In this document: positions 1-64,000 of the stretch, piece by piece
Layout of the letters: every line of letters begins with the position of its first letter
How positions within the stretch are numbered: position 1 is the first letter of the stretch
Source: Centroscyllium fabricii
Lineage: Eukaryota
Length of the DNA stretch: 64,000 nt
NCBI GenBank assembly: GCA_051313645.2
Contig: JBNRSN020000009.1
Location: forward strand, 104,408,001-104,472,000
Direction: 5' to 3'
The notes under the pieces: generated by a model
Database searches by the model: none
What the model was told of the DNA's origin: nothing
What the model saw: only the letters and a program-made list of their open reading frames with translations
Made by a program: the position numbers and the translations under genes

Positions 1-55
1 GAAGGAAAGCTGTTTCAGCTCGAGTTACTAATGAAGAACTAAGCAGAGTGATATA

Positions 56-738
56 CAAGCTGAGCACCGGTAATCTGGCACCCGATGGTCCGGCACCTTC
101 AGTGGTCGGGCGCGAATTGAAACCGGCGGTCTTCAGTTTGCGGAGCAGCCGCTCGGTAGTGCCACCATTTCCCCGCTGTAAAGCATGTCAATTTATTTTT
201 CAAAAAATTTCATTTTTGTTTTAAATATTTAATTAAATGCCATTTTAATTAATTTTAAATATGTGATTATTTTTATTTATCTGATGTCTAGGTGTATTTT
301 CTGGTGTCTTCCAATTCATACTTATGGGGTTTCCATACATGCGGACTACCGATAAGAATGAATGGGGATTCCCTGCTCTCATTCGTTAGACCGGCCCACG
401 TGATCCCAGGGACGCTCGCGAACCGCCTGCACCCCAGGATACGTGGGCCTCTACCCGCCAGCACCCAGAGAGTTCCAGGACCGTGAATCTCCGTACCTCC
501 TGGACCACCAGGTAGGCGGGCAATTTATTTGTGGATCGGTGGCATTTCCCCGTGGGATGCCTCTGACCACAAGTTCAGCCCCATCAATTATCTCTGCTAT
601 TCCTTCACTCTGAAGTACAAGGTAGCTCTGCTAATCAGTAAGTTTTCGATCCCTTCTTCAACGTTCAGTGGTTCGGAATTTTCAATGGTCCGGCACCGGG
701 TTGGTCCCGAGGGTGCCGGATTACCGGTGCTCAACCTG
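56..738. mobile_element. Tc1/mariner-pogo (Tigger-like) MITE, probably with a nested fragment of another DNA element
   Basis: Imperfect ~28-bp TIRs (CAAGCTGAGCACCGGTAATCTGGCACCC vs reverse complement of the right end CAGGTTGAGCACCGGTAATCCGGCACCC). TA at 54-55 and 739-740. Confidence 0.75.
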
Positions 739-759
739 TATTAAAAATTCTCGCACTAG

Positions 760-1318
760 CAACAACAACTTGTATTTATATAGCACCTTTAACGTAGTAA
801 AACGTCCCAAGGCGCTTCACAGGAGCGTTATCAAACAAAATTTAACACCAAGCCACATAAGGAGATATTTGGGCAGGGTCAAACAGGTAAGTTTTAAGGA
901 GTCCTAAAAGAGGAAAGTGGTAGAGGTACGGAGAGGTTTTTGGAGGGAATTCCAGAGCTTAGGGCCTTGGCAGCTGAAGACATGGTCGCCAATGGTGAAG
1001 CAATTAAAATCAGAGATGCTGAAGAGGCCAGAATTGGAGGAATGCAGATATCCCAGAGGGTTGTAGTTCCAGAGGAGATTACAGAGATAGGGAGGGATTT
1101 GAAAACAAGGATGAGAATTTTAAAAATCGAGGCATTGCTTAACCGGGAGCCAATGTAGGTCAGTGAGCACAGGGGTGATGGGTGAACGGGAGTTGGTGCG
1201 AGTTAGGACACGGGCAGCAGAGTTTTGGATCACCTCAAGTTTACGTCGGGTAGAAGGTTGGAGGCCAGCCAGGAGTGTGCTGGAATAGTCAAGTCTAGAG
1301 GTAACAAAGGCATGGATC
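760..1318 (-). mobile_element. L2-type LINE 3' fragment, degraded
   Basis: Minus strand near 1285-1318 reads IHAFVTSRLDYS (L2 ORF2 motif). L2-type 3' tail at ~760-825. Confidence 0.75.
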
Positions 1319-2040
1319 TATATTTTTGGTTCTACTAAAAAAAATGCAATCAAAGCAACTTAAAACATTTATCTTTCCTCCAAGTTGTCATTCAGAAATG
1401 TATTACGTTTATTATTCAGCATAAAACAGACCCGAATATGCATCAAAAATTCAGAGAACTATTGTAGTACTGCAGTGCCACCTCGTGGTCAACTCTTGAA
1501 ACCATCCTCGTTCTCAAAAACAGAAGAACCAAATCATTGGAAGAGGCACATGGCCCAGAATAGCCTATCGTACATGGCCTTTAACTCACAAATATAGATT
1601 TATCTGGCAAATGCGAGGTAATAACCTGCCTGGAGCTACTATTCTTCAGCAAGTAATAGCCTTCAGAACAGCTGCATGTTCACCATCTCCCTACCATTTA
1701 TTCAAACTTTTCCTTTTCCTTTACTATGGCAGCGGTCAAGAATTCTCAGGTAGCAATGCATAGCTAACCTAAAGGTGGATATCAAGATACTGCGACAACA
1801 ACAAAAATCCCCTTAAACAACCACCTGAATAAACTGGAACCTAAGATAAGTGCTATCAACTGGTAGGGACACCAAATTTCCACCATTGCATTTTCTTGAA
1901 TGACTAAAAGCTGAAGAATGCCAGCAGAAACATGCAGTGAAAACTACCTTAAAGTATTCATGATCAGCACCGAACAATAGAAACATCAAATGCCACTCAG
2001 AACACCTACAATTAGAATTCGAGCACCCCTGATAATAGAT

Positions 2041-3970
2041 TAAGAACATAAGAAGTAGGAGCAGGAGTAGGCCATACGGCCCTTGGGCCTGCTCCGCCAT
2101 TCAATAGGATCATGGCTGATCCGAACGTAGACCCACGTCCACTTCCCTGCCTGGTCCCCGTAACCCCTTATTCCCTTATCAGCTAGGAAACTGTCCATCT
2201 CCATTTAAAATTTATTTAATGTCGCAGCTTCCACAGCTCTCTGAGGCAGCAAATTCCATAGATTCACCACCCGCTGAGTGAAGAAGTTTCTTCTCATCTC
2301 AGTTTTGAAAGGGCAGCCCCTTATTCTCAGATTATGGCCCTGAGTACTAGTCTCACCCATCAGTGGAAACATCCTCACCGCATCCACCCGATCAAGCCCC
2401 CTCACAATCTTATATGTTTCGACAAGATCGCCTCTCACTCTTCTGAATTCCAATGAGTAGAGGCCCAACCTACTTAACCTTTCCTCATAAGTCAACCCCC
2501 TCATCTCCGGAATCAACTGAGTGAATCTTCTCTGAACTGCCTCGAGAGCAAGTATATCTTTTCTTAAATATGGAAACCAAAACTGTATGCAGTACTCCAG
2601 GTGTGGCCTCACCAGTACCCTGTACAACTGCTGCAAGATTTCCCTGCTTTTATACTCCATCCCCCTTGCAATAAAAGCCAAAATTCTATTGGCCTTCCTG
2701 ATCACCTGCTGTACCTGCATACTAACCTTCTGTGTTTCATGCACCAGGACTCCCAGACCCCTTTGTACTGTAGCACTTTGCAGTTTCTCTCCATTCAGAT
2801 AATAACTTGCTCTTTTATTTTTTCTGCCAAAGTGCATAACCTCACACTTTCCAACATTATATTCCATCTGCCAAATGTTTGCCCACTCACTTAGCCTGTC
2901 TATGTCCCTTTGTAGGTTTTTTATGTCCTCCTCACTCACTGCTTTCCCTCCCATCTTAGTATCGTCGGCAAACTTGGATACGTTGCACTCGGTCCCTTCC
3001 TCCAAATCATTAATATAGATTGTAAAGAGTTAGGGTCCCAGCACTGACTCCTGCAGAACACCACCAGTCACTGATTACCAGTCCGAGAATGAATCATTTA
3101 TCCCAACTCTCTGTTTTCTGTTAGATAGCCAATGTTCCACCCATGCCAGTATATTACCCCCAATCCCATGATTTTTTATCTTGTGCAGTAATCTTTTGTG
3201 TGGCACCTTGTCAAATGCCTTTTGGAAGTCCAAATATACCACATCCACTGGTTCCCCTTTATCCACCCTGTTTGTTACATCCTCAAAGAATTCGAGCAAA
3301 TTTGTCAAACATGACTTCCCTTTCATAAAACCATGCTGACACTGTCCGATTAAATTATGTTTATCCAAATGTCCTGTTACTGCTTCCTTAATAATGGACT
3401 CCAACATTTTACCAACCACAGAAGTTAGGCTAACCAGTCTATAGTTCCCAGCCTTTTGTCTGTCTCCCTTTTTAAATAAGGGCGTTACATTAGCAGTTTT
3501 CCAATCTGCTGGGACCTTTCCTGAATCCAGGGAGTTTTGGAAAATTACCATCAATGCATCCACAATCCCTACTGCTTCTTCTTTCAAGACTCTAGGATGT
3601 AAGCCATCAGGTTCAGGGAATTTATCTGCCTTTAGTCCCATTATCTTATCAAGTACCACCTCCTCAGTAATTTTAATCATGTTTAGCTCCTTCCCCTTTA
3701 TAGCCTCCTGTTTGTCCAGTGTTGGGATATTTTTAGTGTCCTCTACTGTAAAAATTGATTCCAAGTATTTGTTCAGCGTTTTTGCCATCTCCATGTTCCA
3801 CACCACTAACTTTCCGGTCTCGTCCTCTAAGGGACCAACATTCACTTTAGCTACCCTTTTTTCTTTATATAACTGTAGAAACTCTTGCTATCTGTTTTTA
3901 TATTTTTTGCTAGTTTACTTTCATAATCTTTCTTCACTTTCTTAATTAAACTTTTAGTTATTCTTTGCTG
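2041..3970 (-). mobile_element. CR1 (HER1-like) LINE, 5'-truncated RT pseudogene
   Basis: ORFs 3075-3845 and 2205-3005 are in frame, split by one stop. Motifs YLDFQKAFDKVPH, KFADDTK, RPHLEYC. (TTCTTATG)n-type tail at ~2041-2054. Confidence 0.93.
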
Positions 3971-4910
3971 TGATTAGCGCTAATCACCTCATTACTTATT
4001 ATTTGCTATTGTTTCTTTTTTTAATCTCAAGTTGAACCCTAAGATAGAGAGAAACACATATTGAAAATCTTTGTACATTGCATAAGTGATAATACCATCA
4101 AAATGGTTTTGGGCATTTCACAGCTGATTCTGGCAATTTATGGTTAAGTTTCAGATCGTGTCTTTAGCATATTTCAGAACATTAAAAAAATGACAATTAA
4201 AGAAGCAGAAATCAGCATATACAATCGGGCCTGAGGAAAACAGAACCTACAGCATATTCCTTCTTTTATATCAGAAAATTTAAAGTTTGAAGCAATCAAA
4301 CCATCCTTTCTGCACATTAGGGACAGAGTTTTTAAGAAAATGTGATCCTGGAAGTTTTTAAAACTTTTTAATGTAACTCATTTTGATCTTTTAAAAATGC
4401 ATTCAAAGATCCACAATATGCAGTGTAGCGCTCAGCGTCGAGAAATTAGAACAAATGAATCGCTTTAAAACATCATCACAAAGCAACAGAAATGTGACTT
4501 AAAATTTTAAATGGGGAATATTCTCGTTCTCTTGTCTTTTGCATGGGGTGGAGTTATGTCATTGAGCCGCAGCGATTTGGTGGAGATTTCACCAAGGAAT
4601 TTCGGGCAAGTGTAAATTATGTATGAATTTCCTCAATATTTTGCATTGGAAATCGGCATTACGTTGTGCTTATGCCACTATTTTCAGTTTTCAGAAAATT
4701 CCAGCCCATTGTTAAGGTTCAGACATGAAAAGTAGCCACTTCGATGAGTGCTGGGAGATGACTGGCGCCTATGGAACCCATCAGTAGCAGTGCTGTGTAA
4801 TATCCCAGCTTTTCCGAGAGGAGGGAAGAAACTTTACCAGGAAACGTTTGACAGAAATCTTTTAATTAAAACACACACAAAACTAAATAATGGCAATTTA
4901 AGTAAAGTAT

Positions 4911-5591
4911 GGGGGGAAAATTGGGTTCCTTGCGCCAGCCGTTAGCGCCCTAAGAGGGCTGCTAATGGGGCACAAGGCACCTAGCGCCTGGGCTGGCGCC
5001 TCCCGGTATATTTAGTGGGGTGCTGGCAGCGGCAGCAGCCGGTAGCGCTGTGCCACTGGCGATGATGTCATCGCCGTGCGCAGCGCCTCGCTCGCGCCCT
5101 GGCCTCAAACGTCAGTCGCACCCCCTGGCATAGCACCGGACGCTGGCACCGACAAGGTCAGGGGCACGCAGCAGCAGCCGGGCCAGCGCTATTTAAAGGG
5201 GGGGGGGTGCCAGGCAACCATTTTTCTTTCTGGCTGACTACCAGCACCTGCCCCCCCCCACCATCCCCGATGCCCCCCCGCGGAGTGCTGGCTGTGCTCC
5301 GTGAGCCCGGCACTTCCCTCGAGTGCCGGGCTCCTTTGGCAGCACTGCGATCCCCGGCAGTCCAGCGGGGCTCCGGGCCGTGCCACGCTAGGCCACTCCC
5401 CTTTAAGAAGGGGAGGGAGGCCTGCAGTACCACGGCGCGGCGTACTGCAGAGCGTGGCACAGCGGCCCACAGCGGCTGAAATTGAGTTGGGGCGCTAAAA
5501 CCCAATTTCAGGCTGAACGGCGCTAACTTTTTCAGGGCGCTAAAAGGAGCACCCCGCCGAGGTTAGCGCCCCAACCCCAATCTTTCCCCCT
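4911..5591. mobile_element. Non-autonomous DNA transposon with GG termini (PIF/Harbinger-like), family H1
   Basis: Ends GGGGGGAAAATTGGG and CCCAATCTTTCCCCC. A related copy lies at ~28401-29716. Confidence 0.6.
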
Positions 5592-6133
5592 ATGAATACA
5601 AGAATATTTGGACAGCCCACAGGCAGAACTGTTCCGTTTATAACAAGATTCATCTGGAGGGCCAGACTTGCTAGATATTGAAATTCAGTCTTGGCATCAT
5701 GTCATAAATAAGTGAACTCAACAGCCCTAGGTGAGAGGGTGCCACAGTTCTCCTCCACTCCCACCATCACCAAGATATTTCTGATCAGAATAGATGCTTT
5801 CATATTATTATTTTGCATGGATTCTTGCGAGACACTCTTTACCCATACAGTTTGCAAACCGCTGATAGGATAACTAATTGCATATAATTTCAACATAGGA
5901 CAGTATTAAATGTGAGCTGATATAGAATATATGACTAAATAACTCTACACAAAGGGCATACTGTGTGGTCCAACCAATGGTTGGATACTTGGTCAGTACA
6001 GATAAGTAGCTTACCAGTGTACACTGAAATCTGAAGCAATCTTATCTCCTGTGAATGGAAAGTGTAAAACTGTGAATGCAGACTTTTCAACAAACAATTT
6101 TGTGCTGACTGTTTATTGGAAAACACTGGCCAA

Positions 6134-6534
6134 GGGCAGCACGGTGGCATAGTGGTTAGCACTGTTGCCTTACAACACTAGAGACCCGGGTTCAAATCCG
6201 GCCTCGGGTGACTATCTGTGTGGAGTTTGCACATACTCCCCGTGTCTGCGTGGGTTTCCTCCTGGTGCTCCGGTTTCCTCCCACAGTCCAAAGATGTGCG
6301 GGTTAGGTTGATTGGCCATGATAAATTGACTCTTAGTGTTAGGGGGATTAAATATGTGGGGTTACGGGGATAGGGTGGGATATGCGTCGTTGCAGACTCG
6401 AGAGGGATCGAGGGATATGGGGACAAGGCAGGGACAGGGTACTGGGTTTGGATGATCAGCCATGATCTCATTGAATGGCGGAGCAGGCTCGAAGGGCCCA
6501 ATGGCCTACTCCTGCTCTTATCTTCTATGTCTAT
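6134..6534 (+). mobile_element. HE1-type tRNA-derived V-SINE; tail interrupted by E1 and resuming at 11498
   Basis: tRNA-like head (A box TGGCATAGTGG, B box GGTTCAAATCC), V core TGTGTGGAGTTTGCAC...TGCGTGGGTTTCC, CR1-like 3' end, (TCTATG)n tail. Confidence 0.88.
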
Positions 6535-6843
6535 AGTGGTAACCGTTATATGTACTCTTATTACCACCTTAATATTGTTACCAATATTACTTGTATGTAT
6601 AGCGGCCGAGTGCATGACATAACTGTCCTGTATTGCGACACTGTCGCGGGGTCAGGTCAGCCACACCTCTAACTCCTCCCCTCGTGGGGACTGACCTGCC
6701 CCCATTCATTCTGTACCTGATATTCGATCGGAGCGTAGCTCCTTTGTAAGCTAATAAAAGCCTATAGTTAAGGTAACTACGCGTCTTAGTTTTATTAGAC
6801 TATTGACGATACGTCAATTTTATTAGCTTAGAAAAATTCTAAA

Positions 6844-9800
6844 ATGGAGAGCGGCGCTGTAAAACCTGAAAAGCTGGACATTAGTCCACAGGACCCAGCC
6901 ACCGCCAACACCTTCGAACACTGGTTCGGCCTCCTGGAGGCCCACATGGACGCCGCCAAGGCTACAACTGACGAGAACAAGCTACATGTTCTCCGGTCCA
7001 GGATCTCCAGCCGGGTATTCTCCTTCTTCCGTGACGCCACAACATACCCCGATGCGGTGGCTAAACTGAGGAAATGCTACGAGCGCCCGGTCCACTCAGT
7101 CTACGCCAGACATGTGCTCGCGACCAGACCACAACTACCGAGTGAGTCAAATGAGCAGTTCGAGCAGGCGCTCCAAGCCCTTGTCCGGGTCTGTGGCTGA
7201 CAACCACGGACGGCACAAGAGGAGGCGAACCTCCTCGTCCGGGACGCCTATGTAACGGGACTCAGGTCCGCAGAGGCCCGCCAGTGGCTGCTGGAAAAAG
7301 ACACTTTAAGTCTGGAGGAGGCGATCTCCATCGCCAACGCTGTGGAGGGCGCACGCCGCAAGCTGCAGGCATACGGCGGCCCAAACCCACAGGCCGTCTA
7401 CGACGCGTGGGCAGTCCCACAATGGGTCGAGACCCCCACAATGGCAGCGGCAGCTGCGAGGACGCCGGCGGAGAAGAAATGCTACTTCTGCAGCCAGGGA
7501 CTACACCCACGGGTGAGATGCCCAGCGAAGACCGCGACCTGCGAGAGGTGCTCAAAGAAAGGACATGACGCCAAGGCCTGCAGATCAGCCCCGGCGCCCA
7601 ACTCCAGGTACAACAGCACGGCCTGCGAAAGCTCCAACACCAGCCCTTGGCCTCAGGTAAGCTGCAACTGCAGCGCGACCCAGCGACGGTCCGGGGGTAG
7701 AGTACAAGCGCCCCCGTCTCCCACCCTGATGCGGCAGAGGCCGGCTGCACCCACGGCACGCCAAACTCAGCCACGGCCGGCCATGCGCGACCCCCCAACG
7801 CCGGCATCCCGCCCAGCGCGTCTCGCTGCGTGCGAATTACGGGCACCGCCAACCCAGCCACCGCGGCCCGCTGCATGCGAACCACGGGCACCGCCAACCC
7901 AGCCACCGCGGCCCGCTGCGTGCGAACCACGGGCACCGCCACCGCATCTACAGCGGCCCGCCGTGTGCGAACCACGGGCGCCGCCATCTTGTCTTCAGCG
8001 GCCAGCCATGTGCGACCCCCCGGCGCCGCCATCTTGTCTTCAGCGGCCAGCCATGTGCGACTCTCCGGCGCCGCCATTTTGTCCCCAGAGGCCGGCCATG
8101 TGCGAACCACGGGCGCCGCCATCTTGTGTACGGCCCCGACGAGCGGAGGGCTCCCACACACACACACACACTTCGGCCTCAGACATCCTGAAAGTCGATC
8201 AGGCTAGGCCGCACACCCTATCAAATTCCATGATGGGGATTAAAGTCAACGGCCATGCCACTAACTGCCTGTTCGACACCGGAAGCACAGAGAGCTTCAT
8301 TCACCCCGATACAGCGCAGCGCTACGGACTGCAGACCCTGCCCACGTGCTACCAAATCTCCATTGCTTCACAGTCCCACACCGCGGACGTCACCGGCTAC
8401 TGCTCTGTCATGCTCACAGTTAAGGGCTGCATGTACCGTAATTTTAAATTGTACATACTCAAGCAGTTGTGCGCCCCAGTCTTACTGGGACTGGATCTCC
8501 AGTGCCACCTTAAGAGTTTGACAATGGATTTCGGCGGGACCCTGCCCCCCCTCACCGTCAGTAGCCAGGACAATCTCTTCCCAAAGCGGTGCCCGGCCTG
8601 CGGCCTCTCCACCCTGAAAGTCGACCCCCCCTCACTGTTCGCCAACCTCGACCCCAACTTCAAGCCCATTGCTACTAAGAGTCGGCGGTACAGTGCAGGG
8701 GATCGGACGTTTATCAGGTCGGAGGTCGGGCGTATGCTGAAGGAGGGGATAATTGAAGCCAGCACCAGCCCCTGGCGGGCCCAGGTTGTAGTGGTTAAGA
8801 CTGGCGAGAAACATCGGATGGTTATCGATTACAGCCAGACCATTAACCGCTACACCGGGCTCGATGCCTACCCCCTCCCCCGCATCTCGGAAATGGTTAA
8901 CCAGATCGCCCAATATAAGGTGTTCTCCACAATCGACCTTAAGTCGGCGTATCACCAACTCCCGATCCGGAAAGCCGACCGCCCGTACACCGCCTTCGAG
9001 GCGAACGGTCGGCTCTACCACTTCCTCTGGGTCCCCTTCGGCGTGACCAACGGGGTGTCGGTATTCCAGAGGGAGATGGAGGTTGACCAAAACGGGTTGC
9101 AAGCCACCTTCCCCTACCTGGACAACGTGACCAACTGCAGCCATGACCAGCAGGACCACGATGCCAATCTGGCCAAATTGCTGCACACGGCGAAACGGCT
9201 AGATCTCACATACAACAAAGACAAATGTGTCTTTTGTACAGATCGGCTCGCCATCCTCGGATACGTGGTGGAAAACGGGCTCCTCGGCCCCGACCCACAG
9301 CGTAGGCATCCCTTACAGGAACTGCCCCTTCCTCACAACCCCAAAGCCCTGAAGAGATGTCTGGGATTTTTCTCCTATTACACGCAATGGGTTCCCCAGT
9401 TCGCGGATAAGGCCAGACCGCTCCTTAAGGCTGCCGCCTTCCCCCTCTCGGTAGAAGCCCAAACGGCATTCGCCCGGATCAAGGAAGACATTATCAAGGC
9501 GACCATGCATGCCGTTGATGAATCCATCCCTTTCCAGGTGAAGAGTGACGCTTCGGACTTTGCCCTTGCCGCCACCCTGAATCAGGCAGGCAGGCCCGTA
9601 GCGTTTTTCTCCCGCACCTTACAGGGACCCGAGATTCGCCACTCTGCAGTGGAAAAGGAGGCCCAGGCCATCGTGGAGGCCGTGCGCTACTGGCGTCATT
9701 ACCTGGTCGGTAAGCGTTTTACCCTGCTCACCGACCAACGGTCGGTCGCGTTTATGTTTAATAATAAACAAAAGGGTAAAATCAAAAATGATAGGATCCT

Positions 9801-11179
9801 GCGGTAGCGGATCGAGCTCTCGACTTATGAGTACGACATTCTTTACCGACCAGGCAAACTCAATGAACCCCCGGACGCACTGTCCAGGGGAACGTGCGCC
9901 AGTGCCCAGCTAGACCGGCTGAAGGAACTCCACGATCGCCTCTGCCACCCAGGTGTCACCAGACTTGCCCACTTCGTAAAATCCCGTAGCCTCCCCTACT
10001 CCATCACGGAGATCAAGGCTATGACCCGAGAGTGCCCTGTTTGCGCCGAGTGCAAACTCCAATTTTTCAGGCCAGACACGGCGCACCTCATTAAGGCCAC
10101 CCGCCCCTTTGAACGTCTAAGCGTGGACTTCAAAAGCCCCCTCCCCACCACCGACCGCAACTCGTACTTCCTCACGGTCGTAGACGAGTTCTCCCGCTTC
10201 CCCTTCGCCTTCCCCTGCCCAGATATGACGAGCGCAACAGTGATTAAACACTTCACCACGCTGTTCGCTATTTTCTGTCTCCCCAGCTACATCCATAGCG
10301 ACCGGGGGGCGTCGTTCATGAGCGACGAACTGCGTCAGTTTCTGCTCCAGAAAGGGGTTGCCTCGAGCAGAACGACCAGTTACAACCCCCTGGGGGAACG
10401 GCCAGGTAGAAAGGGAGAACGGGATCATCTGGAAGGCGGTCAGCCTGGCTCTGAAGTCCAGAGGCCTTCCAGTGTCCCGTTGGCAGGCAGTCCTCCCTGA
10501 TGTGCTGCACTCGATACGCTCTCTGTTGTGTACGGCCACCAACGCCACACCTCACGATTTACTCTTTTCCTTCCCCAGGAAGTCGACTTTGGGGACAGCC
10601 CTTCCACCGTGGCTCACGATGCCGGGGCCGGTCTTGCTTAGGAAGCACGTCCGCAGCCATTAGACCGACCCCCTGGTAGACAAGGTGCAGCTGCTGCACG
10701 GCAACCAGCAGTGCGCGTATGTACAGTTCCCAGACGGGCGCGAGGACACCGTCTCCATCAGGGACCTAGCGCCCGCCGGGAGCACCACAGCAGAGCCCCT
10801 GGTCGGGCAGCAGCCCGCCCAGCCACTATATTTCGGCCACCTCCAGCCACTACATATCGACCACTGGCCGATACACGACCCACAACCCACCGGAGGCTGG
10901 CCGCCACTACCGTATAGTTCGGAGCCCCCGCCATTGCCAGCTGAGGACCGAGACTCAGATGACCAGCTGCAGGCACAGCAGCAACCACAGGTCTCGGCCC
11001 CACCGCCACCACCAGCACCTACAGTACCGGCACCAGCGCCGCCGCCACCACTGGCACCAGCGCCGCCGATGCTGCAGGAACCAGAACATTCGACAGAGAT
11101 CCCGCGGTCCTCCAGACAGACGCGACCGCCGGATAAGCTAATCATGAACTGCTCTGTCCATTCACCCCGCCGGACTTGA
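6844..11179 (+). pseudogene. E1 gag-pol (originally one ORF): Gag with 2 CCHC knuckles, PR, RT, RNase H, IN
   Basis: CYFCSQGLHPRVRC..CERCSKKGHDAKAC, LFDTGS, YLDN, HHCC and DDE integrase. In-frame stops at 7198, 9805 and 10661; frameshift near 10391. Confidence 0.93.
7819..8133 (+). repeat. 45-bp (15-aa) tandem repeat in the gag-protease linker; also in E2, E4 and E5
   Basis: Units RPAACEPRAPPTQPP / RPAMCDPPAPPSCLQ. GCCGCCATYTTG at 7980, 8025, 8070 and 8115. Confidence 0.9.
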
Positions 11180-12765
11180 TTTTCAAAGAAGGGGTGAATG
11201 TGGTAACCGTTATATGTACTCTTATTACCACCTTAATATTGTTACCAATATTACTTGTATGTATAGCGGCCGAGTGCATGACACAACTGTCCTGTATTGC
11301 GACAGTGTCGCGGGGTCAGGTCAGCCACACCTCTAACTCCTCCCCTCAGGTGAGTGCCTTATAGGTGGGGACTGACCTGCCCCCATTCATTCTGTACCTG
11401 ATGTTCTATCGGAGCATAGCTCCTTTGTAAGCTAATAAAAGCCTATAGTTAAGGTAACTACGTGTCTTAGTTTTATTAGACTATTGACGATACGTCATCT
11501 ATGTCTATGTTTACAGTTGAATTTCACTGCTACGAAGTTATTCCAAAGCTTCAAACAGAACAAATTTTCCCTCCCTGTTGGCAGAAGCTCCAGTGTAGTC
11601 ATCACAGTAGCTTAAAGCTTGATCGGTTGAATCCCTGATACAAAGAACTTTGGCGGTCTCCAAGCGCTCGTAATAACAAGGTTTGATGCATACACATTAA
11701 TTCATTACTGTCAGTGGAACTGTGGTCCAAAAATCTTATCCCATGGACAGGTCCGTTGACCCACAAAGAACTAAAGCGCTAACAAAAAATGCCTGTAAGT
11801 AAAATCTCGACAGCCAGTGCGACTGGAGGACACGTGGCTCCTGCTGGGGTGTCTGATTGTTTTTATACTGCCCATCAGTCTGCTGCTTCTGACAGAATGG
11901 TAACACTGAGATTCAGAACCATATGCCGGCATGGAGTGAATGAAAGAAACCAAAGAGTTCTATATTTAGTTGCAAATAGAATCCAAGTGATTCCAACATT
12001 CAGGCCTTGTTTCCCAGTATAAATGAGCTGATTTTGTGCAATCCAACTTTTCAAAAACTGATAATTTTGATGGAATTAAGCAAGTCTCGTTGTGTACTTG
12101 TTGTGTTTTCAAAAGTGAGGACAACTCAGAAGTGACTTCTGACTGTTACGGTATAATATGAACATTTCTAGATGATCATTTACTTCTGCAAATGTCAGTA
12201 CAGGTTGTGCACCGATAATCCGTTACCCGATAAGCCGGCAGCTTCAGTCTTCCGGAACAAATTGCCCCGAATGTCCTGCGCATGCGCATGCGCATGTGCA
12301 AAATGGCTGCCGCGATCGATGCTTCGGGGAATGATCTGCGCATGCGCCGCCGAACGGCGAGCGCATGCGCAGATCATTCAAAACGGCCGCCGGAAGCTGG
12401 ACCAACCATTGCCTCCTCATTCGTGCGCTGCTGAATGGTATGGATCTGCCGCGCACGGCGGGTTCTGGGCGGCTGCAGCTGCACTGCAATACTTTTAATA
12501 CAATTACTTTTAATACTTTGTAAAAGTGTGAAGTGTGAGAGAAAGCATCTCGATCCACAGCCCACTCACAGGGGCAGGGTTAGTATGTTTAACAGTGGAC
12601 TGCGGTTTCAGCACAAGTGTGGTAACCCATTTATGTCGGTTCTACCACTGTACCATTATGGCTAATAGTGGGCTGTGCAGATGTTAGGCACAGCCCTGTA
12701 TACTGTGACACTGTTGGGAGCCAGGTCAGCCACACCTCCAACTCCTCCCCCAGGTGAGGCCCCGT

Positions 12766-12846
12766 TATAGGTGAGATCTGACCGAGGCGCCTTCATTCCT
12801 GTACTGTAGTTCGTTCCGGAGGGTAGCTCCGTTCTTAGCAATTAAA
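12766..12846 (+). promoter_or_regulatory. Predicted LTR promoter (TATA, Inr) and poly(A) signal of E2
   Basis: TATAGG at 12766, Inr-like TCATTCC with A at 12795 (~29 nt downstream), ATTAAA at 12841-12846. Similar layout in E4, E5 and the solo LTR. Confidence 0.6.
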
Positions 12847-12931
12847 AGCCTTTAGTTTCGGTAACTACTCGTCGACTCTTTTAATCGAAGGTATTGACGA
12901 TACGTCAATTTTAATTGCTAATTATTTCTAA

Positions 12932-15900
12932 ATGGAGAGCAGCGCAGTTAAACCTGAGAAGCTGGACATCAGTCCCCAGGAACCTGCCGCTGCCGCCACG
13001 TACGAACACTGATTCGGCCTCCTGGAGGCCTACATGGACGCCGCCAAGGCTACAACGGACAGGAACAAGCTGCATGTCCTACGATCGAAGATCTCCAGCA
13101 GGGTATTCACCCTCATCAGGAACGCCTCATCCTACGTATCGGCTGTACGAATTCTGAAAAAATGTTACGAGCGCCCGGTCCATTCGGTCTACGCCCGACA
13201 TGTGCTTGCGACCAGATCTCAGCTACCGGGTGAGTCCAATGAGCAGTTCGAGCAAGCGCTCCTGGCCCTGGTATGGGTCTGTGGCTGCAAAGGCACTACA
13301 GCTGAAGAGAAGGCAGAACTCCTCGTTCGGGACGCTTACGTTACAGGACTGAGGTGTGTGGAAGCCCGCCAGCGGCTACTAGAGAAAGACGATTTATCCC
13401 TCGAGGAGGCGACTAAGATAGCCAAATCAGTAGAGGGGGCCCGGAGCAAGTTACAGGCGTACAGCGGCACTAACCCGCAAGCCTACAACATATGGGCCAT
13501 GCCACAACAGGCCCAAGCCTGGGCGCAACGGGCCGAGGCCCCCACGATGGCCGCGACGGCCACTAAAGACACTAAAGACAAGCGCTGCTACTTCTGCAGC
13601 CAGGGACTGCACCCAAGAGCGAAATGCCCAGCCAGGACAGCGACCTGCGAGAAATGTGCGAAGAAGGGACACTACGCTAAGGCCTGCAGATCAGCTCCAG
13701 CAGCGCCCAACTCAAGGTACAACAGTGCAGCCTGTGAGAGCACCGACAGACACCAGGTAAGCTGCAATAGCAGCGCGATCCAGCGACGGTACGGGGGTAG
13801 ACAACAAGCGCCCCCATCCCCCACCCCGATGCGGCAAAGGCCGGCCAAGCGCGACCCCCCAACGCGGCCGGCTGCGTGCGAATCACGGGCACCGCCAACC
13901 CGACCAGCGCGGCCCGCTGCGTGCGAATCACGGGCACCGCCAACCCGATCACCGCGGTCCGCTGCGTGCGAATCACGGGCGCCGCCAGCGCGTCCACAGG
14001 GCCCCACCATGTGCGTCCCCTCGGAAACGCCATTTTGTACTCAGGGCCCCTCCATGTGCGAGCCAGGGGCGACGCCATCTTGTATCCAGGGCCCTTCCAT
14101 GTGCGCCACCATCTTGTATCCCGGGCCCCACCATGTGCGAGCCAGGGGCGCCACCATCTTCTGCGCAGCCCCGATCAGCAGGGGCTGCGGCAGCCAGAAT
14201 CAGAGTTAGCCAGGGCAGGCCCCATACTCTGTCTAACTCCATACTGCCGATTAACATTAATAACTACACTGTCGACTGCCTTTTCGACACAGGCAGCACT
14301 GAGAGTTTCGTTCACCCCGATACAGTGCGGCGCTGCGGGCTGCAGGTCCTGCCCACTAACTACCAAGTCTCCCTAGCTTCACAGTCCCACACCGCGGACG
14401 TCACCGGCTACTGCTCCGTCACGCTCACCGTCAAGGGGCGCGTGTACCGTAATTTTAAATTGTATACCCTCCAACAGTTGTGTGCCCCAGCCTTACTAGG
14501 TTTGGATTTCCAGTGCCACTTCAGGAGTGTGACAATGGAGTTCGGCGGGACTTTACCCCCCCTCACCGTCAGTAGCCGGGACAATCTCCCTCCAAAGCGG
14601 AGCCCGGCCTGCGGCCTCTCCACCCTGAAAATCGACCCCCCCTCGCTGTTCGCCAACCTCGATCCGAAGTGCAAACCCATTGCCACGAAGAGTCGGCGGT
14701 ACAGTGAGGGGGATCGCACGTTCATCAGGTCGGAGGTCGGGCGGATGCTAAAGGAGGGGATAATTGAAGCCAGCACCAGCCCCTGGCATGCCCAAGTTGT
14801 AGTGGTGAAGTCTGGCGAAAAACAGCGGCTGGTTATCGATTACAGCCAGACTATCAACCGCTACACCGGGCTCGACGCCTACCCCCTTCCCCGCATCTCG
14901 GAAATGGTCAATCAGATCGCCCAGTACAAGGTGTTCTCTACGATCGACCTTAAATCGGCGTATCACCAACTCCCGATTCGGAAAGCCGACCGCCCCTCCA
15001 CCGCCTTCGAGGCGAACGGTCGGCTCTACCACTTCCTCCGGGTCCCCTTTGGCGTGACCAACGGGGTGTCAGTGTTCCAACGAGAGATGGACCGTATGGT
15101 TGACCAAAACGACTTGCAGGCCACTTTCCCTTACCTGGACAACGTGACCATCTGCGGCCACGACCAGCAGGACCACGATGCCAATCTGGCCAAATTCCTC
15201 GCCACGGCGGACAAGCTGGACCTTACGTATAACAAGGACAAATGTGTCTTTAATACAGCCCGGCTCGCCATCCTCGGATACGTGGTGGAGAACGGGCTCC
15301 TCGGCCCCGACCCACAGCGTATGCGACCCCTGCAAGAACTGCCCCTACCTCACAACCCCAAAGCCTTGAGGAGATGCCTAGGACTTTTCTCCTATTATGC
15401 ACAATGGGTCCCACAGTTCGCGGATAAGGCTAGACCACTCCTCAAGGCTGCCGTCTTCCCCCTTTCTGTAGAAGCCCAAATGGCATTCGCAAGGATAAAG
15501 GAAGATATTATCAAGGCGACCATGCTCGCTGTTGATGAATCCATCCCTTTCCAGGTGGAGAGTGACGCTTCGGACTTTGCCCTTGCTGCCACCCTGAATC
15601 AGGCAGGCAGGCCCGTAGCATTTTTCTCCCGCACCTTACAGGGACCCGAAACTCGCCACTCAGCAGTGGAAAAGGAGGCCCAGGCCATCGTGGAGGCCGT
15701 GCGCTACTGGCGTCATTACCTGGCCGGTAAGTGTTTTACCCTGCTCACCGACCAACGGTCGGTGGCGTTTATGTTCAACAATAAACTACGGGGTAAAATC
15801 AAGAATGATAAGATCCTGCGGTGGCGGATCGAACTCTCGACTTACGAGTATGACATTCTTTACCGCCCAGGCAAACTCAACGAACCCCCGGACGCACTGT

Positions 15901-17129
15901 CCAGGGGAACGTGCGCCAGTGCCCAGCTCGACCGGCTGAAGGACCTCCACGACCGCCTTTGCCACCCGGGTGTCACCAGACTCGCCCACTTCGTCAAATC
16001 CCGTAGCCTCCCCTACTCCATCACGGAGATCAAGGCTATGACCTGAGAGTGCCCTGTCTGCGCCGAGTGCAAACCCCACTTTTTCCGGCCAGACACGGCG
16101 CACCTCATTAAGGCCACCCGCCCCTTTGAACGTCTCAGCATGGACTTCAAAGGCCCCCTCCCCTCCACCGACCGCAACTCATACTTCCTCACGGTAGTGG
16201 ATGAGTTCTCCCGCTTCCCCTTCGCCTTCCCCTGCCCAGACATGACGAGCGCAACGGTGATCAAACACTTCACCATGCTGTTCGCCATCTTTGGTCTCCC
16301 CAGCTACATCCATAGCGACCGGGGGTCATCGTTCATGAGCGATGAACTGCGCCAGTTTCTGCTCCAGAGAGGGGTTGCCACGAGCAGAACGACCAGTTAT
16401 AACCCCCGGGGGAACGGCCAGGTAGAAAGGGAGAATGGGATCATTTGGAAGGCGGTCACCCTGGCTCTCAAGTCCAGAGGCCTTCCAGTGTCCCATTGGC
16501 AGGCAGTCCTCCAAGACGCGCTGCACTCTATACGCTCTCTATTATGTACTGCCACTAACGCCACCCCGCACGATTTGATTTTCTCTTTCAACAGGAGGTC
16601 GACTTCGGGGACAGCTCTTCCTCCATGGCTGACGACTCCGGGGCCGGTTTTGCTTAGAAGGCATGTCCGGAGCCACAAGACGGACCCCCTGGTGGACAAG
16701 GTACAGCTCCTACACGCAAACCCGCACTACGCCTTTGTGCAGTTCCCGGACGGGCGTGAGGACACCGTGTCCATCAGGGACCTGGCTCCCGCAGGAAGCA
16801 CCACCACAGTGCCCCCGGCCGGCCAGCAGGCCGATCAACCACCAGACACACGATGGCCCCTGAGTTTCCCCGACTACGACCCGGACGGCGGGGACCAGCC
16901 GAGCCCACCGCCACCTGAAGCCACAACGCCGGCGGATGCGGGCGATTCGACCCAGGAGGCACCACCACCAACACCGGAGCGCCGGCGGTCCTCCAGGCAG
17001 ACACGACCGCCGGACAGACTTATTGTGAACTGTTCTACCGAATCACCCCCCCCCGAATCAAAGTTTTTAAGAAGGGGTGAATGTGGTAACCCGTTTATGT
17101 CTGTTCTACCACTGTATCATTATGGCTAA
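12932..17129 (+). pseudogene. E2 gag-pol
   Basis: ATG at 12932, stop ~13010, frameshift in the repeat ~14105, stop at 16044. PR, RT, RNase H and IN motifs as in E1. Confidence 0.92.
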
Positions 17130-19844
17130 TAATGGGCTGTGCAGATGTTAGGCACAGCCCTGTATACTGTGACACTGTTGGGAGCCAGGTCAGCCACACC
17201 TCCAACTCCTCCCCCAGGTGAGGCCCGTTATAGGTGAGATCTGACCGAGGCTCCTTCATTCCTGTACTGAAGTTCGTTCCGGAGGGTAGCTCCATTCTTA
17301 GCAATTAAAAGCCTTTAGTTTCGGTAACTACTCGTCGACTCTTTTAATCGAAGGTATTGACGATACGTCAACAAGCAGCTGAGCCTCTTGACTGAGGCGG
17401 ACAGTCACCAGGCTGCAGCTGTCAGTCCGTGTCCGGGCTCCCGTCACAAACTGGCTCGGCGGCAGCAGCAACCCCAAAGGCGATGGCGAGGGAAGGCGGA
17501 CCTACTGGGCCCGACCCGCGCCCGCACAACCCTCCTTCCCCCCCTGCAAGACCGGCCTTTCACTGCTGCCTGACAGCCCTAAAAGCTCAACGGAATGCCA
17601 CGAAAGCCTGAGCCTGTAGGCTGACCAGTCCAAAAACTTCATGGCGGCCATTACTGCATGATCTGCGCATGCGCTCGCTGTACGGCAGCTGTGGTAAACC
17701 ACTCTTCTATGTATTATATGTATATCTATCCACTCTGTCTTGTATATGTATTGTTGTAATCGTACTATTCACCATGTTGTATCATAGTTCATTGTATACG
17801 ATTACCTGGACATGCCCATGCTGGCTCCGCCTGCGACTCCTCCCTCCCGGGGCCAGGTACATAAGCGGCCGTCTCCCATCCCCCTGCCATTCCTGGGGAC
17901 GGTCGACTAGCTGGTGCATGTCCACCTTTAGTGAATAAAAGCCGAATTGTTTTACCCTCTTAACTAATCGTCCACGAGGTCGTTATTTCGGTCACAATTT
18001 TATTCACTAAATTTGACGATGGAAGCAATGCTCAAGCCAGCAACGTTCGAGCTGGACCCCCGGACACCAGGTGCATCAAATACGTTTACGCACTGGTTTG
18101 ACTGCTTTGATGCATTCATCAAGGCGAACGCAGCGGTCGTCAGGACCGAAGAAGACAAACGGCGTCTCCTCAACGCCCGGGTGGGCCCTCAGGTATACTC
18201 CAGAATCGTAGATGCACCATCGTACTCGGATGCAATCGGGATCCTCAAGGCGGAGTACAACCGGGCACCCAACATCGTCCACGCCAGACACCTCTTGGCT
18301 ACCAGAAAACAGCAACCCGGTGAGTCCAGCGTGGAATTCCTACGTGCGCTGAGACTAATTTCCCGGGCCTGTGACTGTAAACAGCAATCGGCCCAGGTCC
18401 ACGCGGACAACCTAATCAGGGACGCGTATGTGACGGGCCTCAGGTCGGACTATATTAAACAAAGGCTGTTAGAGCAGAACGGCCTTGACCTGCAGGCAAC
18501 GGCGACTTGGGCAATGCGCTTCATGCGGCATCGCTGAATTTATCCTCATATTCTGGAAACTACGCGGGCCCAGCCCCAACAAATTGGACATCGCCGGCGC
18601 CACGGCCGGCGGAAGAAATAACTGCAGCCACTCGCTCTAAGACGGCCAAATACTACTTCTGCGGGCAGTCTCAGCATCCGAGACGGAGCTGCCCGGCAAG
18701 AGACGAGGCCTGCTCGAAATGCGGCAAAAAGGGACACTATGCCAAAGTCTGCAGAGCAACTGCAGCGCCGCAACCGAAACCGGGCAGTGGCGCGTGTGGG
18801 ACGTGGGGGCAGCCATCTTGGACACAGCCATCTTCAACACAGCCCACCGCATGGCAGCAGACGCCATCTTGGTCTCAGCCACCCCCTCCGCAGTACACCA
18901 CATGGCGGCAGCCATCTTGGGGCCAGGCCCCAGACGACTTCTCTGCGGATAAAGACGACTCGACCGATCCGGTATTAGCTTCAGTCACGCTGGATCAAAA
19001 CAAGGCACAACCACTTGGGAAGTCAATGATGACGGTGGAAGTGAACGGACAAGACGTTGAGTGCCTCTTCGACAGCGGGAGCACGGTGAGTTTTGTCCAC
19101 CCAGAAACAGTAAGGCGCCTCTCCCTTAAGGTTATGCCAGCGAGCCAAAAGATATCCATGGCATCAAAGTCAGAATCCGCGGATGTCTCCGGACGTTGCA
19201 CGGTGGCCCTAACAGTACGGGGCGTGCACTTTAATCATTTTTAATTTTTCGTGCTGCCGCAGCTCTGCGCTCCATTATTATTGGGCCTAGACTTCCAGTG
19301 CCATCTCCAAAGCATTACCATGGCGTACGGTGGGCCCCTTCCCCCGCTCACGGTCTGCAACCGGCGCTCCTCGCAGCATCCACAGCACGCTACCTGTGGC
19401 CTCTTGACCCTTAAAGTCGCCCCTCCCTCGCTCTTTGCTAACCTCACCCCGGACTGCAAGCCCGTCGCCACCAAAAGTAGGCGCTACAGTGCCGGGGACA
19501 TGGACTTCATCAAGTCCGAGGTGAAGCGCCTCCTGAGAGAGGGGGTTATCGAGGCCAGTAACAGCCCCTGGAGGGCGCAGGTAGTGGTGGTAAAGACCGG
19601 AGCTAAGAACCGGATGGTAGTGGACGATAGCCAGACCATTAACCGGTTCACCCAGTTAGACGCGTACCCCCTTCCCCGGATAGCGGACATGGTAAATCAG
19701 ATCTCACAGTTTCGGGTGTTCTCAACTATAGATCTGAAGTCCGCGTATCACCAGCTCCCCATTTGCCCAGAGGACCGTCTCTATACTGCCTTCGAGGCTG
19801 ACGGTCGCCTCTATCACTTCCTCAGGGTCCCGTTTGGCGTCACG

Positions 19845-22800
19845 TGTGGTAACCCATAATGTTATGTTGTACCACTGTATTCTTGTTGCCAATAATTGGC
19901 AGTGTATGTGTGATACACAGCCCTGTAACACTGTCGGGAGCCAGGTCAGCCACACCTCTAACTCCTCCCCCAGATGAGGCCTTTATAGGTGGAGACTGAC
20001 TGAGGCTCCCTCATTCCTGTTCAGATGTTCATTCGGAGGGTAGCTCCTAAGTAAGTGATTAAAAGCCTATAGTTACGGTAACTACTCGTTGAGTCTTTTA
20101 CTCTGAGATATTGACGATACGTCAATTTTAATCACTTAAAGTTTTCAAATGGAGAGCGGTGCAGTTGAGCCAGAAAAGCTGGATATCAGTCCACAGGACC
20201 CTGCCGCCGCCACCACGTTCAAACACTGTTTCGGTCTCCTGGAGGCCTACATGGACGCCGCCAAGGCTACAACCGACGGGAAGCTGCAGGTTCTCCGGTC
20301 CAGGATCTCCAGCCGAGTATTCTCCCTCATCCGAGACGCCAAAACCTACCCAGGGGCAGTGGAAAAGCTGAGGAAATGCTACGAGCGCCCGGTCCATTCG
20401 GTCTACACCAGACATGTGCTCGCGACCAGACCACAGCTACCGGGTGAGACTAATGAACAATTTGAGCAAGCGCTCCAGTCCCTGGTACGGGTCTGCGGCT
20501 GCCAAGCCCGGACAGCAGAAGAGGAGGCCAACCTCCTCGTTCGAGACGCGTATGTAACTGGCCTAAGGTGCGTGGAAGCCCGCCAGCGGCTGCTCGAAAA
20601 AGACACTTTGTCTCTCGAAGACGTGATTGCTATAGCTAACTCCGTTGAAGGAGCACGCAATAAGCTGCAGGCGTACAGCGGCACAAACCCGCAGGCCTAC
20701 GACATGTGGGCCGCGCCACAACGGACCCAGGCCTGGGCAGCACCACAACGGGTCGAGACCCCCATGATGGCTGCGACAGCCACAAAAGACAAACGCTGCT
20801 ACTTCTGCGGCCAGGGACTGCACCCGAGAGCGAGATGCCCAGCAAGGACCGCGACCTGTGAGCGGTGCACCAAAAAGGGACATTACGCAAAGGCTTGCAG
20901 ATCAGCACCAACAGCGCCCAACTCCAGGTACAACAGCGCAGCCTGTGAAAGCTCCGACAGACCTCAGGTAAGCTGCAATAGCAGCGCGATCCAGCGACGG
21001 TCCGGGGGTAGAAGGAAAGCGCCCCCATCTCCCACCCCAAGCGCGACCCCCCAACGCCAGCAGCAGACCCAACGCGGCCGGCTGCGTGTGAATCACGGGC
21101 ACCGCCAACCCGACCACCGCGGCTCGCTGCGTGCGAACCACGGGCACCGCCAACCCAGTCACCGCGGCCCGCTGCGTGCGAACCACGGGCGCCACCAGCG
21201 CGCTCACAGCGGTCAGCCGCGTGCGAACCACGGGCGCTGCCATCTCGCCCCCAGTGGCCCACCATGTGCGACCCCCCGGCGCCGCCATCTGGTCCCCAGC
21301 GGCCCGCCATGTGCGACCCCTCGGCGCCGGCATTTTGTCTCCAGGGCCCCACCATGTGCGAGCCAGGGGCGCCGCCATTTTGTCTCCAGGGCCCCACCAT
21401 GTGCGAGCCAGGGGCGCCGCCATTTTGTGTACAGCCCCAACCAGCAGGGGGCCCACACACACAAAAGCACACGTCGGCTTCAGCCATACCCAGAGTGGAC
21501 CAGGACAGGCCACACACTCTGTCTAACTCAATAATGCCCATCAACATAAACGGCCATACTACTAATTGCCTATTTGACACTGGAAGCACGGAGAGCTTTG
21601 TGCACCCTGATACAGTGCAGCGCTGCGTACTGCAGATCCTGCCCACAAACTACCAAGTCTCCCTTGCTTCAAAGTACCAAACCGCGGACGTCACCGGCTA
21701 CTGCTCCGTCACGCTCACAGTCAAGGGGTGCGTGTACCGTAATTTTAAATTGTACACCCTCCAGCAGTTGTGTGCCCCAGCTTTACTAGGTCTGGATTTC
21801 CAGTGCCACCTCAAGAGCGTGACAATGGAGTTCGGCGGGACCTTGCCCCCCCTCACCGTCAGTAGCCGGGACAGTCCCTTCCCAAAGCGGAGCCCAGCCT
21901 GCGGCCTCTCCACCCTGAAAATCGACCCCCCCTCACTGTTCGCCAACCTCGACCCCAAGTGCAAACCTATTGCTACCAAGAGTCGGCGGTACAGTGTGGG
22001 GGATCGCACGTTTATCAGGTCGGAGGTCGGGCGTATGCTGAAGGAGGGGATAATTGAAGCCAGCTCCAGCCCCTGGGGTGCCAAGGTTGTAGTGGTAAAG
22101 TCTGGCGAGAAACAACGGCTGGTGATCGATTACAGCCAGACCATCAACCGCTACACCGGGCTCGACGCCTACCCCCTCCCCCGCATCTCGGAAATGGTCA
22201 ATCAGATCGCCCAGTATAAGGTGTTCTCCACGATCGACCTTAAGTCGGCGTATCACCAACTCCCGATCCGGAAAGCCGACCGCCCCTACACCGCCTTCGA
22301 GGCGAACGGTCGGCTCTACCACTTCCTCCGGTCCCCTTCGGCGTGACCAACGGAGTGTCAGTGTTCCAGCGGGAGATGGACCGCATGGTTGACCAGAACG
22401 AGTTGCGGGCCACTTTCCCTTACCTGGACAACGTGACCATCTGCGGCCACGACCAGCAGGACCACGATGCCAATCTGGCCCAATTTCTTGACACGGCGGA
22501 TAAGCTGGACCTCACGTATAACAAAGACAAATGTGTCTTTAATACAGACCGGCTCGCCATCCTCGGATACGTGGTGGAGAACGGGGTCCTCGGCCCCGAC
22601 CCACAGCGTATGCGCCCCCTTCAAGAACTGCCCCTACCTCACAACCCCAAAGCCTTGAGGAGACGCCTAGGATTTTTCTCCTATTACGCACAATGGGTCC
22701 CACAGTTCGCGGACAAGGCTAGACCGCTCCTCAAGGCTGCCGTTTTCCACCTTTCGGTAGAAGCCCAAATGGCATTCGCCCGGATAAAGGAAGACATCAT

Positions 22801-24703
22801 CAAGGCGACCATGCTCGCTGTTGATGAATCCATTCCCTTCCAGGTGGAGAGCGACGCTTCGGACTTCGCCCTTGCTGCCACCCTGAATCAGGCAGGCAGG
22901 CCCGTAGCGGTTTTCTCCCGCACCCTACAGGGACCCGAAACTCGCCACTCAGCAGTGGAAAAGGAGGCCCAGGCCATCGTGGAGGCCGTGCGCTACTGGC
23001 GTCATTACCTGGCCGGTAAGCGTTTTACCCTGCTCACCGACCAACGGTCGGTGGCGTTTATGTTTAATAATAAACAGAAGGGTAAGATCAAGAATGATAA
23101 GATCCTGCGGTGGCGGATCGAACTCTCGACTTACGAGTATGACATTCTTTACCGACCAGGTAAACTCAATGAACCCCCGGACGCACTGTCCAGGGGAACG
23201 TGCGCCAGTGCCCAGCTGGACCGGCTGAAGGACCTCCATGACCGCCTCTGCCACCCAGGTGTCACCAGACTCGCCCACTTCGTTAGATCCCGTAGCCTCC
23301 CCTACTCCATCACGGAGATCAAGGCTATGACCCGAGAGTGCCCTGTTTGCGCCGAGTGCAAACCCCAATTTTTCCGGCCAGACACGGTGCACCTCATCAA
23401 GGCCACCCGCACCTTTGAACGTCTCAGTGTGGACTTCAAAGGCCCCCTCCCCACCACCGACCGCAACTCATACTTCCTCACGGTCGTAGATGAGTTCTCC
23501 CGCTTCCCCTTCGCTTTTCTCTGCGCAGATATGACGAGCGCAACGGTGATAAAACACTTCACCACGCTGTTCACCATCGTCGGTCTCCCCAGCTACATCC
23601 ATAGCGACCGGGGGTCATCGTTCATGAGCGATGAACTGCGTCAGTTTCTGCTCCAGAAAGGGGTTGCCACGAGCAGAATGACCAGTTACAACCCCCGGGG
23701 GAACGGCCAGGTAGAAAGGGAGAATGGGATCATCTGGAAGGCGGTCACCCTGGCTTTGAAGTCCAGAGGCCTTCCAGTGGCCCATTGGCAGGCAGTCCTC
23801 CCAGACGCGCTGCATTCTATACGCTCTCTCTTATGTATGGCCACTAACGCCACTCCTCATGATTTGATTTTTGCTTTTCCCAGGAAGTCGACTTCGGGGA
23901 CAGCTCTTCCTCCATGGCTCACGACACCGGGGCCGGTCTTCCTTAGAAGACACGTCCGTGGCCACAAGACCGACCCCCTGGTGGACAAGGTGCAGCTCCT
24001 GCATGCGAACCCGCAATACGCATTCGTACAGTTCCCGGACGGGCGTGAGGACACCGTATCTATCAGGGACCTGGCGCCCGCAAGAAGCACCACAGCAGAG
24101 CCCCTGGTCGGCCAGCAGGCCGCTCAGCCACAGTATCCAGAACAACCCCGACACCTACGATGGCCTCCGAGGTTTCCAGAGCCGCAGCAGTGGCCAGCCC
24201 AGGACCACCACTCCGATAGCTCGGACCAGCTGAGACCATCACCACCCGAAACCATGGCACCAGGGCAACTGTCACCACCAGCGGACTCGAGCAGCACGGA
24301 CCATGAAGGACCATCACCGGAACTGCGGCGGTCCTCCAGGCTGGCACGACCGCCGGATAGGCTGATATTGAACTGCTCGGTCCATTCACCCCCCCGGAAT
24401 TAAAATTTTCAAGAAGGGGTGAATGTGGTAACCCATAATGTTATGTTGTACCACTGTATTCTTGTTGACAATAATTGGCTGTGTATGTGTGATACACAGC
24501 CCTGTAACACTGTCGGGAGCCAGGTCAGCCACACCTCTAACTCCTCCCCCAGGTGAGGCCTTTATAGGTGGAGACTGACTGAGGCTCCCTCATTCCTGTT
24601 CAGATGTTCGTTCGGAGGGTAGCTCCTAAGTAAGTGATTAAAAGCCTATAGTTACGGTAACTACTCGCTGAGTCTTTTACTCTGAGATATTGACGATACG
24701 TCA
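19845..24703 (+). mobile_element. Ty3/Gypsy LTR retrotransposon E4 (Mag-like), nested in E3
   Basis: 280-bp LTRs 19845-20124 and 24424-24703. TSD TCACG at 19840-19844 and 24704-24708. Confidence 0.96.
20149..24403 (+). pseudogene. E4 gag-pol
   Basis: Frameshifts near 21040 and 22335. Open RT-RNase H-IN segment 22343-24403. Confidence 0.92.
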
Positions 24704-27700
24704 TCACGAATGGGGTCTCAGTCTTCCAAAAGGGAGATGGACCGAATGGTCGATCAGTACGGGCTGCGAGCCACCTTCCCGTACCTCGATAATGTGACCA
24801 TCTGCGGCCACGATCAGCAGGACCATGACGCCAACCTCCAGAAATTTCTCCACACCGCCAAAACACTCAACCTGACCTATAACACTGAAAAATGTGTGTT
24901 CAGGACCACCCGCCTCGCCATCCTCGGCAGTGTTGTGGAGAATGAGGTCATCAGTCCCGACCCGGACCGCATGCGCCCCCTCCTGGAGCTCCCCCTCCCC
25001 CACTCCCTCAAGGCCCTCAAAAGGTGCCTGGGGTTCTTCGCCTATTATGCCCAGTGGGTCCCCAACTATGCGGACAAAGCTCGCCCACTACTCAAATCAA
25101 CCTCATTCCCCCTGTCAGCAGATGCCCGCGCGGCGTTCTGCGGCATTAAGGACGACATTGCAAAGGCAACGATGCACACTGTGGACGAGTCCGTCCCGTT
25201 CCAGGTCGAGAGCGATGCATCGGACTTTGCCCTGGCCACCACCCTTCACCAGGCGGGTAGACCCGTGGCCTTCTTCTCACATACCCTCCAGGGCCCCGAG
25301 ACCCGTCACTCTTCAGTCGAGAAGGAGGCCCAGGCAATTGTTGAAGCAGTGCGTCACTGGAAGCACTACCTGGCCGGCAAGCGATTTACCCTGCTGACTG
25401 ACCAACGCTCAGTCGCTTTTATGTTCAACAACAAAGAGCGGGGTAAAATCAAGAATGACAAGATATTAAGGTGGAGAATTGAGCTCTCCGCGTTCAATTA
25501 TGATATCTTGTACCGGCCCGGAAAATTTAACGAGCCCCCAGACGCCCTATCCCGCGGTACATGTGCCAGCGCACAAGTAGACCATCTCCAAACCCTGCAC
25601 AACGACCTCTGCCACCCGGGGGTCACCAGGTTGGTTCACTTTGTGAAGTCCCGCAACCTCCCCATCTCCATCGAGGAAGTCAAGACCATGACCAGCAACT
25701 GCCAGGTCTGCGCGGAGTGCAAGCCGCACTTCTACCGGCCAGACCAGGCGCACCTGATCTAGGCCACCCGTCCCTTTGAATGACTCAGCGTCGATTTTAA
25801 AGGGCCCCTTCCCTCGGCCAACAGGAACGTGTACTTCCTTAACGTCATCGACGAGTACTCGCGCTTCCCCTTCGACATCCCCTGCCCGGACATGACCTCT
25901 GCCACTGTCATCAAGGCCCTCCGCAGCATTTTCTCCCTGTTCGGCTACCCCAGCTACATCCATAGCGACCGGAGGGCCTCTTTCATGAGTGGCGAGCTGC
26001 GTCAGTTCCTGCTAGCCAAAGGCATCGCTACTAGCAGGACTACCAGCTACAACCCCCGGGGGAATGGACAGGTAGAGAGGGAGAACGCCATGGTCTGGAA
26101 GGCCATCCTGTTAGCCCTGCGGTCTAAAGCCCTCCCAGGCTCCCGCTGGCAGGACATCCTCCCTGAAGCGCTCCACTCCATCCAGTCACTCCTTTGTACG
26201 GCCACTAATGCCACCCCTCACGAGCGACTTTTTGCCTTCCCCAGGAAGTCGGCTTCCGGGACCTCGCTGCCATCATGGCTATCATCCCTGGGATCAGTCC
26301 TACTCCGGAAGCACGTGAGGGGCCACAAGTCAGACCCCCTGGTCGAACGGGTCCACCTCCTGCACGCCAATCCCCAGTACGCCTACGTGGCGTACCCCGA
26401 TGGGAGGGAGGACACCGTGTCCATCAAGGACCTGGCACCAGCGGGGGCCCCCAAAACCCCCCCCCCGCCCAGCAGCCCGCGCCCCCGCGCCTGCCAGCCA
26501 CCCCACCCGGGCCACCGGCACCAAGGTACGCTCCCCGGCACGAGAATCAGGCACCATGGTACGTCCGCCCGGCACCTGTAGGCAGCACGGCATGGCCTCC
26601 GGCATGGCTCCATAGTGCACGCCCCCTAGAGTCAGACGACGAGGGGGAGAGCGCGCCACCAACTGTCACCGCAAGGGCACCGACAAGGGACCAACCGACT
26701 CAATCGGCTATCGTATGCCCACCGATATCCTCACCAGCGGTGCGATCAACACAACCGGCTGCTTCACGTCCGCCGACACCACCAGCGGTGCGCCGTTCCA
26801 CCAGGCTTACCAGGCCGCCTGAGAGACTAAACCTATAAATTGAAAGAACTGTCGCATTCACCCCGCCGGACTTTCGTTTTAAAGACGGGGTGAATGTGGT
26901 AAACCACTCTTCTATGTATTATATGTATATCTATCCACTCTGTCTTGTATATATATGTATTGTTGTAATCGTACTATTCACCATGTTGTATCATAGTTCA
27001 TTGTATACGATTACCTGGACATGCCCATGCTGGCTCCGCCTGCGACTCCTCCCTCCCGGGGCCAGGTACATAAGCGGCCGTCTCCCAAATCCCTGCCATT
27101 CCTGGGGACGGTCGACTAGCTGGTGCATGTCCACCTTTAGTGAATAAAAGCCGAATTGTTTTACCCTCTTAACTACTCGTCCACGAGGTCGTTATTTCGG
27201 TCACTCAGCCATTTCCAATGTTGGCTTCATTCTCCCGGTTTTTTCACTTTCCCGGCATGGGCCTAGTCCCGCCCATGCCGAATTAACGGTGCACAACCTG
27301 TATTACTTATTAGTTTGAATATGCAAGATAAAGACATTCACATAACAATTGGTGCCTGACAATGTATTAGTTAGCCTCAATATATTAGTTCAAGGCAGTC
27401 TTCCCAAGCAGAGACTGAGTTTGAATTTTGTCAACATAGGCTGATCTGCCATATATAACGTTGGTTTTAAACGTTAAAAATAATTTTTAATTCAATCTTG
27501 GGTTATAAAGAGCTCTCAAAAAAAAGTTCAGAATAAACATTTTACTCTGACTTCATGCTTGCACCACTCTGAGCCTCCAAAAGCTGAGGCGGTGGTGGCC
27601 AACACGTGGCCAACAGTAGATGCCAGGCACCTGTTCCCATACCACCTGGACCAGTAGGCCAGCTGTTGCAGTTGCTTATTCCAGTCGGAAAGCAATCTCT

Positions 27701-28400
27701 CTAAAAGCATCTGGGGAGGGGTGGGGGAGGCGAATTTGAAAAAAAAGTGTGTGTTTGTCAAATCTCATGAATAATATTAGTACATTTCAAAAGTTTATTG
27801 AGACAGTTATAGGAAAAGCCAAACTTGAAAACTTTGCATTATGTTTCTCCTCTCGCGGCATCAAATGCTCTTTGGCAAATAAAATGCCCAGATTTAATAG
27901 ACTGATGTGGTTTATCAGATCTATTATAGATACAAAAGGAATTGTTTGCCAGTCATGAGTGCGCTCACCAGCAACGAACAGTGTCCCAGCAGATAACTGG
28001 GTCCACACAGTGGAAGGGTTCATGGGGGCTCAGTTCAATTAACAGGTACCAATTCCCACTTTAAGTGGGCAAATCTGCACTAATGCTACAGCTTCCTCGA
28101 AGAAGCTTGATTTCCTTTCTTCTGCGAAACACTTATTCCTCCCTCATTCTTACTTCTCCATAAAGTCAAAGCCTGTCTGAAATTTGAAAAGTGCTCTTAC
28201 ATCGAAGGAGGCTTTTCTAGCACTGCTTTCTACTCTTAGTCACTATACAAGAAAACAGCTTGAGGTCTTGTGATTCTTCTTTCATCTTCAGCCCCAACCT
28301 TTCTCTCTCTCCATTGTAGCCTTATCAACAGTTTTTTTATTCCTATTACTATGGTCATTTCTGCATTGTCGGTACAGTAGCATTGTGGTTATAGAGTCAT

Positions 28401-29716
28401 AGGCCTAAAAATGTGGTTGCTTTGCACCTCCTGTTAAGGCCCTGTCACACCTAGACGTTTTAGCCAGCGTATGCAAATTTGGCTAAAACGCTGGGTTACG
28501 TCGGATACGTTATGGGTACGTTACGAGAACGCTGGGCATACGCTGGGCATACGTTGCATACGTCGTTGTACTTTGAGTAAGTCGAGAATTTTTGAGCATG
28601 CACAAAAAATCTCGACTTATCCAGCGTATGACTCACACGTTCCGCATACGCTGGCCATACGTTGTAGGCACGTTAGGCGATCGTTGAACACACTTTACCT
28701 GTGCCCCTGTCATGCCCTGTCACAACTTGACGATTTAGTATGCCAACGTATCAAAATTTATCTAAAACGTCGGCAATACGCTGCCGCGCGCTATGCATAC
28801 GTTAGACTATCGTTGGGCATAAGTTGTGAACGCCGACAACACGCTAAGCATTCGTTGGTATAAGTTATCTGTAAGTTATCGATACGTTCTGTGTACGTTA
28901 CTAATACGTTATGCATACGTTATGAATACGCTATTTACGCCCAAAACTGAAAAAAAGTCAAAAATTCAGCGTTTTAGCCAAATTTGCATACGCTGGCTAA
29001 AACGTCTAGGTGTGACAGGGCCTTTAGCGCCTTAAGAGGGAGCTAATGGGGCGCAAAGCAACTAGCACCCGGGTGCAGTGGTGCCAACACCCCCCGCGAA
29101 ATTCAGCGGGAAGTTAGTGGCTGCGATAACCGTTAGCACCCCGTGGCAATTACATCATCAACGTGGACAGCGCCCCGGCCGCGATCTTCGGTAGCGCCTC
29201 CTGACTTACCGCCGGACGCTATGTTCAACAGGGTCAGGAGGCCTACCTGTGGCCGGGGTGGCGCTAATTAAAGGAAAGGTGCCGGGCAGCCATTTTTGTT
29301 GGGGGCCGCCTGCCAGCACCTGCCCCCTCTGCTGTCCCTGGCCTCCTCTGAAGCTCCCCGGCAGAGTGCCGGCTGTGCTCCATGAGCCCGGCACTTCTCG
29401 ACTGCCGGGCTCTTCTGCCGGCATTCAGATCCCTGCTGGCCCAACTGGGCTCCAGGAGGTGCTGCACAAAGCCCCTCCCCTTTAAGAAGAGGAGGAAGGC
29501 CTGCAGTACTGCAGCGCGACACATGCCGCAGTGCGCGATATTCACTCGCAGCGCCCCAAGAGGGAGGCGGGACACTTCCACTAGCAGCCAGCTTCCTTCT
29601 TGGGGCACTGTTGATGAATCTCGGCCACGGGGGGGTGCTAATTTTATTCGTGGTGCTAAAAGTAATGCCCTGGTGAAGTGAGCACCCCAAAGGAGGCATG
29701 ACACAATCTTTCCCCC
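28401..29716. mobile_element. Second copy of GG-terminal family H1, interrupted by a Harbinger MITE
   Basis: 29027-29716 is similar to 4946-5590 and ends CAATCTTTCCCCC. The left end is degenerate. Confidence 0.55.
28437..29023. mobile_element. PIF/Harbinger (Tourist-like) MITE
   Basis: Perfect 57-bp TIRs (28437-28493 and 28967-29023). TTA TSD at 28434-28436 and 29024-29026. The empty site GTTAGCGCC is seen in the paralogue near 4941. Confidence 0.9.
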
Positions 29717-31295
29717 ATACAGTCATAACGGCACAGAAGGAGGCCATTCGGCCCATCGAGTCTATGCCGGCTCTCATCAGAGCAATCCAGTCAGTCCCAT
29801 CCCCCCGCTCTATCCCCGCAACCCTGCATGTTTATTTCCCTCAAGTGCCTATCCAGTCTCCCCTTGAAAACATAGAGTGTCTCCGCTTCCACCACTTCCG
29901 TTGGCAGAGCGTTCCAGGCCTACACCACTTACCACATAAAAAAGTTTTCCCTCACATCCCCCCTGTATCTCTTGCTCAAAACCTTAAATCTGCATCCCCT
30001 AGTCCTTGTACCATCAACTAGTGGGAGCAGCCTTTCCCCGTCTAGCCTATCGAAACCCGTCATAATCTTGTACACCTCTATCAAATCACCCCTCAACCTC
30101 TTTTGCTCTAATTAAATCAAATCCAGCTTCTCCAACCTGTCCTTGTAGCTAAGATCCCCCATCCCCAGAACCATTCTGGTAAATCTCCTCTGCACCCTGT
30201 CAAGTTCCTTCACATCCTTCCTAAAGTGTGGTGACCAGAACTGGACGCAATACTCCAGTTGTGGCCTAACCAACGCTTTATAAAGGTTCAGCATAACTTC
30301 TCTACTTTTGTACTCAATACCTCTATTTATGAAATCCAAGATCCCATATGCTTTGTTAACCACTTTCTCAATATGTCCTGCCACCTTCAGGGACCTGTGC
30401 ACATTAACTCCAAGGTCCCTCTGTCCCTGCACACATTTTAAAACTGCGGCATTAAGTAAATATTGCCTCGCTCTGTTCTTTCTGCCAAAATGCATCACCT
30501 CACACTTCTCTATATTAAATTCCATCGGCCACTTGTCTGCCCATTCTGCTTGCCTTTCTATGTCCTGTTGCAGTTGATTGGTATCATTATCACTGTTTGC
30601 CACAAACCAAGTTTGGTGTCATCGGCAAATTTAGAAATTCTACTCTGTATTCCAATAGCCAGCTCAACAAAAATAAAATGGTCCCAGCACTGACCCTTGG
30701 GGGACACCACTGTCTACCATCCTCCAGTCTGGAAAACAGCCATTTACCACAACTCGCTGTTTTCTGTCTTTAAGCCAATTCCTTATCCAAGCTACCACTG
30801 ACCCACCTATTCCATGAGCCTCAATTTTTTTAACCAGCTTTCTATGTGGTACTTTGTCAAACGCCTCCGAAAATCCATGTCGACAACATCCATTACATTC
30901 CCTTCATCAATCCTCTGTTACTTCATCAAAAAATTCAATTAGATTAGTCAAACACAATCTGCCTTTTACAAATCCGTGTTGGCTCTCCTTAATTAGCTTA
31001 AACCTCTCCAAGTGCCCGTTAATTTTTTCCTTTATTATTGTTTCTAAAACTTTACCCACCACTGATGTTAAACTGACTGACCTGTGGTTACTTGGATTGT
31101 GCTTGCACCCTTTCTTGAACAATGGTATCACAATTGCCACTTTCCAGTCCTCAGGCACCTCCCCTGCATCTAGGGAAGATTGGAAAATTACGGCAAGCCC
31201 TTCCACTATCTTCTCCCCCAATTCCCTTAGCAATCTAGGATGCAAGCCATCTGGACCAGGCGACTAATCCACTCTATGCATACCCAACCTTTCGA
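29717..31295 (-). mobile_element. CR1 LINE, 5'-truncated and degraded
   Basis: ORF fragments 30907-31245 (QHGFVKGRLCLTNLIEFF) and 30112-30603 (RPQLEYCVQFWSP). Confidence 0.9.
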
Positions 31296-31332
31296 GTACA
31301 ACCTGTTACTGGACTAATGATCCGGAGACCAA

Positions 31333-32694
31333 GGGGGCGATTTTCCCACTGGAAGCGAGATGGAGGCAGGTTTCAGTTTGGGTGGGTTTGAAACTTGCCC
31401 CCATTGATGTGAAAATCGCACATTTTTGAAACATATGATTGGCCACTTGATTTCAGAGGTGTGGGGTGCCCTTGCTCGATTAGTGTTTTGGGACTCAAAC
31501 TCGCCTCTGTCAACAGCACTTTTCCAGTCTGATTTTATGGCTTCTTGCTCCCTTGCCTCATTCCACAGCATTTCTGTATCTCCTGCACCACCTCCAGCAT
31601 CTTTTGAGAAACCACTATGTCCAATTCCAAGGCACGGGCCTACCCAAGGCTCTCGGATGAGGCGCTGCATATGTTGTTTGAGGGGGTGACAGTGAGCATG
31701 GAGGTGCTCTCCCACTCATCTCAGAGGAAGAGGCCTGCCAACGAAACCAAGGCTGTGTGGGTACAGCTGGCAAGGGATATAACCTCTAGACCTGTGTGCA
31801 GATTGGGAGACTGTTTCTGTGTATTGATGAAATGCCATCCCTGTTGGAAAGCATTAAAATGATTTGAAGCCAAAATGTTGTCGTTATGCCATCTGTTCTT
31901 TCGCCTTAGGCAGCTCCACATTGCGGGCACCGTCACACTTGCGTTGTCAGGTTGGTGGCCTGTGTGAAAGGAGGACAGAGTGTCATGTCCATTGTCAATG
32001 ATTTCCTAGGATGTAGTCAAGGGCATGTGCCAACTTGGGCAACCTTTGCAAATCTGGCCATGATAAGTTCATTCCTTGCATCCCGGGCAGCCATGTGCTC
32101 TTGTGCTGCTGCTGGTCAATACACCGGCGCTCTGACCTCCTCCTGCTCTTCCTCCTCCTCATCCACATCGGAGGTCCATGCAGAAAGAAAATGAATGGTT
32201 CCCATGTTGCTTGTAGATGTCTCCTTTGGGGATATGCTGTTTGCAAGCGGGGAGAGGGTCTTCCAAGGAGGTCCCACAGTTGATTGAGTCAAGCTGCAGC
32301 TCCTTCGACTTCAGAAGACCTTCTAAAAGTGCTCAAAGACCTTTCAAAGCCAAGGTCTGGCAACTGCAAGTAATCCTTGCTGCAATAAATTATATCTTGT
32401 TAGGCCACTCACAAGTCAACCCGACAGGTTTACCTGGCGTGGTTTAGGAGGTGCGTGGAGTACACCGAAATACTGGAAAAATCTGGAGGGCCTCTCAAAA
32501 TAGGCTTAGAGAGCCCCATAACGAGTATTTAAGGATCTTTAATAGCGCAATGGCCAGCTGGAGGCGGGAGCGTTTCCCGACTTCCAAAACCGGTACCAGC
32601 AAAATCCCACGGATTCGGCATCTGAACCTGACCTCTTCGATTCGGATTTTCCCGCCTCCAAACTCGCCTCCTCCAATGTCAGAAAATCACCCGC
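31333..32694. mobile_element. Internally deleted Harbinger-like element with a Myb/SANT-like ORF remnant (31617-31790)
   Basis: Ends GGGGGCGATTTTC and GAAAATCACCCGC. Peptide ARAYPRLSDEALHMLFEGV...RKRPANETKAVWVQLARDITS resembles Harbinger Myb-like proteins. Confidence 0.55.
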
Positions 32695-32696
32695 AT

Positions 32697-32900
32697 TAGT
32701 TCAAATCCCATCCCAGCAGCTGTGGAATTTAAATTCAGTTAATTAAATAAATCTGGAATAAAAAGCTAATATCAGTAATGGTGATCAGACAACTATCGGA
32801 TTGTCGTAAAAACCCATCTGGTTCACTAATGTCCTTCAGGGAAGGAAATCTGCCGTCCTTACCTGGTCTGGCCTATATGTGACTCCAGATCCATAGCATT
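32697..32900 (+). mobile_element. tRNA-derived SINE body (possibly Meta-domain type); head at ~31305-31330, tail at ~39190-39330
   Basis: B box AGTTCAAATCCC and core CCCATCTGGTTCACTAATGTCCTTCAGGGAAGG. The tail resembles the 3' end of the LINE at 57285-57983. Confidence 0.55.
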
Positions 32901-33154
32901 GGCCCAGAAATTTGGGTCGGAGGCTTCCCGCAGGTGTAAGCCTCCAACCTGCACTTACCTCACTGGCTGTTGAGCTGTGGGCCCGCGTGGAATTCCATTC
33001 CTGGGCCTCCTCCAACTGCGGGAGCGCAATGCTTACGTGTCCCAGTTAGAGCGATGCATCCCCTGAGATCATGTGGACCATGGAGAGCCAATCGGAGCAG
33101 GGAATGCTTCATTCATAAGTTTGACAGGAAGAGCTGTCAAAACTATGAATACTA

Positions 33155-33707
33155 CAGGTTGAGCACCGTTAATCCGGCACGGGAAGGACCAGGCCAGTGC
33201 CGGGAAAGTGAAAATCCCGAACGATTGAAGCTTCGGCGAGCGCATGCGCAGACCATTCAAAATGGCCACCGCGAAATGCCGGCGGACATTTTGAGTGGTC
33301 TGCGCATGCGCTTATCGTTCGGTAAGGCCCGGCTCGGTAAGGCGAGGCCCGGCTCGGGAAGCCCCAGCCCGGCTCGGGAAGGCTCAGTAAGGCCCGGCCA
33401 GGCTTGGTAAGGTGAGGCCCGGCTCGGGAAGGCTCCGTAAGGCGAGGCCCGGTTCAGGAAGCCCCGACTCGGGAAGGCCCGGCCCAGGATTGTTCGGCAG
33501 CACATGCGCAGATCATTAAAAACTTCACGGCGGCCATTGTGAATGATCTGTGCATGAGCTCACTGTTCGGCAGCGCATGCGCAGATCATTCACTGAAGCA
33601 TCAATCATGGCTGCCATTTTGCACATGCGCAGGGCAGTCGGGGCAATTTGTTCCGGAAGTCTGAAGCTGCCGACTTATTGGATAACGGATTAACTGTGCA
33701 CAACCTG
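33155..33707. mobile_element. Tigger-like MITE, uninterrupted, with internal GC-rich ~15-bp repeats (33325-33485)
   Basis: CAGGTTGAGCACCG...CTGTGCACAACCTG with TA on both sides. The empty site is seen in the H3 paralogue near 42807. Confidence 0.85.
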
Positions 33708-34065
33708 TATAAGCCCCAAAACATCACTAAAACTTCAAATATATATTTTTTAAATCATATTTTTAAAATAACATGAAAAAACTATTTTAAACAACAATTT
33801 AAATTTTTGAAAAAATTAATTATATTTTCTAACGGGGCTAAAAATAAACTTACCTTTCTTTAAAGTATTTAAAAATAATAAACCTGTGGAAAAAATGTTT
33901 TAATTTTAATTAATTCACCACTTAACTTGTTAAAAGCAAGTCTCACGCCTGCTTTTTACTTTTGAAAAATCTTCAGACTTACCCGCATGTAAAAACCTGT
34001 AAAAAAAACTAAGTGCAATGCGCACGCGCTGCCGCACCCGTGCATGCGCTACACCTCTTAGCCCC

Positions 34066-37000
34066 TGACGTATCGTCAATATCCCGAGATTAAAAGACAC
34101 GATGAGTAGTTACCGTTACTATCGGCTTTTAATCACTAAGATTGGAGCTACTCTCCGAACGAACATCTGAACAGGAATGAGGAGCCTTGGCCAGTCTCCA
34201 CCTATAAGGCCTCACCTGGGGGAGGAGTTAGGGGTGTGGCTGACCTGGCTCCCGACAGTATTACACCGGTATTACAGGGCTGCGTATTACATATATGCAG
34301 CCCATTATTGATTACAATAATGCAGTGGTATAACATACAATATGGTTACCACATTCACCCCTTCTTGAAAATTTTAAGTCCGAGGGGGTGAATGGACCGA
34401 GCAGTTTACTATAAGTCTGTCCGGCGGTCGTGTCTGCCTGGAGGACCGCCGGCGTTCCGGTGGTGGCCCTTCCTGGTCCGTGCCCCTCGAGTCCGCCGGT
34501 GGTGGCAGTGGCTCTGGTGCCGTGGTTTCTGGTGACGATGGATCCAGCTGGTCTGAGCCATCTGGGTGGTAGTCCTCTACTGGCAACTGCTGGGGCTCTG
34601 GGAAACTCGGGGCCCATCGTATACTTGGTGGGTGTTCTAGATACTGTGGCTGAGCAGCCTGCTGGCCGACCAGGGGCTCTGCGGTGGTGCTTCCTGCGGG
34701 CGCCAGGTCCCTGATGGATACGGTGTCCTCACGCCCGTCCGGGAACTGCACAAATGCATAATGCGGGTTCGCATGCAGGAGCTGCACCTTGTCCACCAGG
34801 GGGTCGGTCTTGTGGCTCCAGACATGTCTCCTAAGGAAGACCGGCCCCGGTGTCGTGAGTCATGGAGGAAGAGCTGTCCCCGAAGTCGACTTCCTAGGGA
34901 AAGCAAAAATCAGATCATGAGGGGCGGTGTTAGTAGCTGTACACAGGAGCGAGCGTATAGAGTGCAGCGCGTCTGGGAGGACTGTCTGCCAATGGGCCAC
35001 TGGAAGGCCTCTGGACCAGGGTGACCGCCTTCCAAATGATCCCATTCTCCCTTTCTACCTGGCCGTTCCCCCGGGGGTTATAACTGGTCGTTCTGCTCGT
35101 GGCAACCCCTTTCTGGAGCAGAAACTGGCGCAGTTCATCGCTCATGAACGATGACCCCCGGTCACTATGAATGTAGCTGGGGAGACCGAAAATGGCGAAC
35201 AGCGTGGTGAAGTGTTTTATCACCGTTGCGCTCGTCATATCTGCGCTGGGGAAGGCAAAGGGGAAGCGGGAGAACTCATCTACGACCGTGAGGAAGTATG
35301 AGTTGCGGTCGGTGGTGGGGAGGGGGCATTTGAAGTCCACGCTGAGACGTTCAAAGGGGCGGGTGGCCTTAATGAGGTGCGCCGTGTCTGGCCGGAAAAA
35401 GTGGGGTTTGCACTCGGCGCAGACAGGGCACTCTCGGGTCATAGCCTTGATCTCCGTGATGGAGTAGGGGAGGCTACGGGATCTAACAAAGTGGGCGAGT
35501 CTGGTGACACCCGGGTGGCAAAGGCGGTCGTGGAGATCCTTCAACCGGTCCAGCTGGGCACTGGTGCACGTTCCCCTGGACAGTGCGTCCGGGGGTTCAT
35601 TGAGTTTACCTGGTCGGTAAAGAATGTCGTACTCGTAAGTCGAGAGTTCGATCCACCACCGCAGGATCTTATCATCCTTGATTTTACCCCGTTGTTTATT
35701 ATTAAACATAAACGCCACCGAAAGTTGGTCGGTGAGCAGGGTAAAACGCTTACCGGACTGGTAATGACGCCAGTAGCGCACGGCCTCCACGATGGCCTGG
35801 GCCTCCTTTTCCACTGCAGAGTGGCGAGTTTCGGGTCCCTGTAAGGTGCGGGAGAAAAACGCTATGGGCCTGCCTGCCTGATTCAGGGTGGCAGCAAGTG
35901 CAAAGTCCGAAGCGTCGCTCTCCACCTGGAAGGGAATGGATTCATCAACAGCGAGCATGGTCGCTTTGATGATGTCTTCCTTTATCCGGGCGAATGCCAT
36001 TTGGGCTTCTACCGAAAGGGGGAAAACGGCAGCCTTGAGGAGTGGTCTAGCCTTGTCCGCGAACTGTGGGACCCATTGTGCGTAATAGGAGAAAAATCCT
36101 CGGCATCTCCTCAAGGCTTTAGGGTTGTGAGGTAGGGCCAGTTCTTGTAGGGGGAGCATACGCTGTGGGTCGGGGCCGAGGACCCCGTTCTCCACCACGT
36201 ATCCGAGGATGGCGAGCCGGTCTGTATTAAAGACACATTTGTCTTTGTTATACGTGAGGTCCAGCTTATCCGCCGTGTCGAGAAATCTGGCCAGGTTGGC
36301 ATCGTGGTCCTGCTGGTCGTGGCCGCAGATGGTCACGTTGTCCAGGTAAGGGAAAGTGGCCTGCAACTCGTTTTGGTCAACCATGCGGTCCATCTCCCGC
36401 TGGAACACTGACACTCCGTTGCTCACGCCAAAGGGGACCCGGAGGAAGTGGTAGAGCCGACTGTTCGCCTCGAAGGCAGTGTAGGGGCGGTTGGCTTTCC
36501 GGGTCGGGAGCTGGTGATACGCCGATTTAAGGTCGATCGTGGAGAACACCTTGTACTGGGCGATCTGATTGACCATTTCCGAGATGCGGGGAAGGCGGTA
36601 GGCGTCGAGCCCGGTGTAGCGGTTAATAGTCTGGCTGTAATCGATCACCAGCCATTGTTTCTCGCCAGACTTTACCACTACTACCTGGGCGCGCCAGGGG
36701 CTGGTGCTGGCTTCGATTATCCCCTCCTTCAGCATCCGCCCGACCTCCGACCTGATAAACGTGCGATCCCCCACACTGTACCGCCGACTCTTGGTAGCAA
36801 TAGGTTTGCACTTGGGGTCGAGGTTGGCGAACAGCGAGGGGGGGTCGATTTTCAGGGTAGAGAGGCCGCAGGCCGGGCTCCGCTTTGGGAAGGGATTGTC
36901 CCGGCTACTGACGGTGAGGGGGGGCAAGGTCCCGCTGAACTCCATTGTCACGCTCTTGAGGTGGCACTGGAAATCCAGACCTAGTAAGGCTGGGGCACAC

Positions 37001-38891
37001 AACTGCTGGAGGGTGTACAATTTAAAATTACGGTACACGCACCCCTTGACTGTGAGCGTGACGGAGCAGTAGCCGGTGACGTCCGCGGTGTGGGACTGTG
37101 AAGCAAGGGAGACTTGGTAGTTTGTGGGCAGGACCTGCAGTCCGCAGCGCTGCACTGTATCGGGGTACACAAAGCTCTCCGTGCTTCCAGTGTCAAATAG
37201 GCAGTTGACAGTATGGCCGTTTATCTTGATGGGCATTATAGAGTTAGACAGGGTATGTGGCCTGTCCTGGTTTACTCTGGGTCTGGCTGAAGCAGACGTG
37301 TGCTTTCGTGTGTGTGTGCCCCCTGCTGGTCGGGGCTGTACACAAAATGGCGGCGTCCCTGGCTCTCACATGGTGGGGCCCTGGAGACAAAATGGCAGCG
37401 CCCCTGGCTCGCACATGGTGGGGCCCTGTGGACAAAATGGCAGCGCCGAGGGGTCGCACATGGTGGGCTGTTGGGGGCGAGATGGCGGCGCCCATGGTTC
37501 GCACGCAGCGGGCCGCTGTGAGCGCGCTGGCGGCGCCCGTGGTTCGCACGCAGCGGGCCGCGGTGACTGGGTTGGCGGCGCCCGTGGTTCGCACACAGCG
37601 GGCCGCGGTGGTCGGGTTGGTGGTGCCCGTGATTCGCACGCAGCCGGCCGCATTGGGGGGTCGCGCTTGGCCGGCCTTTGCCGCATCGGGGTGGGAGATG
37701 GGGGCGCTTGTCTTCTACCCCCGGACCGTCGCTGGATCGCGCTGCTGTTGCAGCTAACCTGGTGTCTGTCGATGCTTTCACAGGCTGCGCTGTTGTACCT
37801 GGAGTTGGGCGCTGCTGGAGCTGATCTGCACGCCTTTGCAAAGTGTCCCTTTTTGGCGCACCTCTCGCAGGTCGCTGTCCTCGCTGGGCATCTCGCTCTC
37901 GGGTGCAGTCCCTGGCTGCAGAAGTAGCAGCGTTTGTCTTTAGTGGCTGTCGCAGCCATGGTGGGGGTCTCGACCCGTTGTTGTGCTGCCCAGCCCTGGG
38001 TTTGTTGTGGCGCGGCCCACATGTTGTAGGCCTGCGGGTTAGTGCTGCTGTATGCCTGCAGTTTGTTTCGGGCTCCTTCTACAGAGTTGGCTATCACCAT
38101 CGCGTCCTCGAGGGACAAAGTGTCTTTCTCTAGCAGCCGCTGGCGGGCTTCCACGCACCTTAGGCCGGTCACGTATGCGTCTCGGACGAGGAGATTCGCC
38201 TCCTCCTCTGCTGTCCGTGCTTGGCAGCCACAGACCCGTACCAGGGCCTGGAGCGCCTGCTCGAACTGTTCGTTAGTCTCACCCGGCAGTTGTGATCTGG
38301 TTGCGAGCACATGTCTGGCGTAGACCGAATGGACCGGGCGCTCATAGCACTTCCTTAGTTTTGCCACAGCCGCTGGGTAGGTTGAGGCGTTTCGGATGAG
38401 GGAGAAAACTCTGCTGGAGATCCTCGACCGGAGAACCTGTAGTTTGTTCCCGTCTGTTGTAGCCTTGGCGGCGTCCATGTAGGCCTCCAGGAGGCCGAAC
38501 CAGTGTTCAAACGTGGTGGCGGCAGCAGGGTCCTGGGGACTGATGTCCAGCTTCTCTGGCTTAACTGCACCGCTCTCCATTTTAAACTTTTAGTGATTAA
38601 AATTGACGTATCGTCAATATCCCGAGATTAAAAGACACGACGAGTAGTTACCGTAACTATAGGCTTTTAATCACTAAGATTGGAGCTACTCTCCGAACGA
38701 ACATCTGAACAGGAATGAGGAGCCTTGGCCAGTCTCCACCTATAAGGTCTCACCTGGGGGAGGAGTTAGGGGTGTGGCTGACCTGGCTCCCGACAGTCTT
38801 ACACCGGTATTACAGGGCTGCGTATTACATATACGCAGCCCATTATTGATTACAATAATGCAGTGGTATAACATACAATATGGTTACCACA
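34066..38891 (-). mobile_element. Ty3/Gypsy LTR retrotransposon E5 (Mag-like), full length, defective
   Basis: 288-bp LTRs 38604-38891 (5') and 34066-34353 (3'). TSD GCCCC at 34061-34065 and 38892-38896. Confidence 0.96.
34374..38580 (-). pseudogene. E5 gag-pol
   Basis: ORFs 37366-38580 and 34930-37236 are in frame with one stop between them. Frameshifting deletion near 35015. Confidence 0.93.
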
Positions 38892-39640
38892 GCCCCTTTG
38901 TTCAGGGGAACAGAAGTGCCAGTTTCCCGCGCATGCACAGTGCATGCACGAAACTTGCGCTTTTGTTGGGTCTATGGGGGAGTACTCTGTGCGTACTCAC
39001 CCGTGGAGCCCCGCATTTCTGGGCGATGAGGATGGGATTACAGAGCACTTTGATCTGAATTAAAAGCGGTCTAGGCTGACAAGTCGCTTTTGGACGACTG
39101 AGCAACTAAGTAGCCACAGGTAAGATTTTTACTTTGTTGGTCTGTCTGTTACGAGGTGACTTGCCAACAGATTTTATTCAATTTGGGCCACTGTGTTTGA
39201 CTCTCAACTGCCCTCTGAAAGGGCCGAGCAAGCTACTCAGTTGTCACCACCACCTTTTCAAGGGCAATTAGGGATGGGCAAGAAATGCTGGCCTTGCCAG
39301 CGACGCCCACATCTTGTGAATGAACAATAATTTTTAAAAAACTTCCTGGTTTATTCCCTCCACATGCTATTTTAAACACTTCCATCTCTTCATCCTCACT
39401 GCAGTAAAATTATGAGTCATAACCTAATTTCCAACTCTACTCTATGACATCTGTGGACCACAAAATTCCCACCACCCCCACCTCCCCCATCCTTTCCTTT
39501 ATCATACAACCCTCAGGATTTTAAAACCAATGCTCGACTCCATCTAACATCATCGCAATTATTGTTTTGTCCAGTCTTGGTAATGTCTGCTTTGGATCCT
39601 CCACTAGTTCCCTAGTTTTTAAAAAAAAGCACACAAAGAG

Positions 39641-40227
39641 ATGGAGCTGTACAAAGCGCTGGTAAGGCCACAGCTGGAGTACTGTGTGCAGTTCTGGTCA
39701 TCACACTATAGGAAGGATGTGATTGTTTTGCAGAGGGTGCAGAGGAGATTCACCAGGATGTTCCCTGGGCTGGAGCGCTTCAGCTATGAAGAAAGACTGG
39801 ACAGACTGGGATTGTTTTCCTTGGAGCAGAGAAGGCTGAGGGGGGACCTAATTGAGGTGTACAAAATTATGAGGGGCATAGATAGGGTAGATAGAAAGGA
39901 ACTTTTTCCCTTGGTAGAGGGGTCAATAACCAGGGAGCATAGTTTCAAGGTAAGGGGCAGGAGGTTTAGAGGGGATTTGAGGAGGAACTTTTTCACCCAG
40001 AGGGTGGTTGGAATCTGGAACTCACTGCCTGAAAGGGTGGTAGAGGCAGGAACACTCACAACATTCAAGAAGCATTTGGATGAGCACTTGAAACGCCATA
40101 ACATACAAGGCTACGGACCAAGTGCTGGAAAATGGGATTAGAATAGACAGGGCTTGATGGCCGGCGGGGACACGATGGGCTGAAGGGCTTGTTTCTGTGC
40201 TGTAGAACTCTACGATTCTATGATTCT
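39641..40227 (+). mobile_element. CR1 LINE 3' fragment
   Basis: ORF 39641-40141 (LYKALVRPQLEYCVQFW...GKWD) and a (ATTCTATG)n tail. Confidence 0.92.
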
Positions 40228-42073
40228 AAATCCATATCGGCAGATTTAGTGAAGTTGTCTCATTTATGTTAATGGTTCTCTGTAAGCTTAGTCAATGTAT
40301 TTTTGTTTGGTTTGTGTGTGAATGTGATGTTGCAAATGTTCAATCAAATGGCATCACTTTTCCCCTTATTTTGAGTGGGCTGATGGGATGGATATGTTAG
40401 GCCTAATCTCCAAGACCGCACTGCGCTGTGGGAAATATATTATGAAAGGATGGTTGTCATGAGCAAAACAGGGCAGAGGCAGTCAGTGATTGTTTTGCTC
40501 AGAGCTGTCTCTGGCGTGAATCCTATTAAGTGTGGCATCACATTTCAATGCAGAGAATGTGGTAAATTCACGGTATCAGTTGGACATTACATTTAGCCAC
40601 ATGGTTGGTATGCAATTCTCAGGTATGCTGACATTTTACCTGTTTACTACCCTGATACATTAAAAATACAAGCTACCATATATAACATAAAAGAAAGATT
40701 TACTCTGTGCGATACATATTGCTAAGGAGTGCATTTATGGTTTTGCGACACATAGCGGAGAGGAAATCTTTTCCCAGAATAAGTAAATTGTCAACAAAAT
40801 GATAAGTCCTTTGCTAAGTGTGCTAAATATTCCACTGTAATAGTGATCTGTGATTTTCTCACGAGAAATAAATACCAGCGATAAATAAAACCAGTAAGGA
40901 ATTTATTTTTGAAATAATGATATTGTCTTAAAATGTTTGTTGACATTAATTAGGAATTAAAATTGCAAAAGATCTCTTAGAAGAAAAACCACAAAAACTA
41001 AAGAATCCATCAACATTGTTCATTAATTAGACTTTTTGCTAAACATGTTGTACAATCCTTTCTAAATTCTGCTTTAATTGAAGTGAACATCTGTCTGCTG
41101 GGCCAGTAACACTGCTGTCTTTGTGCTGATTTGAAGCAGTGTAAGACATGCATCAATGCAAACCTCACCAGTCAGGTTGGCTATCTGACTGCGGACTGCA
41201 CTAATGCCAGTGTCCACTCTCGGAGTAATCTCAGCCATTGGGGTTTAATTCCAGTGTGAAGCCAAGATTTAAATGTTCTAAAAGGCATTGAAACTTTTCA
41301 GCCTTAATTTGGAATGTTTTAGTATTGGCAGAGGGTCCACACTGTTTCCGACATTGAAGCTCAACCATCACAAGCTCTATGGTACCGAGAAAGGTCATTG
41401 GGAGATTGAAGAACAATTCAAATCTTCCCAATCCAGCATTGAGCAATAACATTCTGAGACCGGTGCCTGCAATAAAACTGCCCCTTGAGGACTTTATAAC
41501 CACTATCAGTGCAGTCGAGTTTACCTGACCCAGGAAAGGAGAATCCCAATAGATCAAACTAAACTCATTTAGTCCAATATTATGGAATTACTAATTGAGT
41601 CATTATATTTAAATACAATATTCTTATCCAAGTGCAAAGTGTTCCTTGATTAGCTAGGACTTAACAGTTAAAACAATAACCACAGTCAGCTCTTAAATAA
41701 CACCTCAGGGGAGCATTTTAAAAGTCAAATTGTTTTGTAAAATTAGATTTTGTTAAGTGTTGTGATTTATTTGGGTTCAATTTCTGAATGAATGACAAAG
41801 TAGACTGGTGGAGCAAATACTTGTCAGCCGCAAGCTTTATCTGCAGTTTGTATAGAAACCCTGAACCAAGCATGAAATATCTCAATATCATTGTTGAAAT
41901 TTAGAATTTGCAGGATTAGGTTATAAGAAAAATCAGCAATGAGAAATGGTAATTTCGCTCATCGAAGATTGCCCAACTAATTCCTGCAGAGGATTATCAT
42001 TTAAATAATATTGCCTTTTACATTAATAAAGAATCTAATAACCTCACCACTCCGAATTTAAGGAACAGATAAG

Positions 42074-43223
42074 AAAGAAAGAATGTGCATGTATCCAGCA
42101 CCTTTCATGACCTCAGGACATCCCAAAGTGCTTCATAGCCAATTAATTACTTTTGAAGCGCAGTTACTATTATAATGTCGGAAACATGGCAGCAAGGTCC
42201 TACAAATAGCAATGAGAGAATACCAGATCATTTGCTTTAGGTGCGAAATAAGGGATAGATATTGCTGGATGCCGGGAAAGCACCCCTGCTCTTCTTTGAA
42301 TAGTGCCGTGGAATCTTTTATGCCCACCCGAGACGGCAGATAGGGCCTCGTTTTAATGGCCCAGAAATTCGGGTCTCCACGGGTGAGTACGCGCTGGGTA
42401 CTCACCCGTAGGCCCATCCAAAGTGGCAGAAGGGTTCAGAGGTCAGAACGCGTGCACGGGAGTGGCAGCGCGTGCGCACTGCACTTCAGCTTTTTTTTTT
42501 AAAACAGGTTTTTCATTCTGGGTAAGTCTGAATATTTTAGAAATGTAAAAAGCAGTTGTAAGGCCTGCTTTTAACAAGGTAAGTGGTGAATTAATTCAAA
42601 TTGAAACATTTTTTTCCACAAGTTTATTATTTTTACATACTTTAAAGAAAGGGAAGTTTATTTCAAGCCCCGTTGGAAAAAAATCAATTTTTTCAAAAAT
42701 TTAAATTATTGTTTAAAATAGTTATTTAATGTAATTTATAGTTATTTTAAAAAATGTGATGTTTTTTAAAGATTTATTTGAAGATTTAGTGATGTTTTGG
42801 GGCTTGTAGTTTTCATACTTATGACAGCTCGTCCTGTCAAACTTATGAATGGAGCATTCTGTGCTCCGATTGGCTCTCCATGGCCCACGTGATCCATCGC
42901 ACTATCTTCGCTGCTGGGATACGCGAGCACAGCGCGCCGTCAGTTGAAGCAGGCCCCGCATCGTAATTCCATGCAGGCCCACAGCTCAATGGCCAGCGCG
43001 CAAGGTAAGTGCAGGTTGGAGGCTTACACACGCGGGAAGCCTCCGACCCGAATTTCTGGGCCATTATCTCGTCCAAAAGACGGCACCTCCAACAGTGTAG
43101 CACTCCTGCAGTACTGCAGTGAAGTGTTAGCTGAGATTATGTGCTCAGGTCTCTGGAGTGGGACTTGAACCCACAACCTTCCGACTCAGATGCAAGAGTG
43201 CTACCACTGAACAAAGGCTGACA
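42074..43223 (-). mobile_element. Deu-domain SINE (SacSINE/AmnSINE-like), interrupted by H3
   Basis: tRNA head at ~43160-43223, Deu-like core (CCTGCTCTTCTTTGAATAGTGCCGTGG, AAAGACGGCACCTCC), L2-type tail at ~42080-42140. Confidence 0.7.
42358..43062. mobile_element. Family H3 non-autonomous DNA transposon, complete
   Basis: Perfect 18-bp TIR GGCCCAGAAATTCGGGTC. Flanks AAT and ATT. Confidence 0.85.
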
Positions 43224-43862
43224 TGAATATGATTATTAATGAGGTAAATGGCACATTATAAATATATTATGAGTTGAATGCTTATATTCACAAAAGTAGA
43301 ATTAATGCCTTTTATTGGGAAGGGGTTATCAGGTTAGAAAAAGTAATTCTTTAGAAATTGAATTATCACAGCCTGGTATGTGCAGAACACACTTCATTAA
43401 ACAAGGTTACGAATGTATTCAGTGACAGTAGGATTTCAAATTAAAGCCCTGCACGATGATGTATTAAAAGCTGTGCACTATTAAAGTGTGATCATGTAAT
43501 ATACATGTACAATTCTCTTAACTTTGGTATTTAGTATTAGTTCTTTATGCTATTTGCTCAAAATAACAGTCTAAACTAACTTGTGGAAGGGAAGATTGTC
43601 ACTTGCTGAAAGTTAAAATGTTTGCAATATAACTGCCAGAAATATGCCAATTTAAACAAGTTTTATATTGAGATTTTAAGAACATTAGAACATAAGAAAT
43701 AGGAGCAGGAGTTATCCAGACTGCCTCTCGAGCCTGCTCCGCCATTCAAAATGATCATGGCTGACTTTTGACCTCCACTCCACTTTCCCAGCCAATCCCC
43801 ATATTCCTCAATTCCCTTAAGAGTTCAAAAATCTATCGATCTCAACCTTGAATATACTCAAT

Positions 43863-44745
43863 GGGGGGCATTTTTTAAAAAAAGGTGTGGGAAGCTGTCG
43901 GGTTTTGGGTGGGTCAGCTTTCTGTCCCATCCGCCCAGGACCTGGGAGGCCCGAATGATTTTGGCTCAAGTGGCTAATTAAATCCCCGCTGGTCTGCTGG
44001 GCTTCCAATACACACTATTGGGCAGGAACTCGGGCCTTTTCATTCACAGTTTGAGTGGGGCAGGCTGTTGATTGACATCCCTGAATAGTAAGAAACCACT
44101 AAGCTTGATTGACAGTGCTCAAGTGGTTCCTTTGTTTCCATGTTGACACAGCCTTTGAAATGTCAGAGTCTGAAAGGGAATACTAAAACCACAAAACAAA
44201 CAGTTGAAGTGAGTCACTGTTTGTTTGTGGTTTCAATGGAATGTAAACAGAAACTGATCCCCTGGGTGATTGACAGCTTGGCTCACAGACAGCACAGCAT
44301 GCCGATCTCTATATGAATAGCAGGGATTTAAAGGTGAGTGATTTCTATGTTTTGGGGCTCTGAAGTTTTTCACTCTTGGGTGGCAACTGCACCTCCAGCA
44401 TTGTGGAGGCTAGCAAGCTGCTGTGTGGGTGCTGTGCCTATGCCTTGAAGGTGGCAGACACCCAGCCGACTGGATGCCCACCACCTTTCACCAGCAGGGT
44501 TCCCACAAGGCGGGTTTTGGGTGGGAAGAGGACTAAATTGGCTGAGGGCCCTTAAAATAGGATTACCCATCCAATTAAGGGCCCTCAACGAGCTCATTCT
44601 GCATCCCCGCTGGCGGGAAACATTCGGGGCGGCAAAATCCGCCCGAGGAAAATCGCAAATGGGTGGCTTCCCGCCCGCCGGAATTGCGATTTTACCCCCC
44701 ACCCCGCCGGAAACCCAACCTCACGGCCCTCTGAAAATCCCCCCC
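43863..44745. mobile_element. GG-terminal non-autonomous DNA transposon (family H4)
   Basis: GGGGGGCATTTT...AAAATCCCCCCC, interrupting CR1. Paralogue at 56909-58523. Confidence 0.7.
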
Positions 44746-45177
44746 ATTGACTAAGCATCCACAGCCTTCTGGGGTAGAGAATTATAAAGATTCACAACCC
44801 TGAGTGAAGAAATTTCTCATCTCAGTCCTAAACGGCCGACCCCTTATCCTGAGATTATGCCCTCTAGTTCTAGACTCTCCAGCCAGGGGAAACAACCTCT
44901 CAGCATCTACCCTATCAAGCCCTCTCATTAGATCACCTCTCATTCTTCTATTCTCTGGGGAGTATCAGCACATTCAACTTAATCTTTCCTCATAGGACAA
45001 CCCTCTCATCTCAGGAATCAATCTAGTGAACCATCATTGCACCGCTTCTAAGGCAAGTATCCTTCCTTTGGTACAGAGACCAAAACTGTACACAGTACTC
45101 CAGGTGTGGGCTCATCAAAGCCCTGTACAATTGTAGCAAGACTCTCTTACTCTTGTACTCCAACCTCCTGCAATAAA

Positions 45178-46082
45178 GTTCAAGTTCAAGTTTATTGTCA
45201 CATGTACAAAATACAATCTAGACAGTGAAATGCTTACTGCTATCCGAATGCACCGCACAACAACGATATTAAGCTGCCCGGCACGCACGAGCCCGCAAGA
45301 CGTCAGCCATTCTCCGGCGCCATCATCGTGGGTCCCGTTCCTGCTCTGGCTACTCAGTTCGATGTTAATTGTCCTCTACCGCTCCGTTAACTTGCTCTGC
45401 TGCTGTTTCTTCCGTTGTTTTTGCGACTTGACTCGTTTCGGCCCGACACCATGCCGGCTCCCCCGAATCCACGTTCCAGGTGCCATCGCAGCTCCCCTGT
45501 GCTCTAATCTCCGGGCCTGAGGCCTGGGACCTAGTCCAGCACCCTCCGGCTCCCCCGAACTCCGGGCCTAAGGCCTGGGGCCTAGCCCAGCACCCTCCAG
45601 CTCCCCCGAACTCCGAACTCTGGGCCTGAGGCCTGGGGCCTGGCCCAGCACCCTCCGGCTCCCCGAACTTCGGGCCTGAGGCCTGGGGCCTAGCCCAGCA
45701 CCCTCCGGCTCCCCGAACTCCGGGCCTGAAGCCTAGCCCAGCCCCCTCCGGCTCCCCGAACTCCGGGCCTGAGGCCTAGCCCAGCCCCCTCCGGCTCCCC
45801 GAACTCCGGGCCTGAGGCCTAGCCCAGCCCCCTCCGGCTCCCCCGAGCTCCGAACCTGAGGCCTGGGGCCTAGCGCCTGGCCCGGCGCCATCCTGGATCT
45901 CCCCGAGTCCTCCGAGCTCCCCGCTCCTCCGACAGCCGATCGGCGCCCCGCATCTTACCGCCTTACCGGGCTCCGTCCCGGTGTTGCTGGTGGCGGATGG
46001 CGGCCGATTTCAGCAATTAATTTGAGCCTCGAGATGCAGCCGCCATGAATGGCGGCTGCTCCAACTGGAACCGGAACTCTCT
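45178..46082 (-). mobile_element. Non-coding retroposon-like insert with a (TTGAAC)n tail and GC-rich minisatellite
   Basis: Interrupts CR1. Minus-strand 3' end AATAAACTTGAACTTGAAC. Confidence 0.55.
45511..45875. repeat. Minisatellite with ~41-50-bp units
   Basis: About 8 units of CTCCGGGCCTGAGGCCTGGGGCCTAGCCCAGCACCCTCCGGCTCCCCCGAA and shorter variants. Confidence 0.9.
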
Positions 46083-46997
46083 GGTCAACATTCCATTTAC
46101 TTTCCTAATTGCTTGCTATACCTGCATGTTAACTTTCTGTGTTTCATGTACAACGGCACTTAAATCCCTCTGAACATTTAATAGTTTCTCACCATTTAAA
46201 AATTATTGCAATTTTGGAGGTACAAATTGCAGCGCATATGCTCTGCCCATTTGCACTGGTTGATGAACGTTTAACCAGCAATCGTTAAAGGGACCTCTGT
46301 AGGCTGCTAACAAAATGGCCCAGGAAATATGTGAAAAACTGCCCAGGTATGGCCTGTCCACAAAGAGGTCAAACCCAAACCAGCCAATTACTGCCCAAAC
46401 TGCCTGCTCTCAATCATCAGCAAAGTGATGGAAGGAGGCAGGAACTGTGCAATCAAGTGGCACTTACTCATCTATAAATTGTTCACTGATGCTAACTTTG
46501 GGTTCTGCCAGGACCACTTGGCTCCAGATCTTATTACAGCCTTGGTCCAAACAAGGATACAATAGCTAAATTCCAGAGGTGAGGTGAGAGTAACTGCCCT
46601 TATCATGAAGGCAGCATTCATCCGAGTATGGCACGAAGGGGCCTCAGTCAAACAAAAGTCAATCGGGATTGGGAGAAAACTCTCCAGTGGCTGGAGTTAT
46701 ACCTGGCATAAAGGAAGATGGTTTTTGTTGTTGGAGGCCAATCAACTCACTGCAGGAGTTCCTCAGGGCAGTGTCCTAGTCCCAACTATCTTCAGACTTA
46801 AAAAAAAAAATCAATGACCTTCCCTCCATCTTCAGGTCAAAAGTACGGCTGCTCACTGATGATTGCAGAGTGTTCAGAGCCATTTACAATTCCTCATATA
46901 ACGAAGCCCCAATGCAATAAGACCTGGACCACATCCAGGCTTGCGCTGATAAGCAGCAAGTAACATTTGCGCTTCACAAGTGCTATGCAATGACCAT

Positions 46998-48951
46998 GGC
47001 CCTGAATTTCTGAATGCCTCTGATCTGAAAAAAAATAATCTACGAACCTACCTGCTAATTCCATAGATCCAGAGGCTTCCACTCCTGGGCCTCTCCTGGT
47101 CCACGCGGGCAGGGGCCCAGGTATCCCAGGGGCGCAGGCGGATCGCAAGTTGCCCTGGGATCACATGGGCCATGGGGAACCAATCAAAGAAGGGAATTCC
47201 CCTTCACAATTTTGAAGGTCTATCGGGACAGAACTGTCAAAAGTATGAATGGCGATCACATTTAAAAACACACTAAAACATTAAATAATGTTTTTAATTA
47301 CATTATTAAAATTCTATTTAATTAAATATTTTAAATAAAAATTTCATTTATTTTGAAAAAAAATTAAATGTTTTTACGAGGCTAAAAATAAATGTACCTT
47401 TTTGAAGAGTATTTTAAATTTATAAATGAGTTATCAAATTTAATTTTTCTATTTTTCAACACTTCTCACTCTACTGATTTTACCAGGTCTAAGGATTTGA
47501 CAGACCTTCAGCGGGCAGAAGTTGTGCAAAAAGTGCAACTCTCCACCCGCAGAGGCACTTTTCCCGAGCAGGCGGATGATGCTCCAGAACCGCAGATTCT
47601 ACGTCGAATTAGGCGGAAAACGTAGCAGATGGTGCAACCAGAAGAATGGCCTCCCACAAGGCAGCGTGCTTGCCCCACTTCAGTACAACATCTATACAAA
47701 CGACCAACCCAGAGATGATGTCACCCGTCGTTTTGCATATGCAGATGACCTGTGCATCACCGCCCAAGGAACAGACTTCATTAGTATTGAGGAAACGCTC
47801 AACGACGCCCTCTCAGGATTAACAACCTACTATGAAGAGAACCATCTACGTGCCAACCCAGCAAAAACACAAGTATGCGCTTTTCACCTGAGAAACAAGG
47901 AAGCTAAGCGCCAACTGAATGTGTCTTGGTGTGGAATACCACTGTCACACTCTGAGCACCCTGTCTACCTCGGAGTCACACTCGACAGATGCCTTACATT
48001 CAAAACCCACATCATGAAGACAAAGGCAAAAGTGAGCACCCGCAACAACATCCTGCGCAAACTCGCCAACACCAGATGGGGTGCATGTCCCAAGACACTA
48101 CGTGCCACTGCCCTTGCCCTCAGCTTCTCTACTGCAGAATATGCCAGCCCAGCGTGGGAAAGATCCACCCATGCTAAAAAACTGGACCCCGCTCTTAACG
48201 AGAGCTGCAGATGTATCACTGGGTGCCTGAAGCCCACTAACACCAACGACCTGTACATCCTGGCAGGTATCGCCCCTCCAGACATCAGAAGAGCGGTAGC
48301 CAGCAGGACAGAGCGGCGCAGGCAAACCACAGATGAGAGGCACCCCCTACATGGCCATGTACCTGCCCCCAGCCGACTAAAATCACGGAGAAGTTTCCTG
48401 ACCAGCACTGCTCCACTGGAGACAACACCATCTGAAGCCCGCCTTAAAATGTGGAAGGAAAAGCTGTCCAAACACCCACACAGCTCGACTATGCTCATCC
48501 CCCCTGCCGAAACCCTCCCACCAGGAGATAACAACTGGGCAAAATGGAAGTGCTTGAACCGACTCCGCTCAGGTGTTGGCCGTTCCAGGGAAGCCCTAAG
48601 CAGATGGGGTTATCTTAGTGGCCCAACCACATGTGACTGTGGCACAGAACCCCAGACCATGGAGCACCTCCTTCGATGTCCTCTGTTAGGTGGACCCTGC
48701 ACAGCAAAGGACCTAGCACTCTACAACATCAAGGGACAGCAATGTACCAAGCACTGGTTGGACGTTATATAAGCTGAATAGCTTTGTATATGGACACGAA
48801 GAAGAAGAATCTATCAAGAGAATTCTTGACAGATCGCAAGGGCTGGGTAGTAGTGCATGCTCTTCGCATTTTCTGAAACCGGCACTTGCGAGGCCCCTAC
48901 GGGGGCCTACACACCTTGTACACACCCTTGGGGGTCAGAAAATCCGGCCCC
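46998..48951. mobile_element. GG-terminal non-autonomous DNA element hosting the RTE-X insertion
   Basis: GGCCCTGAATTT...AAAATCCGGCCCC, interrupting the LINE at GACCAT|ATTTC. Confidence 0.5.
47577..48809 (+). mobile_element. RTE-X-like LINE, 5'-truncated, open RT C-terminal ORF ending at 48772
   Basis: QKNGLPQGSVLAP, FAYADDL, C-terminal CDCG..QTMEHLLRCP, short 3' UTR and (GAA)4 tail at 48798-48809. Confidence 0.88.
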
Positions 48952-49702
48952 ATTTCTGACAAGAAAGAGTTCACTGGAGCAGCTTCTGCAGCAGGTCAGG
49001 ATCTGTGACAAGCTTAAACACCCAGTGCCCTCACCATCTTCATACTGCAGCCACAGAGTGGATTATCTACAGGATGCGCTGCAGCAAGTCAACAAGGCTT
49101 CTACGGGAACACCTCCAAAACCTGCAACCATCATCAGCAAGAAGGGCAAAGGCAGCATGGGAACACCATCACCTCCAAGTTCCCAAGTTACATAAGTTGC
49201 ACACTATCCTGACTTGGCCATATATTGCTGTTCCGTCATCATGGCTGGTCAAAATCCTGGTATTCCCTACCCAACAGCATTGTGGGAGTACCTTCACCAT
49301 GCAGGCTGCAGCAGACTGGTGGGAACGTGGTGCTAAGTGCAACGGGTTAAGGTGGCAGTACAATGGCACCTTCTCAATGGCAACTAGAGACTGACCAAAG
49401 TACAGACAAAAACGCAAAACCCTGACTGAAGTTTAAAAGAAGCACTCCGCCAGTAGTCACAATCTACGCTCAGATGTAATCATATTAATGCACTGTGTAG
49501 ATTTAGTCTTACCTCTTTTGATTTAAATGTCTTCGTTGTTTATCTTCATGTTGTGTTCATAATCAATACTGGCATATCAATACCATTTCTCAATCCTCTA
49601 ACCATACAGTTAGTTTCCTTTGGACAGCTGGCCTTCCTATATTATTCTGCATCAATCCCATGTTGAGCTATTCTACTTAGCATCCGCTATCTACATCACG
49701 GT

Positions 49703-50096
49703 GGGCAGCACGGTGGCACAGTGGTTGGCATTGTTGTCTCACAGCACTGGAGACCCGGGTTCAAATCCAGCCTCGGGTACTATCTGTGTGGAGTTTGCAC
49801 ATTCTCCCCGTGTCTGCGTGGGTTTCCTCCGGGTGCTCCGGTTTCCTCCCACAGTCCAAAGATGTGCGGGTTAGTTTGATTGGCCAGGATAAATTGACCC
49901 TCAGTGTTAGGGAGATTGAATATGTGGGGTTACGGGGATAGGGTGGGATATGTGTCGATATAGGGATCGAGGGATATGGGGAGAGGGCAGGGGCGGGGTG
50001 CTGGGTTTGGATGATCAGCCATGATCTCATTGAATGGCGGAGCAGGCTCGAAGGGCCGAATGGCCTACTCCTGCTCCTAGTTTCTATGTTTCTATA
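49703..50096 (+). mobile_element. HE1-type V-SINE
   Basis: Highly similar to 6134-6534; (TTTCTATG)n tail. Confidence 0.88.
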
Positions 50097-50145
50097 GATA
50101 AAGGATGGGAGAATTAAATTTCCCAGGACTGAGGTTAGAGATATT

Positions 50146-50560
50146 GGCCCAGAAATTCGGGTCCCCACGGGTGAGTACGCGCTGGGTACTTACCTGTAGC
50201 CCCATCCAAATTGCCGGTTTCGTGCATGCACAGCGCATGCGCACGAAACAGGCACTTCCGATCCCCTGACAGAAAGGTTCAGGGGTCGGAATGCGTGCGC
50301 ACTCCACTTCCGGCTATTTTTTTTAATATACAGGTTTTTCATTCTGGGTAAGTCTGAATATTTTAGAAATGTAAAAAGCAGTCGTAAGGCTTGCTTTTAA
50401 CAAGGTAAGTGGTGAATTAATTCAAATTAAAACATTTTTTCAACAGGTTTATTATTTTTAAATAATTTAAAGAAAGTTAAGTTTATTTTTAGCCCTGTTA
50501 GAAAAAATAATTCATTAAAAAAAAAATTAAATTGTTAAAAAGAGTTATTTCAATTAAGAT
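50146..50560. mobile_element. Family H3 copy, truncated
   Basis: Starts GGCCCAGAAATTCGGGTC and matches 42358-42730. Confidence 0.7.
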
Positions 50561-51071
50561 TTTTAATCTCCAAAATTCCCTATCTTCATAATTTTGTCAT
50601 TTTTAACCATTTCACCCTTAATTTCAAACCCCCTTCGGACTTTCCAAAAAGCCTCCTTAAGAGTCTTTATCAAATGTTTTTTAGGAATCCAGCCAGATAT
50701 AATCCTGAACAAACAAGTTTGTCAGCCATAATAAAGCCTCATTCATGCTGACTCCCAATTATCACAAACCATTAAACAAGCACCTGTAGCGCCGGCAGGG
50801 CCTAGGAACCACACGTGAGCCAGAGCTAGAGAAAACACAGCTTTAATATACTAAACAAAACAAGAAAGAGAGTGAACCACTCGCAACAAGCGTATTTAAA
50901 CAGTCCCGCGGTTGGTGACGTCATCGCGTCGGCCGACGTGGTGACGTCATCGCGTCACCCGGATGAGCGGGGCTTTGCTCCGCGGAGTTCCCGTGGCGGA
51001 TTCGATGTCTCAGTGGGCGTGCCGCCACACAGCTCCCCCCAGAATCCGTCCGGGAGGAATAGTGACAGAGT

Positions 51072-53771
51072 CTATGTGTGCCGTTGGGGTGGCTGGATGA
51101 TGCGGCCGGACCGTGTTGTCTGTTGCTCCTGGTTCTGTGGTGGAGTGTGGGCGGGTTTTGTTGCGGGAGGGCGACCGCATTGTGGTGGTTGTGCGGGGAC
51201 CGTTGTCTCACCCGCTATAACGTGCGCCGGCTTGAGCCGGTCTATTGTCACAGTGTCAGTCCTGTTGCCCATTTGTAATTCAAAAGCTTTAGCTCCTGCC
51301 CGAAGCACTCTGTAGGGGCCATCGTACGGTGGCTGTAGTGGACATCGGTGTCCGTCGCGCCGGACGAACACAAATTTAGCTTTTTTAATGTCGTCCGGCA
51401 CCCGAGCTGCCGGCTCTCCGTGCCGGGCCACTGGTAGTGGCTGGAAAGCTCGTGCCGGGTTGGCGAAGTCTTTTAAATACTGGTCGGCTGACCAGGGAGC
51501 GTTGGGCTCAGCCAGGAACTCGCCCGGCACCGTTAAAGTTTGGCCGTAGACGAGCTCTGCTGCCGAGGCGTTTAGGTCTTCCTTGACTGCCGAGCACAGC
51601 CCGAGGAGAACCCATGGAAGGCGGTCGGTCCACGATGCATCCTTTAGTGTGGCTCGTAGTGACGCCTTCATTGAGCGGTGGAACCGTTCGCATAGGCCGT
51701 TCGCCTGTGGGTGGTATGCGGTGGTTCGATGTAGTGTCACCCCAAGGTCGCGGGCGATGGCCGCCCATAATGCCGACGTGAACTGGGGTCCTCTGTCGGA
51801 GGTGATGTCTGTGGGCACGCCGAAGCGGGCGACCCAGGTGGCGATGAACGCCCTGGCCAAGTCCATGATGCCGGTGGCAGTGAGGGGGACTGCTTCTGGC
51901 CAGCGAGTGTTGCGGTCGACCATGGTCATTAGGTGCGTGTGGCCCCGGGATGGCGGTAGTGGCCCGACGAGATCGATATGGACGTGGTCAAAGCGTTTGG
52001 CCGGCACTTTAAAAGTTTCCAGCGGTGCCCTGATGTGCTTATGCACTTTGGAGCGCTGGCAGGCTATGCAGGAGCTGGCCCAGGTGCGGACGTCCTTGCG
52101 CAAGCCACGCCATACGAATCGGGCCGAGATTAATTTGATGGACGCGCGTGCGCCGGGGTGGGACAGGTCATGAAGGGTCCTAAATATGTGTCGCCTCCAA
52201 GCGTGGGGTACGACTGGCCTGGGTTGCGGCAAGGATACGTCGCAGCAGACGACGGTGGCAGCGGGGCCGTGCGCGATATTGGCCAAGTGGAGGCCGGGGA
52301 GATTAGCTGCTGCGTTGAGCAGGTCGGGGTCGGCCAGCTGGTCCGCGGCCAGCTGGGCGTAATCGACCGCCATTTGGGCGGCGTTAATGGTGGGGCGTGA
52401 AAGGCAGTCAGTGACCACGTTGTCGCGGCCGGAAATGTGCTGGATGTCGGTTGTAAATTCCGACACGGCCGCGAGTTGGCGCTGCTGCCTGGCCGACCAG
52501 GGTTCGGCGACTTTAGCCATCACAAACGTGAGTGGCTTATGGTCGCTGAAGGCTGTGAAGTGGCGGCCCTCCAAGAGGAAACGAAAGTGTCGCACTGCCA
52601 GATGGAGAGCGAGTAGCTCCCTATCGAAGGCGCTGTATTTAACCTCTGGGGGCTGGAGTTGCCGGCTGAAAAAGGCCAGGGGCTGCCACGAGTTGCCGGT
52701 CCACTGCTCAAATATGGCCCCGACCGCATGGTCGGAGGCGTCGGTGGTGAGGGCTACTCTGGCGTTGGGCCTTGGGTGGGCTAGGAGGGTGGCGTTTGCC
52801 AGGGCGGTTTTAGTTGCGGTGAAGGCGGTGGCGGCGTCGGCCGTCCACTCGACCGCAGCCTTGTTGGACTGCCCGCGGGTGGCCTGGTATAAGGGGGCCA
52901 TGAGAGCGGCTTCTCCCGGGATAAAGCGGTTATAAAAATTAACCATGCCTAAGAATTCCTGCAGCCCTTTAATGGAGTGCGGGCGGGGGAATTCCTGTAC
53001 CGCCTGCATCTTGGAGGGCAGGGGTATGGCCCCTGTTTGGGAAATGCGGTGGCCGAGGAAGTCAATAGTCTCGAGGCCGAATTTGCATTTAGTGGGGCTT
53101 AAGATAAGGCCGTGTTCGGTAAGGCGCTGGAACAGGGTCCTGAGGTGCAGGAGGTGTTCCTGGGGGGAGGTGCTGGCCACGAGGATGTCGTCTAAATAGA
53201 CGAAAATGAACTTCAAGTCCCATAGGACTGAGTCCATGAGGCGCTGGAAGGCCTGGGCTGCGTTTTTAAGGCCGAAGGGCATCCTAAGGAACTCGAAGAG
53301 CCCGAAGGTGGTAATGACGGCCGTTTTAGGAATGTCCGCCGGGTGTACCGGCACCTGGTGGTAGCCACGCACCAGGTCGATCTTGGAAAAGATCGTACAG
53401 CCCGCTAATCTGGCGGAAAAATCCTGGATGTGGGGTACGGGGTACCTATCCGGGGTGGTGGCGTTGTTTAGGCGGCGGTAGTCGCCGCAGGGGCGCCAAC
53501 CTCCGTCGGGCTTGGGGGCTATGTGGAGCGGAGAGGCCCAGGGGCTGCTGGAGCGGCGGCTTATACCGAGTTGCTCCATGGTGCGGAACTCGGTGCGCGC
53601 TATCTCCTGCTTGGCCGGGTCAAGCCTGCGGGCGTAGGCATGGACGGGTGGGCCTGTGGTCGTTATAAAATGCTCCACCCCGTGTTTGGCCTGGCGGGCG
53701 GTGAACGTGGGGTTGGTTAGGGCGGGGAACTCTGCCAGGAGTGTGCCGTAGGCATCGGAGTCCCGGGAGCG
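51072..53771 (-). CDS. CsRn1-like RT-RNase H-integrase (open frame)
   Basis: [23 protein letters not shown] and GPY motifs with no stops. Confidence 0.88.
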
Positions 53772-54899
53772 TCATTGGGCTGCCGCGTGGGCCAGGAGTG
53801 CGGGCCCTGTGGAGCATGGGATGGTCGTCATAGTATTTATGTTGACCAAGCGGCGCCGGGTTACGTCGACCAGTAGGCCGTAGGCGCAGAGGAAATCTGC
53901 CCCGAGGAGGGGCGATTTGACCTTGGCCGTTACGAAATCCCAGGTGTACGCGTGGCTTGCAAGGGTAATTGTAAGCTTGCGGGTGGCGTACGTTTTTATA
54001 CTGGAGCCGTTGGCCGCCGCTAGTGGCGGGCCCTGGGTGCCTTGTTTGGTTTCTGCAGGGGAGGCTGGCACGATGCTGTGCTGCGCGCCTGTGTCGCAGA
54101 GGAACCTGAGGCCTGTGCCGCTGTCTGTAGCAAAGAGCAGTGCTCCTGTGTGGCCTACAGACATGGTGGGGGCTGAGTTGGGCCGTGGCTTGAACGCGCA
54201 TGGCTGGACGCAGCGGTGCGCTTTATGATCGAACCGCGTGTGGTAGTAGCACCAGCCGGTGCTAGAGGGACGCGGTTGCCTAGGTGGGCGCGGGGCCCTA
54301 GGTTCAGGCGTAAAGTTATGCCTGGGTGGTGATTGGCTGCGCTCTACCGATGCAGAGTTAGGGTCGCACGTGGTTGAGCGGGTGCGCTGCGCCTCCATGA
54401 ACCTGTCGGATTCCTCTCCGAGCTCGTCAACGCTCCGTTGGCCAAGGGCCGCCAAGGCCGGTCTGATGGCGCGGGGCAGTTTGAGGAGGAAGACGGTGCG
54501 GAAGAGGGAGGCCGGGTTGGGTGTGAGCGCTTGCATCTGACCTAAGAGGTCCGATGGGTCTGCGTCCCCGAGTTCGGGGAGGTCGAGGAGCTGGCAGTCG
54601 CGCTCAAATTGAGAGGGGGTAAACATTTTTATAAGCGCGGCCTTGAGCGATTCATACCTGCCTGCGGTGGGCACACGCTGTATTTTTGACCACATCCGAT
54701 CGATCGTCGACTGCGGTAGGGCTGAGAAGACCAGGTCGTATCGGTCGTCCCCCTGGATGCCATATGTGCGGCAGCTGGTCTCGATACACATAAACCAGGC
54801 CGCTGGCCGTTGCTCCCAGAACTCGGGTAGAGTTAGTCCACGTCCGACGTTCTGGCCAAGTCCTTGCGTTCGTGGAGCTTGGTTCCTTGGGTTTACCAT
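53772..54899 (-). CDS. CsRn1-like Gag-protease
   Basis: CYYHTRFDHKAHRCVQPC (CX2HX9CX3C) and FLCDTGA. Ends at a TGA in frame with pol. Confidence 0.85.
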   Translation of the reverse strand: MVNPRNQAPRTQGLGQNVGRGLTLPEFWEQRPAAWFMCIETSCRTYGIQGDDRYDLVFSALPQSTIDRMWSKIQRVPTAGRYESLKAALIKMFTPSQFERDCQLLDLPELGDADPSDLLGQMQALTPNPASLFRTVFLLKLPRAIRPALAALGQRSVDELGEESDRFMEAQRTRSTTCDPNSASVERSQSPPRHNFTPEPRAPRPPRQPRPSSTGWCYYHTRFDHKAHRCVQPCAFKPRPNSAPTMSVGHTGALLFATDSGTGLRFLCDTGAQHSIVPASPAETKQGTQGPPLAAANGSSIKTYATRKLTITLASHAYTWDFVTAKVKSPLLGADFLCAYGLLVDVTRRRLVNINTMTTIPCSTGPALLAHAAAQ

Positions 54900-54979
54900 A
54901 TTTCCTTTTTTTTTTAAAGTTCTTTGGCTGGTGGTCCCTGATCCTGCGGCAGCTTTTCATCCTTGGAAGTCGTTCCAAT

Positions 54980-54991
54980 TCGGGGTCACCA
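54980..54991 (-). promoter_or_regulatory. Primer-binding site for tRNA-Trp
   Basis: TGGTGACCCCGA begins 1 nt after the 5' LTR and is complementary to the tRNA-Trp 3' end. Confidence 0.85.
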
Positions 54992-56908
54992 CTGTAGCGC
55001 CGGCAGGGCCTAGGAACCACACGTGAGCCAGAGCTAGAGAAAACACAGCTTTAATATACTAAACAAAACAAGAAAGAGAGTGAACCACTCGCAACAAGTG
55101 TATTTAAACAGTCCCGCGGTTGGTGACGTCATCGCGTCGGCCGACGTGGTGACGTCGTCGCGTCACCCGGATGAGCGGGGCTTTGCTCCGCGGAGTTCCC
55201 GTGGTGGATTCGATGTCTCAGTGGGCGTGCCGCCACACACCCTTGATTTATAACCCAGAGTGCTCTCCAGTTTCCAATGTCTTGGACCTGTCCTTTGTTG
55301 TTTGTTTTCTCTCTCTGTCTGCTTTAGTTTCTGTCTCTCTCATGGGTGTTATACTGCCCTGCAAACCTCAGCTTGATGCATGCCCTTTGTTCTTTTCCCT
55401 GAAGACTTCCAGTACAAACTCCAATATTGGAGCACTTTATTAAGGCATGCAGGGAACAGTGTGCAACATCGATTCCTTTCGGTGTGTTTTTGGCAGAGCC
55501 AGGGAACGATTGCTTGTTTTAAACTTTAATCAGTGTTTTCCCTGTACTTTTGCCAAAATATTAAGGGTAATAACTTGATGATGATGACCAAATCTTCTCC
55601 CATCTCCAAACCTCCATGTGCTCTGGCTCGCTGATGGGTATTAGGTCCAGAAAACTACCTTTCTTGGTTCCTGTTTTAATGGAGAGTGCTCAGAAGCAAT
55701 CTTAACCACTGTCTGAATTGTTTAAATTATCCATAACTCTTAGGCATCCTTACTTGCGAGCCTTCCTTAACTGCTCAAACAATTCCACATCAGTTTGTTC
55801 TTTCTGCCTCATGGGCCCAAAGCAGATTCTTACCATTGTTATCCAGGAGTGTCACAAATCTCTGGCCTTACTTCAGTTAGTTTACACTCACTGGACAACT
55901 CCACGCATTCATTAACTGTTAAATCTTTCACAACATTAAAGGCTGTATTTTGGGCTGACAGTTGAGCTGGAACATTGCTTTTTCAGTTCAGCACATGTAA
56001 AAAGTCCAGAGTACTATCATTTCATCACAGAGAATATACATGGTATGCCCTCCTGTAACAGACAGTAAAATAGAACCCATTATGATCTTCAAGTCACATG
56101 GTACAAGATTGGTGCTGTTTAAATTATATGATTGGTAATCTTTCCTCTATCATTGGCACGTTGTATCATCAAAAAATATCACCAAGGAACTAGCCAAAAA
56201 TGTAATAAAAGCATTCTACAAATTCAACCCGTATATTTTAAACAATTTGAACAAGACAAATATGGTTTATGAATTTGAACCTGATGAAACATTACTCATT
56301 TTATGGTTATCCTTTAATTGCTCATATTTCCAGGTTGGTCAAACGTGCAACATGCACTTTAAGAGCCAATGTGCATTTCCACAGTAGGTCAGAAGTTCTT
56401 TCTTGCTCATACAACATTGCATGATGTACTTTGTGGACGCTAAGCCCATGGGTATGATTCCACACAAGGAAATTACTGTTCTCAGATGTACCAGCAAAAA
56501 AGGCCCTGAACAAAGAAATGCTGTGAATGGAGCAACTTTGCTGGAGGGTCCCCCATGTCCATTTCTGAAATTCATTTGGGCTTGTTTCTGCTCCTCCTAG
56601 CTCCACATTACAATTGTAACATTTTGCTGATGGTCACTTTCAAGGCTGTATCCACATCAGCAAAACCGTTGTGGAGCCGGCCAATATCCCTGAAGGGTCC
56701 GAAAACAGGAATTAGACCCTTCATTAGCACAGGCAAGGGCCTAACACCCCTTTTAGGTGGGCACCCTGGATGCCTGAAAATCGTCGAGGCCAATATTGTG
56801 TTGGACGTTTTTTAGGTGTCCTTGGAGCGTCCCTGTAAAATTGGGCTTTTTTTGCCCCCATGTTCTACCTGGAAAACAGGTGCAACAATTAAAAATTTCT
56901 ACCCCACA

Positions 56909-58523
56909 GGGGGGCGGGATTTTCATAAAGGTGTGGGAAGCTGGGGGGTTTTGAGCGGGTCAGCTTTCTGGCCCGCCTGCCCAAGGACCTGGGAGGCCTG
57001 CATGATTTTGCCTCAAGTGGCCAATTAAATCCCCGTCGGTCAGCGCCGTTTTGAATACACACTTCTCAGTCAGGAAGCGTGGGGCGTCCTTTCAGATTCT
57101 GTGACTGGCCGGCTTTTGATTAACGGACCTGAAGAGTTTCAGTAGCCAGAAACCACTAAGCCTGATTGACAGTTCTGAAGTGGTTCCTTTCTTTCAATGT
57201 TGACAGAGCCATTGTGGTCTCACAATCCAATGCAAACATTGAAACCAAAAATCTGAGCAGTGAGAGGTTCAAGTGGCTTGATTGTTTTTTTATCAATTGA
57301 TGGGATATGGGCGTCGCTGGCTGGCTAGGCCTGCATTTAGTGGCCATCCCTAATTGCCCTTGAGAAGATGGTGGTGAGCTGCCTTCTTGAACCGCTGCAG
57401 TCCATATTGTGTAGGTACACCCACAATGTTGTTAGGAAGAGAGTTCCAGGATTTTGGCCCAGCAACAGTGAAGGAGCGGCGATACAAGTCCAAGTCACGA
57501 TGGTGTGTGGCTTGGAGGGGAATTTGTAGGTAGTGATGTTCCCATACGTCTGCTGCCCTTGTCCTTCTAAGTGGCAGAGGTCGCAGGTTTGGAAGGTGCT
57601 GTTGAAGGAGCTTTGGTGAGTTGCTGCAGTGCATCTTGTAGATGGAACACAATGCAGCCACAGTGCGCCGGTGGTGGAGGGAGTGAATGTTGAAGGTGGT
57701 GGATGGAGTGCCAATCAAGCGGCCTGCTTTATCCTGAATGATATTGAGCTTCTTGAGTGTTGTTGGAGCTGCACTCATCCAGGTAAGTGGAGAGTATTCC
57801 ATCACACTCCTGACTTGTGCCTTGTAGATGGTGGAAAGGTTTAGGGAGTCAGGAGGTGAGACACTCGCTGTAGAATTCCCAGCCTCTGGCCTGCTCTTGT
57901 AGCCACAGTATTTATATGGCAGGTCCAGTTCAGTTTCTGATAAATGGCAACCCACAGGATGTTGATAGTGGGGGATTCAGCGATGTTGTTTGTGGTTTCA
58001 CTGGAATGTCAACAGAAACTGATCCCCTGGGTGATTGGCAGCTTGCTTCACAGACACAGCTCCCAGCGTGATGTCTGTGAATGGCTGGGATGCATATGAA
58101 GGTGAGTGATTTCTAGTTTTTGGGGCACTGAAGTTTGAGGTCCAGCATGGTGGAGGCTAGCAAGCTGCTGTGTGGCTACTGCGCCCATGCCTTGAAAGTG
58201 GCAGTCACCCAGCCAATTGGGTGCCCTTTCAACGCCACCTTTCAACGGCAGGGTTCCCACCAGGTGGGTTATGGGTGGGAAGAGGGCAAAAATAGTTGAG
58301 GGCCCTTAAAATAGGATTACCCAGGCAATTAAGGGCCCTCAATGAACTCATTGAGCATCCCCGCCGGCGGCGGGCGGGAAACATTAGGGGTGGGAAAACC
58401 CGCCTGAGGAAACTGGAAAATTGGCGGGGATCCGGCGGGGTGGGTTCTCGCCCGCCGGAATTGCGATTTTAAACCCCGCCCCACCGGAAACCCGCACTCA
58501 GGGACCCCGGAAAATCCCCCCCC
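56909..58523. mobile_element. Family H4 copy interrupted by a LINE fragment
   Basis: Homologous to 43863-44745; ends GAAAATCCCCCCCC. Confidence 0.7.
57285..57983 (-). mobile_element. CR1-group LINE 3' fragment (second lineage)
   Basis: ORF 57350-57955 (IYKAQVRSVMEYSPLTW...SLHHRRTVA...WNSLP). Confidence 0.8.
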
Positions 58524-58711
58524 ATGTGTTATCTGATGCAAGAACAACAGTCTGGGAGTAGCTTGTAAGTGGCTTTGAACTGGGAAAGGTGTACATTACT
58601 CATAACAATATAATTATCAGACTACTTCATTGCGTATTGTTAAGTGGCTGCTAGAGTTAAGGTAAGTCCCAGAATGAAGTTAAGTGTCCAAACTGGTTAT
58701 ATCTATTATAT

Positions 58712-58800
58712 AAACAGAAAATGCTGGAAATACTCAGCAAGTCAGGCAGCATCTGTGAAGACAGAAACAGAATTAACGTTTTCGGTCGGTGACCTTTCGT
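58712..58800 (-). mobile_element. Penelope-type terminal fragment
   Basis: AAATGCTGGAAATACTCAGCAAGTCAGGCAGCATCTGTG, similar to 63342-63431, with a partial hammerhead-like core. Confidence 0.5.
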
Positions 58801-59528
58801 GTTATATCTGCTACCAGACTGCCAGAGATTGGGTGCATGTTGACCAAACTACTTGAAGGGAATGAAGAATTTCTTCTCTCTCATCCTCAAGCCAGGATAC
58901 ACTACCAGAGACTGCAGGGCAGGTCCCTAGTTTGACATCTACGGGCTAATGATGTTCTTTCTCTCCCATCCCAATATCTTATCACCAGAGATAGGGCATA
59001 TACTCAACTCCCCTAAAAGTAGATAAAGGAATGCTAACTGAGCAACAATTTAAGAAACAACCACCCATTTGTTGCTGCAGGTTGTGATTCATTCCCCAGT
59101 TGATGCAACAACTGCAAACTAAACTTCAGGTTACTGTCTGTTTTCTAATAAAGATGGACAGCTGCAGAAGAGAAATGATCTGAATTGAGCTGAGAGTCGA
59201 TTCACCATGATTCATTTGTTGTTTAAAATGTGGTTAATGTGTCATATAGCCCACACATTACGTCATGATCTTTGCAGGTAACAGTAAACGATAGTGGCAG
59301 GAATTTCCTTTTAGAAGATTATAAATACTGTAAACATGTTGTTCATATTTTTGGCACTTCTGCTATATTTATGTGGTAGAGTCACTTAATAACAGCTTTT
59401 TCATGCTTATAGAAATATATGACTTTGTTATGAGTCAAAAGTACAGAAAAAGTTTTTATTTTATAGCTATGGAGCTTTCATGACATGATCCTACTGAGAA
59501 TGTCATGCGTGAAGAAGGCAAATCACAT

Positions 59529-59799
59529 TGTGATGAAACCTGTTTGTATTGATCCTCTGCTGTTTGTATTGATCCTGTGCTGTTTAGTTTCACTTTCTAT
59601 TCCCGACTAACCTGGGAGGTTCTGGGAATTGGTTCTGGGCTACGCCCACTCTGTCCTGTATATAAGGACTAACCCGAGTACCTGACTCCATTCTTTGTGA
59701 GACGTTCTACCGGTTGTAATACTACTCTAATTCCAAGTTATTAAAAGCCTTACCTTTTAAACCTACGAATCGAGTCGTATAGTAATTGAAGGCGCTTCA
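59529..59799 (+). mobile_element. Solo LTR related to the Mag-like lineage
   Basis: TG...CA, TSD CACAT at 59524-59528 and 59800-59804, TATATAAG at 59659, ATTAAAAGCC at 59740, terminal hairpin, 20-bp tandem duplication at 59540-59585. Confidence 0.85.
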
Positions 59800-59852
59800 C
59801 ACATCACATCACTGGTGAGCAAAAATGTTACAAGCTGCATTTCTGTATAAGA

Positions 59853-61389
59853 CTGGACTGGGTTAAAAGTTATTTAAGCAAAAGACAACAGTTTGTGAAG
59901 TTGGGTAACTCTCGTTCATCGTGTTTGGACATTGCTTGTGGTGTCCCCCAGGGGTCAGTGTTGGGCCCAAAACTATTCATTATGTACATCAATGATCTAT
60001 GCAGAGTGTCAAACATATTGAAGCTGGTTTTGTTTGCGGACGATACCAGTATTTTCTGTTCTGGGGAGAATTTGAAACAACTACAGGAAGACATCACTAA
60101 TGAAATGAGTAAACTAAAAATATGGTTTGATAGAAATAAATTAACATTAAATTTAAATAAAACAAAATTAATGTTATTTGGTAATTATAGAATAAATACA
60201 CAGGTACAAATACAAATAGATGGGGTAGAAATTGAAAGAATTCATGAAAATAAATTTCTTGGAGTAACTATAGACGACAAAATCAGCTGGAAATCACATA
60301 TCAAACATGTACAGACCAAAATATCAAGAAGCATTGCAGTAATTAACAAAGCAAAGAAGGTTTTGGATCATAAATCACTCCACACTCTCTACTGTTCACT
60401 AGTCTTACCATATTTACATTACTGTGCAGAGGTTTGGGGCAATAACTACAAAACTTCATTATATTCACTAACAATCCTACAACAAAGAGCAATACGGATC
60501 ATTCACAATGTTGGTTATCTGGAACACACTAATTCATTATTCTTACAGTCAAAATTATTAAAATTCACTGACATTGTGGAATTTCAAACAGCACAGATAA
60601 TGTTCAAAGCTAAAAATAATTTACTACCAGGAAATATTCATAAATTGTTCAGAGATCGAGAGGGGGGTTACAATTTAAGGGGAAAATATAATTTCAAAAT
60701 TTCTAATATCCGTACAACCAGGAAAAATTTTTGTATATCAATTTGCGGGGTGAAGCTATGGAACAGTTTTGATGTGGAATTAAAGCAATGTCCAAACATA
60801 AACCAGTTCAAAACAAGTTATAAAGACATGGTCTTCACGAGGTACAGGGATGAAGGGGGGGTTGACAATTACCAGGTGTTATAAGGGTTATACTATTTAT
60901 TTTTTGGTTACTTAATATTTATTTTCTTTATTTTCTTTTCCTTTTTTTGGGATGTTGGTGTTATATCGGTAATTAAATTATAGTAATTATCTATATTGGC
61001 ATATGATTGTTATATATTTATTGTTACAATTATCTGTTAACATATTATATTGGCATATAATAATAATGTAATGCTGTATATGGTTTATATAATGACAATA
61101 TAATATATAATAATAATAATATAGTATGTAATAATATAGAATATAAATTACTATATATTTGTTAGATGATGTATCAGCATATATCAGTAAGGAAGCTTGT
61201 AATTTTATTGATTTATGGAGAAGGGGTGGGAGTTAATAAGTTATACTTCTTCTCACTCCATTTCGGATATGTAAATTTATTTTGTTCGTTTTGATTGAAA
61301 AAATAGCTTGTTTTTTTTTAAATATGTTTTTCTTTGTATCTTGTTTTCTTTTTTTTAAACATATTCGAAATAAACATTTTTAAAAAAAA
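59853..61389 (+). mobile_element. L2/Crack/Daphne-like LINE, 5'-truncated; RT ORF open to 60884, AT-rich 3' UTR
   Basis: GVPQGSVLGP, LFADDT, LPYLHYCAEVWG. Ends AATAAA plus an A tract. Possible TSD AAGAC. Confidence 0.85.
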
Positions 61390-61489
61390 GACAGCCTCAA
61401 ATGCTTCAGCACTATTGTGGCAGGAATGTGTGTTGGAACATATACCATTAAAATGCACATTTTGGTAGCTCTCCTGATAAGTCAACTGA

Positions 61490-61760
61490 TTAAGGAAGTG
61501 AGCAGCTGAGCCAGGGAGACCAGGATGGCCCTGTGTTCATTCCCAGTATGCCCGAATTGGCTGGTCTCAACTGGGATGATGAGAATTGAACAACAGTTGC
61601 CCTCAGTGGCTGTAGGTAAATGAGGAGAAAATAAGTCTATCTTTCTCCCTATTGCTATACAGTGCCCTCGACCGAAAGGGCACATGTGTATATATATTAG
61701 GCAAATACAGGATTAGGCTCTGCTAAGCCTGTTGAAATTCTCTGTCCAGGTTCACACTCG
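61490..61760 (+). mobile_element. Ancient LF-SINE-like element, degraded
   Basis: Resembles the LF-SINE-type consensus as I recall it (CCTCAGTG, ATTGCTATACAGTG, CAGGATTAGGCTC). Not verified. Confidence 0.4.
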
Positions 61761-61765
61761 AACAC

Positions 61766-62080
61766 GGGAGCACGGTGGCATAGTCGTTAGCACTGTTGCC
61801 TCACAGCGCTAGAGACCCGGGTTCAAATCCAGCCTCGGGTACTATCTGTGTGGAGTTTGCACATTCTCCCCGTGTCTGCGTGGGTTTCCTCCGGGTGCTC
61901 CAGTTTCCTCCCACAGTCCAAAGATGTGCGGGTTAGGTTGATTGGCCATGATAAATTGACCCTCAGTGCTAGGGGGATTAAATATGTGGGGTTACGGGGG
62001 TAGGGTGGGATGTGTGTCGGTGCAGGCTCGATGGGCCGAAATGGCTTCTATCTGCACTGTAGGGATTTTATGATTCTATG
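61766..62080 (+). mobile_element. HE1-type V-SINE (shorter variant)
   Basis: tRNA head, V core and (ATTCTATG)n tail. Confidence 0.88.
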
Positions 62081-62962
62081 GAACCATGGACAAGTGAGAG
62101 GGGTACCAGATTTTAAATGCACCCATGAAACCCTGTACTATCCAGGAGTTAAAATCTTCTGTAAAAGAAAGGAAGGTCATTTGCAGGAAGAGAGAAAAAA
62201 AAATGAATTTGTTTTTCTTTTTAACAGTTGTGAATTTGCAGTGGAACACTGCCTGTTCCAATAGTTGTACTGAGTTTCACTTTCTTGACAACATAGTCCA
62301 AAAGATGGCAGTCTTCACTAAATAAAGCACAGAGACTATATATAGCAGTGGTTATTCCGGTCCATTCACTGAATAATCACCTGATTTTGTATTAATTCAC
62401 AGTGACTCCTGCTCCTGGGCAAGGTACGGCTAAAGATCTGTGCAGATAAAATATTCATTCATTGTTGGATGTCTAAACTTTACACAGGTTCCCAGCTATT
62501 GATGAGAACCTATATGCTGTTTTGCAGCTGATGAATGTCTTGCCTGAAGCTGCCCTTTATCAGAGCACTGAAACAAGGTACATGCTGGCTTCATCCAGGA
62601 TTTATCCTATAACAGCAGCAATGGTGATAAATAACCATTTAAAAATCAAATTCTGACCAAGATCGTAACTATGCCTTGTGGCTTTCAAGCTATTTAAAAC
62701 AAAAACTGACATGAGAATTTTATATCGCCATTCTTCCCCCTCCCCAATTGCAACCTTTCCTGAAGATAGCGACTCATGCTGTAATATAGGGTAGAACTTT
62801 AAACTTTGATGGGGGTGTAAAATGGCGGTATTGGATCAGCTGCCCAGTATGCAGCTCACCCAATTTCCTAGCCACTGACTACAGAATGGGCGGCCGATTC
62901 GATTCCTGCAGCTTAATGCCTGCACTGAGGTTGAAAGTGCAGTCAATGGTTCAGTGAACATT

Positions 62963-64000
62963 GATGTGGAGGTGCCGGTGTTGGACTGGGGTAGACCAAT
63001 GTAAGAAGTCCCACAACACCAGGTTATAGTCCAACAGCTTTATTTGAAATCACAAGCTACTGGAGCGCTGCTCCTTCATCAGGTGAAGTGAACAGATGCA
63101 TATAGGCACAGCATATGTAGTCAGAAAACAATGCTAGATGATTACAGGTAACTTTTCCAACAGCCCCTTATCACACCTCAGCAGAGAGATAATCACCGCA
63201 ATCATGGGTGTAAATGGTGTCCAAACAGGTCAGTCAGCAAAACATTCCATCAAAGAACAATGAGGTGGGGTCACAAGAGGTCAAATGTTGCACATGCTGT
63301 ATGAAAAACAAACAAAGCAATAAAAAAAAGACAAAAAAAAATGTTTTGCTGGAAATCACAGCAGGTCCAGCCGCATCTGTGTCGAGAGAACAAGCCAACG
63401 ACGACTCGAGTCTGGATGACTCTATGTCAGGTGGGGTTACATGTAGCATGACATGAACCCAAGATCCCGGTTGAGGCTGTCCTCATGAGTGCGGAACTTG
63501 GCTATCAGTTTCTGCTCGACGATTTTGCGTTGTCGTGTGTCTCGAAGGCCTCCTTGGAGAATGCTTACCCGAAGATCAGAGGCTGAATGTCCCTGACTGC
63601 TGAAGTGTTCCCCGACTGGGAGGGAACACACCTGCCTGGCGATTGTTGTGCGGTGTCCGTTCATCTGTTGTCGCAGTGTCTGCATGGTCTCGCCGATGTA
63701 CCATGCCCCGGGGCATCCTTTCCTGCAACGTATGAGATAGACAACGTTGGCCGAGTCACATGAGTATGTACCATGGACCTGGTGTCCTCATGTGTGATGA
63801 TGGTATCTGTGTTGATGATCTGGCATGTCTTGCAGAGGTTGCCGTGGCAGGGTTGTGTGGTGTCATGGTTGCTGTTCTCCTGAAAGCTGGGTAATTTGCT
63901 GCGAATGATGGTCTGTTCGAGGTTAGGCGGCTGTTTGGAGGCGTGGTGATGGCCTTAGCGAGGTGTTTGTTGTCATCAATGACATGTTGAAGGCTGCGAA
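62963..64000 (-). mobile_element. Penelope-like element 3' part: GIY-YIG endonuclease remnant and terminal repeat
   Basis: Minus strand reads SANVVYLIRC..PGAWYIGETMQTLRQQMNGH...LNRD, with hammerhead-like remnants downstream. Confidence 0.85.

Follow-up and report, generated by a model that had tools for sequence, protein, structure and literature searches.

A chromodomain-less animal Ty3/Gypsy clade that likely primes minus-strand DNA with the 5' end of its own transcript

Introduction

The retrotransposons Tf1 and Tf2 of Schizosaccharomyces pombe, as well as Tj1, have no tRNA site, and the site that follows their LTR pairs with their own R region. Families of "self-primed Gypsy" elements, with a palindrome between the LTR and the internal start, were reportedly described from the sea anemone by Kapitonov and Jurka in Repbase Reports in about 2007 and are said to occur in marine invertebrates; we know of no primer length, start site or link to a YxDN motif given for them. 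In Tf1, for which self-priming has been shown by experiment, the first 11 bases pair and RNase H cuts between bases 11 and 12 (PMC7175516). The structure involved is a "pretzel" of three duplexes (PMC4600332, 10.1101/2022.12.06.519325), and about half of the cDNAs retain a copy of the site at their 3' end (PMC11042837). In the Gypsy group, self-priming has been tied to the Tf1/sushi chromoviruses (PMC6317226, 10.1101/2022.12.06.519325), and hairpin priming has been proposed to precede tRNA priming (PMC3601003). Chromodomain-less Gypsy elements of metazoa include the Mag lineage and the mollusc clades MolGy1-16, and the available part of the account of the latter carries no mention of priming (PMC6238403).

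Here, we describe a Ty3/Gypsy clade that resembles Mag and MolGy1-16 in being chromodomain-less and metazoan. Its sequences make it likely that minus-strand DNA synthesis is primed by the ~52 nt at the 5' end of its own transcript, after a predicted cut behind AAUAAAA. If true, self-priming extends to a large chromodomain-less animal clade, and in a changed design, with a long primer that is paired by its 3' end and overlaps the poly(A) signal. The finding bears on the order in which hairpin and tRNA priming arose.

Five elements in the window

The window, that is the whole stretch of 64 kb that was analysed, contains five elements of the clade (E1 to E5) and one control element outside it (E6); their features are listed in Table 1. 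The 5' LTRs of E1 to E5 are each defined by a 3' twin and a target-site duplication. The hallmarks of Ty3/Gypsy elements are present (two TG...CA LTRs, target-site duplication, polypurine tract), with single-base departures in E1, which starts with AG, and in E3, which ends with CT. The domain order is gag-protease-RT-RNase H-integrase, the best solved relative being the Ty3 RT (E 1.5e-45). The 5' LTR of E1 measures 281 nt and its own 3' LTR 298 nt, and E3 is interrupted by E4, which is nested inside the RT of E3 with the duplication TCACG.

Table 1. Positions in the window of the elements and their priming-related features
Feature	Positions	Strand	Remarks
E1 5' LTR	6535..6816	+	TATA box lost by deletion relative to 3' LTR
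E1 putative self-primer, initiator A to end of AATAAAA, 52 nt	6708..6759	+	from initiator position and primer-copy ends in related copies
E1 LTR arm with poly(A) signal	6747..6759	+	
E1 short stem directly 3' of arm, GCCT with AGGT	6760..6774	+	predicted pairing; corresponds to RCC/GGY stem of related families
E1 hairpin across U5 end, 7 bp, 3-nt loop	6802..6818	+	predicted fold
E1 primer-binding-site position	6818..6830	+	complement of 6747-6759
E1 gag ATG	6844..6846	+	
E1 RT catalytic motif YLDN	9115..9126	+	
E1 polypurine tract	11185..11198	+	
E1 3' LTR	11199..11497	+	followed by target-site duplication TCTAT
E2 5' LTR	12618..12907	+	TATA-like 12766, initiator A 12795, arm 12835-12847
E2 primer-binding-site position	12909..12921	+	
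E2 RT motif YLDN	15132..15143	+	
E2 3' LTR	17082..17370	+	target-site duplication ACAAG
E3 5' LTR	17690..17996	+	TATA-like 17858, initiator A 17889, arm 17927-17940
E3 primer-binding-site position	17998..18011	+	
E4 5' LTR	19845..20124	+	TATA-like 19984, initiator A 20013, arm 20052-20064
E4 primer-binding-site position	20126..20138	+	
E4 RT motif YLDN	22421..22432	+	
E4 3' LTR	24424..24703	+	
E3 RT motif YLDN	24782..24793	+	
E3 3' LTR	26895..27205	+	
E5 3' LTR	34066..34353	-	
E5 RT motif YLDN	36337..36348	-	
E5 primer-binding-site position	38590..38602	-	
E5 5' LTR	38604..38891	-	TATA-like 38744, initiator A 38716, arm 38665-38677
E6, control outside the clade	50784-55239		RT YLDD
E6 tRNA-Trp primer-binding site	54980..54991	-	one base after terminal CA

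An initial annotation had described, in each of the five elements, an LTR segment (the arm) that is complementary to the start of the leader, and its particulars proved accurate. In each element, arm and site are exact reverse complements at the coordinates it gave, the right arm begins one A past the terminal CA of the 5' LTR in all five, and the gag ATG follows 27, 24, 22, 24 and 23 nt after the LTR in E1 to E5, respectively. The absence of a TGG-type primer-binding site, also noted there, extends to all 38 sampled elements of the clade, as compared to a TGG site in 15 of 19 CsRn1-like control elements.

The helix across animals and its covariation

The feature reaches far beyond the window and marks a clade that is spread across animals. 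In 1.06 Mb of sampled DNA, 58 of 97 Gypsy-like RT loci belong to the clade, and 38 clade rows remained once loci that repeated a junction or had no plausible LTR pair were removed. Pairing is present in 32 of these 38 copies and in related families of other hosts (22 of 26). In an unanchored search of 46 loci from other hosts, left from 90 after 44 had been dropped for an absent gag start or absent upstream DNA, the best inverted repeat directly follows CAA in 36. Of the 32 sampled helices of at least 10 bp, 29 begin at the second base after CA, with the same one-base spacer as at the tRNA site of E6. The arm of the helix sits 43-61 nt before the LTR end and is carried by both LTRs.

Chance does not produce such helices. 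The longest one obtained from dinucleotide shuffles of the LTR (n=1110) is 8 bp, and the flank after the 3' LTR never exceeds 6 bp in the 38 cases. Neighbouring elements primed by tRNA are without the self-pairing; a lone value of 13 among the control flanks is explained by row B1406, a mis-assigned LTR pair of the clade. Helices of at least 12 bp are formed by 32 of 37 cognate pairs versus 44 of 1290 non-cognate pairs, C74625, with a mis-called LTR pair, being left out of this comparison and of later sets.

Arm and site also change together, which had been suggested from the five elements and holds on a much larger scale. On a tree of 36 elements, from which A478239 was left out for a deletion in its 5' LTR, the 13 columns underwent 37 changes in the LTR arm and 44 in the site, while the joint state changed 45 times versus about 81 if the two were unlinked. 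For one arm variant, followed genome-wide, the three free positions are exactly complementary in 11,307 of 12,037 junctions. Watson-Crick pairs account for 466 of 481 arm-site pairs, next to 2 G-U pairs and 13 mismatches. The frequency of G-U pairs in the neighbouring stem (17/92, versus 1/286) carries little weight, since that stem was found allowing G-U and the contrast is therefore biased. Faster evolution of the free arm columns relative to other LTR columns was not apparent in a comparison from which two long-branch rows were dropped (4 changes each, as against 4-7).

At least 240,891 such junctions are present in the genome; by extrapolation, they would amount to about a sixth of its 7.2 Gb if each heads an element of 4.7 kb. 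By junction count and by RT loci, the clade is a major part of this genome.

Copies of the putative primer in the genome

In 25 of 29 copies, an initiator-like motif precedes the arm end by 49-54 nt, and in 10 of 29 a strict TATA match precedes it by 82-86 nt. The extent of the primer can be approached through rare integrated copies that carry it in plus-strand form, in which the LTR end and the site continue as the complement of upstream R. Genome-wide, this pattern has 567 and 318 matches, as compared to 0 for the control. The first 120 of these 885, in listed order, were examined: 31 stop at the predicted initiator (to within 2 nt), some 52 nt upstream of where the helix ends, and 54 run far into U3. 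In the set of 567, the first 90 comprise 23 that stop no more than 2 nt from the initiator A (12-13 distinct junction types; 3.3 expected), 20 that stop inside the segment, none in the next 58 nt where 20 are expected, and 47 deep in U3; 13 of the 23 fall on just two jump sites in gag, one of them with a microhomology of 8 nt. Among the first 30 of the 318 (E3-type set), 7 and one more read by eye end at the initiator, 11 inside the segment and 7 deep in U3, with a less clean cut-off (4 of 30 at -3 to -13).

The copies that reach deep into U3 are explained by fold-back of DNA without an RNA primer. Mismatch rates between tail and own LTR failed to separate the classes (1.2%, 1.7% and 1.4%). 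A hairpin in the template was rejected as the cause of the pile-up; a stall in E1-type LTRs would give ends near -3/-4, while +1/0 is observed, also where the upstream sequence differs. When the same test was applied to the tRNA-Trp family, 314 matches were obtained. The first 12 continue as tRNA, whose complement breaks off after 18 nt in 6 cases, after 19 nt in 1, after 30 nt in 2 and after 16 nt in 3. Such a test is applicable to any high-copy LTR family.

The earlier proposal of self-priming with a primer of ~50 nt ending in AAUAAAA is thus supported by copies that end at the predicted initiator and by a control that returns its own tRNA, the cut itself being predicted. Likewise, the start proposed ~40 nt upstream of the arm is indirectly backed by both promoter motifs and copy ends in this genome. 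It is for this genome only that the length of 52 nt is supported, because a TATA box at a fixed distance is absent from the 22 families from other hosts. Initiator-ending copies could also arise from a plus strand that ends in the site and anneals to another RNA molecule, left uncut, at its 5' end; such an event maps the start but not the cut. Contigs from three runs, examined for RNA ends, contained none that were usable.

It is improbable that the primer is of Tf1 size, made up of the 11-15 nt arm alone, whether transcription began there or a second cut produced its 5' edge. Such a primer would be in accordance with pairing that falls to chance level beyond position 13 here and beyond about 15 in other hosts, with the 13 nt that are kept in normal copies and with the lack of a fixed upstream TATA box in the relatives. 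Furthermore, an AG conserved 11-10 nt before the arm end, in this genome and in other hosts, resembles the initiator consensus. However, a TATA-like match at about -43 to -46, where a start at the arm would place it, occurs in 1 of 29 copies here, positions 12-13 still covary, and the 885 genomic copies extend past the arm, the sampled ones piling up at -52.

A model for priming

The following sequence of events can be envisaged for the ~52-nt primer. Transcription would start at the initiator, which follows the TATA box by about 30 nt and precedes the arm end by about 52 nt, as motifs and copy ends suggest. The last 13 nt of this segment, complementary to the leader from the second base after the terminal CA onwards, would then close a folded U5, in line with the predicted fold. 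A nick directly behind AAUAAAA, where it meets the RCC/GGY stem, would create a 3'-OH pointing into U5. The cutting enzyme might be the element's own RNase H, by analogy with Tf1; the domain is present in the open reading frames of the window. The stem, which lies directly 3' of the arm, has a mean of 4.2 bp versus 2.7 in shuffles (reached by 0 of 1000) and is conserved beside the presumed cut in 22 of 22 families; its partner adjoins the site in E3, not in E1, E2, E4 and E5. The remaining 15-20 nt of R would serve the first strand transfer, with which one genomic poly(A) copy is consistent. Plus-strand synthesis would copy the still-attached primer, of which normally just the 13 paired bases would survive, while the whole copy would occasionally be fixed, as in those seen in the genome; normally, an unpaired plus-strand tail of 39 nt would have to be avoided or removed. 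Copying of the primer would explain why site and arm change together, nearly always as Watson-Crick pairs.

In certain aspects, this design is reminiscent of Tf1, Tf2 and Tj1: the helix would adjoin the cut and the primer would be copied into DNA. Whereas in Tf1 the RNA pairs by its extreme 5' end, the paired segment of the clade would form the 3' end of a stretch of 52 nt, and it contains the poly(A) signal. Beside the helix, the short RCC/GGY stem is the one duplex found to be conserved, as compared to a pretzel of three duplexes in Tf1. Three vertebrate chromovirus elements of the Tf1/sushi type, which lie in the sampled DNA, are likewise without TGG, and their leader pairs with the LTR over 11 bp, or 11-12 with G-U. 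Their arm, however, lies about 30 nt after a TATA box (in two of the three) and some 260-410 nt ahead of the LTR end, AATAAA following far downstream; in the trees, their branch is separate from the clade, and the one element tested has Chromo and SH3_Tf2-1 domains.

A more comprehensive scenario is tentative, and somewhat less likely than not. A non-chromovirus clade found across animals may have evolved self-priming independently, with a capped primer of ~52 nt cut behind the poly(A) signal; a single helix would set the priming site and silence the 5' signal, reverse transcription would rewrite the site in each cycle with a naturally YxDN polymerase, and copying accidents would map primer and start.

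It is highly improbable that the helix mainly hides the 5' poly(A) signal or folds the leader while a host RNA, such as a tRNA half, acts as primer. AATAAA or ATTAAA does lie within the arm in all 21 distinct copies here and in 16 of 22 other families, and the helix can be formed solely at the 5' LTR. The longest match of the clade sites to a host tRNA is 7 nt, against a small sample of 12 sequences of 3 types (the loci taken from an Rfam search were of Lys and Cys only, and tRNA-Trp was added as positive control). However, 25 different 13-mers occur among 37 copies in this one genome, each tracking its own LTR, so that they cannot match one host RNA, which argues against priming by a tRNA half. 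Beyond the site, the genomic copies continue as LTR to the initiator, while those of the tRNA family continue as tRNA. Occlusion, for its part, needs no one-base register from the terminal CA, and 6 of the 22 families have no canonical signal in the paired arm, 2 of them carrying it further downstream, outside the helix. Blocking of premature polyadenylation, suggested by the initial annotation, can therefore not be the general purpose of the helix, but it stands as a possible second role here: in these subfamilies, concealment of the 5' signal would come as a by-product of the helix. In one genomic copy, a poly(A) run was seen 14-15 nt after the arm, an anecdotal observation.

Hardly credible, too, is the same segment priming in trans, from another molecule, the 3'-end R of genomic RNA or short solo-LTR or 3'-LTR transcripts: both LTRs have the arm, short LTR transcripts would yield the same 52-nt copies, and several long copies reach integrase sequence beyond the LTR start, as a 3'-end template would give, but fold-back of finished DNA explains these, a cis fold is predicted for all five elements and the stem beside the presumed cut is conserved throughout the 22 families.

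Placement of the clade and its reverse transcriptase

No chromodomain was found in the open reading frames of the window or in 8 of 8 full-length homologs, while it is present in the sushi-like control. In RT-RNase H trees, built without named reference elements, those of Tf1 and sushi included, the clade, which is here given no published name, is separate and long-stemmed (support 100* and 99*). A topology that unites it with the two sushi-like rows is not rejected (p-AU 0.38). The nearest branch consists of two elements with a TGG site (support 91, unstarred), which we take to be Mag-like. Homologs include a sea anemone protein and a Mytilus protein.

A link with Kuafuorterviruses was rejected on account of their motif (IADD/VADD/LADD), and an "SN clade" was not borne out by the Daphnia paper. 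No relative was found in viral contigs. The motifs of the clade have 0 matches in the supplements searched, and among the papers listed in searches of the open literature, none dealt with self-priming or YLDN of the clade.

The RT of the clade is mostly YxDN, a further difference from Tf1. It thus has asparagine for one active-site aspartate, as does the D211N mutant of Ty1, D211 presumably being the second D of YXDD. In Ty1, this change lowers the polymerase rate 223-fold and abolishes transposition (PMC2148107). What is a defective mutant there is the natural state in a successful family with more than 240,000 junctions. The aspartate pair is kept in 29 of 120 homologs, and members with DD also have the helix, so that YxDN is not required for the pairing.

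Window elements

In the five Gypsy elements E1 to E5, the site (the primer-binding-site position after the terminal CA of the 5' LTR) is complementary to an arm, a 13-nt LTR segment ending in the poly(A) signal. The arm pairs listed in the initial annotation are exact reverse complements and correctly placed. LTRs are 280-310 nt long and 92-98% alike within an element, and each element has a polypurine tract. A 5-bp target duplication borders E1, E2, E4 and E5, and the RT of E3 is the insertion site of E4. Domains follow the order gag, protease, RT, RNase H, integrase; the proteins of E1-E5 lack a chromodomain, and the RT motif is YLDN in all five. The best named homologs come from sharks and rays. 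In E6, an element outside the clade that serves as control, the RT motif is YLDD and the TGG site corresponds to a tRNA-Trp gene in the same genome (assembly size 7.2 Gb).

Several further features were observed (Table). The 45-nt repeat in the gag-protease linker encodes proline-rich repeats with cysteine; none was seen in E3. The insertion site of E1 is the tail end of an interspersed repeat resembling a shark SINE. The U3 of E4, E2, E5 and the E1 3' LTR has a branch-point-like CTAAC, a stretch of pyrimidines and a CAG with GTGAG behind it, an arrangement similar to a splice acceptor adjacent to a donor. A second T-rich stretch in U5, missing from several subfamilies, is partly complementary to the poly(A) signal and often changes with it between the AATAAA and ATTAAA forms. 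In E1, E2, E4 and E5, the LTR end falls inside a hairpin of 7 bp, and other subfamilies show one with different letters; E3 has in its place a stem between the U5 end and the first base beyond the arm.

Positions of elements and observed features (window coordinates unless a contig of the host assembly, G000, is named)
Feature	Element or contig	Position or loci
Control element	E6	50784-55239
RT motif YLDN	E1, E2, E4, E3, E5	9115, 15132, 22421, 24782, 36337
45-nt tandem repeat	E1	7684-8163
45-nt tandem repeat	E2	13775-14164
45-nt tandem repeat	E4	20985-21464
45-nt tandem repeat	E5	37348-37651
Interspersed repeat		6134-6536, 49703-50097, 61766-62031
Splice-like U3 segment	E4	~19960-19980
T-rich U5 stretch	E1 (equivalent in E2, E4, E5)	6791-6799
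LTR-end hairpin	E1 (likewise E2, E4, E5)	6802-6818
Tandem array	G000 C1	~100,034,000-100,050,000 (L184-L185)
tRNA-like clusters	G000 C823	~37.0-39.0 Mb
tRNA-like clusters	G000 C2	4.9-5.5 Mb
tRNA-like clusters	G000 C778	19.0-19.5 Mb
Jump into gag, one site		L254, L262, L274, L280, L281, L290, L304, L317, L320, L325
Jump into gag, other site		L256, L266, L315
Extra terminal G		L268, L277, L292, L299, L331, L335, L336
Sushi-like elements		L044-L045, L203, L208
Clade elements in bacterial bins		L171-L180

Predicted helices and covariation

In a 1.06-Mb sample drawn from both neighbouring and distant DNA, there were 97 Gypsy-like RT loci, 58 of them of the clade, and the 38 clade elements with an LTR pair were used for the helix test. 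In 32 of these 38, the leader forms a perfect helix of 10-17 bp with the 5' LTR, starting at the second base after CA in 29; none of the 38 has a TGG site. With the flank after the 3' LTR, the longest helix is at most 6 bp, and 1110 trials with shuffled LTRs gave none above 8 bp. Nineteen control elements, named CsRn1-like for an LTR start motif given in PMC3601003, do not exceed 8 bp, and TGG is present in 15.

The 37 clade copies compared contain 25 different 13-mers. Their helices reach 12 bp in 32 of 37 cognate pairs versus 44 of 1290 non-cognate ones. The covariation claimed initially holds on a 36-copy tree with 13 columns, where 37 arm changes and 44 site changes amount to only 45 changes of the joint state. 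The arm-site pairs number 481, with 466 Watson-Crick and 2 G-U. In a separate position-by-position profile, whose first 9-10 positions are at 100% by selection, pairing is at chance level beyond position 13. The few core mismatches (positions 3-12, one deletion copy set aside) fall in the site (4), the 5' LTR (3) and the 3' LTR (1), and would fit decay after insertion. Genome-wide, for one arm variant, 11,307 of 12,037 junctions have the exact complement at the three free positions; a looser pattern finds 240,891 junctions versus 7 for the reversed control.

In E6 and related CsRn1-like copies, a palindromic U3 segment contains, at varying distance, a 6-8 nt complement of the element's own tRNA site. 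In the tandem array, four clade elements, 99% alike, follow one another at intervals of about 4.35 kb. Three contig regions are dense in tRNA-Trp-like motifs and tRNA-Lys and tRNA-Cys genes.

Predicted RNA start and putative integrated primer copies

Of 29 copies in the Centroscyllium fabricii genome, 25 have an initiator-like motif 49-54 nt before the arm end, and 10 have a strict TATA match 82-86 nt before it. In E2, E4 and E5, the sequence at roughly the latter distance is TATAGG. If plus-strand synthesis copied an attached primer, rare insertions would be expected to keep the LTR end, the site and an extra primer complement. This pattern has 567 matches of the E1/E2/E4/E5 type, 318 of the E3 type and none in the controls; the first 90 and first 30, respectively, were examined, together with the first 12 of 314 matches obtained for the tRNA-Trp family by the same design. 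In these 12, the tRNA complement stops at 18 nt in 6, at 19 in 1, at 30 in 2, and at 16 nt, followed by normal leader, in the remaining 3. The 18-nt stop on a tRNA primer is the known modified-base stop. As this control gives its tRNA, the method reports the true primer where one is known.

The first 90 copies fall into four groups: 20 stop 3-28 nt on the downstream side of the initiator, 23 stop no more than 2 nt from it (3.3 expected), none stops in the next 58 nt beyond the initiator bin (20 expected), and 47 extend far into U3, 42 reaching the LTR start. Both expectations follow from the drop-off rate of the first stretch. The 23 collapse to 12-13 junction types, a number that still greatly exceeds the expected one (p about 4e-6 for 13). 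The E3 type is less sharp: 11 of 30 end inside, 7 at the initiator plus 1 by eye, 4 at -3 to -13 and 7 deep. The pile-up at the predicted initiator, ~52 nt before the arm end, agrees with the self-primer of ~50 nt proposed initially.

Long primer copies are explained by DNA fold-back. At 54 of the 120 loci (L251-L340, L341-L370), the inverted copy carries on across U3, in most cases as far as the LTR start and in some into integrase; these are likely integrated fold-back products. Because a DNA template would run on into U3, the initiator pile-up needs an RNA beginning there. Alternatively, the plus strand may have annealed to a second, uncut RNA, on which copies would stop at the same position.

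A structure seen repeatedly has an LTR and a full primer copy, after which the sequence jumps to either of two positions in gag; it may reflect recurrent events or small non-autonomous sub-lineages. Seven copies carry an extra terminal G, complementing the C before the initiator A, which may reflect a start one base earlier, an untemplated base or part of a microhomology.

Proposed mechanism

Most probably, the clade self-primes by the first ~52 nt of its RNA, the last 13 being paired, after a cut behind AAUAAAA. What the sequences show is the complementarity, its register, the covariation, the clade-wide spread and the primer-like copies ending at the initiator. The transcript would start at the initiator, the 52-nt figure applying to the Centroscyllium fabricii genome. 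The mismatch at the next base and the identical one-base spacer of E6 would place the cut directly after AAUAAAA, and RNase H might, by analogy with Tf1, be the nuclease. The short R left over may serve strand transfer, as one genomic poly(A) copy suggests, and the site would be rewritten from the primer. A short primer of Tf1 size is improbable beside copies that reach the initiator.

Occurrence across animals and rival roles of the helix

Named homologs occur in cartilaginous fish, a sea anemone, a mussel, insects and a nematode. Metagenome and genome contigs supplied 90 loci, of which 46 included a gag start with DNA upstream of it. In 39 of these 46, versus 2 of 460 shuffles, an unanchored search detected a helix of at least 11 bp, which begins directly after CAA in 36. 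By family, 22 of 26 have at least 10 bp in the CAA register. All 22 have AA as the last bases of the arm, mostly within TAAA, the next bases being mostly RCC, and a short stem begins at the base after the arm, with a GGY partner in 22 of 22 versus 7.5 expected.

Blocking of polyadenylation was suggested initially as an additional effect of the helix. That it is the main purpose, with a host primer doing the priming, is very unlikely: the arm ends in a poly(A) signal in the window elements, but 6 of the 22 families lack a canonical hexamer in the arm, 2 of these having one further downstream, so the helix is independent of hiding the signal. Priming in trans deserves equally little credence.

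Relation to known systems

Tf1 self-priming is described in PMC7175516, PMC4600332, PMC5341516, PMC11042837 and 10.1101/2022.12.06.519325; PMC6317226 links self-priming among Gypsy elements to Tf1/sushi and Tcn1, with a prediction that TAR copia elements do the same. The clade, as read from sequence, probably works like Tf1, yet is no Tf1/sushi member by chromodomain, having none, or by primer layout. Three sampled sushi-like elements have Tf1-type self-complementary sites, one with a confirmed chromodomain; unlike in the clade, the distance from TATA to their arm is ~30 nt (observed in two), and hundreds of bases separate the arm from the LTR end. In trees, the clade stands clearly apart (support 100*, 99*) from CsRn1-like and sushi-like elements, and a tree uniting it with sushi-like rows is not rejected (p-AU 0.38). 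Unnamed mollusc clades are listed in PMC6238403, in whose text 'self-prim' is absent. The papers listed by our literature search include none on priming in this clade. Repbase Reports are said to cover sea anemone Gypsy families that prime themselves, and the palindrome may therefore be on record already.

Of 120 homologs, 88 have the RT motif YxDN and 29 have DD, the helix being present with both kinds; DD and DN RTs are interspersed on the clade tree. A defect of Ty1 D211N is reported in PMC2148107. Ten contigs in bacterial genome bins carry animal-type clade elements, probably through host contamination.
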